A stretch of DNA of 64,000 nt from an uncultured Pseudomonadota bacterium (GCA_902785275.1 CACZYB010000002.1:64001-128000); one strand, 5' to 3'. Shown: positions 1-64,000, counted from the first letter of the stretch. Numbers and translations are program-made. Notes: generated by a model from the sequence alone, not told the origin.

Positions 1-290
1 CAAAAGAAAATTCAAACAGAAACGAATACGAACGTTATCAGCTTTACAGTAATCAATGTTTCAGATTATTTGAAGATGATATAAACGATTGTCGTGATCC
101 ACTTCAATTCGCAACTGTAAGTAGGGAAACTGAAACAAGTGTTGCTGAAGATGTTGCAAAGCTTACAAAAGGTATGCTTGGCCGTCTTGTTGATCCAAAT
201 CCAATTCACCACATTACTGGTGCAGTTAGTGATATAAAACAAACTATAAGTATTGGCGTTAAATCGGTTAAGAAATTCTTTGGTTGGTAA
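1..290 (+). CDS. 3' end of hypothetical protein (partial, truncated by window edge)
   Basis: Open frame from position 3 to TAA at 288-290 (KENSNRNEYERYQLY...GVKSVKKFFGW*), followed by a terminator hairpin. Confidence 0.7.
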   Translation, partial: KENSNRNEYERYQLYSNQCFRLFEDDINDCRDPLQFATVSRETETSVAEDVAKLTKGMLGRLVDPNPIHHITGAVSDIKQTISIGVKSVKKFFGW

Positions 291-308
291 TAACCGTTTT
301 ACATTTAC

Positions 309-340
309 AAAAAAGTCCCGCCTTGTGTGGGATTTTTTTT
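309..340 (+). terminator. Intrinsic terminator, possibly bidirectional
   Basis: GTCCCGC-cttgt-GTGGGAT stem (with G-U pairs) followed by a T run and preceded by an A run. Confidence 0.7.
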
Positions 341-347
341 ATCTTAT

Positions 348-373
348 AAAAAAGGCACTGTCGCCAATGCCTT
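348..373 (-). terminator. Intrinsic terminator of the lipoprotein gene
   Basis: On the - strand AAGGCATTG-GCGA-CAGTGCCTT followed by a T run; GNRA tetraloop. Confidence 0.75.
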
Positions 374-388
374 AAACTTTTTATGAAA

Positions 389-778
389 TTATCTTTTGTA
401 TGTTAATCTGTACCCCAAATCTAACATACAACGTTTATATGCATTAGGGTTGGAATTTCCTCCATCAGATGGTATAGAAAAGGCAATTCTTTGCCCAACT
501 TCACGATAATCATGTGATTCGAATGTTGCCCAAAGACTATCCCACTTTGGTACAGTTTTTGGTTTCATATTATTGAAAATATTTGACATCTGTGTTTTTG
601 GTTGTACACCCTTTACACCAAGGCATGCCTTATGGTCTTCGATAAACTTTGCCATAACAACATAATCATTTTCCCAATGAAAAACCTGTGCATCATCCAA
701 ATTTCCGGGAACGGGAAAAGCAAGACATCCCGAAAGCAATGCTGATAAAACCGAATATTTTAAGTATTTATTAAACAT
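389..778 (-). CDS. Small hypothetical lipoprotein
   Basis: Signal peptide with lipobox LLSG-C; Cys pair DHKAC...YKRCMLDLGY. Confidence 0.75.
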   Translation of the reverse strand: MFNKYLKYSVLSALLSGCLAFPVPGNLDDAQVFHWENDYVVMAKFIEDHKACLGVKGVQPKTQMSNIFNNMKPKTVPKWDSLWATFESHDYREVGQRIAFSIPSDGGNSNPNAYKRCMLDLGYRLTYKR

Positions 779-889
779 TTTCTCTCTCTCTTAAAAAAAG
801 TATAACATAAAAAAATATTATTTCCAACAGAAAAGAAAAAAAGCTTTATAAAAAAGCTTTTTCTCAAACAAAACTACAAAGAAATTCTT

Positions 890-1435
890 TTAATCGTTTT
901 TAAGTACATTTCCATTTACATCAATAGCCACAGTCTTGTTGTCCTTGTAATTTGTAGCAACAGCAACAAGGTTGTGATCAAATGGAGTTATGTAATCATA
1001 ATAAAGTGGTTTTATAACAACTCTGCCAGTTACATCAATAACACCAGCTTTGTCATTATCACCTGAAACAACAGCATATCCAAGATGGAATGAACCAATT
1101 TTTTTCCATTTTGGTTTTATAACAATGTGAAAGTTTTCATCAATAACGCCATACTTGCCATCTTTTACAATTGTAGCATATCCTTCATAAAAATCGCTAA
1201 TCAAGTCATATACGGTATCAAGAACAACTTCGCCATTTTTTCTTTTTGCGACACCCCATTTATTATCTTTTACCACACGAATAAACTCGCCAACATTTTG
1301 GTTGTGTGCCAAAGGATTATATTCAATAGCCGCAACTTCGTTAAATGAAACATAAGTTTTTCTTTGATTATAGATAAATAAAAATGCAATAAATACAAAT
1401 CCAGAAAGTATCAATGCAAATAAAAATTTTCTCAT
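890..1435 (-). CDS. Membrane-anchored WG-repeat (KWG-type) protein
   Basis: N-terminal TM; repeats KWGVAK..YDLISDFYEGYA / KYGVID..IGSFHLGYA / KAGVID..ITPFDHNLVA. Confidence 0.85.
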   Translation of the reverse strand: MRKFLFALILSGFVFIAFLFIYNQRKTYVSFNEVAAIEYNPLAHNQNVGEFIRVVKDNKWGVAKRKNGEVVLDTVYDLISDFYEGYATIVKDGKYGVIDENFHIVIKPKWKKIGSFHLGYAVVSGDNDKAGVIDVTGRVVIKPLYYDYITPFDHNLVAVATNYKDNKTVAIDVNGNVLKND

Positions 1436-1485
1436 TTTACACCCCTCTATTAAAAAATAACATCAACATAATAATATCAAATTTT

Positions 1486-3540
1486 TTAATCTAGTTCAAG
1501 TAAAACTTTTTCCATTTCTTTTATTTCATCGCGAAGTATAGTTGCCTTTTCAAACTCAAGGTTATTTGCGAATTTAAGCATCTCTTTTTCTTTTGTTTTA
1601 ATCGCCTTTTGAATATCTTCCTTTGATTTAAAATGCTTCTTTTTAGTAACAGGATTTTTTTCAATATTAACATAGTCCATATCTGCTATATTTCCGGCAA
1701 TCTTTTTTGATACAGTTTTTGGAATTATACCATGTTCAGTATTGTATGCAATTTGTTTTTGCCTACGTCTGTTTGTTTCATCAATTGCGTATTTCATAGA
1801 TTTTGTTATATGATCAGCATAAAGTATAACTCTACCTTCTGCATTACGTGCGGCACGACCAATAGTTTGAATAAGGGATCGTTCAGAACGAAGGAAACCT
1901 TCCTTGTCAGCATCAAGAATTGCTACTAACTTACATTCAGGAATATCAAGTCCTTCACGAAGAAGGTTAATACCAACTAAAACATCAAAAACACCCATAC
2001 GCAAATCTTTGATTATTTCGATTCTCTCTAATGTATCAATGTCCGAGTGAAGATATCGAACTTTTATTCCATACTCTGCCAAATAATCGGTAAGTTGCTC
2101 TGCCATTTTTTTTGTAAGAGTAGTGCAAAGAACACGCCCACCAGAAAGAGCAACCTTTCGGCATTCGTGCATCAAATCATCTACCTGATTTTCCAACGGT
2201 CTAACTTCAACCTCTGGATCCAAAAGTCCGGTTGGTCTGATAAGTTGTTCTGTAAATTTACCACCTGTTTGTTCCAATTCCCAATCCCCAGGTGTCGCAG
2301 AAATATAAACTGTTCTGCCCCTGAAATTATTCCATTCTTCAAATTTCAACGGTCTGTTATCCAAACATGATGGAAGTCTGAAACCATACTGAGATAGTGT
2401 TGTCTTTCTAGCTCTATCTCCATTATACATTCCACCAATTTGTGGGACAGATACGTGTGATTCATCAATAAACACAATCGCATCATCCGGAAGATATTCG
2501 AATAGAGTAGGAGGAGGAGAACCCGCAGGACGTCCAGTCAAATACCTTGAATAATTTTCAATACTTTTGCAATATCCAGTACTTTCCAACATCTCAATAT
2601 CAAAGTTTGTTTTTTCTCTTAATCTTTGTTCTTCAACTAATTGATGATTTTGAATGAAGTATTGAAGTCGTTGTTGCAACTCTTCCTTTATCCCAACAAT
2701 CGCATTGGAAAGTGCAGGGCCTGGTGTTACATAATGGCTTGATGGATAAATTGTTGTTGATTTAAGTGAAAGTGTCCTTTTTCCTGTTAGTGTATCAAAT
2801 TCTGCAATAGTTTCAATATCATCACCAAAAAAAGAATAACGCCATGCCTTATCTTCCAAGTGTACAGGGAAAACTTCCAACGTATCCCCGCGAAGACGGA
2901 ATGTACCTCTATCAAGAGCAATATCGTTTCGTTCATACTGCATTTCGGTAAGTGTTTTTATAACATCTTCCAATGGTATTGTTTGTCCTTCCTCTAATGT
3001 CAAGCTCATAGAAGAGTAAGACTCTGGTGAACCCAAACCATAAATACACGAAACGGATGCAACAATTATAACATCCCTAAATTCCAAAAGAGAGCGTGTT
3101 GCCGAATGTCTAAGTCTATCAATCTGTTCGTTAATCGCGCTGTCTTTTTCAATGTATGTGTCTGTTTTCGGAATATATGCTTCCGGTTGATAATAGTCAT
3201 AGTATGAAACAAAATATTCCACATGGTTATTGGGGAAAAGTTCCAACATTTCCTGATAAAGCTGTGCCGCCAAAATCTTGTTTGGAGCCATAATCAATGC
3301 CGGTACCTGACATTGTTGTATAACATTTGCCATGGTAAATGTTTTACCGCTTCCTGTGATACCCAAAAGAACCTGATCTCTTTTACCTTCCTTTATACCT
3401 TTAACCAGCTCGGCAATAGCGGTTGGTTGGTCCCCGCTTGGGGTAAATTGAGATACCATTTTGAACCCCGCTGGTTCCCCAGAGGGTATTTTGTTGTACA
3501 AAGCATGTAAAATAGGATTTTTATCCATAATATTTACCAT
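1486..3540 (-). CDS. uvrB: Excinuclease ABC subunit B (start at ATG 3540 or 3528)
   Basis: GDQP, Walker [30 protein letters not shown]-terminal UVR domain [13 protein letters not shown]. Confidence 0.98.
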
Positions 3541-3655
3541 CAAAAATTTATTTTTTACTTGTCTTAATAAAACTATAAATATAATATATGTCTATAAGGG
3601 GATTGTCAAAGAAAATAAATGCTTATGTTTAGGTGTTTATTCAAAGAGGGGTAAT

Positions 3656-6600
3656 ATGGATTTTCTTAGTTTTTTTTATAATATGAAAAGAAGTTATCAA
3701 ATCTTGCTTGGGGTTGTTGTTTCCCTATTGGCGCTATATATTTTACCTAACTTTATTGATCTAAAGGATCACAAGGAATTTATCGAACAAAAGATAGAAG
3801 AAAATTTTGGTTTCAAAGCATCTATTGGTGGTCGAATTTCTTTTACTATTTTCCCTCGACCATCACTTATTTTAAATAACGTTCAAATTTATTCAAAGGA
3901 TGAAAATTCAAAGGCTGGTATACTTGTAAACGCACATCAAGTTTTCATTAATACCGACATTACAAACATCCTTAACAGAAAGTTTACAATTAAGCGTGCC
4001 GGATTCGTTAATGCAACTTTTTATGCAACATCCTATCGTATATCAGGGTATGAAAATTTGGATAAACTTTTGAATGGAAAATTGTTTAAACAGCTTTTCT
4101 TGAAAAACAGTCGTATCGTTTTCCCAAATGAGTTTATAAACAATATCGATGTTACCCTAAAGGTTACAAGTGATGAAAAATTAAAAGGATACGGAAAGTT
4201 TGATTTCAAGGATGGTACCGTTGACGATTTAACTGTTGTTCTTTCCTATCTTAATAAGGAAAATTATAATTTGGTTACTGATTTTTCTTATATCCAAGGT
4301 CGAAATAGAATGAAAAACAATTTAACCTTTATTGTAAAGGAAAATGAAAAAACATATTCTGGTTCAACCGAACTTTTAACAAATAACATTACGAAATTTA
4401 TTCAACACTTTAATCCAAAGTTTGTTTTGCCACAAACACCTATGTTTAAGGAAAAGTTAATTATAAAAACTTCATTCCAAAATTCTGCTGATGCAATTTT
4501 GTTAACAAATGGAAGTTTAGAAGGAAGTAACGTTGTCGCAACATTCAAAGGAAAGCTTCCTTTCATTGCTAATTCCAACTATAAAATCAATACAAAGGAG
4601 ATTTCGTTAAATTTCGATTTTGTAAACCTTGTTCTTGATCGTGTGATGGAAGTAAACGTTGATGTTGCACAAAACCCACTTGCTACACTTACACAGGCAA
4701 AACCATTGCTCGAGCTATTCAAATTTGCAAAAATAAATATCTTTGCAAAAAGTATTATTTTGCATAATGCGGTTATGAATGATTTTAAACTTTCTACTGA
4801 ACCAATATATTATGATGATAAGTTTAATGGACTTGATGTTAAAAACCTTAGCTATCAAATTTTGAAAAATACATTTTCACTTAAGGGAAAACTTTTAAAT
4901 ATTCCTGATAATATGACATTGGATGCATTTGTAAAAACAGACGTTCCTTTTAATATTTCAAATATTTTTGGGACAAGGTTAAAGATTACAAACTTTGTAT
5001 CAAATGTTACTATGGCTCCTGATTTAATAAGATTAAGCAACCTTTCATCAAACATCGGTGAAACTGATATTTCTGGTGAATTTTCTTATGCAAAACCAAA
5101 TGGTGTGCCAGAATATAATGCAAACCTAAAATCTGAATTTATCAATCTTGATAATATTTTCAGGGAAAAAATTGATTTGCCATTTATTATATCAAAACTT
5201 TCCAGCTTAACTAACAGCAAGTTTAATTTATCCACCGCGTTCAAAAAGTTTAAGATGAACCGTGAAAATTATAATGAACTAAAACTTAAATCTGATTTTG
5301 CTGATGGTACATTGCGTATAAAAAATCTTACTTTCAAAGACAATGATTACTCCAGTCATATGAAAGGGGATTTGGTTGATATTACCGGTACAAATGGAAA
5401 GTTCAAAGATTTTGAATACAAGATTTCATCTTCTACACTAAAGGGTTTAACTCTTCCATTTATCAGAAATACATTCATTGAAAAAATGATTGCGAATGGT
5501 GTAAATCAAATAAACATTTTATTAAACGGAGATGCGGATAATCCGATATCTTCTGTTGATGCAAACTTGAACAACATTCGTGTAAAGGTAAAGGGTAAAT
5601 TGCTTGACAGTAATTCTGAATACAGTATTGAACTTTCACACAATGAATTAAAGGGTTTCTTGTTCTCATGGGGGTATATCGATGCAAACCTTATGAATTA
5701 CCTTTATGACAATATACCTTTCACTGTTTTCGCAGATATAAAAGGTGATAATATTAATAATATAAAACTAAAGATAAAAAATAATGATATAACCGGTTCA
5801 ATCACCCGTGAAAAGGTTAAAAAAGAAACTGTTACTTCAGTTAAATTTAATGCTGAAAAACTTGATATAAAGGGTGTTATAAAACGTATTCGTGAAACAG
5901 ATGGATATGTGGATTTGATTTTAAAACTTGTTCGTTTGCTTTCTTATAACCTTTATGTTTCAGCAGATGTACTTGATGATTATGATAAAAATTCATACCA
6001 AGATTTTGTCCTTGATATACAAAATGTTGAAAATCCAGGTCGTTTAAAATTTGCCCTTAAAAAAGGTGATTATGAAATTGATTTAGATTCGGAAATCGTT
6101 AATTCAAATGTTTTTGAAGGAAATATTGATATTTCAAACTTTACTGTTCCAAAAGATTTGATGAATAACGAACTTTTAAATCTTGTTTCCGGAACAGTTA
6201 ATTCAAATATAAAGTTCAAAACATTTGGAACATCGGCATATCAACTTTTATCAAATCTAAGTGGTGATTTCGATTTGAATATTTTAGATGGTGTTATAAA
6301 GGGTATAAGTGATTACGACACAATATTTGCAAATATTGTAAACCTTTCAAACATTACTACAAATAACGTGATTTATTCGCTTGAGGCATCATTAAAGTCT
6401 GGCCAGTTGGGTTTTTCTGATTTAAGTATAAAGGGTAAATTGAACGAAGCAAGTATTGAAAATGCGGGTTTCAAACTTACCGCACCAAACATTGATGTTT
6501 CAGGTATGGTAAGTGGTAACTTAATCCAAAAATCATTGAATATAGAAAGTGTGTTTGATATCGCAAATCTTTCACCAAACAAGCTTACTATTATGTATAA

Positions 6601-6706
6601 TCTAAAAGGATACATAAATAACCTTACAGGAAGGATTGATACATCATCATTGATTTCAAAGATTAATACAATATACCTACAAAAAAAGAAAAAGGATTCA
6701 ATGTAA
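3656..6706 (+). CDS. AsmA-family (bridge-like lipid transfer) protein
   Basis: ATG at 3656 after GAGGGG RBS; N-terminal TM, AsmA-like GRISFTIFPRPSL, beta-rich body, C-terminal LSNLSGDF..DGVIKG and GMVSGNL motifs. Confidence 0.75.
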   Translation: MDFLSFFYNMKRSYQILLGVVVSLLALYILPNFIDLKDHKEFIEQKIEENFGFKASIGGRISFTIFPRPSLILNNVQIYSKDENSKAGILVNAHQVFINTDITNILNRKFTIKRAGFVNATFYATSYRISGYENLDKLLNGKLFKQLFLKNSRIVFPNEFINNIDVTLKVTSDEKLKGYGKFDFKDGTVDDLTVVLSYLNKENYNLVTDFSYIQGRNRMKNNLTFIVKENEKTYSGSTELLTNNITKFIQHFNPKFVLPQTPMFKEKLIIKTSFQNSADAILLTNGSLEGSNVVATFKGKLPFIANSNYKINTKEISLNFDFVNLVLDRVMEVNVDVAQNPLATLTQAKPLLELFKFAKINIFAKSIILHNAVMNDFKLSTEPIYYDDKFNGLDVKNLSYQILKNTFSLKGKLLNIPDNMTLDAFVKTDVPFNISNIFGTRLKITNFVSNVTMAPDLIRLSNLSSNIGETDISGEFSYAKPNGVPEYNANLKSEFINLDNIFREKIDLPFIISKLSSLTNSKFNLSTAFKKFKMNRENYNELKLKSDFADGTLRIKNLTFKDNDYSSHMKGDLVDITGTNGKFKDFEYKISSSTLKGLTLPFIRNTFIEKMIANGVNQINILLNGDADNPISSVDANLNNIRVKVKGKLLDSNSEYSIELSHNELKGFLFSWGYIDANLMNYLYDNIPFTVFADIKGDNINNIKLKIKNNDITGSITREKVKKETVTSVKFNAEKLDIKGVIKRIRETDGYVDLILKLVRLLSYNLYVSADVLDDYDKNSYQDFVLDIQNVENPGRLKFALKKGDYEIDLDSEIVNSNVFEGNIDISNFTVPKDLMNNELLNLVSGTVNSNIKFKTFGTSAYQLLSNLSGDFDLNILDGVIKGISDYDTIFANIVNLSNITTNNVIYSLEASLKSGQLGFSDLSIKGKLNEASIENAGFKLTAPNIDVSGMVSGNLIQKSLNIESVFDIANLSPNKLTIMYNLKGYINNLTGRIDTSSLISKINTIYLQKKKKDSM

Positions 6707-6907
6707 TCCTTTTATTTTTTTTAATACGAAAACGCGGATTTTACTTGAAAGATTATCATCGGTTGGAATTTCATCAATTTCGGAAATAATTTTTCCCAGT
6801 GATTTATTTTCTCGTTTGCAAATGGCCTTTAATTCTTCCCAAAATTCCGGTTCCAAAGACAAACTTGTCTTATGTCCAGTGATAGTTATCGAATGTTTTT
6901 CAAGCAT
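6698..6907 (-). CDS. Ribbon-helix-helix protein (RHH_4 type)
   Basis: KHSITITGHKTSLSLEPEFWEEL...NLSSKIRVFVL matches the alphaproteobacterial RHH_4 family. Confidence 0.9.
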   Translation of the reverse strand: MLEKHSITITGHKTSLSLEPEFWEELKAICKRENKSLGKIISEIDEIPTDDNLSSKIRVFVLKKIKGLH

Positions 6908-6922
6908 CTGTTTGACCCCAAA

Positions 6923-7369
6923 TTATATAGTTTCTTTTATGTATTCAAGCAACTGTTTGAATTTTTCAAAAACTTTTATTGTTTCAAAATTTATTCTGTT
7001 TAAAATCTTGAATTTTTTATCGTCTTCATCAAAAATAATTATATCAAAAAACATACTGCCAATAATAACGCGGTTATTGATTAAAGGATTTCCACTTTTT
7101 ACAAGAGGCATATTCACATCTACAACATTTGGAAATTTATAGTTATATTTTGTTCGTTCAAAAACTTTTGTGCCATAAAATTCATACGGAGGAAGTATCA
7201 AACCGTCGCTTTCTTTTAAAAACTCTTGATATTCCGGTGGAATAGGCGAAAGGTTGTTATTCTTAAGCATCGCATTTGTAAAATCAATCTGAGAGATATT
7301 TGCGTTGTCAAATCTAACCGCATTTGGAACCATATTTTCAAGGATTGTAATTTCTTCTTTTAAACTCAT
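6923..7369 (-). CDS. SMI1/KNR4 (SUKH, YrhA-like) family protein
   Basis: IPPEYQEFLKESDGL...FYGT signature; start overlaps the upstream stop by 1 bp. Confidence 0.75.
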   Translation of the reverse strand: MSLKEEITILENMVPNAVRFDNANISQIDFTNAMLKNNNLSPIPPEYQEFLKESDGLILPPYEFYGTKVFERTKYNYKFPNVVDVNMPLVKSGNPLINNRVIIGSMFFDIIIFDEDDKKFKILNRINFETIKVFEKFKQLLEYIKETI

Positions 7370-7935
7370 TAAAACCTCCCTGAATTTTTTAAAAACATAG
7401 TACTTCCAATTTCTGACATCTTATCGGCAGATGTGTTTCCACCCGCACCGGCAAATCCCTTTAATGCAGGAAGAAATACTATGCCATCAGGATTTGGCAC
7501 ATAAAGCTCTGTTGGAAGTAAAAATCCATTATTTTTATCATAGCCAGGATACTCCTTATTAAACGATAAAATCTGTTCATCAATAAAGGTATCAAGTATC
7601 TGTTTAAATGGGCGTGTTCTTATCAAAAACATATTGGAAAACTCAAGCTTTCCGCCATATTCCACAGGTTTTTTAAGGTATATAGTTATGTTTTCATTAA
7701 GTATCCCAGCATGCAATTCCTGTATTGCCTCAATCGGAAAATTCGCTTCCATAAGTTGTGATATATTGTTATAAGAAACATACTGTATTAATTTTTTTGA
7801 AATTTTAAAAAAGTCATTTCTAAATGCTTCGGCATTAAGGATATTTTTACCCTTATACGAAACTTTTGATATCGGCATTTCAGGAAGACCAAGTTTCGCA
7901 ATTAAATCGTGATAATATTCTTCACTGAACAGCAT
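7369..7935 (-). CDS. Degenerate HNH-endonuclease/toxin-like protein
   Basis: IYLKKPVEYGGKLEFSNMFLI..PFK aligns by eye to VHHxxPLxxGGxNxFxNLxLI..PxH but with His/Asn replaced; YVPNPDGIVF tail. Confidence 0.55.
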   Translation of the reverse strand: MLFSEEYYHDLIAKLGLPEMPISKVSYKGKNILNAEAFRNDFFKISKKLIQYVSYNNISQLMEANFPIEAIQELHAGILNENITIYLKKPVEYGGKLEFSNMFLIRTRPFKQILDTFIDEQILSFNKEYPGYDKNNGFLLPTELYVPNPDGIVFLPALKGFAGAGGNTSADKMSEIGSTMFLKNSGRF

Positions 7936-7944
7936 TTTTACCTC

Positions 7945-9060
7945 CTATCCGACTTTTTTAATTGGTGATTTTTTCGCCTTTTTATTAAAATATTTCATCA
8001 AGGTATTAACAAAGTTTTTATAACTTTCCAAAACCTCGGTTCCTGATTTATCCGGCAAAACATCAATCAAATTAGGAAGATCAGAACGGTTCATAAAACG
8101 AACAACATCTACACCAATTTCTTCCCATTTTGCCTTGATATCAGCATAGTTTGAAACAGTAGCACTTGGAATAACCACAACAGGTTTTATCAAAATACCA
8201 TTGTCTTCTGGTAATACTTCGTTAATCATATTTTGAATCATATTTGCAACATTTTTAATTTCCCCAACCGGTGATGGAAATTTGTGTTCATTCGTAAACC
8301 AAGAAGGAGTTTCTCCCTGTGCGTTTGAAACTTCGTTCGCAATAATTTCGCCGGTTTCTGTGGAAATAATACCAACCACTAAAGTATCACTTTCGGCAAT
8401 TGCTACGAAATCAATATCTGTATTGGCAATAACTTGAGCCCCCATATCGACATAGCCCGCATCAATCAAAACATCATCAATCATATTTTTGTAAACATCT
8501 CTGGCGCTAAGCATTCCTGACATATCCACAACATTATTTTCTTTAGGTGTATTTTGCGGTATTACCTCGGATTGTACAGAAGGTGCCTGTGGTGCAACCT
8601 GTGTCTCTGGTTGTACTGGTTGTGGTGCAATATCAACTTTTGTTTCGGTAACTGTCTTTACCACATCATTTACTGGCTTTTCCATAACAGTTTCCTTTGC
8701 AGGTTTTACCTGATTTGAAACATTGTTTCCATACAAATTTTCCCACTTTGCAATGTCTTCTTGTGAAGTATTATTTAAAAAAGAAACAGGGTTTTCCACC
8801 GCCTGTCCATTACTTTCATTCACAGTATTTTTATGGCTTTCTTTTAATGTAAGAATTCTAACTAATGCAAGGACATAAAGCGAAGCATTAACTGATGAAA
8901 CGATAAGTAAAAACTTGTCCTGAGAAAAGATATATCTGAAAACACCAATAGATGGGAATTTATGAAAATTAACCCCCCACCATGTGTTCATCCAATACAT
9001 AATTGGCCCAATCAATATGCCAGTAATTATTAAAATATAAAGGAATTTTTTCTTTATCAT
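7945..9060 (-). CDS. Membrane protein with P/Q/V-rich linker and C-terminal NERD-like domain
   Basis: Two N-terminal hydrophobic segments; DIDFVAI...SWF...PSPV...IKPVVVIP pattern resembles NERD; ExK motif absent. Confidence 0.55.
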   Translation of the reverse strand: MIKKKFLYILIITGILIGPIMYWMNTWWGVNFHKFPSIGVFRYIFSQDKFLLIVSSVNASLYVLALVRILTLKESHKNTVNESNGQAVENPVSFLNNTSQEDIAKWENLYGNNVSNQVKPAKETVMEKPVNDVVKTVTETKVDIAPQPVQPETQVAPQAPSVQSEVIPQNTPKENNVVDMSGMLSARDVYKNMIDDVLIDAGYVDMGAQVIANTDIDFVAIAESDTLVVGIISTETGEIIANEVSNAQGETPSWFTNEHKFPSPVGEIKNVANMIQNMINEVLPEDNGILIKPVVVIPSATVSNYADIKAKWEEIGVDVVRFMNRSDLPNLIDVLPDKSGTEVLESYKNFVNTLMKYFNKKAKKSPIKKVG

Positions 9061-9063
9061 TTT

Positions 9064-10443
9064 TTATTTTCCTTTTGATGCATCCTGCCAATGTTTTGCA
9101 ATAAGACTAGCCTGTTTTTCATCAGCTTCTTCTTCTTTTAATTCATCATAAATTTCTTTATATCTATTTTCGATATAATCTTTACCAAAAGTTGATTCTT
9201 CAAGACCTTTCATTATACGAATAATAACATTTGCATATTTCGATGGAATAGTATCCTTATCTTTTTTGTTGAAAAGATCAATTCCATTCATAAAAGCTTT
9301 TAATTTTGCTTGGCTTTCTTTTGTAACCTTACCATCCTTATCACGTTCAATAAAGCTTATAAAAGTTTTTGTTAAAACTTCATTTGGAATATCACTTTCT
9401 TTTGAAAAATCGAAAAACTTTTTTCTTGGTTCATACTTTGCATTTACCCTTTTTATTGCTTCATCCTTTGATATGTTTTTCTCGTTCATAAGTTCCACAA
9501 CCTCACTTGCAAAGTTAGTTTGTTTTCTTGCTTCAAGTTCTTCATTTAACTTTTGACACAAAAATTGGTTAAAGTATCCTGCGGTTTGAATCTCATTTTC
9601 TTTTAGATTCCAACCAGGTTTAAAATCTGTATCACCCGGAACAATACCCATATTTTTAAATTCATTGAAAGTATCTCTTACTGATGAGTTTTGGCTTCTC
9701 CAGTTTTCAAATTTATCAAGAGATGCCTTGGTTGCGTCAAGCCCTTCATAAAAGAATTTCCAAGGAATAATGATAAATTGGTTAAGTGCAGGTTGAATAA
9801 TTCCCAAAAATTGGTCAAGTTCTGGTATACCAGAGGTTATTTTCTTTTCAACACTATACTTATAAATTTGCTTTGCATCTTCTTTGATTTCGGGCCTTGG
9901 AACATCTTTAAAATCTTCTTTTATGTTTTCAGTTACCGATCCAACAGGTCCTTCCTCCTTCTCTTTTGGTGCATCTTCTACAACATTATCGTTGATACCA
10001 GCCTTATATTCATCACTTGCCTCTTGTGCAATTTCTTTGGCTTCTTTTTCTGTGATATTAGGGTACTTTTTCACAATATCATTTGCAACTTCATCAACGG
10101 TTTGTTTTTCAAGCCCAGCCCTTATAATCGCATCAATTTTTTTATCTATGCCATCAACTTCTTCATCCATAAAGTTCTGTATCGATGAAAGATAGCCATT
10201 TTTACCAAGTTTTTCGATTTTTCCATTAAGGTAGTCATTGGCAATATCAAACAAAGGATAATAGTTTAGGTTTGTCTTATCTTTCTTAAGTTCATCTATC
10301 TTATTCAAAGCTTCTTCTTTAGGAAGGCGATCAACAATATCCTTAGTCTTTTCAATCATAAACAAAAGTCCATTTTCAAGTTGCTTTCTGAATGAAATTA
10401 TTGACTCTGTGTTTTTTTCGTCATTATCTAAATTTTTTACCAT
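9064..10443 (-). CDS. Hypothetical E/K-rich helical protein
   Basis: 459 aa ORF, AGGTG RBS, no TM or signal peptide, first gene of a tightly spaced operon. Confidence 0.8.
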   Translation of the reverse strand: MVKNLDNDEKNTESIISFRKQLENGLLFMIEKTKDIVDRLPKEEALNKIDELKKDKTNLNYYPLFDIANDYLNGKIEKLGKNGYLSSIQNFMDEEVDGIDKKIDAIIRAGLEKQTVDEVANDIVKKYPNITEKEAKEIAQEASDEYKAGINDNVVEDAPKEKEEGPVGSVTENIKEDFKDVPRPEIKEDAKQIYKYSVEKKITSGIPELDQFLGIIQPALNQFIIIPWKFFYEGLDATKASLDKFENWRSQNSSVRDTFNEFKNMGIVPGDTDFKPGWNLKENEIQTAGYFNQFLCQKLNEELEARKQTNFASEVVELMNEKNISKDEAIKRVNAKYEPRKKFFDFSKESDIPNEVLTKTFISFIERDKDGKVTKESQAKLKAFMNGIDLFNKKDKDTIPSKYANVIIRIMKGLEESTFGKDYIENRYKEIYDELKEEEADEKQASLIAKHWQDASKGK

Positions 10444-10517
10444 AAAACACCTTAATTTTATTTGATTATTTTAAATCTATTGTTTATTATATACTAAAAA
10501 GGAGAGAGAGGCAAGAA

Positions 10518-10784
10518 ATGTTTTCTGGAAATTTAAAATTTTTAGTAATTTTGCTAAGTATTATTGGTGGACTTTTTGTAATCGCAAAACTTAAATATTT
10601 TATACTTTTCATTTCATGGACGGTTATTATATTTTGCCTTGGTATCCTTTACATAAAGGCTAACAGTCAGAACAAAGAATTACAGGAAAAAATTGATTTT
10701 TATTTCAGAAAGTTTATGAACTCTAAATTCGTTGAATTTATTGTTTCAATTCGTGATAAAATTCAAAATCAAAGGAAGAAATAA
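10518..10784 (+). CDS. Small two-TM membrane protein
   Basis: 88 aa, GAGG upstream, stop abuts the next start. Confidence 0.75.
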   Translation: MFSGNLKFLVILLSIIGGLFVIAKLKYFILFISWTVIIFCLGILYIKANSQNKELQEKIDFYFRKFMNSKFVEFIVSIRDKIQNQRKK

Positions 10785-12428
10785 TTGGCGGAAAAAACAG
10801 AAGGCGGATTTTTCAGTATTTTTGGCACCATTATCTCATTCATAAGATGGGGTTTAATGGGGCTATTTATACTATTGCTTTTTGTTTTGGGGGTGAAGTT
10901 TTATCCTGTATTAAAGGATTGCTGGACCTGTAATATTTTTTCCAGTCTTTATAATGCCTTTTCAATAATTGGAGCCTATACCTTTAGTTATTTTCAGGAA
11001 AATATTTTTGTTTTGATTTCTGTTTGTCTTGCCCTTTGGATTGTTTACGAAACATATAAGGCTTTGGAATCAAGCTTAACTTTTCTTATGCCGGATGCTC
11101 CAAAGTTTGATGATGGCTTTTTCAAAAAGATTTATAAAAAGATGTTTTTAACAACTGCGGTTGTTGGGCTTGTCATTTTAAACAGTCCGCGAAATGTTTT
11201 TTCTAATACATTTGAAATCACACTTGATTTCGGAAGCAGTATCAGTCGTGAATTCATTCGAAAGAAAATTGTTGATAAATCACAAATCCCATCTGAATGT
11301 GAAAAAACTTCCCGTGAACTTGTATATTCATCAGAAGGTGTTCTTTCCGATAACACACGCGATGATATGGTTTGCTTTTTAAAAGAAGTAAATATTTTAA
11401 GACAAGATTATATGGATTTGGGTATTGCCCTTGTCGAATATGCAAAGCCAAGTTTGATGAGAATGTTTGGTGATGCTATCTTTGTAAAACTTTCAACACT
11501 TATTTTGGGACATAGTATTTCAAAACGTTTTAGTGCTAAGTGGTTAAAAAAGCAGGAAAAGAAATTAAACAAGCTTTCCAATGGTAAGGATATTGAAAAG
11601 AACAAGAAAAAAATTGAAAAAATAAAAAAGCTTATTGAAAAGGCTGGCGATGATGCTGAAAATGGTGGTAAAAAACAAAAGATAAATAAGGCTGTGGGAC
11701 GTGCTATTTCACGTAGTTCAACCAATCTTGCTTTGGTGGATGCTTTGATTGAGTTTTTTGTTGATGATGATGTTCGTATGGGGCTTGCTGGACTTATGCT
11801 TATTATTGGTCTTTTCCTTGTTAATATGTTCTTTGCATTTGTTATTGTTGAAAAAATGTTATTCTTGGGTGTATCAATTTTGCTTCTTCCTCTTTTGGCC
11901 GCATGTTATATTTTTGAACAGACACGAAGTTTTGCAACTAAGTCACTAAAGGATACTTTCAGTTTTGCCATAGGACTTATTTTTATGAGTATTACAATGG
12001 TAATGTGTGCCGAAATTAATGATTGGATTTTGGGGGGAATGTTCTCTGCTCCTGGTTCATCAAATGTTTCTCGTACACTCGAAGCTATTGCATTGATAAA
12101 GGCTGGTAATATCGAAGAGTTCAACAAACTTGTCGGAACAGATTGGTACTTTGTTTACATTGTCTTTCTAGTAGGTGTTGACTTCTTATTGGTTAAATCT
12201 GCGGGAACTTTTGCTTCATGGTTTAATGGTTCATTTTCAGACTCTGAACTTGTTAAACCATTGTGGAAGATGGGAACATCTGCATATGCAACAACACTAT
12301 CTGTTGTGCGTGAGGTAAAACTTTACGTAAAAGATGGTGATTTAAAATCAAGGGATCGTGGCGCAGTTATCGATAGATTTTTCAGAAATCATTTTGGTAA
12401 AAAGGAGGCAGAAGATGAGAAAAAATAG
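10785..12428 (+). CDS. TrbL/VirB6-like polytopic membrane protein, paralogue 1
   Basis: TTG start; CWTC; MVCFL; VirB6-like core LLLPLLAACYIFEQTRSFA. Confidence 0.6.
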   Translation: MAEKTEGGFFSIFGTIISFIRWGLMGLFILLLFVLGVKFYPVLKDCWTCNIFSSLYNAFSIIGAYTFSYFQENIFVLISVCLALWIVYETYKALESSLTFLMPDAPKFDDGFFKKIYKKMFLTTAVVGLVILNSPRNVFSNTFEITLDFGSSISREFIRKKIVDKSQIPSECEKTSRELVYSSEGVLSDNTRDDMVCFLKEVNILRQDYMDLGIALVEYAKPSLMRMFGDAIFVKLSTLILGHSISKRFSAKWLKKQEKKLNKLSNGKDIEKNKKKIEKIKKLIEKAGDDAENGGKKQKINKAVGRAISRSSTNLALVDALIEFFVDDDVRMGLAGLMLIIGLFLVNMFFAFVIVEKMLFLGVSILLLPLLAACYIFEQTRSFATKSLKDTFSFAIGLIFMSITMVMCAEINDWILGGMFSAPGSSNVSRTLEAIALIKAGNIEEFNKLVGTDWYFVYIVFLVGVDFLLVKSAGTFASWFNGSFSDSELVKPLWKMGTSAYATTLSVVREVKLYVKDGDLKSRDRGAVIDRFFRNHFGKKEAEDEKK

Positions 12429-14517
12429 TTTTGCCTTTTTGCTTATCTTTTTTGTTTCAATTTTTTCAGGAAATGCTTTTGCTGGAAATTGTTCTTATAA
12501 CGATGCGATAATTTATTTTTCGTCGCCAAGTGTTACACTTTCCTCCTATAATCCAGAATATTATTGCAGTGATATTTTATACCTTATCAAAAACAAAAAG
12601 GGGAATATGTCACTTGATGCATATAAGAAATTATATCCACAAAAGCTTCACAGTAATGTAAAGTATTTACGTTCCCTTGGTCTAACTCCGGACATTATCG
12701 AAGAAGAAATAGAAGATTTTGATTACGACTTTTTGTTAACAAAGGAAACAACAGATACCTATCTAAAAAATTTAATTGCGAACTATCGTTCTGGTGATAA
12801 TATATTTGTCGTTACAGATAATTCCATAGAACCAGATCCTGAATTATTCCAATATAATGCACAGGGTGATATTGTTAATTCCGAAAAAAATTATAAAACA
12901 TGTATCAAAGTAAAGGATTCAAATCCAACTGAAAGTTCACTTTATTCATCCGAAAATGTTGGATATAATCAAATAATAAATGCTATTCCTCCGGCATTAA
13001 GACCTATTGTTGTAAGCGGGGGTAAATTACAAAATATTTTCGATATGGATGTTGCAACAATTGATAATAATCCTGCACTTGGAAAACGAAAATTTGGAGC
13101 AATAACTCCTATGAATGGCCCAAGGTCATTCCGTTTTGTTGATTTTTCAAATGATATCTTTGAAAAAAATAACAGTACATCTATTGAATGGATTGATAAG
13201 GTTTGCAAACCTTCAAGTTTAGAAGATAAGGTAAAACGAAACAGTACATGCTTCCTTTGCCCATACATTGTTATGATATTTGATGAAGTTTCATACATAT
13301 TTGATTACATGTATAAAACATTTAAATATACTATGCTTATATTCTTAATAGTATTTGGAAGTCTTTTTATCGTATTTGAGTTTTTAAAAGGTTTTTCATC
13401 CCTTCCATTTACCGCTGATTTTTCTGGTTATCCAAAGACTATTGCAAAAAAGTTACAGGCAATACTTATTGTTGTTACAATAATTTGGATACCACCAAGA
13501 AATCTTTTCTCATGGACGATACAGCCTGTTCTTGATTTAACAATTTATATTTCTGATACAATAATGGAGGTTGGAAATAAATCTGGTAATCAATACAAAT
13601 GTAATGGAGATACTATCGTTGATGAAATTAATCAAAAGCGTATCGAAGAACATAAAGAATTTCAGGTTCCACCAGTCGTAAAGCAAAAGCAACTTGCTAA
13701 TATCCAGTTAATAGAAGATGCTTCAATCCTTTCTAAAACAACAATGGGAAATATCATTTGCTTTTTAAATAATACACTAGAGGCAAACGGTAAACAAATG
13801 ACCATGGGTGAAATTTTGGTAACAAAAGCATTCAGTTTTTCTAAACATCCAGAATATGAATACCGTTTTCTTGGATTTATTTTTGGTGTCATAGTTTTTG
13901 GTTTGTATTTTTTAATCAGTATAATGATTTCATTCTATATTTTGGATGGGCTTCTTGAATTTTTCAAAATTGCAATTATGTGGCCATTCTTTGTGTTTGG
14001 TTATGCGTTCCAGTATACAAAGTTTAATGTAAAAAGTATAATAGGTACGGCAAAAAGCTTTGGTTTAACATTGATAAATATTGCAGTATTTTCAGTTTTC
14101 AATTCTGCACTTTTGAATAGTTTCTATTTCGTTGGCACACGTGAAAATTTGCTTACCATACTTAACGAAGCGATTAAAAAGGATGATGTTTCAATAATTC
14201 TTAAAAATGTGCCAAGTGATCCACTTGCTATAACTCAATTCTTGTTCATCGTGTTCTGTATTTATTACATTTATTCAAAGCTTGGTGTATTGGCATCATC
14301 TTATGGTGGCTCTATGGGTGGAATAAGTATTGGAAATAATATCAGAAATATTGTAAACTCTTCCCGAAGTGCGATTACATCTGTTACCAGAAAGCTTGAT
14401 GATAAAGCAAGAAAGTTTTCAAAAAAATCAAATGAAGAGGATGAAATTCCACAGCCGGAACAACCAAAACAAGAAGAAAATGACAAAGCTAATGAAGAGG
14501 AAACAACCAATGCGTAA
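12415..14517 (+). CDS. TrbL/VirB6-like protein, paralogue 2, with N-terminal exported domain
   Basis: ATG at 12415 after AAGGAGG; signal peptide (AFA-G); CFLC; IICFL; MWPFFVFGYAFQYTKF. Confidence 0.6.
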   Translation: MRKNSFAFLLIFFVSIFSGNAFAGNCSYNDAIIYFSSPSVTLSSYNPEYYCSDILYLIKNKKGNMSLDAYKKLYPQKLHSNVKYLRSLGLTPDIIEEEIEDFDYDFLLTKETTDTYLKNLIANYRSGDNIFVVTDNSIEPDPELFQYNAQGDIVNSEKNYKTCIKVKDSNPTESSLYSSENVGYNQIINAIPPALRPIVVSGGKLQNIFDMDVATIDNNPALGKRKFGAITPMNGPRSFRFVDFSNDIFEKNNSTSIEWIDKVCKPSSLEDKVKRNSTCFLCPYIVMIFDEVSYIFDYMYKTFKYTMLIFLIVFGSLFIVFEFLKGFSSLPFTADFSGYPKTIAKKLQAILIVVTIIWIPPRNLFSWTIQPVLDLTIYISDTIMEVGNKSGNQYKCNGDTIVDEINQKRIEEHKEFQVPPVVKQKQLANIQLIEDASILSKTTMGNIICFLNNTLEANGKQMTMGEILVTKAFSFSKHPEYEYRFLGFIFGVIVFGLYFLISIMISFYILDGLLEFFKIAIMWPFFVFGYAFQYTKFNVKSIIGTAKSFGLTLINIAVFSVFNSALLNSFYFVGTRENLLTILNEAIKKDDVSIILKNVPSDPLAITQFLFIVFCIYYIYSKLGVLASSYGGSMGGISIGNNIRNIVNSSRSAITSVTRKLDDKARKFSKKSNEEDEIPQPEQPKQEENDKANEEETTNA

Positions 14518-16501
14518 ATTAAAATATTTCTTGATGCTCATTTCTTTTGTCTTTGTTATGCAAAGCAATATTTCCTTTTCTGCAACACATAATTGTCAAA
14601 ATCCGGAACTTTATTTGCTATCAAATGACGAAGTTAATATGTCCAATTCAGAATTTTACTGTTGGGAGATAAGATATTTAAAACAATACCATAATCTTTT
14701 ATCAACATCAATGAATTCATATTACAGTTTTTATGCAAAAAATTTGGATAAGGATAATATCGAAGTTTTACGAAAGCTTGGTGTCACACCGGAAAAATAT
14801 GACTATCTTAAAAAGTATTTTATTGATGAAGATGATGACGAAGAAGATGATTTCAAAAAGGTTATTGAAATTGCTATTTCTCGTTCAAAAAAAACTTTAA
14901 CAGACAAAGTTGAATATAAGTACGGAAATCCAATTTTTTCAGTAGGAAGTTTTTTGCATCCATTGCATAATACTTTGGAAACTTTAAAAAGTATTCCATC
15001 AAATATAATTCCAAAGAAAACAGTTTATGATAGTTTTCTTAAAATATTTGGGCAAAAATGTATACCTTCCTATGCAAATAATATTTCAAAAGTAATAAAT
15101 AAATATCCATCTGCACTACAACCTGTTGGTGTGATTGGTAAATATTTTGTAAATGCTTTTGGAGAGGTTTCTCTTGAACTTAATCATGTAAAAGAAAATC
15201 TTTTTTACCCAACGTATGATATCAGATTGCCAAATAATGAAAAATCTTATGGTAATTGGGATACAAAGTATTGTAGTGTTTCTGATTTCGGCCGTACAAT
15301 GAAAAGGGCATTTTCTTGCACACCATGTACAATGTTTGAAATTGCATTTAATACAGTTTCAAGAGTTGGTTTCGTTTTGTATGATAAGCTTTCACGTTTT
15401 GCAATTGAGTTGATGATTGTTTTATTTTCTCTTTGGTCATTACTAATGTTCTTTGATAATGCGATAAAAAAGCAAGATGGTTTTTCATATATAAAAACAT
15501 TCTTTTCAAAAATTATTTGGGTATTTATCGTAGGTGCATTTTTATCCGTATCAATAAAGGATGAAAATAATATTGTTAATTATACGATACGTCCTATTAC
15601 TGATTTTATGGTTGGATATAGCAATGTTATGACCCGTGCCATAGATACCACCCATTCAGAGTGGACCTGTAAATATGCAACAAGGGATTTAAAGGATAAC
15701 AAATATCTTTTTTCAAAGGATGTAAAGCAAGATATCGTTTGCACCATTGAACGAATTGCTGATTTTAATAATCTAAATATATTGGTTGGTGTAAGTGTGA
15801 TGAAACAAGGTTTTTCACAAGTTATGGATATTGAAATAGGAAGTGGTGTTACAAAAATTTTGCTTGGTCTTACCATTGCGGGAATATTCTTTATATTCAA
15901 TTTATCCGTGCCATATTACTTTATCGAGTCACTTTTCCATATTGCACTTGTCGTATTTCTTTTCCCATTGTTTTTGATGGCGTATGCATTTGATAAAGGA
16001 AAGTCATTTGTTAAAAATGGATTTGATACATTTCTTTCATCAATTTCACAAATTATCGCCTTATCCATTATGTGTTCAGTAATAAGTTTATTGATGTACT
16101 ATATTTCATCAATCAATTTTTACGATTTGCAAAAAGCAATAGAAACAAATAATAGCCAAGAAGTTGCATCATCAATGCTTTTGTTTTATTCCTTTAACAC
16201 AAATTATCTTTTGGAAATTATTTATACAGGAATTATTTGCTGGTGGCTTTTATCTAAGTCATTGGAATTTGCGAATGCATTTGGTTCAAGTCATGATGAG
16301 TTACCAAAAACATTTGGTAAATTTATGGGCAGTTCGGTTAAGGCTGCGACAAGTGTTGTTGTCGACTATGCTTATATGAAAATGAAGGCAAGTACTTTGG
16401 CTGAAAAACTTCGAAAGGATAAAGATAAAGAAGCGAAAAATCTTCAAAAAGCAAAAAATCTTGCTAATGAAATTTTGGAAAAAGTAGGTGAAAAGAAATG
16501 A
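14510..16501 (+). CDS. TrbL/VirB6-like protein, paralogue 3, with N-terminal exported domain
   Basis: ATG at 14510 overlapping the previous gene's end; signal peptide; CTPC; IVCTI; FLFPLFLMAYAFDKGKSF. Confidence 0.6.
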   Translation: MRKLKYFLMLISFVFVMQSNISFSATHNCQNPELYLLSNDEVNMSNSEFYCWEIRYLKQYHNLLSTSMNSYYSFYAKNLDKDNIEVLRKLGVTPEKYDYLKKYFIDEDDDEEDDFKKVIEIAISRSKKTLTDKVEYKYGNPIFSVGSFLHPLHNTLETLKSIPSNIIPKKTVYDSFLKIFGQKCIPSYANNISKVINKYPSALQPVGVIGKYFVNAFGEVSLELNHVKENLFYPTYDIRLPNNEKSYGNWDTKYCSVSDFGRTMKRAFSCTPCTMFEIAFNTVSRVGFVLYDKLSRFAIELMIVLFSLWSLLMFFDNAIKKQDGFSYIKTFFSKIIWVFIVGAFLSVSIKDENNIVNYTIRPITDFMVGYSNVMTRAIDTTHSEWTCKYATRDLKDNKYLFSKDVKQDIVCTIERIADFNNLNILVGVSVMKQGFSQVMDIEIGSGVTKILLGLTIAGIFFIFNLSVPYYFIESLFHIALVVFLFPLFLMAYAFDKGKSFVKNGFDTFLSSISQIIALSIMCSVISLLMYYISSINFYDLQKAIETNNSQEVASSMLLFYSFNTNYLLEIIYTGIICWWLLSKSLEFANAFGSSHDELPKTFGKFMGSSVKAATSVVVDYAYMKMKASTLAEKLRKDKDKEAKNLQKAKNLANEILEKVGEKK

Positions 16502-18057
16502 ACGTTAATGAAAAGGCAAAAGAAATTGCTACAGATAAAATAAAGAGTGTGCTTCATTTTTCTCTTGTAAGCATAAAATTTATATTTACATACATTATCT
16601 TTGGCTTTTTTGGCCTTATTGCACTTGCTATTGTTGGAAGTAAATTAAGTGGCGATTGGACTGTTGGTGTATCATTTAACGAATGGTGGGGCTCTATGAC
16701 CAAACTTCCACTTGTTAATGGAAAATTTTCCGCCGTTGATCCTGGTACATGTCTTGTCTGTGATTTATTTTCCAAATGCTTTGATTTAATGAGTGTTATG
16801 GGATTAAAGATGTATATTTATATCGCAGATGTTGCATGGACACTTATTACCATGGGTTTTGCTGTTTGGATTTTGATGTATATGTACGACCATTTGATAA
16901 AAGAACAAGATGGTGATGTACATAAAATGATTGTTGATGTCGCAAAAAGAATTATAATAATAAGTATTGTTGGTGTTGCACTATTTTCAACAAGTGATAA
17001 GTCAAAAAATGAAAAATATCTTCAATATATTTCAAATACTATTGTTGACAGTACCGCTGTCCCAGTCCTTAAAATGGGGGTAGGTGTCGGTGCAAAAATT
17101 CTTGATACTAATATTTGTTCATCACTAAGTTATCCAAAAACAGAAGTGCAGGGAATGTTAAGTTCTGAATTAAAAGAAGATATGCTTTGTCTTTTGAATA
17201 CGGTAAGCAGTGTTTACCTAAGTGCAATGAGTGCTGGTTCAAATATGGTTGCCATGTCATGGAAAAGTTTTGCTTCTAATCCTGTAAAATACAAAAGTAA
17301 TTTACCTGATATTGTCGCCGGTATGTCACTTATTGCTATATTCTTAATTATGTATGTGACAATACCGTTTATGTTGATTGATATAGTCTTTACCTTTGGT
17401 ATATTACTTTCATTTTTGCCACTTATGATTGGTGGTTATGCGTATGATAATACAAAGGGCTTTTCCAAAAAGGGTATCGATTCGCTTTGGGGAATGTGCT
17501 TCTACATTATAATATATTCAATATTCCTTGGTATAATATATTCATCGTTCGTTTATATTGCCGATATGTATTATCCTGGCCCACTTGATAACTTCACATA
17601 TCTTTTCCCTGATTTTATGTACAAAGATATGGTTGGAAGTCAAACAGCAAACCTTATGAAAAGTCAGGCGTTTGCATCATGCTATAATGCTGCGAATGGT
17701 AATATTTCACAAATTCAAAATTGCCTTCTAAAGGTTGGAATAGAATTCGAAATGCCAAATTTCGAAAACCCAGGTGGAAGCTTCTTACCAATGTTTACAT
17801 TTGGACTTTTATCCCTTATGATTATGGGAAGTGTAAAGGTTTATTCCGGATTATTAAAAGGCTATACTTTTGAAATTGGCGCTGCATCAATGAAGCTTAT
17901 CCAATCTTCATGGGGGTGGATAACAAGTAAGGTTTCACGTGAAGTCAAAGGCTTTAGAAAAATTGTTTCAGAGGCAGCTCTTAAAAAAGATGATATTAAT
18001 AAACAGGCCGATGCGGTTGTTGATGAAGCAAAGGATGTAGAGGATACCGAAGAATGA
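16498..18057 (+). CDS. TrbL/VirB6-like protein, paralogue 4
   Basis: ATGA overlap; CLVC; MLCLL; FLPLMIGGYAYDNTKGFSKKG. Confidence 0.6.
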   Translation: MNVNEKAKEIATDKIKSVLHFSLVSIKFIFTYIIFGFFGLIALAIVGSKLSGDWTVGVSFNEWWGSMTKLPLVNGKFSAVDPGTCLVCDLFSKCFDLMSVMGLKMYIYIADVAWTLITMGFAVWILMYMYDHLIKEQDGDVHKMIVDVAKRIIIISIVGVALFSTSDKSKNEKYLQYISNTIVDSTAVPVLKMGVGVGAKILDTNICSSLSYPKTEVQGMLSSELKEDMLCLLNTVSSVYLSAMSAGSNMVAMSWKSFASNPVKYKSNLPDIVAGMSLIAIFLIMYVTIPFMLIDIVFTFGILLSFLPLMIGGYAYDNTKGFSKKGIDSLWGMCFYIIIYSIFLGIIYSSFVYIADMYYPGPLDNFTYLFPDFMYKDMVGSQTANLMKSQAFASCYNAANGNISQIQNCLLKVGIEFEMPNFENPGGSFLPMFTFGLLSLMIMGSVKVYSGLLKGYTFEIGAASMKLIQSSWGWITSKVSREVKGFRKIVSEAALKKDDINKQADAVVDEAKDVEDTEE

Positions 18058-20663
18058 AAAAATTATTTTTAACATTACTATTTAATATATGTTTTTCTAT
18101 TTCTGGCTTTGCTCAAACTATTGCAAATGCTAACTATGATAACAATATGGTTGGTGGTGTAAGAAATATAAGTAAATGTTGGGAATGTAAACTTGTAGAA
18201 GGTGTTTACACTTATTCATTCAATTTTGTGTTTAAGATGTATAAGGTTATTGCCCCTGTTATTGCATCGTTGGTATTGGTATTTTTGGCATTTTGGTTTT
18301 TATGGTATGTTTGGGAAAATGTAATCAAAGCCCATATGAATTTTAAGGGTGGAAACGTTTTTGATTTTTTAAAAGAAATTTGGAAAAAATTATTTACTGT
18401 ACTTTTTGTTTTATCGTTGCTTTGGCATGTTCCTGCAAACAGAATTTTCAGTTATACAATCGATCCAATCATGAGCTTTGGTGCAGGATTTGGAAAATGG
18501 ATTTTGATTGAAACAAGAAATGAAAACGAAATTATGCAAGATTATTCAAAAGCAGTTTTGAATAAGAAACTTCCAAAATTTGATTGTTCAAATATAACTC
18601 TTTCAAAAAATACGCTTGATATGTTCAGGGTTAATGGTGTTGATGGCGAAAGTGAAATGAATGTTGATACACTTAAAAATCTTATCTGTATAACTGGCGA
18701 ATATTCAAACAGCTATACCATAGGACTAAATCTTGGTGCAAAAATTTTATCGCGTGGTTTAATTGGTTTTGCCGAAAATCTTGGTGCCGAAAGTATCAGA
18801 AAAAAAATTGATTCGTTTTCATCATTTATTCCACAGGTCGGATGGGGAAAGATTGCATATTTTGCATTAAAAATTATTTTAATCCTTGCAAAAATTTGGC
18901 TTGTTGCAGGGCTATTTACAAATATGCTTATCGTTGTTATTGGTGGATTTATAATGATACAGTTCTTATATGTCGGGCTTACATTTATAACAATGATTTT
19001 GGATATAGTTATACAGCTTGCCTTGGTCGGTGTTATGATGCCAATAGTTATTGGTTCGTGGGCCTATCCAGATAAAGGTATGGGTAATCTTCGCGGTAAA
19101 TTATCGGGAAAGCTTTTCTGGGGTGTACTTCGTTGTTCCTTCCGTCTTGGATTTTTGGCTGTTTCTATGAGTATTACTATATTCCTTTTAAACGAGCTTA
19201 TGACAACAAAATTTACGGTTGGTTCCGATGATACAATGCTTTCTTTGTACGAAGTTTTAAATGGGAATAAAGGCCTTTTGACCCAAGGTTTTATTTTAAA
19301 TAATTCAACATACGATTTTGTAAAGTTACTTATTTCCAATGTTGGCCTTTTGATTGCAATGATATTTACAACCCTTGTATCATGGATGCTTCTTCGTGAA
19401 AGTATTAAAAAGGCAGATAGTTTTTCCGGTGCCCTTTACAGTGGTGTATCAAATGATAATATTTTGAACGGATTGAAAAAATTAACAACTTCATCTATTG
19501 AATATGTTATGAGTGGTGCAAAACGTGAAGTCGATTTTTATAAAAAGAATAAATTGGCAAAAAAGATTTTGGATGAAGATAAACAAGAGGCAAAGGATGT
19601 TGCTCGTAAATCACAAATCGAAAAATGGGAAAATGAAGTTTTCAACGAAGGAAACACCGAACATCTTTTCGATATCCCAGCAGAAAAAGTTGTTGATGAA
19701 TATGATAAAATAAGAAATATCGAACAACCACCAAAAGATGATAGTCTTGTTCCAACCGTACCAACAAAGGACGAAACCGAAACTTCGGTTAAATTTGAAA
19801 ATGCTCCAATGGAACTTAATATTAAGGAAAATATTGAAGAGGTTAAAAAAGAACAATCCAAGGAAAGTGAATTTATTTCGACCGAACTTGCATCTCCGGA
19901 ATTCAAAGATTTGCCAGAGGATAAAAAAGAAAAGCTTACAACTTCTATTCTTTCTGAAGATAAGGAAAGTCTGATTGATATATCAAAGGATACAGAAATA
20001 GCCAAAATGTTTGAAATACGTAATGCAACACCGAAGGAAGATGATGAAATAGTAAATGATAAATTCGTAACTGATAACCTTATTGCGACAGAGGTTGTTT
20101 CCGCGGATGATTTATCAAATCCTGTGATAAAACTTCAATCAACATATATAAGACAGCAAATTATTGAAGAAATAAAAAACTTGCCTCAAAACGAACAAAA
20201 AGAAATTAAAAAGTTTATGAAGTTAACCAAAAAACCAAACCTTTCTAAAAAGGAAAAAAGGGAAGAATTCGAAAAACAAAAACGTATCTATGAAAAGTTA
20301 GAATCAAAGGTTAAGGCCGATATGCGTGCAAAACAACAAAAAATTAAGGATCTTATGCTTGAACGTGAAAAGCTTAAATCTACTAATAAAAAGAAGTCGG
20401 TTCTTACCGCTAAAAATGTAATTCAAACAATTAAAAATGATGAGTTGAATAATCTAAAGGCAGAACTTGAAGAACTTAATTTTTCTGATATCGCACAACG
20501 TTCACTTCTTCGCCGTGAAATGAAAAAGCTTGAGGAGGAAATAACTGCTATATCCGAAAAAGATAATCTTGAGCTAGAAGACGAATATGATGCAATTGTT
20601 GCTAATTGGAAACGTAAAAAACGAAGAAGAAAAGCTCGTATCAATCCATTGAAAAAGATATAA
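18054..20663 (+). CDS. TrbL/VirB6-like protein, paralogue 5, with long charged C-terminal tail
   Basis: ATGA overlap; signal peptide; CWEC; LICIT; MMPIVIGSWAYPD; roughly 370 aa E/K-rich tail. Confidence 0.6.
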   Translation: MKKLFLTLLFNICFSISGFAQTIANANYDNNMVGGVRNISKCWECKLVEGVYTYSFNFVFKMYKVIAPVIASLVLVFLAFWFLWYVWENVIKAHMNFKGGNVFDFLKEIWKKLFTVLFVLSLLWHVPANRIFSYTIDPIMSFGAGFGKWILIETRNENEIMQDYSKAVLNKKLPKFDCSNITLSKNTLDMFRVNGVDGESEMNVDTLKNLICITGEYSNSYTIGLNLGAKILSRGLIGFAENLGAESIRKKIDSFSSFIPQVGWGKIAYFALKIILILAKIWLVAGLFTNMLIVVIGGFIMIQFLYVGLTFITMILDIVIQLALVGVMMPIVIGSWAYPDKGMGNLRGKLSGKLFWGVLRCSFRLGFLAVSMSITIFLLNELMTTKFTVGSDDTMLSLYEVLNGNKGLLTQGFILNNSTYDFVKLLISNVGLLIAMIFTTLVSWMLLRESIKKADSFSGALYSGVSNDNILNGLKKLTTSSIEYVMSGAKREVDFYKKNKLAKKILDEDKQEAKDVARKSQIEKWENEVFNEGNTEHLFDIPAEKVVDEYDKIRNIEQPPKDDSLVPTVPTKDETETSVKFENAPMELNIKENIEEVKKEQSKESEFISTELASPEFKDLPEDKKEKLTTSILSEDKESLIDISKDTEIAKMFEIRNATPKEDDEIVNDKFVTDNLIATEVVSADDLSNPVIKLQSTYIRQQIIEEIKNLPQNEQKEIKKFMKLTKKPNLSKKEKREEFEKQKRIYEKLESKVKADMRAKQQKIKDLMLEREKLKSTNKKKSVLTAKNVIQTIKNDELNNLKAELEELNFSDIAQRSLLRREMKKLEEEITAISEKDNLELEDEYDAIVANWKRKKRRRKARINPLKKI

Positions 20664-20695
20664 AAAATCCCCCGAAATTGGGGGATTAAATTTTT
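20662..20695. terminator. Intrinsic terminator between convergent genes
   Basis: AATCCCCCG-aaat-TGGGGGATT with an A tract on the left (U tail on the - strand). Confidence 0.75.
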
Positions 20696-20709
20696 AATTT
20701 GTTACACTC

Positions 20710-21726
20710 TTATGCAACAGATCTTATTTCTTTACCTTCAATAAAATCTATCATATGTTGCATACTTGTATTTAAGATTCTATAGTTTGCATCAATAGAA
20801 TTAAATGCAATGTGAGGTGTTACAATCACATTCTTAAGTTGTAATAACTTTTGGTTGATAAGAGAGTACAAAATATATTCCTTGCTTTGTTCAGGAGCAG
20901 ATTCAACTGTATTCTTAAGGATAATATCTTCATATTCCAACACATCCAATCCAGCACCTCTAACTTTCTTTGAAACCAAAGCATTGTAAAGAGCAACAGT
21001 ATCAACCAAATCACCACGAGCGGTATTGATAAGGTAAACACCATCTTTCATCTTTGCAATAGTATCTTTGTTTATCATATGATAGTTTTCCTTTGTAGCA
21101 GGGCAGTGAATACTGATGATATCAGCTTCTTTGTAAATTGTTTCAACATCAGTATATGTGCAAGTACCTTCATCAGCCAAAGCTTGGTTTGGATATAAAT
21201 CATATGCCAAAACATTACAACCGAATGCATGAACAAGTCTTGCGAAATGACGACCAATAGCACCAGTACCAATCACACCAACTGTTTTACCATGTAAATC
21301 GATACCAATATCCTGGTCAACATTAACGATACCATTGTTAAGTTTTTGATGTGAGAATTCTATGTTTCTTGTAAGGTTCAAAAGAAGCCCCACAGCAAAT
21401 TCAGCCACAGTAATTTCACCATAACCAACAACGTTTGCAACCTTAATATTGTGTTCACGACAATAGTCCAAATCAACATTGTTGTATCCTGTTGAACGAG
21501 TTGAAATCATCTTTAAATTTTTAAATTTAGAAAGAAGTTCACCTGTCAATCTTGAATAAACGAATGTTGAAATGATATCTGTTGATTCATAATAATCACA
21601 AAGTTCGCTTTCACACATATCGTTAAGACTCTTTTCACAAATAACATATTTTACGCCATTTGGAGCAGGGTGTTCATTTAAGTATTTTTTTGTTAAATCA
21701 TCAACATCACAAAAAAGTATTTGCAT
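20710..21726 (-). CDS. ldhA: D-isomer-specific 2-hydroxyacid dehydrogenase (D-lactate dehydrogenase-like)
   Basis: TRSTGYNNVD, VAEFA, GVIGTGAIG, INTARG, LDVLEYE, TPHIAF. Confidence 0.85.
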   Translation of the reverse strand: MQILFCDVDDLTKKYLNEHPAPNGVKYVICEKSLNDMCESELCDYYESTDIISTFVYSRLTGELLSKFKNLKMISTRSTGYNNVDLDYCREHNIKVANVVGYGEITVAEFAVGLLLNLTRNIEFSHQKLNNGIVNVDQDIGIDLHGKTVGVIGTGAIGRHFARLVHAFGCNVLAYDLYPNQALADEGTCTYTDVETIYKEADIISIHCPATKENYHMINKDTIAKMKDGVYLINTARGDLVDTVALYNALVSKKVRGAGLDVLEYEDIILKNTVESAPEQSKEYILYSLINQKLLQLKNVIVTPHIAFNSIDANYRILNTSMQHMIDFIEGKEIRSVA

Positions 21727-21814
21727 AATACTATCTCCTTTATTTTTTTATCTTGTGTTTTTTCGGGGAATATTATATTCTCTTTTTAAAAATTAAACAA
21801 CAGGAAAATTCATC

Positions 21815-22522
21815 ATGAGAAAAATATTTTTTATGTCATTTACAATTTTTTTATTTATTTTTGGATTTTTGTTTAACCAGCTTCCAATCCACGCAAATAA
21901 TTCTGTGGAAACAGAAGTTGATTTTTTTGAGGAGCATTTCCCTCTTAAAAAAGTGACAGGAGAATATTTTATAAATGACTTGTCCTATGCAAAGGATGAA
22001 AATTTCCTTCATCACAAATTCTATCATAAATTTGGTATGAACGATTGTTATGTTCATAAAGATATTTACCCAAATATGTTAAAGTTAGAGGAGCTTTTAA
22101 AGGCAAACCATGTAAAAGCAATGATGTTTGATTGTTTCCGCCCACACGAAGCTCAAATCTATATGTGGAACAGAAATCCAAACCCATACTTTCTTGCAAA
22201 TCCAAATAAAAAAGGTTCTATCCATTCAAAGGGATTGGCTTTGGATATTGGACTTGCTGATATGAACGGTAAAAAGCTTGAGTTTGCAACAGGTATGGAT
22301 CATTTTGTTGCGGAATCTGCTCATGCATATAAATGTAAGCCAGAGGAACAATATAAATGTGATAACCGAGCACTCCTAAAATCAATTATGGAACAGGCTG
22401 GTTTCCGAAGCATTAAAAACGAATGGTGGCATTATCAAAAACCAGGTAAACTTACAGAATATCCACTTATTCGTATCTGTGATGTAAAGGGTAGTGCTTG
22501 CTATGGCAAGGATGTAAATTAA
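21815..22522 (+). CDS. D-Ala-D-Ala dipeptidase (peptidase M15D, VanX/DdpX family) with N-terminal signal/TM
   Basis: FDCFRP, SIHSKGLALD (SxHxxGxAxD), EWWHY. Confidence 0.9.
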   Translation: MRKIFFMSFTIFLFIFGFLFNQLPIHANNSVETEVDFFEEHFPLKKVTGEYFINDLSYAKDENFLHHKFYHKFGMNDCYVHKDIYPNMLKLEELLKANHVKAMMFDCFRPHEAQIYMWNRNPNPYFLANPNKKGSIHSKGLALDIGLADMNGKKLEFATGMDHFVAESAHAYKCKPEEQYKCDNRALLKSIMEQAGFRSIKNEWWHYQKPGKLTEYPLIRICDVKGSACYGKDVN

Positions 22523-22543
22523 ATCTTTATTTATATACTTTAG

Positions 22544-22573
22544 ATAGGGGCTTTTGTGGCCCTTATTTTTTTT
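22544..22573 (+). terminator. Intrinsic terminator
   Basis: ATAGGGGCT-tttgt-GGCCCTTAT followed by a T run. Confidence 0.7.
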
Positions 22574-22769
22574 ATATAATTCTTTCCGTTTGATAAAAGT
22601 ATAGTTTTTAGTAAAGCTTCATTTGTTAGTGCAGAGTTAAGGGGAGGGAAAGTAAATTACCCTTAGTGTTATATCAATAGCATAAATGAAAAGTTTTCAT
22701 TATCACTACAATAATAAGAAAGAATTATTTGTGTTATAATACTTTAATTATGTGAAAGAATTTAGATAT

Positions 22770-22795
22770 AAAAAAAGAGGGGCTAACCCCTCTTT
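22770..22795 (-). terminator. Intrinsic terminator
   Basis: AAAGAGGGG-ctaa-CCCCTCTTT with an upstream A run (U tail on the - strand). Confidence 0.8.
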
Positions 22796-22796
22796 C

Positions 22797-25082
22797 TTAT
22801 TTTGCTTCATTTGAGCTTGTATCTTGAACTTCAAGTTTTACGTAAGCAGGAAATGGATTCATTCCGTTACCACCAGGAGCTCCATCTGAACCACGAGAAC
22901 TACGGCTAGCATTACCACCATTTCCACCACCAGGAGCAGTCAAATCAACTGTACCTTCAATCTTAAATGTTGATGGGTTACCAACAGTGTAAGTATATGA
23001 CTTTGAAGTGGATAAGCTAAATACTTTTTGCTGCAAATCACCGTTACCACCGTAACCACCTCTATGATCTGATGCAAAGATATTTGCTCCATGGCTATAG
23101 CTACTACCGTTAGATCCCTTTGCACCAGCTACTGTAACTCTATAGAAACCAGAAGGAAGTGAGCCACCGCTTGTACCAAGTTCATATGGTTTCCATGTAA
23201 TAGCAGCAACACGAGCTTCTGTTATAGTACTTGCATCAAGTCCAATTTCATCGATACAAAGTATTTCATTGTCACAACCTGCGGTATAGCTCGAAACCTT
23301 ACCTTCTTTACTGATACATACTTTCAAATCAGCAAGATTTTTAGTATAGTTACCATCAAGAGTCAAAGCATCTGCATCACTGTTACATTGTTTCTTCAAC
23401 TTTGTTTCTGATTCTTTTATAAGTTCTTTTAAGTTTTCTTTTCTTATCTTTTCAGCTTCTGTTTGAGCTTTAAGAACTTCAGATTCAGCTTTTGATACTT
23501 CAACTCTGGATTTTGCATCCAAAATCTTTGCTTCTGCTTCGAATTTACGTGCATCAGATTCAGCTTGCATATCAATCTTTTTAGCTTCAGCAACAGCAAT
23601 CTTTACATTTGCCTTATTATCAGCATCAGCCTTATACAAATTACCGAATGCGTTTGAAATTGTTGATTGTTTTTTAGCTTCTTTCTTTATAAGTTGAGCA
23701 ACATTTTCATTCAAATAGTTTGTTAATTGATCCTGGAACTTTGCATATGCTTGTTCACGGGAAGAAATCAAAGCTTGTTCGAAAGAGTTACATGATGCCT
23801 TTGCAGACAAGAAACCTGTATCAACTTCTTCAAGTTCTGTTATGTCTGTCTTATCAGTCTTGTTTACACAAGCATTTTCTGTTGATGAATATTTATATCC
23901 AGATGGGCAACCTTCCCATACACCTGTTTGATAATATGAAATGTATTCATCTGCAAGAGATTGACAAGAAGAACCGTTTAATATCCTTATTTGTTTCTTC
24001 ATTTCTTCCAAATCATCTTCGGAAAGGCTACTGTTTGTAGTTGTTGGCAACTGGCTGTTACCCATACAAATTTCGTGTGCTTTTTGGAAAATACCCTTTG
24101 GATTCAAGGAACCTGCACCTTGTGGAGGAACAACGTTTACAGAGAAAAGTTGTTGTTCAGAAGTATTTTCTGATGTATCCATACCCAAATCTTTTAACAT
24201 ATCATTAACATCAGATGATGAAATTTGATATGTTGAAAGGTCGATATTTGTTGCACCAGCAGCTTCCATTGCTGTCTTAAACTTTGTTTCATAAAGCTTT
24301 GTACTTGTGAAATTAAGGATTGTAAGCTCATCTGCCTCTAACTTATCAAGTACAGCTTTATAGAACATATATGATTTCTTTGTTGCATTTGCATTGTTTG
24401 ATGTATCCCATGTACATATATTCAATGGTTGGCCAGATTCTCCAGTTTTTGTTTCTGGTTTACAATAGAAGTTATATGCATAATAAAGAGCATTAACATC
24501 TTGACCAGAAGCAGAAGAATTTGAACTTGCCAAACGAGCAGGTGTCTTCATAGAGCTTGAAATTGTTGAACCATCACCCTTTGAATAATAGATACAACGG
24601 AATGCATCACCAGTTTCTTGCATTGCTTCCACAGCAGGATTTTCACCCAAATAAGAGTACTTGGAAAGGAAACCTTTTATTTGAATATCCATACATTCGG
24701 AATATGCAGAACGGCAAGCGACACCCTTTACTGATGCAGTAGATGTTGTTTTTGTATCTGTTGAAGTAGTTCCTGTTGAAGTTGTTGCCACAGTCGCTGT
24801 AGTTGCAGCTATAGCTGAAGCACGACGTGCAGATGAAGCTCTTACAGACTTTCTTCCACCGCCACTTGCTTGACGAACGGATTTCCTTCCGCCCTTGTTA
24901 CTTGCCTGACGAAGTCCTTTACCAGATTTTTTTCCAGCTTTTGTATTTCCGGCACGTTTTGAACCACCCTTTGATGATTTTTTTACCTTTCCCGCCCATG
25001 AAATAGACGCATCAGCAAATAAAAGTGAGAATGTTAAGAATAACACTAAACTTTTTTTAAAAATTTTCATAATTGTAACCAT
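22797..25082 (-). CDS. Large exported protein: basic low-complexity N-terminus, Cys-containing core, coiled coil, Gly-rich C-terminal domain
   Basis: GGAAAGG RBS 8 nt before ATG 25082; signal peptide ending ISWA; RQASxxGGRKSV repeats; GAKGSNG...GGYGGNG...GGGNGGN. Confidence 0.8.
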   Translation of the reverse strand: MVTIMKIFKKSLVLFLTFSLLFADASISWAGKVKKSSKGGSKRAGNTKAGKKSGKGLRQASNKGGRKSVRQASGGGRKSVRASSARRASAIAATTATVATTSTGTTSTDTKTTSTASVKGVACRSAYSECMDIQIKGFLSKYSYLGENPAVEAMQETGDAFRCIYYSKGDGSTISSSMKTPARLASSNSSASGQDVNALYYAYNFYCKPETKTGESGQPLNICTWDTSNNANATKKSYMFYKAVLDKLEADELTILNFTSTKLYETKFKTAMEAAGATNIDLSTYQISSSDVNDMLKDLGMDTSENTSEQQLFSVNVVPPQGAGSLNPKGIFQKAHEICMGNSQLPTTTNSSLSEDDLEEMKKQIRILNGSSCQSLADEYISYYQTGVWEGCPSGYKYSSTENACVNKTDKTDITELEEVDTGFLSAKASCNSFEQALISSREQAYAKFQDQLTNYLNENVAQLIKKEAKKQSTISNAFGNLYKADADNKANVKIAVAEAKKIDMQAESDARKFEAEAKILDAKSRVEVSKAESEVLKAQTEAEKIRKENLKELIKESETKLKKQCNSDADALTLDGNYTKNLADLKVCISKEGKVSSYTAGCDNEILCIDEIGLDASTITEARVAAITWKPYELGTSGGSLPSGFYRVTVAGAKGSNGSSYSHGANIFASDHRGGYGGNGDLQQKVFSLSTSKSYTYTVGNPSTFKIEGTVDLTAPGGGNGGNASRSSRGSDGAPGGNGMNPFPAYVKLEVQDTSSNEAK

Positions 25083-25231
25083 TTGTATATCCTTTCCAGC
25101 TAAATGCAACCTTTATTTTACCACTAAACTCACTGAATTTCAAGTGTTTTTCAAATATTTTTCTTAAAAAATTTATTGATTTTTACATTACTATGTTATA
25201 AAAAAGTGTTATCAGAGAAAAAGGGGAAAAA

Positions 25232-27238
25232 ATGAATATATTTGTTATACTTATCATGGGCATTATGCTTGCCACTTATCAATACTTTATTGCAAAACGT
25301 TCATCTGATGTTGTTTTGAATAAGGATGAGTTGAAACTTCAGGCTGAACTTACCTGTATGAAGCAATATCATGATTTTGCTACTGTGAAAAATGAATACC
25401 TTTACGAGGTAGGAAACGAAATCTTTTCTTTAAAGGGTACAGGCCAAGATCAGGCAAATTATTCATGTAATGGTTCTGATGATCCTACATTTAAGGTTTC
25501 AAAATACTGTCTTTCTTCTACTGGACAGGAACGTGTAGATTGTAACTTTGACGGAATTTCTTGTGCTGATACTTCATCAACTGCACCGGGATATCACTGT
25601 GTTTCAACTACAAAATGGAAAACATTTTCCAAAAGTGATAAATATCTTATGTCTCAAATTTTGAAAAATGGTGTGAATATTTCATCAAAGGAACTTAGTG
25701 CAAATCTTCAATTAATAAAGGATAGAGCTGGTGTTTTTGCTGATCGTCCAACCGTAAAGGAAGGTGAAGTTTTAACAGCTATCGGTTTGGTTTCCTGTGT
25801 TAATGCATGTAAAGTAAGTCTTCAAACAAAGTTAAAGGATGGCGGATGTCCAGAAGGAACCGTTATCGTTGCAAAGGAAGATGGATCACTTGAATGTGCA
25901 AAACCAACTGATGCTTCTCCTTGTACTGCATACGAAGCTGAGTATACAGATAAAACAAAAGCTGAAACTGGTTGGTGTACAGACGAGAAAAAAGGTGGTA
26001 CTGGAAAAATGCAAAATGGAAAGTATTGTTGTGCGATACGTTTCTATGCTGGTAATGATGAGTATTGTAAAAAGCATACTAATGCAGCAAATTGTTGTCC
26101 TCCTGGACTTTCTCCTCAATGGGATGGTGAAAACAGACAATATAACTGTATTGATACAAATGTTGTTTGCCAGGGAAATGTAGCAATGAAGATTATCGAT
26201 GAAAAGGGAAAATCTGTTTCTGCTCTTGGTTCTGTTGCTGCTGTGCCAAATGCTGCAACAACACAGTATACATTTAATTCTACAACAAAAACAGATAAGT
26301 ACTATTGCCACTTAAAACCAGCAGAATTTACAAAAATCTGTAAATCTTTTGAAAATGAAGAATATTCATTTATTAAGGTTTCTGGTGTTACAAACAGTAC
26401 AAATATCGAAAGCTCTAATTTTGGTGGTGTACAGGCAGGTACTTCCTCTGAAACACCGGTATGTCACCTTGCTGCAAGGGCTAATGCAAAGGCTGCCGAA
26501 AACTGTACTCCATGTCAAGGTGTTATCTTTAATAAGGAAAATAACAAATGGCAATGTCACGATTTTACATGGCAGGATTTAACAAATCCTAGCAGTCAAT
26601 ATTATAACTATGCAAGATCTGTTGTATTTGGAAAGGATGCTAAAGGTCGTAACAACTGTTTATCTACTTGCGTATCTCAACAGGTAGAAGCTATTAAAAA
26701 AGGTGAAAGAAATAGATTGTATTGGGGTGTAAGATTCGATCCAAAAAGCCATATGTGGAACTGCTTTAACTGTAATCCATACGATACACATAACTATGTT
26801 TGGGAGTGTGAAGAAAAATATAAAGATGGAGATAAAGAACTAACAAGAAGGGCTGGTGCTCCAAAAAATGTTAGCAGCATTGATAAATATGCTGAGAATA
26901 GTGCATCATTTAAATATAAATCAGTTGGTTCTCTTGAAAATTTAAATAAAGAATTCGATGCCGTATGTGTAAAGTATTCAGACCGTGATACTAATGATCA
27001 GGGGAAATGTGTTCCATATAATTGTTCATCAGATTTCCAGGTTCAAATTAATGGAAAATGTTATACAAAGTGGTGTAGCCGTAAAAGCGCCGGTTTCCCT
27101 TCTGATGCGGAAATAAACGGACCAGAGGATAGTGTTTGTCCTGATAAAACTCCATGGATGATGTATAACACAGTTAAAACTTGTGTTTATTGCATACGTC
27201 AACCAGCTAATAGAATAGGAGTAGAGGAAAAACCATAA
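25232..27238 (+). CDS. Cysteine-rich membrane-anchored or exported protein
   Basis: N-terminal hydrophobic segment; about 38 Cys in 668 aa by manual count. Confidence 0.8.
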   Translation: MNIFVILIMGIMLATYQYFIAKRSSDVVLNKDELKLQAELTCMKQYHDFATVKNEYLYEVGNEIFSLKGTGQDQANYSCNGSDDPTFKVSKYCLSSTGQERVDCNFDGISCADTSSTAPGYHCVSTTKWKTFSKSDKYLMSQILKNGVNISSKELSANLQLIKDRAGVFADRPTVKEGEVLTAIGLVSCVNACKVSLQTKLKDGGCPEGTVIVAKEDGSLECAKPTDASPCTAYEAEYTDKTKAETGWCTDEKKGGTGKMQNGKYCCAIRFYAGNDEYCKKHTNAANCCPPGLSPQWDGENRQYNCIDTNVVCQGNVAMKIIDEKGKSVSALGSVAAVPNAATTQYTFNSTTKTDKYYCHLKPAEFTKICKSFENEEYSFIKVSGVTNSTNIESSNFGGVQAGTSSETPVCHLAARANAKAAENCTPCQGVIFNKENNKWQCHDFTWQDLTNPSSQYYNYARSVVFGKDAKGRNNCLSTCVSQQVEAIKKGERNRLYWGVRFDPKSHMWNCFNCNPYDTHNYVWECEEKYKDGDKELTRRAGAPKNVSSIDKYAENSASFKYKSVGSLENLNKEFDAVCVKYSDRDTNDQGKCVPYNCSSDFQVQINGKCYTKWCSRKSAGFPSDAEINGPEDSVCPDKTPWMMYNTVKTCVYCIRQPANRIGVEEKP

Positions 27239-27262
27239 TAATTGTATATTATTGATTTCTTT

Positions 27263-27295
27263 ATGTGGTATACCAAACAGTATGCCACATTTTTT
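27263..27295 (+). terminator. Intrinsic terminator
   Basis: ATGTGGTATAC-caaaca-GTATGCCACAT followed by a T run. Confidence 0.7.
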
Positions 27296-27435
27296 ATTAT
27301 CTTATTTCTTTTCATTATACATTTATAAAAATTATCTATATTTAAAAGAATACTTATACCCTTATACCTTTTATCCATATACGTTTTTGTATGAAGAAAA
27401 ACGTAAAATCAAAAGAAATTATCTTATTGTAGTGC

Positions 27436-27468
27436 AAAAAAATCCCCAAGATTTTTTTTCTTGGGGAT
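27436..27468 (-). terminator. Intrinsic terminator
   Basis: ATCCCCAAGA-loop-TCTTGGGGAT with an A tract on the left. Confidence 0.75.
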
Positions 27469-27488
27469 GTAATAAAGTTATGTTTTAA

Positions 27489-28361
27489 TTACCAAAATTT
27501 TATCAAAGAAAGTAACTTTAATTTTGCTCTTTTTGATACAAAAATCTTTCCACAATATGGGCAAGTTGTAAATGTTGTTGAAAGCATTTTTGCAACCTTT
27601 AATACTATGATAACAGGAACAAAACCAATAACTATTATCAATACAAGTACACCATATGAAATCCAGTTGTAATAAGTATTAATCTTTGTCATAAGATTTC
27701 TTACAACACCGATTTTTGTTTTTGAAATTTCGGAATAAATTGATGCGGAAATTTTTCTTGCATTTTCTGTCGCAAAACCATAATTACCCGCAACAAGATT
27801 TTTATAATTTGTATCGTTCAAATTAAGTTGCTTTTGCATTTGGTTTTGGCCAAATGATTTAAGTTCATCTTTTAATGCCTTATCCAAATCACGTTCCAAA
27901 GTCTTTGAAATTTCTTCGGTTTTTTCTTTTATTTCCTTATTAACTTTATCAACTTGTTTTTGCAAAGCTTCGGATTTATCAGCAACTTTATCTGCATTCT
28001 TTACACCAACTTTTGAAAGAAGACTTGCAGTTTTCGAAATTTTTTCTGTCTTTTCAGAAACCTTATCAAGCTTTATTTCAGGTATTGAAATTTTTGATGT
28101 ATACTTTGAAATGTTTATGTGTTTTGAAAGATTAGCAGAAAGGTCATTGTATTGATCCATCAAAACTTTGTTTGTTTCATAAACACCACTTACTACAACA
28201 AAATTTCTGATTGCATTGGAATTTTTGTAAAAGTAATTTGCAACAGGAAAAACAACAAAAATAATCCAAAGGAATGAAAATATCCATGCGATTTTTTTTG
28301 CCAAAGATACCTGTTTTTTTAATTGGTATTCTTCACCAGATTTTACAACTTTTTTTACCAT
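27489..28361 (-). CDS. Hypothetical membrane protein (TM, coiled region, TM, CPYC)
   Basis: Two hydrophobic segments flank a K/E-rich helical region; C-terminal TCPYCGK; GGAGG RBS. Confidence 0.8.
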   Translation of the reverse strand: MVKKVVKSGEEYQLKKQVSLAKKIAWIFSFLWIIFVVFPVANYFYKNSNAIRNFVVVSGVYETNKVLMDQYNDLSANLSKHINISKYTSKISIPEIKLDKVSEKTEKISKTASLLSKVGVKNADKVADKSEALQKQVDKVNKEIKEKTEEISKTLERDLDKALKDELKSFGQNQMQKQLNLNDTNYKNLVAGNYGFATENARKISASIYSEISKTKIGVVRNLMTKINTYYNWISYGVLVLIIVIGFVPVIIVLKVAKMLSTTFTTCPYCGKIFVSKRAKLKLLSLIKFW

Positions 28362-28425
28362 AATAAACCTCCATTGTTATTATTAATACAGTGAAATTGT
28401 AAAACAAAAAAAGCCATTTATCAAC

Positions 28426-28454
28426 AAAAAACCTCCCGATTACGGAAGGTTTTT
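28426..28454 (-). terminator. Intrinsic terminator of the fadL-like gene
   Basis: On the - strand AAAAACCTTCCG-taat-CGGGAGGTTTTTT. Confidence 0.75.
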
Positions 28455-28481
28455 ATTAACACAAATAAAGGAGGGGTTATA

Positions 28482-29858
28482 TTAGAAATAATATTGTACA
28501 GAAGCACTGAACATATTAATATGAAGATCGTATTCTGTATCAAATCCACCAGGATTTTTCTCAGAATATTTGGATTCGCCCCCATCAATGAACACATGAG
28601 CATAGGCTAAATCAAGCTTTCCGCCATCAAACTTATAACTTGCACCAAGTGCAGTGATAAGCCTGTTGTCGTCAGGTATTCTTGCAGTTCTATGTTCGTC
28701 GTTTGGAATAGGAGTTTTTTCAACTTCTAAACCAGCACGAAGTGTCCAATCTTTTGTATAGTCATAATCTGCACCAACAGAGAATGTCCATGTATCACGC
28801 CAATTTTCTTTTGTAGAGCTTACAAGATCTTCTGCTCCATTGGCATCTGAATAAATATTAAGTTCTTTGAAACGGCTCCATCTTGTCCATTTTGCAGTAG
28901 CAGACAATGCAAGTTTATCATCAAGTTTATGATATGATGAAACCATTATATTTTCAGGAAGTGTAACTGTTGCATGCGCAGTTCCATTTCTTGTTATTGC
29001 ACCTGCAGGAAGTGTGGCATCAACAGGGAGTGTATATCCTGCAGGAAGTGTCATTCCATTTGCCAAAGTCAAAGAAGAAGAAAGTGTATATGGGCTTTCA
29101 AGTGTAGTTGCATAACTTGAAAGTTTATGTGTACCTTCTAAGTGATAAGTAGACTTTGAACGATAGGATATTCCGTATCTGTTATTTTCGTTAACTTTAT
29201 ACATTGCACCCAAAGTATATGCCAATGTTAAATCATCGCCATTGTCGCCATTTATATCAGAGTATAAAAGATGTGATGCAGGTAAATCTACATAAATTGG
29301 ATTACCTTCTGCGTCAACACCATACTTTGTTTTACTTAAATTATTTGTTAATTTAGCAGTTGCAAACTGTGTTGAAAGAGAAGCACCAATGCTTAACTTG
29401 TTTGTTAAGTCATAAGATGAGGATACAGTCAAATCGTAAACAACGATTTCTGAAAGTAATGCTTCGTCTCGTCCCCACCAACCTTTTTTATATTCTGTTC
29501 CAATACCGTATGGTGTATAGAATGCAAAACCAAGTTTCATTTTATCAGAAAGACTTGTTTGTGCGAAAATAGATGGAACAGGGGAGAAAATATTCAAGCT
29601 TTCGTGGTTATCATCTTTTCTATCATCAATATTTGCGTAAATATCAACAAAGCTTACTCCAATTTGCATACCATCACGAGAAAGTGACATACCAGCAGGG
29701 TTTGAAACTATCGCTGAATAATCATCACCAACCAATCCCATACCTGCAAATCCACGACCAAGTGAAGTTGTAGAATACTCTGTTAAAGAAAATCCACCAG
29801 CCATAGCACCCTTTGATGCAATCAATAGAGCCATAGCTAACATAGAAACTTTTTTCAT
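28482..29858 (-). CDS. OmpP1/FadL/TodX-family outer-membrane transporter
   Basis: Signal peptide then AGGFSLTEYS..LGRGFAG..NPAG; WTRWSRF; RTARIPD; C-terminal QYYF. Confidence 0.92.
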   Translation of the reverse strand: MKKVSMLAMALLIASKGAMAGGFSLTEYSTTSLGRGFAGMGLVGDDYSAIVSNPAGMSLSRDGMQIGVSFVDIYANIDDRKDDNHESLNIFSPVPSIFAQTSLSDKMKLGFAFYTPYGIGTEYKKGWWGRDEALLSEIVVYDLTVSSSYDLTNKLSIGASLSTQFATAKLTNNLSKTKYGVDAEGNPIYVDLPASHLLYSDINGDNGDDLTLAYTLGAMYKVNENNRYGISYRSKSTYHLEGTHKLSSYATTLESPYTLSSSLTLANGMTLPAGYTLPVDATLPAGAITRNGTAHATVTLPENIMVSSYHKLDDKLALSATAKWTRWSRFKELNIYSDANGAEDLVSSTKENWRDTWTFSVGADYDYTKDWTLRAGLEVEKTPIPNDEHRTARIPDDNRLITALGASYKFDGGKLDLAYAHVFIDGGESKYSEKNPGGFDTEYDLHINMFSASVQYYF

Positions 29859-29959
29859 AATTTATCCTTTTGTTTTCGTTTATAACAAATAGGACTATAC
29901 ACCTATAAAAAAAATAAATCAAGCGTTTGTTTGAATTTTTTTGTAAAAAATAAAAAAGT

Positions 29960-30580
29960 CTATAAAATGAAGCTGTTATCAATTACTTCACAAATCTTTT
30001 TTATCTCTTTTTCAGAATAATTTGCCCATCCCATCATCTTTGAAATAGAATCTTTTCTTACTGCAACGTTGAAAATTTGTGAAAAAAGCATAAATGTAGA
30101 AAGCGTAGCATTTTCCTCAGTCATCCTGCCTTCATTCGCCTCCATCAACAAATCTGCAATAATAGGCATATATACCTTGTTCAAGCTATCTTCAAATATA
30201 TGGAAGCATTCAGAAGGTTTTACATATTCCATCAAATAAATAGTAACAATTTCCTTTGGAACCTTAGGAAGACAGATACCTTCAATAAACTTGTGAATGA
30301 TTCGTTGAAGCATTTTCCTGCATTCTTCGGCAACAGGAGTATACTTTTTAAATTCATTGTATTCCTTTATCATATCGCCAAGGTAAGAATTTAAAACCTC
30401 AACTACACGACAAAGCACCCCTTCATAAAGACCACGTTTATTTTGGAAATAATAGTAAATAGCGGAAATATTGATATTTGCCTTTGCACATATATCACGT
30501 GTAGCAACTGCCTCATAACCCTTTTCGGCGAATTCCTTAACAGCAATATCTAAAATTTTTTCTTTTGAACCACTATTCAT
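29960..30580 (-). CDS. TetR/AcrR-family transcriptional regulator (CecR/YbiH-like)
   Basis: KEKILDIAVKEFAEKGYEAVATRDICAKANINISAIYYYFQNKRGLY HTH. Confidence 0.92.
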   Translation of the reverse strand: MNSGSKEKILDIAVKEFAEKGYEAVATRDICAKANINISAIYYYFQNKRGLYEGVLCRVVEVLNSYLGDMIKEYNEFKKYTPVAEECRKMLQRIIHKFIEGICLPKVPKEIVTIYLMEYVKPSECFHIFEDSLNKVYMPIIADLLMEANEGRMTEENATLSTFMLFSQIFNVAVRKDSISKMMGWANYSEKEIKKICEVIDNSFIL

Positions 30581-30667
30581 ACCAAAACCTCTTGCAAAGG
30601 ATTATAAAGGATTCTTTTTTTTTATTCAAGGTAAAATCTTTACATCAAAGTTCTTTTGGAAATATTT

Positions 30668-31534
30668 TTAAATTTCCAAAAGGGTGTCTACAAACTTCTC
30701 TGCATCGAATTCATGAATATCATCCACCCTTTCGCCATCAGTAACAAAGAAAATAGGAAGATTGTATTTTTTTATAAGAGATATTATAAACCCAGATTTT
30801 GATGAACCTTCGGTCTTTGTAATAACAAAACCATCAATTTTGATATTTGCACCAAACTTTTCCATTTGAAGAAGGCTGTTCTGTCCGCCATTTCCATCCA
30901 AAACCAATAAGGTTTTAGTAGGTGCCGAACTATCCACCTTTCCAATAGTCTTTATAATTTTTTGAAGTTCAGCCATCAACGCATCATTATTTGCCATACG
31001 TCCAGCAGTATCAACAATTATAACATTTTTTCCTTGCGCTCTGGCTTGATTATATCCATCATACGCAAGTCCCGATGGTTCCGCATTATCGCGATAAAAT
31101 AATGTAACCCCAGCCTTATCAGTCCATTCTTTCAATTGTTCTGTCGCTGAAATACGAAAAGTATCACACGCAATAACGGCAATATCCTTGCCTTCCTTTT
31201 TCCATTTATGCGAAAGTTTTCCAATAGTTGTGGTCTTTCCACTTCCATTCACACCAATCATCACCAAAGAATAAGGATTAGCAACTGTTATATCAAGCTT
31301 GCCTTCCGCTGGTTTAAGGATTTTTAAAATCTCATCCTTAAGTATAGCCTTAACTTCGGCCGAAGATGTATCTTTTCCAAGCTTTTTCTTTTTTACCGTA
31401 TCAATCAACTGGGTAACTGTGTCAAAAGAAATATCTGATGTAATAAGAAGGTCTTCTAAACTTTCCAACATATCTTCATCAAGCTTTTTCCCAGAAAATA
31501 TTGATGATATTTTTGATCCAATCTTTCCAAACAT
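30668..31534 (-). CDS. ftsY: Signal recognition particle receptor FtsY (NG domain only, divergent)
   Basis: LEDLLITSDI, GVNGSGKTT, DTFR, DTAGR, GQN, GERVDD. Confidence 0.9.
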   Translation of the reverse strand: MFGKIGSKISSIFSGKKLDEDMLESLEDLLITSDISFDTVTQLIDTVKKKKLGKDTSSAEVKAILKDEILKILKPAEGKLDITVANPYSLVMIGVNGSGKTTTIGKLSHKWKKEGKDIAVIACDTFRISATEQLKEWTDKAGVTLFYRDNAEPSGLAYDGYNQARAQGKNVIIVDTAGRMANNDALMAELQKIIKTIGKVDSSAPTKTLLVLDGNGGQNSLLQMEKFGANIKIDGFVITKTEGSSKSGFIISLIKKYNLPIFFVTDGERVDDIHEFDAEKFVDTLLEI

Positions 31535-31605
31535 AAAAATCCTTTGATTATATTTAATTTTTGTTTTATTATTGCTAATATAAGAAAAAATTTCAAGAGG
31601 AATTT

Positions 31606-32490
31606 ATGAAACAAAAAGCATATATAATTTGTGGCCCAACAGCCAGTGGTAAAAGTTCGCTTGCGATTGACCTTGCCCTTAAAAATAATGGCGTGATAAT
31701 CAATGCCGACAGTCAACAGGTTTATCGCGAACTTCCTATACTTACTGCTTGCCCATCGAAAAAGGATTATGAAACAGTCCCTCATAAACTTTACCAATTT
31801 TTTGATGGTGGAAAGAAAATGGATGCTTCTCTTTGGGTCGATTATGCAAAAAAGGAAATAGAGGCTGCCTTTAATCAAAATAAAACTCCATATATTGTTG
31901 GTGGAACCGGTTTTTATATAAAGGCATTAACTCAAGGTCTTTCTGTTATCCCTGATATACCGGCCAATATCCGTAAACAGGTAAGACAAGAAGGCTTGCA
32001 CGCAAAAAATGTCGAACTTTACGAAATACTTAAAAAATACGATCCTGATTTATGTAAAAAGGTTCTTCCATCCGATAAACAGCGTGTTCTTCGTGGGATT
32101 GAGGTTTTTCGTGCAACTGGCACTCCGCTTTCCGTATGGCAAAGACAGAAAAAGGTGCTTCCTCTTCCAGAAATTGATTTTGATTTGCAAATAATTGATT
32201 TCGAAATGCCCGAACTTGAACAACGTATAAAACTTCGTACAGAAGAGATGTTTAAAAACGGTGTTGTTGATGAAGTAAAAGAAGTTCTTCGAGGTGACTA
32301 TCCTGATAATGCTGCAGTGTTTAAAATTATCGGTTTCCAAACAATATGGCAATATCTTGCAGAAAATATTACTCTTGATGAGGCAAAGGCTGAAGTAATC
32401 CTTCTTACTCGCCAGTATGCAAAACGACAACGTACATTCTTTAGAACTCAACTAAAAGCAGGAAATATCGAAGGTAATTCAGCTAAATAA
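31606..32490 (+). CDS. miaA: tRNA dimethylallyltransferase
   Basis: GPTASGKS, NADSQQVY, VGGTGFY, TRQYAKRQ. Confidence 0.97.
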   Translation: MKQKAYIICGPTASGKSSLAIDLALKNNGVIINADSQQVYRELPILTACPSKKDYETVPHKLYQFFDGGKKMDASLWVDYAKKEIEAAFNQNKTPYIVGGTGFYIKALTQGLSVIPDIPANIRKQVRQEGLHAKNVELYEILKKYDPDLCKKVLPSDKQRVLRGIEVFRATGTPLSVWQRQKKVLPLPEIDFDLQIIDFEMPELEQRIKLRTEEMFKNGVVDEVKEVLRGDYPDNAAVFKIIGFQTIWQYLAENITLDEAKAEVILLTRQYAKRQRTFFRTQLKAGNIEGNSAK

Positions 32491-32492
32491 TA

Positions 32493-32521
32493 TTGACCCA
32501 TATCCATTTTTGTGATACAAT
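32493..32521 (+). promoter_or_regulatory. Putative sigma70 promoter with extended -10
   Basis: TTGACC-17 bp-TACAAT with TGn just before the -10. Confidence 0.65.
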
Positions 32522-32549
32522 ATAAAAAAATTATCACAGGAGAGTGGGT

Positions 32550-34097
32550 ATGGATATATTGGAGATTTCGCAAATAGTTGGTTCACATGTTTCTGGAAAT
32601 GAAGCAACTGCAAGTTCAAATATTTTTGCGTTTTTAAGTAAATATACTGATGAAGTTTTTAAACGTAATTTTGAATTTATTGCAAAGTTTTTAATTGATT
32701 TCGATTTGGCAATAAAAAATTCGGATGATGCTAAAAGAAAAGAATTTCAATCCCGTATTCAAGATATGTTTACACCTTTGAAAAAGTCATCTATTGATGA
32801 AAATGATGTTAGTGATTTATTCCAAAAATTTGAAATTATCTTGAACGTTATGATTATGGAAAGTAAGAAAAGTACAGAATTGGACTTTCTTCAAAACAAA
32901 AATGAAAATGTTGCAATAGAAGATAATCCAATAAATACTGATTCTTTTCAAAATTTTATATTGATTCCTACTAACGACGAAAAATCTCTTATGATTATAA
33001 ATCCAAAAGGTAAGGTTTTGGTTGTAACAGAAAATAAGGCCGAAGTCTTAAATGATAAGGATGCACATGATGCAATAAATTCTCTTCCTAAATTGCCTAT
33101 TATAGAAATATCAAAAGAAGATGTGATAAAAAATTTGCAAACACATAATGTTCAATATGATATTTCTGATGATCCATTTATAAAGGAATTTTTGAATACA
33201 GTAAATGATGGTAATAACCAAAATCCTTCAAACTTACCGGCAAGTGCCTTTGCAAATGGAATTAAAAATATTCTTGGAAAATCTAGTGATAATTCCGCTG
33301 AGATAAAGGAAGTTATAGAAGAAGCTTCCAAAAGAAACAGAAAATCCAAAAACAAAGCTTTGGTTGGTGAAAATGTTGATAATACCAATATGGTTCATCC
33401 ACTGATAAAGTTTTTAAAAAGAGTTGAATCCCGAAGTGATGAAAAATATAAAAAAGCTTTTACCGTAATCTCATCAAAAGATGAAGAAAACGGAACCGTA
33501 ACAAAATTTGATGGTAACGATTACCTTATTGCAGATGATGCTTCTGTTACTTATAAAACAAAAACTACTTCAAATAAAATTACTGCGGATATGGAAACAA
33601 ACAATATGACCATATCTCACAGAAAAAGCCACAAAGTAGAAAACAAAGTCATTGTCGATACAATACTTTCAACTGTGGATTATATGAATGATAAAGGTCA
33701 GGTACCATTTGAACTTAGTATCAATTTCAAAACAGAAGATTATCTAAAATCTGTTGTTTGGTTCTTGTACGATTTTACTGATGCACAACTTGCTAAAAAA
33801 TCAAAGGAAGACATTAACGAAAGTAAAAATATTCTTGCAAAAATTAAATCATTCAATTTTGGTGGCGTAAAAATTTCAAAGGATGAACTTTTGAAATCGA
33901 CTTCTCCGGAAACTGCAAAGAAAGAATTTGAAGATAAAATAAATAAAATTATTAAGGATAAAGAAGAGCTTGATAAAAAGAAAAAGGATGAAGAATTTAA
34001 TAATGCTTCAAAACAAATAGATGAGTTTATTGAAAAGCAAAGACAAAAGGAAGAACGACAACTTGCTGCACTTCAGCAAGATCAAAATAGTTTATAA
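32550..34097 (+). CDS. Hypothetical charged cytoplasmic protein
   Basis: AGGAG RBS 7 nt before ATG 32550; own promoter and terminator; no TM, no recognised motif. Confidence 0.8.
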   Translation: MDILEISQIVGSHVSGNEATASSNIFAFLSKYTDEVFKRNFEFIAKFLIDFDLAIKNSDDAKRKEFQSRIQDMFTPLKKSSIDENDVSDLFQKFEIILNVMIMESKKSTELDFLQNKNENVAIEDNPINTDSFQNFILIPTNDEKSLMIINPKGKVLVVTENKAEVLNDKDAHDAINSLPKLPIIEISKEDVIKNLQTHNVQYDISDDPFIKEFLNTVNDGNNQNPSNLPASAFANGIKNILGKSSDNSAEIKEVIEEASKRNRKSKNKALVGENVDNTNMVHPLIKFLKRVESRSDEKYKKAFTVISSKDEENGTVTKFDGNDYLIADDASVTYKTKTTSNKITADMETNNMTISHRKSHKVENKVIVDTILSTVDYMNDKGQVPFELSINFKTEDYLKSVVWFLYDFTDAQLAKKSKEDINESKNILAKIKSFNFGGVKISKDELLKSTSPETAKKEFEDKINKIIKDKEELDKKKKDEEFNNASKQIDEFIEKQRQKEERQLAALQQDQNSL

Positions 34098-34111
34098 TCA
34101 ACTTATTCCCT

Positions 34112-34146
34112 AAAAAAACGCCCCAGATTTTTTCTGGGGCATTTTA
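34112..34146. terminator. Bidirectional intrinsic terminator
   Basis: GCCCCAGA-ttttt-TCTGGGGC flanked by A and T runs between convergent genes. Confidence 0.8.
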
Positions 34147-34167
34147 TAAGAAAGGAATTTATACAAA

Positions 34168-35403
34168 TTATTTCTTTGATTTTTTCATTGATTTGAAAGT
34201 TTCACTTTCTTTTTTAATCACTGAAAATACTTGTCCAACATAAATCTTGTTTGGATCCTTAATTTGTTTTTTGTTTGCTTCAAATATAATCACATAATCT
34301 GCACCACGACCATATTCACGAACAGCAATGTTCCATAGGCAATCGCCTTTTTTGATTACTGTCATTGCATTTTCGCCTTCGAAAAGTACAGGTGTGAAAG
34401 TATATTCAACACGTTTTGCAACTTTACCCTTTGATGAAAGCATATCAGCACGGATAACTTGCTTTGAGCTTGAAAGTTTAAGTTCAGTATCAACAGTCCA
34501 GAAACCATTTCTATCTGTAACAACTTTTGAAACAAGTTTATTGTTCATATAAAGGTTTACAGTAGTATTCTTCATAGCCATACCTTCAACCTTGAATGAA
34601 CCTTCATCATTATAGTCAATCTTAGCAATACGAAGTACACCAATTTCTTGACCCTTTGGAGCTTTCAATACTTTTGATTGTTTCTTACCGCCAACAACAA
34701 CTGCAACTTCATCATTTGCTTTCTTTGAAACGCGAAGAACAGCAGATTGTTTACTTTTTACTTTATTACCGTTTTCATCAATAACGAAAAGTGAAAGTTT
34801 TCTGTTACCTTCTTCCAAGGCTCTCTTTGGAATGAAAACCCATTGACCATTGTCATCAGCTTTTTCCTGACCAATTTCACGACCATTGTCAACGATATGA
34901 ACAATAGCACCTTTTCCGGCTTGACCAGCGATAACAGCTTCACCTTTTTCCATTCTTACAATGTCGAATGAAGGAGCAACAGTTTCTTTCTTTTCTTCTT
35001 TTTTAGAGAAAAGTCTTGACCAGAAAGATTCTTTTTTATCTTCTTCTTTCTTTGTTTCAACTTTCTTTACTTTAACAGGAGCAGGTCTTGCTTGATCCAA
35101 TGTTGCAACATTTGCCTTATCTGTATTGAAAAGGGAAATAACCCAAACAGTAAGAAGAATTACAACCAAGCAAACAAGCAAAGCAATAGAAAACTTCTTT
35201 TGTTTTTCAGAAAGCTTTGTTCTTTTTAATTTTTCTTTTAATTCTTTAATCTTTGCTTTTGCTTTAGCAAGTTTTTCTTTAGTAGTTTCTTTGAAAGATT
35301 TCTTTGTAGAAACTTTTTCATTATTTTCTTTTACAACCTTTTCGTTTTCTACTTCAACAGCAGAACTTTTTACAGGTGTTAAGATAGGTTCTTTTTTTTC
35401 CAT
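34168..35403 (-). CDS. Membrane-anchored LysM protein with Ig-like domains
   Basis: One TM; APSFDIVR...ADDNGQWVF; C-terminal LysM IKKGDCLWNIA..YGRG..ANKKQIKDPNKIYVGQ. Confidence 0.9.
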   Translation of the reverse strand: MEKKEPILTPVKSSAVEVENEKVVKENNEKVSTKKSFKETTKEKLAKAKAKIKELKEKLKRTKLSEKQKKFSIALLVCLVVILLTVWVISLFNTDKANVATLDQARPAPVKVKKVETKKEEDKKESFWSRLFSKKEEKKETVAPSFDIVRMEKGEAVIAGQAGKGAIVHIVDNGREIGQEKADDNGQWVFIPKRALEEGNRKLSLFVIDENGNKVKSKQSAVLRVSKKANDEVAVVVGGKKQSKVLKAPKGQEIGVLRIAKIDYNDEGSFKVEGMAMKNTTVNLYMNNKLVSKVVTDRNGFWTVDTELKLSSSKQVIRADMLSSKGKVAKRVEYTFTPVLFEGENAMTVIKKGDCLWNIAVREYGRGADYVIIFEANKKQIKDPNKIYVGQVFSVIKKESETFKSMKKSKK

Positions 35404-35767
35404 TTTAAAACTCCTAACATTTTAGTTTAAAGTATATCCAAAATATGACTTTTTTTCAAAAATGTCAAGAATAATATCGATTTTGTCAAAATTATTTTTT
35501 TATCCAGCAAAAACAAGCAGTTACGAGCATGTTTTTAGACTACTTAAACAATATTGGCAAAGCAAATAATAATGCCAATCCACCAAAAATTAATTGTTCA
35601 CGTGGAGTCCTTATTTTTTTTAACTCCTTATTAAATAATGCGATGTATTATAGGAAAAAATTCATTCCTTTTCAATAAAAATCACCCAAAAAATAAATTT
35701 ATGTTGAAATTTTATAAATATTCGGCTATCTTTTATGTACTTTAAAAATTAATTTAGGAGTAATATT

Positions 35768-36334
35768 ATGAAACAACAAGCAAACCAAATAAGACCAGGT
35801 TGGGTTATTTTAGATAATGGTAAACAATACACAGTTATTGGAATTCAAATCCTTCAACCAGGTAAGGGTGGCGCATTTATTCAGGTTGAAATGCGTGATG
35901 TTGAAACAGGTCTTAAAACACAACAAAGATGGAGAACTGTTGATACAGTTGAAAAATTAACTGCTGAAGATAAAGATTATCAATACCTTTATGCAGAAGG
36001 TGATGATTTCGTATTCATGGATCAAGAAAGCTATGAACAAATCAATATTTCAAAAGATTTGCTTGGCGAACGTGCTCCTCTTCTTCAAGATGGTATGAAA
36101 GTTATCATCAGTTTCATCGAAGGAAAGGCAATTTCTGTTCAACTTCCTAAAAATGCAACTTGCACAATCGCAGAAACAGAACCTGTTGTTAAGGGGCAAA
36201 CTGCTACTGGTTCATTCAAACCTGCTATCTTGGATAATGGTATCCGTGTTATGGTTCCACAATTCATCGATGCTGGTGATGCTATCGTTATTTCAACAGA
36301 CGATCTTGCATACATCGAACGTGCAAAGAAATAA
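35768..36334 (+). CDS. efp: Elongation factor P
   Basis: PGKGGAF, YQYLY, FMDQESYEQ, KGQTATGSFKPA, VPQFI. Confidence 0.97.
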   Translation: MKQQANQIRPGWVILDNGKQYTVIGIQILQPGKGGAFIQVEMRDVETGLKTQQRWRTVDTVEKLTAEDKDYQYLYAEGDDFVFMDQESYEQINISKDLLGERAPLLQDGMKVIISFIEGKAISVQLPKNATCTIAETEPVVKGQTATGSFKPAILDNGIRVMVPQFIDAGDAIVISTDDLAYIERAKK

Positions 36335-36350
36335 TTTTATTTCAATTCGT

Positions 36351-36382
36351 AATACCCTGTCTCTTGGCAGGGTATTTTTTTT
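36351..36382 (+). terminator. Intrinsic terminator of efp
   Basis: AATACCCTGTC-tctt-GGCAGGGTATT followed by a T run. Confidence 0.85.
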
Positions 36383-36426
36383 GAAAATTAAACCATAATA
36401 TCTTCCTATTTTTTTCCAGATAATAT

Positions 36427-36455
36427 TTGACTTTTTTCCCAGAAAATTATATAAT
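36427..36455 (+). promoter_or_regulatory. Putative sigma70 promoter
   Basis: TTGACT-17 bp-TATAAT upstream of the lipoprotein gene. Confidence 0.65.
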
Positions 36456-36490
36456 ATTTTGCATAAGGATAGAAATGGAGAAAATCGAAA

Positions 36491-38545
36491 ATGAGAAAGC
36501 TTATAACTTATTGCTCTTTGTTTATTTTGACAGGTTGTCTAACAAGTGGTGGCTCAGGTTCATACCGTTCATCAGTAAAAACAAAAACAGGTGGAAAAAA
36601 AACTGAAAAAAAGGAAAATCCAAGGAAAAAATCTGACGATGTTTCTACATCATCTACTCTTAAATACTTATCCAGAGCAGAAACAGTAAAGGATAAGGTC
36701 TTAGAAACAAATAGTAAAGCAATAAAAAAATCATTCGAAACTTATAATAGAAACGTAACAACGGTTGATGATAAACTAACTGTGAATGAGGCAAATCTTG
36801 CAAAGGCAGACGAATATTTGATTGCTTCTACCCGTACGGAAAATCCAATAGATATCTCCAGTATGATTAGCACAATTACTTCTTTGCAAAGTGATTATAT
36901 TGAATATACTGCATATAAAAGTGCTTATGATAGTTTGAATCACGTTCTTAAAACTTCGGCTGACTTTACAAATGCGAACGAATATGCAAACTATCTTCAA
37001 TCAAATGCTGAAAGCGGAATTTTAAAAGAACAAAAAGTTTCAACTGTTCGTGAAGTTGATGATGCTGTATACATCGCAAAAATTGAAAAGGCATACTTTG
37101 ATTATTTAAAGAAACATATTTCTGGTCTAACATCTGTTGACTATACTGCATATTCTTCAGCAGATGGTTCTTCTGCTGCATATACAGATTTGATGACAAA
37201 TTTAGCAGCACAAGTTGAAACACAAAAATCTTCAATGGATACAAAAAAAGATGCTGTTATAAGTGATTTAAAAGCTCTTGATCCTTCTGTTAATGAATTG
37301 CCATTAACAATTAATGACGTTGTAAAATATTGGAGAACACAACAAAAAATCCTTATCGCAATTCAAAATACAAAATACCTTCCTGATGTTTCAACAAAAA
37401 CTGATGATATGAAGAGTGTTGCATTAAACGAAGATTTGAATACTGTAAATATAAAATATGTTTATAACAAAGGATTAGAAGATTACACACTTGATGCGGG
37501 AAAGGCAAATGGCGAAACTTTGTCATTTAAGGCAAGTGATTTTGAAAAGGATACAATAACTCGTTCATATGTCGCAAAAAAGGCTTCTGATGAAGAAACT
37601 ATTGAAAATGCTATAACATTCCTTCCAAATCTTTGGGCTTATTTGAATAATGGTGGAAAAACAGATTCCGAATTCAAAAAAAGAAAAGATTATGCTCAAA
37701 CTGTTTTTGTTAAAGTAAAAAATGGAACTGCAACAGTTGGAGAAAAAGCTGACTTTGAAAATTGGGTAAAGGATCCAAATACAGGTATATCTTTTATAAA
37801 TATAGAAAACCTTTCAAATGTTTCATCTGATGATTATAAAAACTGGAATATTGCAAACATAATTTTAAAGTCCGCAAAAGATGTTGATTTTACTTTAACA
37901 AAAAAGGAAACAAAAACAGATACTGTTTACCTTGGTGGTGCTTATACTGGTTTGACATTCTCTGACTACGGAATTTGGCAAACAAAGGCTTCTAGTTATT
38001 ATACAGGAAATAAAACATTGCTTTCATACTTAAGTTCAACTTCTGCAAAGTCAGTTAACGTAGTAGGTAATTATATGTTTTACAGTGGTCTTGAAAGCTT
38101 TAAACAAGCATATCCTGCAAATCAAACAAGAGGTTCTGTATCATTTGTTGGTAATACACTTGCTTATGCGGATTTGGTTGGAACTTCGGGTGAAAGAATA
38201 AGTAAGCAATTAATTGGTGCAGCAAAGCTTTCTATTTCACCTGCATCTGTTGCTGACTTAACACTTGGGTTTGAAGGTTGGTATGGATTTACTATTGAAG
38301 GAATTGATGTTTCAACACCAGATTTCTCATCAGAAAATCCTGCAAAGATAACAACAAGTTGTGCTTCATGTGGTTGGGTAAAGTCTCCAACATTCACATC
38401 AAAAGTTTTCGGTTCACAATACGGACTTGATGCAGAAAAACCTACCGAAGCTGTTGGTGCATATAAGATTGAAACAAATGATGTTGCAGATCCATCAAAG
38501 TACACAAAAGTTATAATCAAAGGTGCCTTTGGTGTAAAAGAATAA
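36491..38545 (+). CDS. Surface lipoprotein with TbpB/HphA-like C-terminal beta-barrel
   Basis: Lipobox LTG-C then a G/S linker; FSDYGIW; SQYG...EAVGAY...KGAFGVKE C-terminus. Confidence 0.65.
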   Translation: MRKLITYCSLFILTGCLTSGGSGSYRSSVKTKTGGKKTEKKENPRKKSDDVSTSSTLKYLSRAETVKDKVLETNSKAIKKSFETYNRNVTTVDDKLTVNEANLAKADEYLIASTRTENPIDISSMISTITSLQSDYIEYTAYKSAYDSLNHVLKTSADFTNANEYANYLQSNAESGILKEQKVSTVREVDDAVYIAKIEKAYFDYLKKHISGLTSVDYTAYSSADGSSAAYTDLMTNLAAQVETQKSSMDTKKDAVISDLKALDPSVNELPLTINDVVKYWRTQQKILIAIQNTKYLPDVSTKTDDMKSVALNEDLNTVNIKYVYNKGLEDYTLDAGKANGETLSFKASDFEKDTITRSYVAKKASDEETIENAITFLPNLWAYLNNGGKTDSEFKKRKDYAQTVFVKVKNGTATVGEKADFENWVKDPNTGISFINIENLSNVSSDDYKNWNIANIILKSAKDVDFTLTKKETKTDTVYLGGAYTGLTFSDYGIWQTKASSYYTGNKTLLSYLSSTSAKSVNVVGNYMFYSGLESFKQAYPANQTRGSVSFVGNTLAYADLVGTSGERISKQLIGAAKLSISPASVADLTLGFEGWYGFTIEGIDVSTPDFSSENPAKITTSCASCGWVKSPTFTSKVFGSQYGLDAEKPTEAVGAYKIETNDVADPSKYTKVIIKGAFGVKE

Positions 38546-38552
38546 AAATTTC

Positions 38553-38611
38553 TTGAAATTAAAAAAAATCAAATGTACAATCCCGTGCTATATCTAATCA
38601 AAATATAGCAC
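38553..38611 (+). promoter_or_regulatory. Putative promoter of the MATE gene with overlapping inverted repeat
   Basis: TTGAAA-17 bp-TACAAT (38553-38581) followed by GTGCTATAT-N9-ATATAGCAC (38585-38611). Confidence 0.5.
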
Positions 38612-38628
38612 TTTTTACGAGGTTTAAA

Positions 38629-40008
38629 ATGGAAAATGAATTGGCTACAAAGCCGATAAAGAATTTAATTATCAAATTTGCCTTACCATCAATCATCGCA
38701 TTTTTGGTAAGTTCTCTATATAATATGGTGGACCAAATTTTTGTTGGTAACTATGCCGGATATTTGGGTAACGCTGCAACATCAATTATATTTCCAATTT
38801 TTATTTTTGGTATGGCTGTTGCAAGCTGTATCTCGGATGGTGGTGTAGCATACTTCTCTCTCCAACTTGGTGCTGGACACAGAAAAATTGCAGAAAAGAT
38901 TTTCGGTAATGTATTAAGTTTATTAATAGTATTTCCAATACTTATCACAACACTTTCTTACATATTTATTGACGATATGTTGGTATTTTTCGGTGCAACA
39001 CCGGAAATTTTTCCACTTGCAAAAACCTATGCTCAGATTATGTTTGTTGGTACACCTGTATTCTTGCTCGGTATGGGATTAAATGCATTTATCCGTGCAG
39101 ATGGAAGTCCAAAGTACGCAATGATTTCTATGCTTATTGGTGCAATATTAAACCTTATTCTTGACCCAATATTTATATTTTGGTTTGATTGGGGAATTGC
39201 AGGTGCGGCCTGGGCCACAGTTGTATCAGAAATATTTTCATTTATTTGGGCAATATCATATTTGCCACAATTCAAATCTATGAAAATAAAGATTACAAGT
39301 CTTAAATTAAGCTTTCCAATAATACGTAAAATTTTCATTTACGGAATGTCAAACTTCTTTATTTCATCAGCAATCACATTTGTTGTAATTGCATATAACA
39401 ACAGTCTTAAAAAATACGGTGCCGAAAGTATTTACGGAAGCAACATTCCACTTTCCGCCTATGCCTTGACCGCAAAGGTAAACCAAATCTTTATGTCATT
39501 TATGATTGGTTTGGGTATCGGACTTCAGCCAATTGTTGGTTTTAACTATGGCGCAAGAAATTATAAAAGGGTAAAGGAAACATTTAAAAAAACTATTTAT
39601 ATTGCTGTGACAATAGGACTTGTATTTTCAGTATTGTTACAGTCATTCCCATACATATTTATACGTATGTTTGGAAGTGGCTCTCAACTTTATTATGACT
39701 TTGCAAGTATGTCATTCAGAATAATCTTTACTGGCCAAATCTTTATAGCAATAGGTATCATCACAAGTAACTTTTTCCGTGCAATAGGAAGACCTTGGAT
39801 GTCTGTATTTTCTGCGGGATCAAGATTTACTGTATTCTTCATTCCAACAATATACTTTCTTCCAAAATTATTGGGAATAAAGGGTGTATTGTGGGTAACA
39901 CCAGTTGCTGAGCTTTTATCGGCAAGCTTCTCATTATGGCTTATCTCTATGGAAATGAAAAAGCTTAAAAAATTGATTAAAAACGAGGAAAAACGAAAAG
40001 CGGTTTAG
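38629..40008 (+). CDS. MATE-family efflux transporter (MepA-like)
   Basis: FALPSII..LYNMVDQIFVG, FIRADGSP, LNLILDPIF..GIAGAAWAT, QPIVGFNYGA. Confidence 0.95.
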   Translation: MENELATKPIKNLIIKFALPSIIAFLVSSLYNMVDQIFVGNYAGYLGNAATSIIFPIFIFGMAVASCISDGGVAYFSLQLGAGHRKIAEKIFGNVLSLLIVFPILITTLSYIFIDDMLVFFGATPEIFPLAKTYAQIMFVGTPVFLLGMGLNAFIRADGSPKYAMISMLIGAILNLILDPIFIFWFDWGIAGAAWATVVSEIFSFIWAISYLPQFKSMKIKITSLKLSFPIIRKIFIYGMSNFFISSAITFVVIAYNNSLKKYGAESIYGSNIPLSAYALTAKVNQIFMSFMIGLGIGLQPIVGFNYGARNYKRVKETFKKTIYIAVTIGLVFSVLLQSFPYIFIRMFGSGSQLYYDFASMSFRIIFTGQIFIAIGIITSNFFRAIGRPWMSVFSAGSRFTVFFIPTIYFLPKLLGIKGVLWVTPVAELLSASFSLWLISMEMKKLKKLIKNEEKRKAV

Positions 40009-40016
40009 TTACTTAA

Positions 40017-41063
40017 CTAATCCTTTTCGAAAAGACAAACCAGTTCCAAATGCTTTGTGTTTGGGAATTGGTCGACTGGTGTAATTTCCTTTAATTTATA
40101 TCCACCGTCGATAAGTATCTTTGCATCAGTCTTAAATGCCAATGGGTTACACGAAACATAGATTACTGTTTTAACCTTGCTTTTTGCAATTTCTTGGGAT
40201 TGTCTTTTTGCACCATCACGTGGTGGATCAAGAACTATTAAATCAAGTTCATCAAGTTTTTCAGACTTTAGCGGATGTGCAAACAAATCAACACTTTTTG
40301 CATCAATATTAAAGTGGTATGAGTGAGCAATTCTTTTAAGTTGCTTTATTGCATCATCATCACAATCTACCGCAAAAATTTCATCCGAAAAATCCTTTAA
40401 ATAAAAAGAAAAAAGTCCAAGTCCACAGAAAAAATCAGCAACTTTTTTATAATGCTTTTCTCCAATCCACGATTTCACAATATCAACAATTTTACTTTCT
40501 GATTCCTTTGCTGGTTGTAAAAAAGTTTTTGGAGGATAGGGGATTTTAACGCCATTAAATAAAACCAATGGCTCCTCACGCTTATAAAGCTCCTCTGTCC
40601 CACTTGTAAGGCGAAGTATGTTATGTGCTTCACAAAATTCTTTTATCTTTTGCTTATCAAGAAGCATAATGTTTATATTTTCGAAATGAATAGTTAGACC
40701 GTTGTCAACCTTTACTACAACAATACTTCCATCACTTCTTTTCACAAAAGATTTAAAAAGTTTACGTAAAGGAAGAATAAGTGCATTTATTTCTGGCAAA
40801 AGCAACGGGCATTTTTGCAATCCAACAACTTCGTTTGAACGAGCCTTGAAAAAGCCAATGTTGCAACCGTAATCAATTTTAAAGGTTGCCTTTCTCCTTA
40901 TCCCTGCATCAAAGGTAATAACAGAATTAAGTTTATCATAGCTAAGTCCAGCCAAAATTTCCTTTAACGAAGATATTTTTTGTGCCTTATATTCTTCCAA
41001 ATTCACACCTTGAATTTGGCATCCGCCACAAAGTCCAAAATACATACATTTTTTTTCTATCAT
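40017..41063 (-). CDS. RNA (uracil-5)-methyltransferase, RlmD/RumA (TrmA) family, no TRAM domain
   Basis: CMYFGLCGGC Fe-S motif, FLQ, DFFCGLG, DPPRDG, YVSCNP, DQFPNTKHLE. Confidence 0.9.
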   Translation of the reverse strand: MIEKKCMYFGLCGGCQIQGVNLEEYKAQKISSLKEILAGLSYDKLNSVITFDAGIRRKATFKIDYGCNIGFFKARSNEVVGLQKCPLLLPEINALILPLRKLFKSFVKRSDGSIVVVKVDNGLTIHFENINIMLLDKQKIKEFCEAHNILRLTSGTEELYKREEPLVLFNGVKIPYPPKTFLQPAKESESKIVDIVKSWIGEKHYKKVADFFCGLGLFSFYLKDFSDEIFAVDCDDDAIKQLKRIAHSYHFNIDAKSVDLFAHPLKSEKLDELDLIVLDPPRDGAKRQSQEIAKSKVKTVIYVSCNPLAFKTDAKILIDGGYKLKEITPVDQFPNTKHLELVCLFEKD

Positions 41064-41283
41064 AATAAATAATATTATTGCTATTTTTTGCGAAATATCA
41101 AGTATAATCTGGAAAAACAGGAATTTGTTCTTTCAAATAATTCTTGAGTTATAATTCAAAAGATTTATAATTTAACCTGTTAATATGGTTTAGGAACAAA
41201 GATTTTTAAATTTATTTTTTGGCTTGTTTGTCTTTTACTTCCAGCATATTTTCGTATTATTAACTTTAATTATGAGGACATTA

Positions 41284-41484
41284 ATGACAAAAGGTACAGT
41301 AAAATGGTTTAATTCAAAAAAAGGCTACGGCTTCATTCAACCAGATGATGGATCAAAGGATGTATTTGTTCATATCACTGCGGTAAAGGCTGCCGGTATT
41401 TTTTTAAACGAAGGAACAAGGCTGGAATTCGAAATTGTTTCGGATAATGGCAAACAATCCGCCGGAAAACTTAAACAAATATAA
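41284..41484 (+). CDS. Cold-shock protein
   Basis: [22 protein letters not shown] (RNP1/RNP2); GAGGA RBS before ATG 41284. Confidence 0.95.
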
Positions 41485-41485
41485 T

Positions 41486-41510
41486 AAAAGCCTCCATTCG
41501 GGGGCTTTTT
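41486..41510. terminator. Bidirectional intrinsic terminator
   Basis: AAAAGCCTCC-attc-GGGGGCTTTTT. Confidence 0.8.
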
Positions 41511-41533
41511 AATTTTCCTTTTTCGTTAGTGAA

Positions 41534-44353
41534 TTAGTGTGCATCGGTCCAATTATCGGCAACCCCAACCTCAACAATCAATGGAACAGAAAGATGTTCA
41601 ATATTTTCCATTGTGTTTTTGATTATATCCTTTGCCAAATCAACTTTATCTTCCTTTACTTCGAAAATAAGTTCGTCGTGCACCTGTAAAAGCATACGAA
41701 TATCATCAGTAAGATTTTGTTCCTTTAAAATTTCACGAATTTTTATCATCGCTTTTTTAAGTATATCTGCACCGGTACCCTGACAAGGAGCATTTATCGC
41801 CGCACGTTCGGCATATGCTTTAAGTCTTGGATTATTGATATTTGAAATGAAAAGCTTTCTGCCATAAAGTGTTTCAACATATCCATTTTTATGTGCAAAA
41901 TCTTTTGTCTTTTCCATATATTCAAGTATTTCAGGATATATCTTAAAATAGTTTTCGATATATTCTTTTGCTTCTGTCTGAGATATATCAAGTTGCTTTG
42001 CAAGACCAAAAGCTGAAATTCCATAAATGATACCGAAATTAATTGCCTTTGCTTTACGTCTTATATCAGATGTCATTTCATTTTCTGGAACATTAAATAT
42101 TTGAGAGGCAGTCCTTGTATGAATATCAACACCATCCAAAAATGCTTTCTCCAAATTCTTAACATTCGCAAGTGATGCCATAAGTCTTAGTTCTATTTGA
42201 GAGTAATCTGCAGATAAAAGTTTGTACCCATTCTTTGCAACAAACGTTGAACGAATATCCTTTCCCAAATCTGAACGTACAGGAATATTTTGAAGATTAG
42301 GATCATTCGATGAAAGACGTCCGGTCGAAGTTCCACATTGAAAATAGTTTGTGTGAACACGTCCATCCCTTGGCAAAACCTGTTCTACCAAAGCATCGGC
42401 ATATGTACTTTTAAGTTTTGCAAGTTCCCTGTATTTCAAAACCTTTTCTGCAATTTCATAACCTTGATATGAAAGTTGTTTTAATATTTCCACATCGGTT
42501 GAATAAGTTTTTTTATTTTTCTCTGGATATGGAATTGCCAATTTTTCAAACAAAACATCGGCTAATTGCTTTGGTGAAAGGATGTTAAATTCCATTCCTG
42601 CCAACGCATAAATTTCTTTTGAAAGGTCATTAAGTATTTGCCCAAAACTAAAACTTAAACTTTTAAGTTTTTCTGTATCAACACAAACGCCCAATTCTTC
42701 CATTTCAAAAAGATTGTAAACAAGTGGTAAATCAATATTTTTATAAATTTCTTCACAACCTTCTTTTTCGATTCTTTCTTTGAATAGGTTATAAAGTCGC
42801 AATGTTACATCGGCATCTTCTGCAGCATAATCTAAAGCCTTATCAAACGCAACTTCGGCAAATGAAATTTGAGCCTTTCCTGTACCACAAACATCGGTGT
42901 AATGTATTGTTGTATAGCCAAGATGAATGTTTGCAAGTTCATCCATATTGTGAAGATTTTTTGTTGTATCTAAAACATAGCTCATAATCATAGTATCTTC
43001 CACAGGATAAACATTTACGCCAAGACGTTTGAATATGTGCATATCATATTTTATGTTATGACCAACTTTTTTAATCTTTGGATTTTCAAGTAATGGTTTT
43101 ATATGTTTTACCAACTCATCTACAGGAATTTGTTTTTCCTGTAAAACATCTTTGCCGTCATTAAATAAATCGGCACCATCGAAAACTTTTTTAATGTGAT
43201 GTATAGGAATGTAGCAAGCCTTTCCTTCTTCTGTTGCAATACTCATACCGACAATATCTGCATCCAAACTGTTAAGTCCAGTTGTTTCTGTATCAACGGC
43301 AAATACACCTTTTTCTTCGCAATCCTTAATCCATTTATCAAGAGTTTCAATATCTTGAACAAGCTCGTATCTCTTTTCAACTTGTTTCACAGGTTTTCTT
43401 TCGTAAACATTATTTTCAATAGTTGTTTGAGAAGTTTGTTCTGTTTGATTAGTTGGAACAAAGTTTTCATCAAAAATTTTATTCACACTATCGATGAAAT
43501 TGTTTGCCTTTGTAACCAAAGATTTAAATTCCATTTCTTCCAAAAACTTCATAACTCTATCTTTTTCAACAGGGCAGTTCACAATAGATGACAATGGAAA
43601 TTCAACAGGTACATCGCGTTTAAGTGTAGCAAGTTGTTTTGAAATTCTTGCATCTTCGGCGCCTTCCATAATCATTTTACGGCGTTTATCTTGCTTAATA
43701 TTTTTTGCATTTACAATAAGGTTTTCAATGTTTCCATATTTAGTAATAAGTTCCGCAGCAGTCTTTGGCCCAATACCCCTTATCCCAGGAATGTTATCAA
43801 CGCTATCACCTATTAAGGCTTGAACTTCTACCACCTTTGATGGTTCAACACCAAATTTTTGAAGTACAGCTTCTTCATCAATATCTTTGTTTTTAAGAGG
43901 GTCGTGAATACGAATATTTGGTGTCATAAGTTGCATTAAATCCTTATCCGAAGAATATATCACAACTTTATCTCCATTTGCCTCTGCCTGTGTTGCATAG
44001 GTCGCAATCAAATCATCCGCTTCAAAGTTTGTCTGTTCAATTGATGCAATATTAAATGCTTCAACAGCCTTTCTTATATATGCAAATTGAGGGATAAGTT
44101 CTTCCGGAGTTTCGGATCTATTTGCCTTATATTCAGGATAAATTTCATTTCTGAAATTCTTTCGAGCCTTATCAAAAATAACGGCAATAATTTCATTTGG
44201 ATTATGTCTTTCATTTAAAAGTTTCAAAAGCATATTGCAAAAACCATACACCGCACCAACAGGAAGATTATCACTTCTTGAAATTGGAGGTAAGGCATAA
44301 AATGCCCTAAAAATATAGCCTGAACCATCAACAAGTATGTATTTTTTTTGCAT
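41534..44353 (-). CDS. polA: DNA polymerase I
   Basis: 5'-3' exo LVDGSGYIFRAFYA; 3'-5' exo DTETT and YAAEDAD; polymerase DYSQIELR, KAINFGIIYG, QVHDEL. Confidence 0.98.
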   Translation of the reverse strand: MQKKYILVDGSGYIFRAFYALPPISRSDNLPVGAVYGFCNMLLKLLNERHNPNEIIAVIFDKARKNFRNEIYPEYKANRSETPEELIPQFAYIRKAVEAFNIASIEQTNFEADDLIATYATQAEANGDKVVIYSSDKDLMQLMTPNIRIHDPLKNKDIDEEAVLQKFGVEPSKVVEVQALIGDSVDNIPGIRGIGPKTAAELITKYGNIENLIVNAKNIKQDKRRKMIMEGAEDARISKQLATLKRDVPVEFPLSSIVNCPVEKDRVMKFLEEMEFKSLVTKANNFIDSVNKIFDENFVPTNQTEQTSQTTIENNVYERKPVKQVEKRYELVQDIETLDKWIKDCEEKGVFAVDTETTGLNSLDADIVGMSIATEEGKACYIPIHHIKKVFDGADLFNDGKDVLQEKQIPVDELVKHIKPLLENPKIKKVGHNIKYDMHIFKRLGVNVYPVEDTMIMSYVLDTTKNLHNMDELANIHLGYTTIHYTDVCGTGKAQISFAEVAFDKALDYAAEDADVTLRLYNLFKERIEKEGCEEIYKNIDLPLVYNLFEMEELGVCVDTEKLKSLSFSFGQILNDLSKEIYALAGMEFNILSPKQLADVLFEKLAIPYPEKNKKTYSTDVEILKQLSYQGYEIAEKVLKYRELAKLKSTYADALVEQVLPRDGRVHTNYFQCGTSTGRLSSNDPNLQNIPVRSDLGKDIRSTFVAKNGYKLLSADYSQIELRLMASLANVKNLEKAFLDGVDIHTRTASQIFNVPENEMTSDIRRKAKAINFGIIYGISAFGLAKQLDISQTEAKEYIENYFKIYPEILEYMEKTKDFAHKNGYVETLYGRKLFISNINNPRLKAYAERAAINAPCQGTGADILKKAMIKIREILKEQNLTDDIRMLLQVHDELIFEVKEDKVDLAKDIIKNTMENIEHLSVPLIVEVGVADNWTDAH

Positions 44354-44375
44354 AACTTTCTCCTTTTATTAACAA

Positions 44376-45305
44376 TTATTTTTTAAATTCCAAACCAATA
44401 TCTGTGAAAAATTCTGGACTGTCACGCCAATTTTCTTTTACCTTTACAAACAAGAAAAGATTAACTTTTTTACCAACAACAAATTCCATTTCTTTTCTTG
44501 CTCTTGTACCAATAGCTTTTATTTTTGAACCTCTTTCACCAATGATTATAGATTTATGGTTTTCCGAGCTTGTATAAATAGTTTGCTTTACAGTAAAGGC
44601 ATCCTTTTCTTCATCAATATTTTCTGTCTTTATTGATATTGCATAAGGAAGTTCCTGATGTAAAAGTTCGTAAACTTTTTCACGGGTAATTTCCGAAAGT
44701 CTAAGCTCTAATGGCAAATCACTTTTTATATCACTATCGAAATAAAATGGTGATTCTGGCATCTGGTCTTTTACCCAAGAAATAAGGTCATTAACACCGT
44801 CATTGTTAAGTGCGGAAATCATAAAAATTTCCTTAAATAAATTTGGTGCAACTTCCATAACTTTTGCAGTTAGCTTCAAAAGATCCTCTTTTTTAAGCAA
44901 GTCAACCTTGTTAAGACAAAGAGAAATAGGAGTTTGAACAGTTCTTAATTTCTTAACAATGTTATTGAATGTTTCGGTAATCCCCTTTGATGCATCAAGC
45001 AAAAATACAATACAGTCACTATCATTCATTGCGGACCAAGCTGATGAAACCATTGCCTTATCAAACTTTCCCTTTGGATTAAAGATTCCAGGTGTGTCAA
45101 TAAATACCATCTGTACATTATCTTCGGTTTTTATACCACGAATTTGATTACGTGTAGTTTGTACCTTGTGCGAAGTGATTGAAACCTTTGTTGCCAAGAT
45201 TGTATTTAAAAGTGTCGATTTACCACTATTTGTCGCGCCAATAAGTGCAACAAAACCACATTTTGTATTAGAGTAATTTTTTAAATCTTTCTCATTCTTT
45301 TGCAT
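44376..45305 (-). CDS. era: GTPase Era
   Basis: GATNSGKST, QTTR, DTPG, NKVD, QELPY, KH domain IIGERG. Confidence 0.96.
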   Translation of the reverse strand: MQKNEKDLKNYSNTKCGFVALIGATNSGKSTLLNTILATKVSITSHKVQTTRNQIRGIKTEDNVQMVFIDTPGIFNPKGKFDKAMVSSAWSAMNDSDCIVFLLDASKGITETFNNIVKKLRTVQTPISLCLNKVDLLKKEDLLKLTAKVMEVAPNLFKEIFMISALNNDGVNDLISWVKDQMPESPFYFDSDIKSDLPLELRLSEITREKVYELLHQELPYAISIKTENIDEEKDAFTVKQTIYTSSENHKSIIIGERGSKIKAIGTRARKEMEFVVGKKVNLFLFVKVKENWRDSPEFFTDIGLEFKK

Positions 45306-46116
45306 TTCTTTCTCTTTCTTTTTGGTCTTCTATTTCTATTTTTTCATTTACGGATTTTACAAATTCTTCTATTTGTTTTAAAATCCCAAACTGTTCCCAT
45401 AGATTAAGTATAACAAATCTTCCGCGACATGCCATAATTTTGTTATACTCAGCTATAAATTTTCTTTTACTAAGGTAAAAAGTCTTGTCAAAATTGGCAA
45501 TACAAACAGTCAAAGCAGTTTCATCAATGTTGTTATTGAAATTTTCCGCACATAAATGAAAATACCTAAGAATTCTAAGTGGATCAATATCAACACTTTC
45601 CAATGGATTACCAATAAATTTGACAACACCATTTTTTATATCTTCTATACCATTATATGGATCAATAATTTCAGCATTCGGACTTACATATATCGCATTA
45701 CAGGTAAAATCACGTCTTTTTGCATCGATTACCGGATCCTTTACGTATTTTACAGTAGGGAACCTGGAGTAAAGTTTTTTTCTTACCTTATCATTCTTCA
45801 TGTCTTTTGAATTTTTCTCTACGGTCTTTTCATACGTATCTTGCCTAAAGGTTGTAATTTCATATTTTTCATTATCCCAAAAGGTCCTTACCGTACCAAA
45901 ATTAAGCCCAGGTGAATCTTCCCTTAAATTATTTTCACGAAGAAGATTTATTACATTCTGTGGAAGCATACTTGTCGCCAAATCAATATCAGTTGATTCT
46001 TTTCCAACAAAGTGGTCACGAACAGCCCCGCCAACGACATAAATCTGTTCCCCGCTTTTTAAAAACAAGTTGAATAATTTTTGCAAATACATATTTTGTA
46101 AAAATTTAAAATTCAT
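45292..46116 (-). CDS. cca: tRNA nucleotidyltransferase (CCA-adding class II), unusually short
   Basis: VGGAVRD, DIDLAT, EITTFR, RRDFTCNA, DPLRILRYF. Confidence 0.85.
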   Translation of the reverse strand: MNFKFLQNMYLQKLFNLFLKSGEQIYVVGGAVRDHFVGKESTDIDLATSMLPQNVINLLRENNLREDSPGLNFGTVRTFWDNEKYEITTFRQDTYEKTVEKNSKDMKNDKVRKKLYSRFPTVKYVKDPVIDAKRRDFTCNAIYVSPNAEIIDPYNGIEDIKNGVVKFIGNPLESVDIDPLRILRYFHLCAENFNNNIDETALTVCIANFDKTFYLSKRKFIAEYNKIMACRGRFVILNLWEQFGILKQIEEFVKSVNEKIEIEDQKERERNAKE

Positions 46117-46183
46117 TTTTTAAATCCTTGCATCTTTTTTGATTATAGTATAACATACAAAATCAATATAGGGGAGTTTTTTT

Positions 46184-47326
46184 TTGTTAAAGTTAAAATT
46201 AAAATCAATGGTACTTATTTTATGCGTAAACATTATGTTTTCGCAAGAGGTTTTTTCTGCTAAAAAGGATAAACAAAGTCTTGCAAAGATAAATAAGGAA
46301 ATTGAAAACAGAAAAAAGGCTACTGAAAAAATCGAACGTGAGCAAAAAAAACTTTCCGAAGAAATTAAGCAAACCCAGCAAAAAATGGTTGAAATTGCTA
46401 ATAATGTTAAGCAATACGAACGAAAACTTTCTGGTTACGACAGGGAACTTTCCGATCTTCAATGGAAGGAACATCTTCTTAACCGTAAAATAGAAGAAAA
46501 CAATACCGAACTTATAAAAATTATTGCAGTTTTCGAAAATATATCACAGGTACCAAAGGGATACTTGATTATTTCTCCAAAACGTATTGATACAGTTTTC
46601 CATAGTTCTATTTTGCTTCGAAGCCTTGTTGATGAGCTTAATCGTTCCACCGTTGTTTATCGTCAGGATTTAGAGGATTTAATAAAGACAAAGGATGAAA
46701 TTACTGTGGCAAAGGTTTCTATTCATTCCTTAACAAAAAAGGTTAGGGGGGAGAAAAACAAGATTGCCGATTTGATTAAAACTAAAAAATCAACCCAGAA
46801 AAAACTATCAAACGAACAGGAAAAAAATAAACGTGAAATTAAACGTTTGATTGCTGAATCTAAAACTATTGAAGAATTTATTAAAAAGGCCGAAAAGTTA
46901 AGAAAAGAGCAAGAAAGAAAAAAGACTCAACAAACAAAAATTTCATCAAAATTGATACGAAAGGCAACTGGTGTTGCACCACTTCCAGTTAGTGGTAATA
47001 TCACCGTTTACTTTGGCGAACATACCAAAAAGGGTATTACATCAAAGGGTGTTTATATAAAGCCTCGTTCTAATTCACAGGTTGTATCTCCAGCTGATTC
47101 GGATGTCGTATTTTCCGGAAGCTTCTATGGTTTTAAGAACTTGCTTATTCTCCACTCCTCCGATGATTACTATATAATCCTTGGTGGTATGAAGGAGATT
47201 TTTGCCGAGGAAGGTCAATCACTCCTTACCGGTGAACCAATCGGTGAAATGGGTGATGCTGAACTTTATATTGAAATAAGGGATAAGGAAACCCCAATAA
47301 ATCCATTGAAATACTTTAAGTTTTAG
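46184..47326 (+). CDS. EnvC-like murein hydrolase activator (coiled coil plus degenerate M23 domain)
   Basis: Signal peptide, long coiled coil, LPVSGNI..FG..KGVYI..LLILH..LYIEIR..PINP without M23 Zn ligands. Confidence 0.85.
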   Translation: MLKLKLKSMVLILCVNIMFSQEVFSAKKDKQSLAKINKEIENRKKATEKIEREQKKLSEEIKQTQQKMVEIANNVKQYERKLSGYDRELSDLQWKEHLLNRKIEENNTELIKIIAVFENISQVPKGYLIISPKRIDTVFHSSILLRSLVDELNRSTVVYRQDLEDLIKTKDEITVAKVSIHSLTKKVRGEKNKIADLIKTKKSTQKKLSNEQEKNKREIKRLIAESKTIEEFIKKAEKLRKEQERKKTQQTKISSKLIRKATGVAPLPVSGNITVYFGEHTKKGITSKGVYIKPRSNSQVVSPADSDVVFSGSFYGFKNLLILHSSDDYYIILGGMKEIFAEEGQSLLTGEPIGEMGDAELYIEIRDKETPINPLKYFKF

Positions 47327-47362
47327 TAAATATTCCTTTGGTGTTTCTTTGACTTAAATATA

Positions 47363-47391
47363 TTGACAATCCCCTGAACATTTATTAAAAT
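47363..47391 (+). promoter_or_regulatory. Putative sigma70 promoter
   Basis: TTGACA-17 bp-TAAAAT. Confidence 0.65.
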
Positions 47392-47419
47392 ATAACAGTT
47401 TTAATAAGAGGAAAGTGAA

Positions 47420-47908
47420 ATGATTAAATTATTATTTTTTATGTTAATGTTTTTTCCATCAGTTATTGCAAAGGCAAATCCAGCGTGTGCAGTTTGTACC
47501 GTTGCTATGGGGGCATTTTTGGGTATTTCCCGTGCTCTTGGAATTTCTGATAATGCAACTGGTGTTTGGATTGGTGGTCTTCTTTTGATGACCTATTATT
47601 TTACAATAAAGTTTGTTGAATATAAAAAATGGACATTCAAGTTTTATCATATTTTCTGGGGTTTAATGACATTACTTCTTGTACCAGTTATGTATAAATT
47701 TGTAACCTATAAATTTGATACATTTTTTGGGATTGATGCGTTTTTGGTAAGTATGATTTCCGGTGCATTTGCATTCTGGCTCTCACAATTTATTTATCAA
47801 AAAATGAAAACAGCAAACGGTGGTCATGCACACTTTCCATTTGAAAAGGTTGTAATGGCTATTATATTCTTACTTGTTACATCAGTGATATTTAATTATT
47901 TACCATAG
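47420..47908 (+). CDS. Hypothetical membrane protein with CxxC after the signal peptide
   Basis: ANPACAVCTVA, several TM segments, GHAHFPFEK. Confidence 0.85.
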   Translation: MIKLLFFMLMFFPSVIAKANPACAVCTVAMGAFLGISRALGISDNATGVWIGGLLLMTYYFTIKFVEYKKWTFKFYHIFWGLMTLLLVPVMYKFVTYKFDTFFGIDAFLVSMISGAFAFWLSQFIYQKMKTANGGHAHFPFEKVVMAIIFLLVTSVIFNYLP

Positions 47909-47920
47909 GAGGATTAGGTT

Positions 47921-48529
47921 ATGAAAAAAGATAAAAGAGAAAAAAGTTTAAAGGAATTTGTTGAAAAAATTGATAATATGAAAAAGGTTAATCCAAAGGA
48001 TTTGTCATCCGATCAGGATTTATCAATTGCAATTATGAATTTGATTTCAATCGAAGAACATCTTATCTTTTCTGGTGCAAAAACTGGAAAAACTTCTTTT
48101 TATGATTTAATCGAAGAAATCCGAGATATGCGTAAAACTTTGATGCAAAAAATGATAAAGGAATACGAAGGTGAAGTTTGGTGTATTTCAAAGCATTTAC
48201 TTGGTTCCGCATATCGTTTAATGGAGGTTGGTACAAAGCAACAATCTATGGGTAACACAGAAGAAGCTTATGATTTATTCGATAAAGCATACGAACTTTA
48301 TTGTCTTTTCTGGGGTTTAAATATGAATGCAATCAACTTGAAAGATGTTGAGTGGGTAAAGGATGCTGGTGTTGATGTAAAGGAAATACAATCACATCTT
48401 GATAACCTCAAAATTGCAAACCAAGATGTAAAGGTTTCAAAATCTGTTGCAAAGACAGAAAAGAAATCAAGCAAGATTTCAAAATTAAAGGATGCTGTTA
48501 AAAAGGCTGTAAATTGCTGTATTGAATAG
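47921..48529 (+). CDS. Hypothetical helical protein with C-terminal Cys-Cys
   Basis: AGGAGG RBS; MNLISIEEH, WCISKHLL, ends NCCIE. Confidence 0.85.
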   Translation: MKKDKREKSLKEFVEKIDNMKKVNPKDLSSDQDLSIAIMNLISIEEHLIFSGAKTGKTSFYDLIEEIRDMRKTLMQKMIKEYEGEVWCISKHLLGSAYRLMEVGTKQQSMGNTEEAYDLFDKAYELYCLFWGLNMNAINLKDVEWVKDAGVDVKEIQSHLDNLKIANQDVKVSKSVAKTEKKSSKISKLKDAVKKAVNCCIE

Positions 48530-48552
48530 CTTTTATTTAATTTGCAAGATAT

Positions 48553-48589
48553 AAAAAATCCCCACCGTTTCGATGGGGATAATTTTTTT
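48553..48589. terminator. Bidirectional intrinsic terminator
   Basis: ATCCCCACCG-ttt-CGATGGGGAT flanked by A and T runs. Confidence 0.7.
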
Positions 48590-48595
48590 CATACC

Positions 48596-50341
48596 CTATA
48601 CATTTTTCCAATAACACAAATGTTTTTTAGGGGAAAGTGAAAGATATTTAAACCATTCATTTTTATATACATGAGGACAATTCGAATTCCATGGTTTTTT
48701 ATCCCCAGAATAATGAATAATTACAGGCTTTGTTTTTGCAAATGCAACTTCTTCATTTGAATAACACCAAACAGGTCTTGAATCATCAAAAACTTCTGTC
48801 TGAAGATTAAATTTTAATTCAAGCAATCTGTAATTACCTTCTATCGCCATATTGAAAACTCTGCTTGTTGTGTTTTCTTTAATGAATACTTCAAGATTTT
48901 TTCTTGCATATACTGCCTTGTCGACAATGTTATCTTTTCTCATTAAAGGAATATTCATAAGAATAACGCCAGTATTAAAATAGTTCTGTACATTTATAAA
49001 TTTTATAATACGGCCTTTTTCTTCTGATTGTCCCGCCTGTTCCACAACGGCAACATAATTCTTCTTTATCCTTTTATTGTAAAGCTCGTTAATCGAAGAA
49101 GTTATAATTGTATCATTATCTAGATAAAGACATCTTTCCAACTTGCTTGCAATTTCAGGGATTAAGAATTTATAAACAGAAACATCATTGCTTACATTTC
49201 CCAATTTTTTAATAAGTTTTGGTGGAATTTTTACAAATTCGATATTGTGTTTTTCAAATGAAATCCTTGATTTTAAACTTTCCAAATTTTCAAGTTTTTT
49301 ATATACAATATGGAAATTAAAAATTTCATCACTGTTCGCATTTTCTACCAAAGATGTCATGGAAACAATCATTGGTTCAATATTTTTACTGTCTACTGTA
49401 TAAAAAATATCATAGTTTTTTGTTTTTAAAAATGGACCATCATCGTCATCATCATCGAAATTTGAAAGATCTAAATTAAGGCTATTACCCAACTCTATCA
49501 TCTTTAATTTCAAAGATTTTTCAATAATGTTGGTATAGTAAACTTTCTTTGTTTCCTTCAAATCATCCATTGTTCTGTAATACTTTTCCAATTTGTATTT
49601 ATGAACAAACTTTCTTACATCATCAATGGCAACCAAAACATCAAGATTTTTTTTGCTAAGCTGTTTTGCAGTAACACCACTTTCGTTTCTGAAATGGTTA
49701 TAAAGCTTTTCATGTACACAAGAGCAAGTCTGAGATACTGCTAAATATTTGTATATAAAAGCTTCATCTTCCGCAGACTTTGTATCCGGACATCTTATCT
49801 TATATCTATCAATGATGCTTTTTTTGAAAATTTTATTCCAAAGAACACAGGAAATACTGAAAAATGTATCCCAAGTTATAGGTATAAGCTTTTCTTCTGG
49901 AACATTAATTGCCCATGAAAATTTTTCTAATAAAAGTCTTTCTTTTAACTTTTCATCATAAGAAACGCATGTCTTACATAAAGCCAAGTCAGATTGGTCG
50001 GTTTCTATTGCATCAACCATTGTTTCAACCATAGCCTTGTCATACCAATCATCACTATCGCACCACATAACATATTTACCACAAGCCATATCCAAAGCAT
50101 AGTTTCTGGTGTATGCGATTCCCTTATTCTTTTTGTTTGTTAAAACAACAATTCTTTTATCTTTTTTCTGGTATTCATATAATATAGCAGCAGATTCATC
50201 CTTTGATCCATCATTCACACAAATAATTTCAATATTTTGATAAGTCTGAGCCAAAAGACTATCCAAAGTTTTTTTCAATGTTTTATCAGCATTGTATACA
50301 GGTACAATAATAGAAACAAGCTTCTGTTTAGTCTTAATCAT
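48596..50341 (-). CDS. GT2-GT8 fused glycosyltransferase
   Basis: GT2 VSIIVPVYN, NDGSKD, DSDD; GT8 LYLDND, YFNTGV, IIHYSGDKKPW. Confidence 0.92.
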   Translation of the reverse strand: MIKTKQKLVSIIVPVYNADKTLKKTLDSLLAQTYQNIEIICVNDGSKDESAAILYEYQKKDKRIVVLTNKKNKGIAYTRNYALDMACGKYVMWCDSDDWYDKAMVETMVDAIETDQSDLALCKTCVSYDEKLKERLLLEKFSWAINVPEEKLIPITWDTFFSISCVLWNKIFKKSIIDRYKIRCPDTKSAEDEAFIYKYLAVSQTCSCVHEKLYNHFRNESGVTAKQLSKKNLDVLVAIDDVRKFVHKYKLEKYYRTMDDLKETKKVYYTNIIEKSLKLKMIELGNSLNLDLSNFDDDDDDGPFLKTKNYDIFYTVDSKNIEPMIVSMTSLVENANSDEIFNFHIVYKKLENLESLKSRISFEKHNIEFVKIPPKLIKKLGNVSNDVSVYKFLIPEIASKLERCLYLDNDTIITSSINELYNKRIKKNYVAVVEQAGQSEEKGRIIKFINVQNYFNTGVILMNIPLMRKDNIVDKAVYARKNLEVFIKENTTSRVFNMAIEGNYRLLELKFNLQTEVFDDSRPVWCYSNEEVAFAKTKPVIIHYSGDKKPWNSNCPHVYKNEWFKYLSLSPKKHLCYWKNV

Positions 50342-50356
50342 CTCACCTTTTCCTTA

Positions 50357-51361
50357 TTAAACTTTTTCTTCCGATTGTAATTTTACTTCATTAAAATCAT
50401 CAAGATTGTTATCTCTGATTATACGTTTTACATCTAAAATATATTTATTCTTTTCAGTAGAATAGTGAATCATAGAGCTCATAAGCCATCTTCCAAACAA
50501 AGGTTTATTTTGTTCACGAAGCTTTGCACGCATCTTTCTGAACCCTGCATAATAACGTGTTCTGTTAAGGTTGTTTGCATAGCTATTTACTGAATCATAA
50601 AGGGTAGGGAATGTCTTAATTCTGTGGATAAGTCCAGTTTTTCTTGCCCTTGGAAGCATACCTTCACCGCCCCATGTCCATTCTGCGAATATAGAGTTTC
50701 CCTTTATCAAAAATCTTGATTCGCCCCATCCGGTTTCCTGAATTGCCTGTCCTAAAGCCATAGATACAGAAATTTCATCTAATTTTGTAAGAATATCGTT
50801 AATATCTTTAGTTTCGGTCTTATATTCTTCCTGTACATACTTAAAGAATTCATTTTCCTCAGCCGAAAGCTTTTTCTTTTTCTCAAATTTTTCCTTAATT
50901 TTCAAAAGCTTTTCTCTGTTTGCCTTTAATTCTTCATTTTTCTTTAAAATAAGAGGCAAAAGGAATTTTATAAACAAATCCTTTTTTTCTTTTGGTGATT
51001 CTATCATATTAAAGTCATCAGGAAGGGATTGTATAAAGATTCTTGGAACATCAATCTCTCTATTTCTTATTTTTTCCAAATCATACCCTGAATCAAGGAA
51101 TAATTGCTGCATTTTTCGGTATGATGTTATATGAGAATTAGTATCATATACGACCATAGTGCCTGAAATTACGGCAATAATCACAAAAATCAAGCTTGCG
51201 ATATAAAGAGGAATAAACTCGGATTTAAAGAACTTTCTGGATACAAAATTCCATCTTAATTTAAAATGATGTACTATAAAGTTAAAGAAAACAACCCATA
51301 AATTTGGCTTTTTTATAGGAATAACTTTAATATTTTTATCTTTTCGTCTCATCTTTTTCAT
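50357..51361 (-). CDS. Membrane-anchored Bax-like glucosaminidase (GH73)
   Basis: KKDLFIKFLLP, QAIQETGWGESRF...NSIFAEW, SVNSYANNLN, HYS. Confidence 0.88.
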   Translation of the reverse strand: MKKMRRKDKNIKVIPIKKPNLWVVFFNFIVHHFKLRWNFVSRKFFKSEFIPLYIASLIFVIIAVISGTMVVYDTNSHITSYRKMQQLFLDSGYDLEKIRNREIDVPRIFIQSLPDDFNMIESPKEKKDLFIKFLLPLILKKNEELKANREKLLKIKEKFEKKKKLSAEENEFFKYVQEEYKTETKDINDILTKLDEISVSMALGQAIQETGWGESRFLIKGNSIFAEWTWGGEGMLPRARKTGLIHRIKTFPTLYDSVNSYANNLNRTRYYAGFRKMRAKLREQNKPLFGRWLMSSMIHYSTEKNKYILDVKRIIRDNNLDDFNEVKLQSEEKV

Positions 51362-51472
51362 ATTTTCAGAATTATTATAAATTTTTTTTATTGTTTGTAA
51401 AGAACTAAATTTTTGATAAAATTGAAAAAAAATGATGACTCTTTGAAATAAGGGTGTTATAAATATAAAACG

Positions 51473-52375
51473 TTGAATATGGGGGCTATTTTGAATAAAT
51501 TAAGTACATCAAAAGCATTAAAGATTCAAATGATAAAAAAGCTTGTTCGCAAGATCTTTGTTATCATGTTTATTATCTTCTCTTTTATCCTTATATTCAT
51601 AGGAAAACCTGACAATATAATCATAAGTAAAACCAGTGGTGTTGTATCCGATGTTATATCACCATTTGTAAAGGTTATTTCATATCCAATATATGTTGTC
51701 GGTACATTCATAAGTGATGTTAAAAATTTCCGTTCTGTTGATGCTCAAAATCAGGAATTGAAAAAAGAAGTTTCTAGATTAAAGGAACAATTAAACTATT
51801 TCAAACAAGTAGAAGTTGAAAACCAACAATTAAGAAAGATGAATAATTATACAACAAACGGTGTTAATTATTTGCTTTCTTCAAGGGTACTTGGTTCAAG
51901 TGGTTCTGGTTTTACCCGTACATTTTTTGTTGATGCCGGTGCAAAAGATGGTGTAAAGAAATACCAAGGTGTTATTGTTGATGGCTATCTTGTTGGTCAA
52001 ATAAATTCCGTTGGAAGCAATTATTCAAAGATGATTCTTTTATCCGATGCTTCATCCAAAATACCGGTACAGGTTGAACGAACAAAAACTCGTGCTTTTT
52101 TAATTGGCGATAACACAAACTATCCACAGCTTGCCCATTTTGAAAAACAGGAACCTGTACAAATTGGTGACGTTATTGTAACTTCTGGTATGGGGGAAAA
52201 TTTGCCTGCTGGTCTTCCTATTGGTATCGTTGGAAGTATAAGTGAGGACAACGGAATAATTGTTCAACCTTTTGTAAGTGAGTCAAATATCGACTATATA
52301 AAGATTATAAAAACTTCACACACAGAAGGTTTAAAGAACTTCCTTTTGGAAAATAAGAATGCAGGTGAGGGATAA
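51473..52375 (+). CDS. mreC: Rod shape-determining protein MreC (exact start uncertain)
   Basis: TM, coiled coil ENQQLR, DAGAKDGV, LVGQI, GDVIVTSG, LPIG. Confidence 0.93.
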   Translation: MNMGAILNKLSTSKALKIQMIKKLVRKIFVIMFIIFSFILIFIGKPDNIIISKTSGVVSDVISPFVKVISYPIYVVGTFISDVKNFRSVDAQNQELKKEVSRLKEQLNYFKQVEVENQQLRKMNNYTTNGVNYLLSSRVLGSSGSGFTRTFFVDAGAKDGVKKYQGVIVDGYLVGQINSVGSNYSKMILLSDASSKIPVQVERTKTRAFLIGDNTNYPQLAHFEKQEPVQIGDVIVTSGMGENLPAGLPIGIVGSISEDNGIIVQPFVSESNIDYIKIIKTSHTEGLKNFLLENKNAGEG

Positions 52376-52377
52376 AA

Positions 52378-52893
52378 TTGGTTCGTAAAAGTAAATACAA
52401 GTGGTTATTTTCATTCCTTTCTCACCAAATTCCATGGGTAAGTAGTTTCTTTATTCTTGTATTTTCTTTTGTGTTTATACCTTGCTGTAATGTAAAGTCG
52501 ACACTTGTACTTATTCCAATATTTTTTTGGGGAATGCAAAAAACAAAGTCATTCGATTTTATTTCAGTGATGCTTTTCGGCTTTCTTCAAGACTTTTTGG
52601 ATGGAACCCAATTCGGTTTCAATATGTTTATTTTTTTAAGTACATATTTTGTGGTTTACTATCAAAAATTTTTCCCACTTGATGAATCATTTACATTTTC
52701 ATATTTAGCATTCAGTATAGTTACACTTGCATTGATTTTGCTTAAATATTGTGTGATTTCAAGTATGTTTGTGGAAAATATAAACTTGCTTAATATTTTG
52801 GTAAGTTGGGCCGTATTGATTTTATGGTACCCAATATTTTTCATTATTTTAAAAAAATTGGATGAACGTTTTGTAAGGAAGTATAATGCGTGA
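52378..52893 (+). CDS. mreD: Rod shape-determining protein MreD
   Basis: Polytopic, IFFWG, FGFLQDFLDG; lies between mreC and mrdA. Confidence 0.85.
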   Translation: MVRKSKYKWLFSFLSHQIPWVSSFFILVFSFVFIPCCNVKSTLVLIPIFFWGMQKTKSFDFISVMLFGFLQDFLDGTQFGFNMFIFLSTYFVVYYQKFFPLDESFTFSYLAFSIVTLALILLKYCVISSMFVENINLLNILVSWAVLILWYPIFFIILKKLDERFVRKYNA

Positions 52894-54715
52894 TGCGGAG
52901 TTGATTAAAGTTTTTAACAGACGCGCCCTTCTTGTTGCAGGAGGGGAGCTTTTCCTTTTTTCGATTTTGGCTGGTCGTCTTTATCAACTTCAAATTTTGG
53001 ACAGTGAAAAATATAAAAAACTTTCCCAAAAAAATAGTGTAAGAATAAAACTTATTCCTCCTCCTCGTGGTGTTATTGCCGATAGGTTTGGTATCGAACT
53101 TGCCGTAAATGTAAACAGCTATGGTATCCAGATGATACCAGAGGAAGTTACTGCACAGGGCTTATCGGTTGAGGAAATTTTAAATCGTATTTCCGAACTT
53201 ATTCCACTTACTGAAAAGGAAAAAGAAAAGGTTCTTAAGAACGTAAAAAAGAAACGTGCCTTTTTCCCTGTATTTATAAAAAATAATTTGGGTTGGAATG
53301 AAATGGCAAAAATTCAGGTAAACAACCTTGACTTTACCGGTGTTTATGTGGAAGAGGGTAAACGTCGTTACTATCCATTTGATGAAATTGCAGCCCATGT
53401 TATTGGATATGTTTCTGATGTAACAGAACAAGAGCTTAAAAACGATCCGTCCCCAATACTTCAGCTTCCTGATTTCAAAACAGGAAAGGCTGGTATCGAA
53501 AAATTGATGGATAAGGAACTTCGTGGTGAAGTTGGTGAAACAATTCAGGTTGTTAATGCAAGCGGTCGTGTAATTGAAACTTTGGATGATAAAAAGAAAA
53601 AGGCTATACCTGGAGAACGTATTAATCTTACCATTGATAAACGATTACAGGAATTTGCATACAATCGTATCCATGATGAAAGTGCCAGTGCAGTTGTTAT
53701 GGATATTTACAATGGAGATATTTTGATGATGATTTCCGTTCCATCATATAATCCAAATATCTTTTTGGATGAGGATGTTTCCGCCAAAAAATTTGAAAAG
53801 CTTTTCACAAATCCTCGTCATCCATTTATAAACAAAGCTATTGAGGGGCTATATTCCCCAGGTTCTACATTCAAGATGATGACTGCACTTGCGGCTCTTG
53901 CTGATGGAAAGCTTAATGCAAATACAAGGATTAAGTGTACCGGTCATATGGACTATGGTGATGCACGTTACCATTGTTGGAATACTGCGGGTCATGGCGT
54001 TTTAAATTTGGAACAATCACTTCTTCATTCATGCGATATTTTCTATTATACTTTGGCAACAAAGGTAAGTATGGATGTAATTCAGGATATGGCATACAAG
54101 TTTGGTCTTGGCGAATATACAGGTATTGAACTTGCCAATGAAAAGAAAGGTCAAGTTCCAGGTCGTGAATGGAAACGTAATTACAAAAGTGAAACATGGT
54201 ACACCGGTGATACAATTACAGCATCTATCGGACAGGGGTATACTTTGGTGACACCACTTCAACTTGCTGTTATGACTTCACGAATTGCAAATGGTGGTTT
54301 CGCGGTAAAGCCAAGAATTATAAAAGGTAAAAATGATTCTAATATAATATTCCCATCATTAAATGTTGATCCACATCATCTTAATATGATAAGAAAGGGA
54401 ATGTTCTCTGTTGTAAACAAGCCAAACGGTACCGGAAAAACAGCATACTTTGATTTTAAGGGGAACCATATGGCTGGAAAAACTGGAACAACACAGGTTA
54501 AACGTATTACTCGTGAAGAACGTGCCAGAGGTGTGATAAGACAGGAAGATTTGCCGTGGAAATACAGAAACCATGCTTTGTTTGTTGGTTATGCTCCATA
54601 TAAAAACCCAAGGTTCGCGGTAAGTGTTGTTGTTGAACACGGAATGTCTGGTTCTGGTGCGGCTGCGCCTATTGCTCGTGATCTTATGATGAAAACATTG
54701 GAACTTTATTTATAG
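52886..54715 (+). CDS. mrdA: Penicillin-binding protein 2
   Basis: PPRGVIADR, SPGSTFK (SxxK), SCD, KTGT. Confidence 0.96.
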   Translation: MRDAELIKVFNRRALLVAGGELFLFSILAGRLYQLQILDSEKYKKLSQKNSVRIKLIPPPRGVIADRFGIELAVNVNSYGIQMIPEEVTAQGLSVEEILNRISELIPLTEKEKEKVLKNVKKKRAFFPVFIKNNLGWNEMAKIQVNNLDFTGVYVEEGKRRYYPFDEIAAHVIGYVSDVTEQELKNDPSPILQLPDFKTGKAGIEKLMDKELRGEVGETIQVVNASGRVIETLDDKKKKAIPGERINLTIDKRLQEFAYNRIHDESASAVVMDIYNGDILMMISVPSYNPNIFLDEDVSAKKFEKLFTNPRHPFINKAIEGLYSPGSTFKMMTALAALADGKLNANTRIKCTGHMDYGDARYHCWNTAGHGVLNLEQSLLHSCDIFYYTLATKVSMDVIQDMAYKFGLGEYTGIELANEKKGQVPGREWKRNYKSETWYTGDTITASIGQGYTLVTPLQLAVMTSRIANGGFAVKPRIIKGKNDSNIIFPSLNVDPHHLNMIRKGMFSVVNKPNGTGKTAYFDFKGNHMAGKTGTTQVKRITREERARGVIRQEDLPWKYRNHALFVGYAPYKNPRFAVSVVVEHGMSGSGAAAPIARDLMMKTLELYL

Positions 54716-54726
54716 GGAGAAAAGAA

Positions 54727-55917
54727 ATGCTTGATTACTCAGTTATGAAAAAAAGTGATAGAATGAATGTCTTTTCCAAGTTTTTATGTTTGAATTGGCG
54801 CTTGGTATTTCTTCTTCTTTGCCTTTGCAGTGTTGGTATTATGATTCTTTACAGTGCGGGAAAGGCTGAATGTGCTGATCAATTCAAATGTTTAATCAGT
54901 TATGGAAGCTGGACTCCATGGGCTCTTTCTCAAATTCCAAAAATTCTAATTGGTTTTTTAATACTTTTCATTGTTGCAGTTGTTGATTTAAAGGTATGGG
55001 TAAAGTATGCATACTGGATCTACGGTGTATCTGTCGTACTCTTAATTGGAGTTATGTTCTTCGGTCATGTTGGTATGGGTGCACAACGTTGGCTTAATAT
55101 TGGTTTTATGAAAATACAGCCATCAGAACTTATGAAAATTGCGCTTGTCCTTGCCTTGGCAAAGTATTTTGCAGCCCTAAGTATAAATGAAATTCACAGT
55201 AACTATTACCTTATATTCCCTGCATTTTTGGTATTATTACCTGTTGGACTTGTTTTACAACAACCTGATCTTGGAACTGCGATGACATTGGTACTTGTAT
55301 CTGGTATAGTTTTCTTTATCGCAGGTGTGCAAATGTGGAAATTTGGAACAATTTTCCTTGTCGTTTTATTGTCATTTCCTATTATTTGGAAATACGGACT
55401 TCACCCTTATCAAAAACAAAGAATTATTATTTTTATGAATCCGGAAAAGGATATTATGGGTTCCGGTTACCACATTACCCAATCAAAAATTACACTTGGT
55501 TCTGGTGGTTTCTGGGGAAAGGGATATTTGAATGGTACACAAAGCCACTTAAATTTCTTGCCTGAAAAACAAACCGATTTTATTTTCACTATGTTTGCTG
55601 AGGAGTTTGGAATGTTTGGTTGCCTATGTCTTTTTGCATTGATTATTGCAATACTTTGGCAATGTTTCCGAGTTTCATTCGTAAGCCGTAACAATTTCGG
55701 AAAGCTGTTGACGTTGGGGCTTGGTGCAAACTTCTTTATCTATTTCTTTATAAATACAGCAATGGTTATGGGATTGCTCCCTGTAGTTGGCGTTCCTTCA
55801 CCACTTCTATCCTATGGTGGAACAGCGATGATGACCTTGCTTTTGGGTTTTGGCTTGATTGAGTGTTGCTTTGTTCACAGTGATATGCTCATCAGTTCAA
55901 AAAGCGATTATTTATAA
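54727..55917 (+). CDS. rodA: Rod shape-determining SEDS protein RodA
   Basis: GAQRW, QPSELMK, QPDLGT, LPEKQTDFIF, SYGG. Confidence 0.96.
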   Translation: MLDYSVMKKSDRMNVFSKFLCLNWRLVFLLLCLCSVGIMILYSAGKAECADQFKCLISYGSWTPWALSQIPKILIGFLILFIVAVVDLKVWVKYAYWIYGVSVVLLIGVMFFGHVGMGAQRWLNIGFMKIQPSELMKIALVLALAKYFAALSINEIHSNYYLIFPAFLVLLPVGLVLQQPDLGTAMTLVLVSGIVFFIAGVQMWKFGTIFLVVLLSFPIIWKYGLHPYQKQRIIIFMNPEKDIMGSGYHITQSKITLGSGGFWGKGYLNGTQSHLNFLPEKQTDFIFTMFAEEFGMFGCLCLFALIIAILWQCFRVSFVSRNNFGKLLTLGLGANFFIYFFINTAMVMGLLPVVGVPSPLLSYGGTAMMTLLLGFGLIECCFVHSDMLISSKSDYL

Positions 55918-55920
55918 GAT

Positions 55921-57234
55921 TTATTTTCCCAAACAAAACGACGAAAAAATCTTATCCAAAAGTTCGTTGAAATAGATTTTTCCAGTGATGTTTCCAATTT
56001 CATCACTTGCAAGTCTAAGGTTTTCTGCCTTTAAATCTATTTCCTTTTCTTTTATCGCAGTTTTAAGAAATTCGATACAGTTCAACAAAGCATTTTTATA
56101 TCGTTGTTGAGTAAGTGTCGCATCTCCAGAATTTTGCATTTTTGACTTTATCTTTTTTGTAAATGCATTCCAAAACTTGTTCCAATTTTCCCCACTTTTT
56201 ACAGATACAGGAATAATGTTTTTTGGAAGATTTTCAATTTGTTTTTTATCTATTTTATTAAATAGAACAATGGTATTGTCATCAACTTTTTTCTCATCAT
56301 ACGAACGAATACCATCAATCATATAGATTTTTATATCCGCCTTTCCAGCAATATCCAACGCCTTCTTTATACCTTTTTTTTCAATCTTATCATTTGTTTT
56401 TTCGTTAAGTCCGGCCGTATCAGAAATATTAACTTTAAATCCATTTATATCCAAACTTGCATCAACAACATCGCGTGTTGTTCCGGCAATATTTGAAACA
56501 ATAGCCTTATTTTCGCCAATAATTTTGTTAAAGATTGATGATTTTCCAACGTTCGGTTTACCAATAATCGCAACCTTTAACCCTTGTTTGATAAGTTGCG
56601 CCGATGATGCAGTTTCAATGTGCTTTTCAATTTCAGAAATTAATTTTTTCAATTCCGCATCATTTTTTTGCATTACATCTTTTGGCATTTCATCATCGGA
56701 AAAATCAATCGAAGCCTCACACCACGCAAGTATTTTTACAAGCTTTTCTCTCCATGAATTATAAAGCTTTGACGCCTCACCATTTGTATTGGAGAGAGCA
56801 AGCTTTCTTTGAGATTCAGTTTCCGCATCAATCAAATCGGCAATCGCTTCTACTTGTGTTAAATCAAGTTTATTATTCAAAAAGGCTTGCTTTGTAAACT
56901 CGCCATTTTCTGCCAATCTTGCATCTTTGAATTGAGATAATGCTTCGTAAATACTATCAATAACTGCAATACTTCCATGTGTATAAAGTTCAACCGTATC
57001 TTCACCAGTATATGATGCAGGTCCCTTGAAAAACACCGCCATACAGCTATCTAAAAGTACACCTGTTTTTGGATGGTAAATGTTTGCAAACTTCACCACA
57101 TTAGGCTGAAACTTTTTTCCATTACTAAGTTTTGAAAGTATATCATATGATGCAGGTCCAGAAATACGGAAAACAGAAACGCCTGCTTTTCCGTATGCTG
57201 AACTAAGAGCAAAAATAGTATTTACAGATTTCAT
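55921..57234 (-). CDS. mnmE: tRNA modification GTPase MnmE (TrmE)
   Basis: TIFALSS, SYTGED, GKPNVGKSS, GTTRD, DTAG, C-terminal FCLGK. Confidence 0.97.
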   Translation of the reverse strand: MKSVNTIFALSSAYGKAGVSVFRISGPASYDILSKLSNGKKFQPNVVKFANIYHPKTGVLLDSCMAVFFKGPASYTGEDTVELYTHGSIAVIDSIYEALSQFKDARLAENGEFTKQAFLNNKLDLTQVEAIADLIDAETESQRKLALSNTNGEASKLYNSWREKLVKILAWCEASIDFSDDEMPKDVMQKNDAELKKLISEIEKHIETASSAQLIKQGLKVAIIGKPNVGKSSIFNKIIGENKAIVSNIAGTTRDVVDASLDINGFKVNISDTAGLNEKTNDKIEKKGIKKALDIAGKADIKIYMIDGIRSYDEKKVDDNTIVLFNKIDKKQIENLPKNIIPVSVKSGENWNKFWNAFTKKIKSKMQNSGDATLTQQRYKNALLNCIEFLKTAIKEKEIDLKAENLRLASDEIGNITGKIYFNELLDKIFSSFCLGK

Positions 57235-59625
57235 TTATTCTTTAATTTCCTTAATTTTCCAAATGTCTTTTGCATAACTTTTTATTGTTCTATCGGAAGA
57301 GAAGAAACCAGAATTTGCAGTATTTATAACAGACTTCTTCCACCATAGTTTTTCATTTCTGTATGCTTCATCAATTTTTAACTGAGTTTTAACATAAGAA
57401 TCAAAGTCAGCAAGCAACATATATTCATCGTTATTATTAAAGAATGCATTCATCAAATTTTTATATCTAGAAGTATCCCCATGTGAAAATGCTCCTGTTA
57501 AAATTTGTGTAATGATTCTTTGAATTCTTGGGTTATTATTGAAAAATTCTTGGGCATTATAACCACGTTCTTTCATATTGTAAACTTTCTTTGCAGTCAA
57601 ACCAAATATGAAAATATTTTTCGAACCAACCTTGTTTTTAATTTCAACATTTGCACCATCAAGTGTTCCTATAGTAAGCGCACCATTAAGGGTGAATTTC
57701 ATATTTCCGGTACCACTTGCTTCTTTACCAGCAGTTGAAATTTGTTCACTAAGTTCGGTTGCGGATATAATAGTTTGTGCTTTATCAATGTTGTAATTTG
57801 GAATGAATACAACCTTTAATAAATCCTTGCAATGTCTGTCATTATTAACAACTTTTGCGACATCATTTATAAGGGTGATTATTTCCTTTCCAACGGTATA
57901 GTTTGGATGAGCCTTCCCAGCAAACAAATAAATTTTTGGTTCTAAGCCATCAACTTCGCCATCAATAATTCTGTTATATCTATCAATTACTTGAAGTATG
58001 TTTAAGAACTGACGTTTGTATTCATGCATACGTTTTATTTGTGAATCAATCATAAAGTCAGGGGAAAGTTTTAATCCCAAATCATTCTTTATAAGTTGCA
58101 TTAAATCAAGTTTATTTTCAAACTTTACCTTACGCCACTTTTCCAAAAAGTTTACATCATTTTTGTATCGTAAAAGTTTCTTAAGATAGTTCAAATCAGT
58201 AATCCACTTATCCCCAATCGTTTTTGTGATAAGGTTTGAAAGCCTTGGATTTGCTTCCAAAAGCCATTTTCTTTGAGTAATACCATTTGTTTCATTTATA
58301 AATTTTCTTGGGAAAAGTTCACTAAACAATGGGAACTCTTTTTTCTTTAAAAGTTTAGAGTGAAGTGCGGCAACTCCGTTTACCTTATGTGTCGCAACGA
58401 TACAAAGATTTCCACAATTAATGTATCCATATTTGTAATTTACAATTTCAAGACTATTTAATTTGAAATCAGCAACAGTTCTTTTTGCTATATTGATAAA
58501 GTTTTCATTAATCTTTTCAATAATAGCAAAGTGATAAGGAAGTTCAGATTTAAACAAATCTATGCCAATTTTTTCCAAAGCTTCGGCAAGAAGAGTGTGA
58601 TTAGTATACGCACAAATGTTGTACATCTTTTTATACGCATCATCAAATGAAAAACCATACTCGTTCATTAAAATTCTAATTATTTCAGGAATTGCCAATG
58701 TTGGATGTGTATCATTTAACTGTACTGCTAAAAACTTATCAATCACAGATATATCAAACCCAGTTTTTTTGAAACGTTCAAATAAATCTTGGATTGATGC
58801 AGAAACAAGCAAATATTCCTGACGAAGCCGTAATCTTTTTCCTTCTTCTGTTCCATCAGGTGGATATAAAAAGTCAGTTATATTTGTGATATTTTTCTTC
58901 AAATCAGGTTTTGTTTTATCGGATCTTTCTGCTTCCCAAAGTCTTATTCTTAAGACATCCTCATTTCCATATCCGGCAAACAAAATATCATTTGCATATG
59001 CTTTTACTTTCTTTGATGGTGTCCACTTCATATCTTCCAATCTTGATGAAGAATTAAGTTTTCCACCAAAGCCAACCATATATGAAATATCTTTTCTTCT
59101 ATCCAATGCTGGATTTTGTTTTTCAAGCCATAAGTCTGGTGTTTCAACTTGCTTTCCATCTTTTATTAATTGTTTATAAATGCCACATCTGTATAAAAGT
59201 CCATAACCAAAAGCAGGGTAGGAAAGTGTTGCTAAAGAGTCAAAAAAACATGCGGCAAGTCTACCCAAACCACCATTTCCAAGTTGTGTTGATGGTTCCA
59301 ATGCCAAAACCTTTTCTAAATCTACACCAAAAGATTTAAATGCCTTTCTAAAACTTTCCTTTACTTCCATATTAAACAAAGTTTGGTTTGAAAGCTTTCC
59401 AATCAAATATTCCATAGAAAGGTAAGCCATCATCTTGTTTTTACCATTAAGTATGTTATGTTCGGTAATATCAGCCATATCGACAAGTTCGTCGTTAATC
59501 ATATTTGTAAATGCAATATACCAATCTTTTATAGTGGCATTTTTCAAATTTTTCTTTGTTGTTTCCTTAAGGAAAAAGCTTAATCTTTCTTTCAAATATT
59601 TCTGATTTGTTAGCTGTTTTTGCAT
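57235..59625 (-). CDS. glgP: Glycogen/maltodextrin (alpha-glucan) phosphorylase
   Basis: LGNGGLGRLAACF, QLNDTHP, KRMHEYKRQ, EASGTGNMKF (PLP Lys), FFSSDRTI. Confidence 0.96.
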   Translation of the reverse strand: MQKQLTNQKYLKERLSFFLKETTKKNLKNATIKDWYIAFTNMINDELVDMADITEHNILNGKNKMMAYLSMEYLIGKLSNQTLFNMEVKESFRKAFKSFGVDLEKVLALEPSTQLGNGGLGRLAACFFDSLATLSYPAFGYGLLYRCGIYKQLIKDGKQVETPDLWLEKQNPALDRRKDISYMVGFGGKLNSSSRLEDMKWTPSKKVKAYANDILFAGYGNEDVLRIRLWEAERSDKTKPDLKKNITNITDFLYPPDGTEEGKRLRLRQEYLLVSASIQDLFERFKKTGFDISVIDKFLAVQLNDTHPTLAIPEIIRILMNEYGFSFDDAYKKMYNICAYTNHTLLAEALEKIGIDLFKSELPYHFAIIEKINENFINIAKRTVADFKLNSLEIVNYKYGYINCGNLCIVATHKVNGVAALHSKLLKKKEFPLFSELFPRKFINETNGITQRKWLLEANPRLSNLITKTIGDKWITDLNYLKKLLRYKNDVNFLEKWRKVKFENKLDLMQLIKNDLGLKLSPDFMIDSQIKRMHEYKRQFLNILQVIDRYNRIIDGEVDGLEPKIYLFAGKAHPNYTVGKEIITLINDVAKVVNNDRHCKDLLKVVFIPNYNIDKAQTIISATELSEQISTAGKEASGTGNMKFTLNGALTIGTLDGANVEIKNKVGSKNIFIFGLTAKKVYNMKERGYNAQEFFNNNPRIQRIITQILTGAFSHGDTSRYKNLMNAFFNNNDEYMLLADFDSYVKTQLKIDEAYRNEKLWWKKSVINTANSGFFSSDRTIKSYAKDIWKIKEIKE

Positions 59626-59719
59626 TTTATTTTCCCCTCTCGTTATTTATAAAAATAATATAGCATATTTTTTTATTTTGTGCTATAATTATTTTACATT
59701 AAAAATCAAGTGGAGATTT

Positions 59720-60136
59720 ATGATGGAAAAAATTTCACAAAAACAAGAAAATTTAACTGAACAAGAAAAAATAAATATTGTAAGAAATTATTTTCATGGT
59801 ATCGAAGATCAGATGTATCTCTTCTTTGTTGAGCTTGCTGATATAAAGCTTAAAACCGGTGAAGCTCAAAGTTTTTATCAAGCTGTTGATATCCTTCTTA
59901 AGGAACGTCTTGGTGCAACAAAAAATAAATCTAAACCAACCTCTGTAAATGATGTTGAAGATCAAGCAAAAGATTTGCTTGAATTTAAAAATACTTCAAC
60001 AAAAATCAATTTTGAAGAGGCAAAAAATAAACTTGATGGTATTTTTTCTCAAATGAAAAAAGATGCTTCTGAACATCCAATCGTTGGTGAAAAAATGGAT
60101 ATAAAAAATATTATCATCACAGGTAACGGTAAGTAA
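59720..60136 (+). CDS. Hypothetical protein
   Basis: GGAG RBS before ATG 59720; ends 2 bp before addA. Confidence 0.7.
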   Translation: MMEKISQKQENLTEQEKINIVRNYFHGIEDQMYLFFVELADIKLKTGEAQSFYQAVDILLKERLGATKNKSKPTSVNDVEDQAKDLLEFKNTSTKINFEEAKNKLDGIFSQMKKDASEHPIVGEKMDIKNIIITGNGK

Positions 60137-60138
60137 TA

Positions 60139-63100
60139 ATGGATGATAATTCTTTATTGAATCAAAAAATTGCCGCAAATCCAAATTTTTCTGTTTGGGT
60201 TTCTGCCAGTGCCGGAACCGGAAAAACAACCGTCCTTGTAAATCGACTTTTGCGATTATTTTTAAATGATGTGGAACCAAGCAAGGTTTTATGTCTTACC
60301 TATACTAATGCCGGTGCCATAGAAATGCAAAATCGTATCTATAAAAAAACACTCGATTGGGCAACAATTCCGGATGAAGATTTAAAAAAAGAATTAAATA
60401 ATTTATTGGATGATAAGGATGAAAGTTTCGATTTTGATGAGCTTTTTTCAAAGGCAAGAAAACTTTTTTCAAAACTTATTGATAATCCAATGCCTCTTAA
60501 AATCTATACAATACATGCTTTTTGCCAATCTATACTAAAGCGTTTTCCAATAGAAGCTTGTATCACTCCTCATTTTAAAATTATTGAGGACAGCGAGGTA
60601 AAAAATTTACTAAACGAAGCCTATCAAAAACTTATTCACACATTGAAAAATGATAAAACTATTGACTATGTCGATGTGTTTAAAAGCTTTACTTATCTGA
60701 TGCAAAACACACCGGAAATCGAGTTCGATAATCTTGTTGAAACCATTGTCGATGGCCGTGAACATTTCTTTGAACTTTGCCAAAAGTATAAAACAAAATC
60801 TAAAATGTTAGATTATCTAAAGTCAAAGATTTTTGGTAATTCCCAATACGCGAATGAAAGTTTTCTTAACGATATAAATTTATTTAAGGCAAACATTTTA
60901 GATCATATTCCATCTGGCTTTATTGATAATTTAAAAAGGGTTCTTTCCGTTGATAATGGAAAAAAATCATTGGCAAGATTGAATTTAATTTCAACCTTTT
61001 TACAGGAAAAAAATATCTCAAAAAAATTTGATGTTTATAAAAAGATTTTCCTAAATTCAGATGACAGTATTCCAAAGGATTGCATACTTAACAAAAAATC
61101 CATAAATGAAGATATTAAATTTGTGGATAATGTTTCACGTGAAACAATTCGTATACGGAATGCCGTTGAATTTATAAATTCGATTGAAATTTATAACGCA
61201 ACATCATCTGTCCTTGATATCGGTTTGACTCTTAATACTATATATGAAGGACTAAAGAAAAAACGTGGCGTTATGGACTTTACAGACCTAATAACAACCG
61301 TAAAAAATTTGTTTGATAAGGATAATATAAGCTCTTGGATTTTATATAAACTTGATGGCGGAATATCACACGTTTTGATTGATGAGGCACAGGATACTTC
61401 GCCTATCCAATGGGAAATTGTTGATAAATTGACTGAGGAATTTTTCACCTCTGGTAGCGATAAAAAAAATGTAAAAAGTCTTTTTTCTGTGGGTGATAGA
61501 AAACAATCAATCTTTAGTTTTCAGGGGGCTAACATAAAACTTTTTGAAAAATATAAAAATCATTTCAAGGAAAGAATTGAGTTTGAAAATTACCCATTTT
61601 TTGATTTACCGCTTAATCGTTCTTTCCGTTCCTGTAAAAATATTTTGAATACAGTCGACGATGTGATAAAAAATTCAAACGGAGTTTTGCTTCCAAACGA
61701 AGATATTACACACATCCCAAACCGTAAGGATAGCTTTGGTCTTGTCGAAGTTTTGCCATTGGTAAAAAGTATCGAAGATGAAACAAAAAAATGTTTCAAA
61801 CCACCAATAGAAAATATCAATGTATTCAATACTGATATTGAAATGGCAAATGTCTTGGCAACGAAAATAAAGTATCTACTTGATAACGAATATATTTCTG
61901 ATTCAAAAAATGATGAACCAAAGCGAGTAAGAAAAATCGAACCAAAAGATATTATGATTTTGGTAAGAAAAAGAAATCTTGTTGATAACATTACCCGTGC
62001 ATTACTTGCAAAAAATATACCTTTGGCTGGCCGTGATAAATTATCATTAAGTGACAATATTGCAATAGAAGATTTAATTTCTCTTTTGAAATTTGTCCTA
62101 TTTAATTATGACGATTTGTCCCTTGCCGAAGTTTTAAAATCCCCACTTTATAATTTAACAGATGATGATTTGTTCGACCTTTGCTTTAACAGAAAAGATG
62201 AAACCTTGTATTCAATGTTGTGCAAATCCGAAAAATACAAAGATATTTCCGATGATTTAAAATACCTTATCGATTTTTCAAAAACTGCACTACCATTTGA
62301 ATTTTTTGATTATATATTAAAGGTTCAAAACAAAAGAAAGAATTTCATTTCACGTTTAGGTATTGAAGTAATTGATATCTTGAATGGCTTTTTATCACAA
62401 TGTCTTTCCTATGATAATTTGAAATTGGGAAAGTCTTTATCTGACTTTTATGAGTGGTTCTCTTTAAACGAAGTTGAAGTAAAAAGAAATATGGAACAGG
62501 TAAATAATACCGTTCGTATAATGACAGTTCACAGCTCCAAAGGGTTGGAGGCTCCTGTTGTATTTATCTATAATGCAAACGCGGTTTTGTCTTCGTCAAG
62601 GGATAGAATTATTTGGAACGAAGATTTTCCAATGTATAAAACATCCAATTTCAAGAATTCAGGAAAAGTATTTTCCGATATGATTGAAAATAACAATAAC
62701 GCAAATCAAGAAGAATTTTACAGATTGCTTTATGTTGCAATGACAAGAGCAAGAGACAGACTTTATGTCATTGGTTCGGAAAATAAAAGTAAGGATGCAA
62801 AGACATGGTATTCTTGTATAAAAGAAAGCCTTCTTTCCAACCCAGAAACAAAAATAAACAATGATACAAAAACAAATTTTACACACGATGTTTTTGTTAA
62901 TGATGAGTTTGTTGTTTTGGGTGAAAATGAAACAGGAGATATCTCAAATATAACAAAATCATCTGTCGAAATACCTTTGAATTTGCCGGAATTCTTTGAT
63001 AAAAAAGAAGATGATATTCCATCGTTTAGTAAGAATATTGATGCAAAATCACCTCTTTCCCAATATGATAAAAATGAAAATTCTTCACTTTCACGTGGTA

Positions 63101-63525
63101 CAATAATTCATAAATTGTTGGAGCATATTTCAAAATTTAATGGCGAAGATGTTGAAAAATTTATTGATTTTTACCTTTCAAAAACTCAAATAGAAGATAA
63201 AAATTTAATAAAAAATAATATTCTAGAACTTTACAATAATCCAGAATATAACTTTATTTTTAATAGTAACAATTTAAGCGAAACAGAAATAATCACATCA
63301 GAAAATGGTACATCTCAAATCTTGCGCGTGGATAAGGTCGTTTTTGATAATGATGATATCTGGATTATCGATTATAAAACTGATAAACAAACAGATACTG
63401 TTCCATCATCATACAGAAAACAACTTGAAAAATATAAGGATGCGATTACAAAAATCTATCCAAACAAAAAAATCCACATCGCAATTTTGTGGATAAATGA
63501 TTTAAAGTTTTCAGAAATTATTTAA
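60139..63525 (+). CDS. addA: Double-strand-break repair helicase/nuclease AddA
   Basis: SVWVSASAGTGKT, CLTYTNAG, DEAQDT, VGDRKQSIFSFQGA, MTVHSSKGLE, YVAMTRA, nuclease IIDYKT. Confidence 0.93.
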   Translation: MDDNSLLNQKIAANPNFSVWVSASAGTGKTTVLVNRLLRLFLNDVEPSKVLCLTYTNAGAIEMQNRIYKKTLDWATIPDEDLKKELNNLLDDKDESFDFDELFSKARKLFSKLIDNPMPLKIYTIHAFCQSILKRFPIEACITPHFKIIEDSEVKNLLNEAYQKLIHTLKNDKTIDYVDVFKSFTYLMQNTPEIEFDNLVETIVDGREHFFELCQKYKTKSKMLDYLKSKIFGNSQYANESFLNDINLFKANILDHIPSGFIDNLKRVLSVDNGKKSLARLNLISTFLQEKNISKKFDVYKKIFLNSDDSIPKDCILNKKSINEDIKFVDNVSRETIRIRNAVEFINSIEIYNATSSVLDIGLTLNTIYEGLKKKRGVMDFTDLITTVKNLFDKDNISSWILYKLDGGISHVLIDEAQDTSPIQWEIVDKLTEEFFTSGSDKKNVKSLFSVGDRKQSIFSFQGANIKLFEKYKNHFKERIEFENYPFFDLPLNRSFRSCKNILNTVDDVIKNSNGVLLPNEDITHIPNRKDSFGLVEVLPLVKSIEDETKKCFKPPIENINVFNTDIEMANVLATKIKYLLDNEYISDSKNDEPKRVRKIEPKDIMILVRKRNLVDNITRALLAKNIPLAGRDKLSLSDNIAIEDLISLLKFVLFNYDDLSLAEVLKSPLYNLTDDDLFDLCFNRKDETLYSMLCKSEKYKDISDDLKYLIDFSKTALPFEFFDYILKVQNKRKNFISRLGIEVIDILNGFLSQCLSYDNLKLGKSLSDFYEWFSLNEVEVKRNMEQVNNTVRIMTVHSSKGLEAPVVFIYNANAVLSSSRDRIIWNEDFPMYKTSNFKNSGKVFSDMIENNNNANQEEFYRLLYVAMTRARDRLYVIGSENKSKDAKTWYSCIKESLLSNPETKINNDTKTNFTHDVFVNDEFVVLGENETGDISNITKSSVEIPLNLPEFFDKKEDDIPSFSKNIDAKSPLSQYDKNENSSLSRGTIIHKLLEHISKFNGEDVEKFIDFYLSKTQIEDKNLIKNNILELYNNPEYNFIFNSNNLSETEIITSENGTSQILRVDKVVFDNDDIWIIDYKTDKQTDTVPSSYRKQLEKYKDAITKIYPNKKIHIAILWINDLKFSEII

Positions 63526-64000
63526 TATACTTTTTTACCGGAGCATAGGTCATTCTGTGGTACTTTGTAACTCCATATTTTTCCAATGCCATCATATGAG
63601 ATTTTGTACCATAACCTTTGTTTTTATCAAATTCATATTCTGGAAAATTTTTACCAATTTCATTCAAAAGACGATCTTTCATAACTTTTGCAACAATAGA
63701 TGCCGCAGCAATAGAATACGATTTTGCATCACCAGAAACAACCGTGTGACAAGGATTTATAACCGGAGCTTTATTCCCATCAACAAGAGTTATTACAGGT
63801 TTATTTTTAAGCCTTGGTAATAATTTTTGATATGCATTTTTCATCGCCAAAAGTGATGCCTGTAAAATATTAATTTCATCAATTACACCGGCTGGAACCG
63901 CATCATATTCAAACATAAAAATATCGTCCGGCAAAGAACAAAATTCACAAAAAATTTCTTCACGTTTCTTTTCCGAAATCTTTTTTGAATCATTTATTTT
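63518..64000 (-). CDS. rnhB: Ribonuclease HII (5' end outside the window)
   Basis: Frame open to the window edge: INDSKK..IDEINILQAS..VDGN..GDAKSYSIAAASIVAKV..KGYGT. Confidence 0.95.
   Translation of the reverse strand, partial: KINDSKKISEKKREEIFCEFCSLPDDIFMFEYDAVPAGVIDEINILQASLLAMKNAYQKLLPRLKNKPVITLVDGNKAPVINPCHTVVSGDAKSYSIAAASIVAKVMKDRLLNEIGKNFPEYEFDKNKGYGTKSHMMALEKYGVTKYHRMTYAPVKKYIK

What the first reader, a model, noticed from the sequence alone, without database searches (positions are those of the whole stretch)
10785..20663. Five tandem TrbL/VirB6-like paralogues sharing a CxxC and two further conserved cysteines
Seen: each protein has a CxxC followed by an amphipathic helix and a TM segment (CWTC 10920, CFLC 13249, CTPC 15317, CLVC 16750, CWEC 18177). 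Each then has a segment of the NxFSxTIxP type, a lone Cys, and a related motif (DDMVCFL / GNIICFL / QDIVCTI / EDMLCLL / KNLICIT). The core P-hydrophobic-aromatic motif follows (e.g. LPLLAACYIFEQTRSF). All genes overlap or abut. Known: Rickettsiales carry tandem virB6 copies (rvhB6a-e) directly after virB3-virB4. Here no virB3/B4 is adjacent, and I do not know this Cys signature from canonical VirB6. Inference: a hetero-oligomeric, disulfide- or metal-stabilised channel of a distinct VirB6 subfamily.
Basis: partly seen in the sequence, partly recalled or inferred. Interest (0 to 1): 0.8.

Follow-up and report, generated by a model that had tools for sequence, protein, structure and literature searches.

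The report
Five-copy VirB6 array with periplasmic cysteines
Five neighbouring genes of a tiny uncultured alphaproteobacterium encode diverged copies of VirB6, the base piece of a type IV secretion machine, and all five carry a shared cysteine pattern that the papers I searched do not mention.

Summary
Window 10785-20663 holds five co-directional genes that abut or overlap (0, 14, 8, 4 and 4 nt at the junctions) and encode 519-869 aa proteins about 22% identical to each other. Each has a CxxC and two further cysteines. They are VirB6/TrbL proteins. Pfam PF04610 passes marginally for two of them. An AlphaFold model of the fourth (pLDDT 87.7) aligns to R388 TrwI/VirB6 over 268 of 272 residues (Z 11.9).

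The rest of a VirB/D4 machine lies elsewhere in the 1.05-Mb genome (VirB2?, B3, B4, B8, B9, B10, B11, D4). No VirB5 was found.

Eleven of 12 untruncated arrays from the same order have five copies. Each of those whose upstream flank I examined follows a small two-helix membrane protein, and virB3-virB4 lie far away.

The CxxC occurs in 248 of 255 complete family members. It also occurs in two single-copy VirB6 genes inside ordinary virB-type operons, so it is not specific to arrays. Cysteines are lost in pairs (CxxC together, loop pair together), which points to two local periplasmic disulfides rather than one four-Cys site.

Hetero-oligomer assembly is plausible (solved VirB6 is a pentamer) but untested. 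I could not compare named Rickettsiales RvhB6. Verdict: new variant of a known kind.

The parts
10462..10490 (+). promoter-like site upstream of the operon (weak evidence)
   Evidence: Consensus scan, 9 of 12 matches. The scan found no more sites than in shuffles (49 against 52.9), so this is only a positional candidate.
10518..10784 (+). 88-aa protein with two hydrophobic helices and a charged C-terminal helix; first gene of the operon, abutting P1
   Evidence: ORF and hydrophobicity. Strong ribosome-binding-like stretch. Conserved directly upstream of the array in 4 of the 5 same-genus loci fetched (44-82% identity); in the fifth (L074) BLAST found no hit, though the 127-aa ORF at that position looks related by eye. 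A 69-94 aa two-helix ORF sits at the same place in 5 loci of other families of the order. No Pfam or NCBIfam family. Not VirB3-like by hhalign (prob 1.3%).
10785..12428 (+). VirB6 paralogue 1 (547 aa): N-terminal membrane anchor, CxxC at C46/C49, loop Cys C172/C197, Lys-rich insert around residues 240-330
   Evidence: PF04610 at 26.1 bits against a cut-off of 25.9; 37 bits in the six-frame search. 24 further proteins at 36-76% identity, besides the window's own record, with C172 and C197 invariant and C46/C49 at 90% or more.
12415..14517 (+). VirB6 paralogue 2 (700 aa): signal-peptide-like N-terminus, about 250-aa periplasmic domain with four further Cys, CxxC at C279/C282, loop Cys C396/C449
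   Evidence: Family profile E 1.7e-175; no Pfam hit by itself. The N-terminal domain model has pLDDT 86.1 and pTM 0.83 with no PDB fold match (best Foldseek E 1.4; best Z 2.6 of 48,161 chains).
14510..16501 (+). VirB6 paralogue 3 (663 aa): same build as paralogue 2; CxxC at C270/C273, loop Cys C387/C411
   Evidence: PF04610 at 17.4 bits, below the cut-off. Family profile E 1.3e-177. The N-terminal domain aligns with that of paralogue 2.
16498..18057 (+). VirB6 paralogue 4 (519 aa): N-terminal membrane anchor, CxxC at C85/C88 at the start of the first long helix, loop Cys C207/C231
   Evidence: PF04610 at 27.5 bits in the six-frame search. AlphaFold2 pLDDT 87.7, pTM 0.82. The top four Foldseek PDB hits are TrwI/VirB6 chains (prob 0.99-1.00, E 1.2e-2 to 1.6e-1). 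VIA-align Z 11.9, rmsd 6.1, 268 of 272 residues, model 83-455 against chain 2-269.
18054..20663 (+). VirB6 paralogue 5 (869 aa): signal-peptide-like N-terminus, CxxC at C42/C45, loop Cys C178/C212, about 400-aa Lys/Glu-rich C-terminal tail
   Evidence: Family profile E 9.8e-134; no Pfam hit. Tail composition K 17%, E 14%.
20666..20687 (.). G+C-rich hairpin with T runs on both strands; terminator-like, closes the operon

Best explanation
Window 10518-20663 is a six-gene operon: one small two-helix membrane protein followed by five anciently diverged VirB6 paralogues. It supplies the VirB6 (stalk-base or inner-membrane platform) module of a chromosomal VirB/VirD4-type type IV secretion system. 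The other genes of that system are scattered over the roughly 1-Mb genome of an uncultured alphaproteobacterium.

Shown here:
- VirB6 family and fold.
- The other T4SS parts are present elsewhere in the genome.
- The five-copy array, its order and its small leader gene are conserved across the organism's order.
- The cysteine signature runs through the family.

Inferred:
- The CxxC sits in the periplasm at the N-terminal cap of helix alpha-1, the helix that enters the membrane in R388 VirB6, and forms a local disulfide.
- The second pair staples the connection between the two non-hydrophobic helices alpha-3 and alpha-4.
- Both pairs stabilise the periplasmic part of the protein.
- The five paralogues are non-redundant and co-assemble into mixed pentamers.
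- Their paralogue-specific extra domains (a novel-looking periplasmic domain in paralogues 2 and 3, a charged tail in paralogue 5) take over roles that VirB5 or other parts have in canonical systems.
For: Family and fold:
- PF04610 passes for P1 and P4.
- The P4 model aligns to TrwI/VirB6 over 268 of 272 residues at Z 11.9; the next unrelated row is 8.9.
- The hydrophobic segments of P4 (107-130, 143-166, 267-315, 326-356, 428-448) fall on helices 1, 2 and 5-7. R388 VirB6 is described the same way (PMC9259494, passages).

Machine:
- VirB4 and a 97-aa VirB3 (13 of 16 orthologues hit PF05101).
- VirB8-VirB9-VirB10.
- VirD4 and a VirB11-like ATPase.
- Weak VirB2/TrbC candidates.

Conservation:
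- 28 of 31 genomes of the order have matches.
- 11 of 12 untruncated arrays fetched have five ORFs.
- Each paralogue has its own orthologue clade and the gene order is kept.

Operon: overlapping starts and one terminator-like site.

Cysteines:
- Of 255 complete sequences, 219 have all four, 22 lack only the loop pair, 3 lack only the CxxC and 2 lack all four. Nine have a single loss.
- A signal-peptide-like start or an N-terminal anchor precedes the CxxC in all five.
- The model helix starts at residue 88, the second Cys of the CxxC.
- Two DsbA-like proteins with CGHC and CGFC motifs are encoded.

Pentamer precedent: VirB6 is a pentamer in R388 (PMC9259494).
Against: - P2 and P5 have no Pfam hit of their own, and P3 is below the cut-off.
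- Sequence similarity to TrwI is not significant (E 3.3).
- Z 11.9 is within the range that helical models can reach by chance, according to the tool's own note.
- No DsbB (only 14.4 bits, with stops inside the match) and no VKOR were found in a 95.7%-complete genome, so the oxidising pathway is incomplete as far as seen.
- The third Cys was detected by a heuristic window, and related sequences are not independent events.
- Arrays outside the order have 1-5 copies, so five is not a rule of the family.
- Nothing here shows that the paralogues touch each other.
- The Trp called invariant and essential in VirB6 (PMC2653234, passage) is Tyr or Phe at the aligned positions in P1-P4.
Confidence: 0.7

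Rival explanations
1. The locus is simply the RvhB6 array of a bona fide Rickettsiales vir homolog (rvh) system. It would share an origin with rvhB6a-e of Rickettsia, and the cysteine signature would be an overlooked general feature of RvhB6.
For: Published rvh hallmarks that are met: scattered gene clusters, three to five VirB6 copies with large flanking insertions, and no VirB5 (PMC10732058 passage; PMC11077975 passage). One orthologue of P1 is labelled 'Rickettsiales bacterium' by its source. The genome is small.
Against: No second VirB4 or VirB9 was found. The second VirB8-like gene is below the Pfam cut-off. virB3-virB4 are not joined to the array, here or in relatives (51-280 kb apart on the same contig in three genomes), whereas they are joined in Rickettsia and Anaplasmataceae (PMC2653234 passages). 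There is no ATP/ADP translocase gene. In a sample of 301 genomes of the class, the 41 with that gene and the 25 with this VirB6 family did not overlap at the thresholds used. All named hits are uncultured Alphaproteobacteria or Pseudomonadota MAGs.
Confidence: 0.3
2. The five paralogues do not mix. Each forms its own homo-pentamer and serves a different substrate set, condition or machine variant, as alternative stalk bases.
For: The paralogues share only about 22% identity and have different extra domains. Copy number varies from 1 to 5 in other lineages. Single-copy relatives evidently work alone.
Against: The genes abut or overlap and share one terminator-like site, which suggests co-expression in fixed ratios. 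There is only one VirB4, VirB9, VirB10 and VirD4 to dock onto. Five copies are kept in 11 of 12 untruncated arrays of the order, matching the pentamer of the solved structure. A paper whose title alone I saw in a reference list reports that four VirB6 paralogues of Ehrlichia interact (Bao et al. 2009, cited in PMC12857230).
Confidence: 0.25
3. The CxxC is not a structural disulfide. It would be a redox-active or metal-binding site, for example a thiol switch that gates assembly, or a metal site shared between subunits.
For: The CxxC lies at the N-terminal cap of a helix, the geometry of thiol-disulfide oxidoreductase active sites (the comparison is from general knowledge). It is kept more strictly than the loop pair (248 against 225 of 255). 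No DsbB or VKOR was found.
Against: It is periplasmic and there is no thioredoxin fold around it. The two middle residues vary freely (WT, FL, TP, LV, WE). The pair is lost as a unit in 5 sequences that otherwise look intact, as expected for a stabilising bond.
Confidence: 0.15
4. The proteins are an unrelated family of polytopic membrane transporters that only resemble VirB6 by helical content, with no link to type IV secretion.
For: The Pfam scores are marginal, the PDB sequence match is not significant, and no VirB gene is adjacent.
Against: In the class sample, 22 of the 23 genomes holding a close VirB4 orthologue (39-55% identity) also had matches to this family's profile. A short single-copy family member with the same CxxC sits between VirB4 and VirB8 in a VirB2-to-VirB10 operon (L117). 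A CxxC-headed VirB6 sits at the same place on a Roseibium plasmid (L124). The fold match covers the whole of TrwI.
Confidence: 0.03

Closest known systems
RvhB6a-e of Rickettsia and VirB6-1 to -4 of Anaplasmataceae (extended VirB6 paralogues of the Rickettsiales vir homolog T4SS)
   Same: Tandem array of three to five highly diverged VirB6 genes (about 80% divergence in Rickettsia, about 78% here). Large non-VirB6 extensions. Reduced genome. T4SS genes scattered in islets. No VirB5 (PMC2653234 and PMC10732058 passages).
   Different: The array is not joined to virB3-virB4. It is led by a small two-helix protein. No duplicate VirB4 or VirB9 was found. There is no ATP/ADP translocase. The relatives found are uncultured MAGs, many with gut-associated record titles. 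I could not test whether RvhB6 has the cysteine signature. The passages I read in the two Rickettsiales T4SS papers mention cysteines or disulfides only for VirB7, VirB9 and VirB2.
TrwI/VirB6 of plasmid R388 (PDB 7o3v, 8rt9, 8rtd)
   Same: The fold aligns over 268 of 272 residues (Z 11.9). The distribution of hydrophobic and non-hydrophobic helices is the same. The conserved Pro-containing helix motif aligns.
   Different: About 10% identity. TrwI is single-copy, forms a homo-pentamer, works with VirB5, and is 342 residues without extra domains. I did not see the N-terminal letters of TrwI, so its cysteine status is unknown to me.
Single-copy VirB6 with an N-terminal CxxC in ordinary virB-type operons: Roseibium aggregatum plasmid NZ_CP045621.1 (WP_228933708.1, 'type IV secretion system protein') and the 314-aa VirB6 of locus L117
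   Same: A CxxC within the first 13 residues, followed by a hydrophobic-Phe motif at the start of helix 1. L117 matches the family profile from the CxxC onward. The Roseibium gene was found by tblastn with the L117 protein, aligned from the CxxC onward.
   Different: Short (314-338 aa), one copy, no loop cysteine pair, and embedded between VirB4/VirB5-position genes and VirB8-B10.
Tandem six-copy VirB6-like arrays of Micrarchaeota noted earlier in this scan (AI notes, unchecked)
   Same: A fixed number of ancient VirB6-like paralogues in a host-dependent, reduced genome.
   Different: Archaeal, six copies, no stated cysteine signature. Not examined here.

Membership tests
TrbL/VirB6 (Pfam PF04610) | Score at or above the Pfam gathering cut-off (25.9 bits) | tested here: met
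   P1 scores 26.1 bits as a protein and 37 bits in the six-frame search; P4 scores 27.5 bits. P3 is below the cut-off at 17.4 bits. P2 and P5 have no hit, but they join P1 and P4 through the five-way profile (E 1e-134 to 1e-177).
TrbL/VirB6 (Pfam PF04610) | VirB6 fold: seven long helices, with helices 1, 2 and 5-7 hydrophobic | tested here: met
   P4 model against TrwI: Z 11.9, rmsd 6.1, 268 of 272 residues aligned. Foldseek prob 1.00 at E 1.2e-2. Hydrophobic segments fall on helices 1, 2 and 5-7. Only P4 was modelled.
TrbL/VirB6 (Pfam PF04610) | Invariant, essential Trp in the conserved Pro-containing helix (as stated in PMC2653234) | tested here: inconclusive
   At the position aligned to TrwI's Trp the five have F, F, F, Y, Y. 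Two residues earlier they have Y, Y, Y, Y, W. Across the 168 family proteins that earlier column is Y 87, W 55, F 16. The register against canonical VirB6 rests on one weak alignment.
TrbL/VirB6 (Pfam PF04610) | Occurs with the other VirB/VirD4 genes | tested here: met
   VirB3, B4, B8, B9, B10, a B11-like ATPase and D4 are in the same genome. 22 of the 23 class-sample genomes with a 39-55% identical VirB4 also matched the family profile.
Rickettsiales vir homolog (rvh) T4SS | Multicopy (3-5) VirB6 with large flanking insertions | tested here: met
   Five copies of 519-869 aa, with N-terminal domains in P2 and P3 and a C-terminal tail in P5.
Rickettsiales vir homolog (rvh) T4SS | Scattered gene clusters | tested here: met
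   T4SS genes lie at six or more separate places on three contigs.
Rickettsiales vir homolog (rvh) T4SS | No VirB5 equivalent | tested here: met
   PF07996 gave no match at E up to 1 in the 95.7%-complete genome. A divergent VirB5 could still escape this search.
Rickettsiales vir homolog (rvh) T4SS | Duplicated VirB4, VirB8 and VirB9 with one atypical copy each | tested here: not met
   One VirB4 and one VirB9. A second VirB8-like ORF scores only 17-18 bits, below the cut-off. A very divergent second copy cannot be excluded.
Rickettsiales vir homolog (rvh) T4SS | virB3-virB4-virB6 array contiguous (islet A of Rickettsia; the same in Anaplasmataceae) | tested here: not met
   virB3-virB4 are on contig C1 and the array is on C2. 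In three relatives with both on one contig they are 51, 138 and 280 kb apart.
Rickettsiales vir homolog (rvh) T4SS | Host organism belongs to the order Rickettsiales | not testable with these tools
Source labels of relatives read Alphaproteobacteria, Pseudomonadota, or once Rickettsiales bacterium.

The most novel reading that the evidence does not exclude
The five paralogues are the five different subunits of one obligate hetero-pentameric VirB6 stalk base, one of each per machine. On this reading, the fixed number of five in this order mirrors the C5 symmetry of the solved VirB6 pentamer. A symmetric homo-oligomer would have become an asymmetric ring. The subunit-specific, disulfide-stapled periplasmic domains include a roughly 250-residue domain with no detectable PDB fold relative. 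Those domains would replace the missing VirB5 cap and decide what is secreted or contacted.
Probability: 0.3. Interest if true: 0.8.

Novelty: new variant of a known kind. Interest (0 to 1): 0.55.

Why it matters
Multicopy VirB6 is a long-standing oddity of the Rickettsiales secretion system, and its reason is unknown. A recent paper calls that system an order-level signature (PMC11077975).

This locus shows a related but differently organised version. The array is kept at five copies across a whole order of roughly 1-Mb uncultured alphaproteobacteria. Related arrays of one to five copies occur in about two dozen other small-genome lineages of the class.

The match between five conserved paralogues and the pentameric VirB6 of the solved R388 machine gives a concrete, testable hypothesis for why the gene multiplies.

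The cysteine signature gives simple handles for biochemistry: alkylation shifts and Cys-to-Ser mutants. It also gives a sequence marker for finding family members that Pfam and NCBIfam miss.

Tried and rejected
- Complex prediction of P1 (residues 1-510, 25-row alignment) with the 88-aa upstream protein (10-row alignment): no answer. Scores were 0.18 and 0.02 against a mark of 0.32, and the controls were not run. This is not evidence either way.
- Idea that the N-terminal domain of P2/P3 is a fused VirB5: Foldseek against the PDB gave nothing (best E 1.4), and VIA-align against 48,161 chains gave a best Z of 2.6. There is no support, and a missing match does not show that the fold is new.
- Idea that the 88-aa protein is a second VirB3: hhalign probability 1.3%.
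- Named Rickettsiales sequences:
  - The search for homologous proteins with P0101, which I had guessed from its length to be rickettsial, returned 10 unnamed proteins.
  - The 47-sequence profile returned 79 proteins, all named ones being MAGs.
  - Five ATP/ADP-translocase-positive genomes gave no PF04610 and no PF03135 match. Either they lack a T4SS or the tool's first-look filter missed it.
- NCBIfam: no family for any of the five or for the small T4SS-neighbour ORFs.
- PDB sequence search with the five-way profile: TrwI only at E 3.3.
- ESM Atlas: the nearest clusters are unnamed 'hypothetical protein' clusters, one with PF04610 on 49% of members. It gave no useful taxa (one search was unanswered).
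- Expression: no RNA holder is listed.
- Earlier findings by place and by sequence: nothing.
- Literature searches:
  - 'VirB6' with 'heteropentamer' or 'hetero-pentamer': 0 papers.
  - 'VirB6' with 'CXXC': 5 papers. In the one I opened, the motif refers to TraF.
  - 'RvhB6' with 'cysteine': 10 papers.
  - 'VirB6' with 'Rickettsiales' and 'disulfide': 11 papers.
  - From these last two searches I read passages of two papers only.
  - Figures and EPS supplements, which hold the published VirB6 alignments, could not be read.

Full report
WHAT IS THERE

The window is part of contig C2 of a 1.05-Mb, 18-contig, 95.7%-complete genome with about 32% G+C. On the + strand between 10518 and 20663 lie six genes in a row:
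- an 88-aa ORF, 10518-10784;
- P1, 10785-12428, TTG start, 547 aa;
- P2, 12415-14517, 700 aa from its ATG;
- P3, 14510-16501, 663 aa from its ATG;
- P4, 16498-18057, 519 aa;
- P5, 18054-20663, 869 aa.

The junctions abut or overlap by 0, 14, 8, 4 and 4 nt. Each start follows a purine-rich stretch. A G+C-rich hairpin with T runs follows the last stop at 20666-20687. I read this as one operon. The promoter-like site at 10462-10490 is only a positional candidate, because the scan found no more sites than in shuffled sequence.

The five long proteins are about 22% identical to each other. The genome has no further paralogue.

Each protein has a CxxC and two later cysteines:
- P1: 46/49, 172, 197
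- P2: 279/282, 396, 449
- P3: 270/273, 387, 411
- P4: 85/88, 207, 231
- P5: 42/45, 178, 212

MAFFT misplaced P5's third Cys, so one search lists only three invariant Cys columns. Cysteine is 1.2% of these proteins (40 of 3298), so chance identity in five sequences at one column is about 3e-10. P2 and P3 share four more cysteines in their N-terminal domain.

THEY ARE VirB6

- Pfam PF04610 (TrbL/VirB6) scores 26.1 bits for P1 against a cut-off of 25.9.
- In the six-frame genome search it scores 37 bits for P1, 27.5 for P4 and 17.4 (below the cut-off) for P3.
- P2 and P5 have no hit of their own, and NCBIfam has none for any of the five.
- A profile of the five finds TrwI of R388 in the PDB only at E 3.3, although in the expected Pro-containing helix.
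- An AlphaFold2 model of P4 built on 137 family sequences has mean pLDDT 87.7 and pTM 0.82.
- Its four best Foldseek PDB hits are all TrwI/VirB6 chains of the R388 stalk (probabilities 0.99-1.00, E 1.2e-2 to 1.6e-1, TM 0.46-0.52 on the target).
- VIA-align gives Z 11.9, rmsd 6.1, with 268 of 272 residues aligned (model 83-455 to chain 2-269). The next unrelated row is at 8.9.

The tool warns that helical models can reach such Z values by chance. The full-length coverage, the Pfam hits and the genomic evidence below make the assignment safe in my view.

The hydrophobic stretches of P4 fall on model helices 1, 2 and 5-7. [quoted passage not shown]

THE REST OF THE MACHINE

The other parts lie elsewhere in the genome:
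- VirB4 (811 aa), preceded by a 97-aa ORF, lies on C1. That ORF is VirB3: 13 of 16 orthologues hit PF05101, best E 2.7e-7.
- VirB8, VirB9 (with a SPOR domain) and VirB10 lie together on C3.
- VirD4 and a 326-aa VirB11-like ATPase are on C1.
- A second, sub-threshold VirB8-like ORF is also on C1.
- There are two weak VirB2/TrbC candidates. The family passes the Pfam cut-off in 4 of the 7 genomes searched, though not in this one.
- No VirB5 (PF07996) was found at E up to 1.
- phmmer found no second VirB4 or VirB9.

CONSERVATION OF THE ARRAY

With the five-way profile, 28 of 31 genomes of the same order have matches. In the genus, 9 of 13 other genomes show exactly five. One shows six matches; by my reading its fifth gene is split between two contigs. 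One shows three at a contig start, and two show none.

I fetched 15 loci from 14 of these genomes. Twelve arrays are not cut by contig ends, and 11 of those 12 have five VirB6 ORFs; one has four. Gene order and paralogue identity are kept, and each paralogue forms its own clade with orthologues in a FastTree of 145 sequences.

The 88-aa protein is conserved directly upstream in 4 of the 5 genus loci fetched (44-82% identity). In the fifth (L074) BLAST found no hit, though the 127-aa ORF at that position looks related by eye. An ORF of 69-94 aa with the same build of two hydrophobic helices sits at that place in five loci of other families. It is not detectably VirB3-like.

VirB3 is present in 31 of 31 genomes of the order and is never next to the array. 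In the three genomes where both lie on one contig they are 51, 138 and 280 kb apart.

THE WIDER FAMILY

The profile finds 1,590 cluster representatives at E up to 1e-3 and 964 at E up to 1e-10 among 1.84 billion proteins.

In an even sample of 301 genomes of the class, 25 have matches. Most are small genomes (23 of the 25 are 0.9-2.5 Mb) and most show several matches close together. In the 19 loci I fetched from them outside the order, arrays hold 1-5 ORFs.

Of the 23 sampled genomes whose VirB4 is 39-55% identical to this one, 22 are among those 25.

The genome has no ATP/ADP translocase gene. The 41 sampled genomes that have one do not overlap with the 25 at the thresholds used.

All source names that I saw for family members are uncultured MAGs: Alphaproteobacteria bacterium, Pseudomonadota bacterium, Proteobacteria bacterium CAG:495, and once Rickettsiales bacterium. 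Many record titles point to guts.

I could not obtain any named Rickettsia, Anaplasma or Wolbachia VirB6. So the key comparison with RvhB6a-e is missing.

THE CYSTEINES

Of 282 distinct family sequences aligned to the profile, 255 cover all the relevant columns. Their cysteine patterns are:
- all four cysteines: 219
- CxxC kept, both loop cysteines lost: 22
- loop pair kept, both CxxC cysteines lost: 3
- all four lost: 2
- a single loss: 9 (six of these depend on my heuristic for the third Cys)

So the cysteines are lost as two units. This fits a C1-C2 bond and a C3-C4 bond. It argues against C1-C3/C2-C4 cross-links and against a single four-Cys metal site. Related sequences share history, so these counts overstate the number of independent events.

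Location. P2, P3 and P5 begin with signal-peptide-like segments. P1 and P4 begin with a long hydrophobic anchor after a short N-terminal stretch, charged in P4. Either way the CxxC is placed outside the cytoplasm. I ran no dedicated topology program.

In the P4 model the first long helix starts at residue 88, the second Cys of the CxxC. The fold match to TrwI starts at residue 83. The CxxC therefore caps the periplasmic end of alpha-1. C207 and C231 flank the connection between the two non-hydrophobic helices (168-202 and 223-260). By the R388 architecture that connection should point away from the membrane; this last step is inference.

Two DsbA-like proteins with CGHC and CGFC motifs are encoded. 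I found no DsbB and no VKOR, which weakens the disulfide reading somewhat.

The CxxC is not restricted to arrays. A 314-aa single-copy VirB6 inside a VirB2-to-VirB10 operon of another alphaproteobacterium starts with a CxxC at residues 10-13 (L117). The VirB6 of a Roseibium aggregatum plasmid, annotated 'type IV secretion system protein', has one at residues 6-9. Both lack the loop pair. A Paracaedimonas plasmid VirB6 lacks the CxxC. One chromosomal single-copy gene has CxxxC instead (L063).

COMPARISON WITH WHAT IS KNOWN

Rickettsia carries virB3-virB4a-virB6a-e as one islet. Its five VirB6 copies are about 80% divergent and carry large flanks (PMC2653234, passages).

Published rvh hallmarks are scattered clusters, duplicated RvhB4, RvhB8 and RvhB9, three to five RvhB6, and no VirB5 (PMC10732058 and PMC11077975, passages). 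The locus here meets the scattered, multicopy, extended and no-VirB5 points. It fails the VirB4 and VirB9 duplication and the virB3-virB4-virB6 contiguity.

In the passages I read, cysteines and disulfides are discussed only for VirB7, VirB9 and VirB2, not VirB6. The published alignments are in figures that I could not see.

My searches found no paper that holds 'VirB6' together with 'heteropentamer' or 'hetero-pentamer'. A reference title in PMC12857230 says that four VirB6 paralogues of Ehrlichia are expressed and interact (title only).

Earlier AI notes of this scan describe six-copy VirB6-like arrays in Micrarchaeota and extended VirB6 in CPR bacteria (unchecked). Multiplied VirB6 may therefore be a recurring trait of reduced, host-dependent cells.

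HOW IT MOST LIKELY WORKS

My best reading is as follows. The operon makes, in fixed proportion, five different VirB6 subunits and a small membrane partner. These form the base of the T4SS stalk above the VirB3/VirB4 ATPase complex.

Two local disulfides per subunit stiffen the periplasmic part. The paralogue-specific additions give the ring functions that VirB5 or other parts supply elsewhere. These additions are:
- the roughly 250-residue N-terminal domain of P2 and P3, modelled with pLDDT 86.1 and without any PDB fold match at Z above 2.6;
- the Lys-rich insert of P1;
- the 400-residue Lys/Glu-rich tail of P5.

That the five mix in one pentamer is suggested by three things: the pentameric R388 VirB6, the abutting or overlapping genes, and the constancy of five copies in this order. 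It is not shown, and arrays of three or four copies elsewhere argue that no simple one-of-each rule holds for the whole family.

What the system secretes is unknown. The absence of an ATP/ADP translocase, the syntenic SUKH/YrhA-like neighbour, and the RHS or M23 fusions in relatives hint at bacterial targets rather than host cells. That is a lead only.

VERDICT

This is a new variant of a known kind: an extended, multicopy VirB6 array of an rvh-like scattered T4SS, found outside the classical Rickettsiales picture. It has a cysteine signature that I could not find described in the papers searched, and a fixed five-fold copy number that suggests a testable structural hypothesis.

Noticed in passing
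window 6698-10443 (- strand): The divergently transcribed neighbours are a 459-aa ORF with no family, a 371-aa ORF with a weak NERD hit, a 188-aa ORF with no family, a 148-aa YrhA/SUKH-1-like ORF (NCBIfam NF038335, 51.6 bits against a cut-off of 55; Pfam SMI1_KNR4, E 0.0037) and a 69-aa ribbon-helix-helix protein. They stay syntenic with the array through the genus. The 371- and 188-aa genes stay syntenic in other families of the order as well. SUKH proteins are often immunity proteins (from general knowledge), so this could be an effector/immunity set of the T4SS.
   Followed up: partly
P0174-P0176; P0231, P0244, P0246: Some family members from other metagenomes carry a Peptidase_M23 domain (PF01551) or RHS repeats (PF05593) next to the VirB6 part, according to precomputed Pfam labels. 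One is named 'RHS repeat protein' by its source.
   Followed up: no
window 12415-13266 (P2 residues 1-284): The N-terminal periplasmic domain shared by P2 and P3 (helical half plus beta half, four conserved Cys) is modelled with confidence (pLDDT 86.1, pTM 0.83). Its best match has Z 2.6 among 48,161 PDB representatives, far below the usual background of 7-8 that the tool quotes.
   Followed up: partly
genome G000, outside the window (C6:8336-9160; C2:138032-138601): Two DsbA-like thioredoxin-fold proteins are present (CGFC and CGHC motifs). Neither DsbB nor VKOR was found in this 95.7%-complete genome.
   Followed up: partly
genome G007 (same genus, 96% complete): This genome has VirB3 but gave no match, and no first-look candidate, for the VirB6 profile. 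This is either a real loss of the array or an assembly gap.
   Followed up: no
window 22797-25109 (-) and 25232-27238 (+): Two large ORFs (770 and 668 aa) just beyond the array have no credible Pfam or NCBIfam family.
   Followed up: no
G000:C3:130687-132237 (outside the window): The VirB9 homologue is 516 aa long and ends in a SPOR (peptidoglycan-binding) domain, and the VirB10 homologue is 715 aa long. Both look longer than the usual proteins, judged from memory rather than checked.
   Followed up: no
G000:C1:241584-242285 and C1:42447-43157 (outside the window): Conserved-looking ORFs of 233 and 236 aa lie directly after VirB4 and after the second VirB8-like gene. Neither has a family. They are candidates for further divergent T4SS parts.
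   Followed up: no
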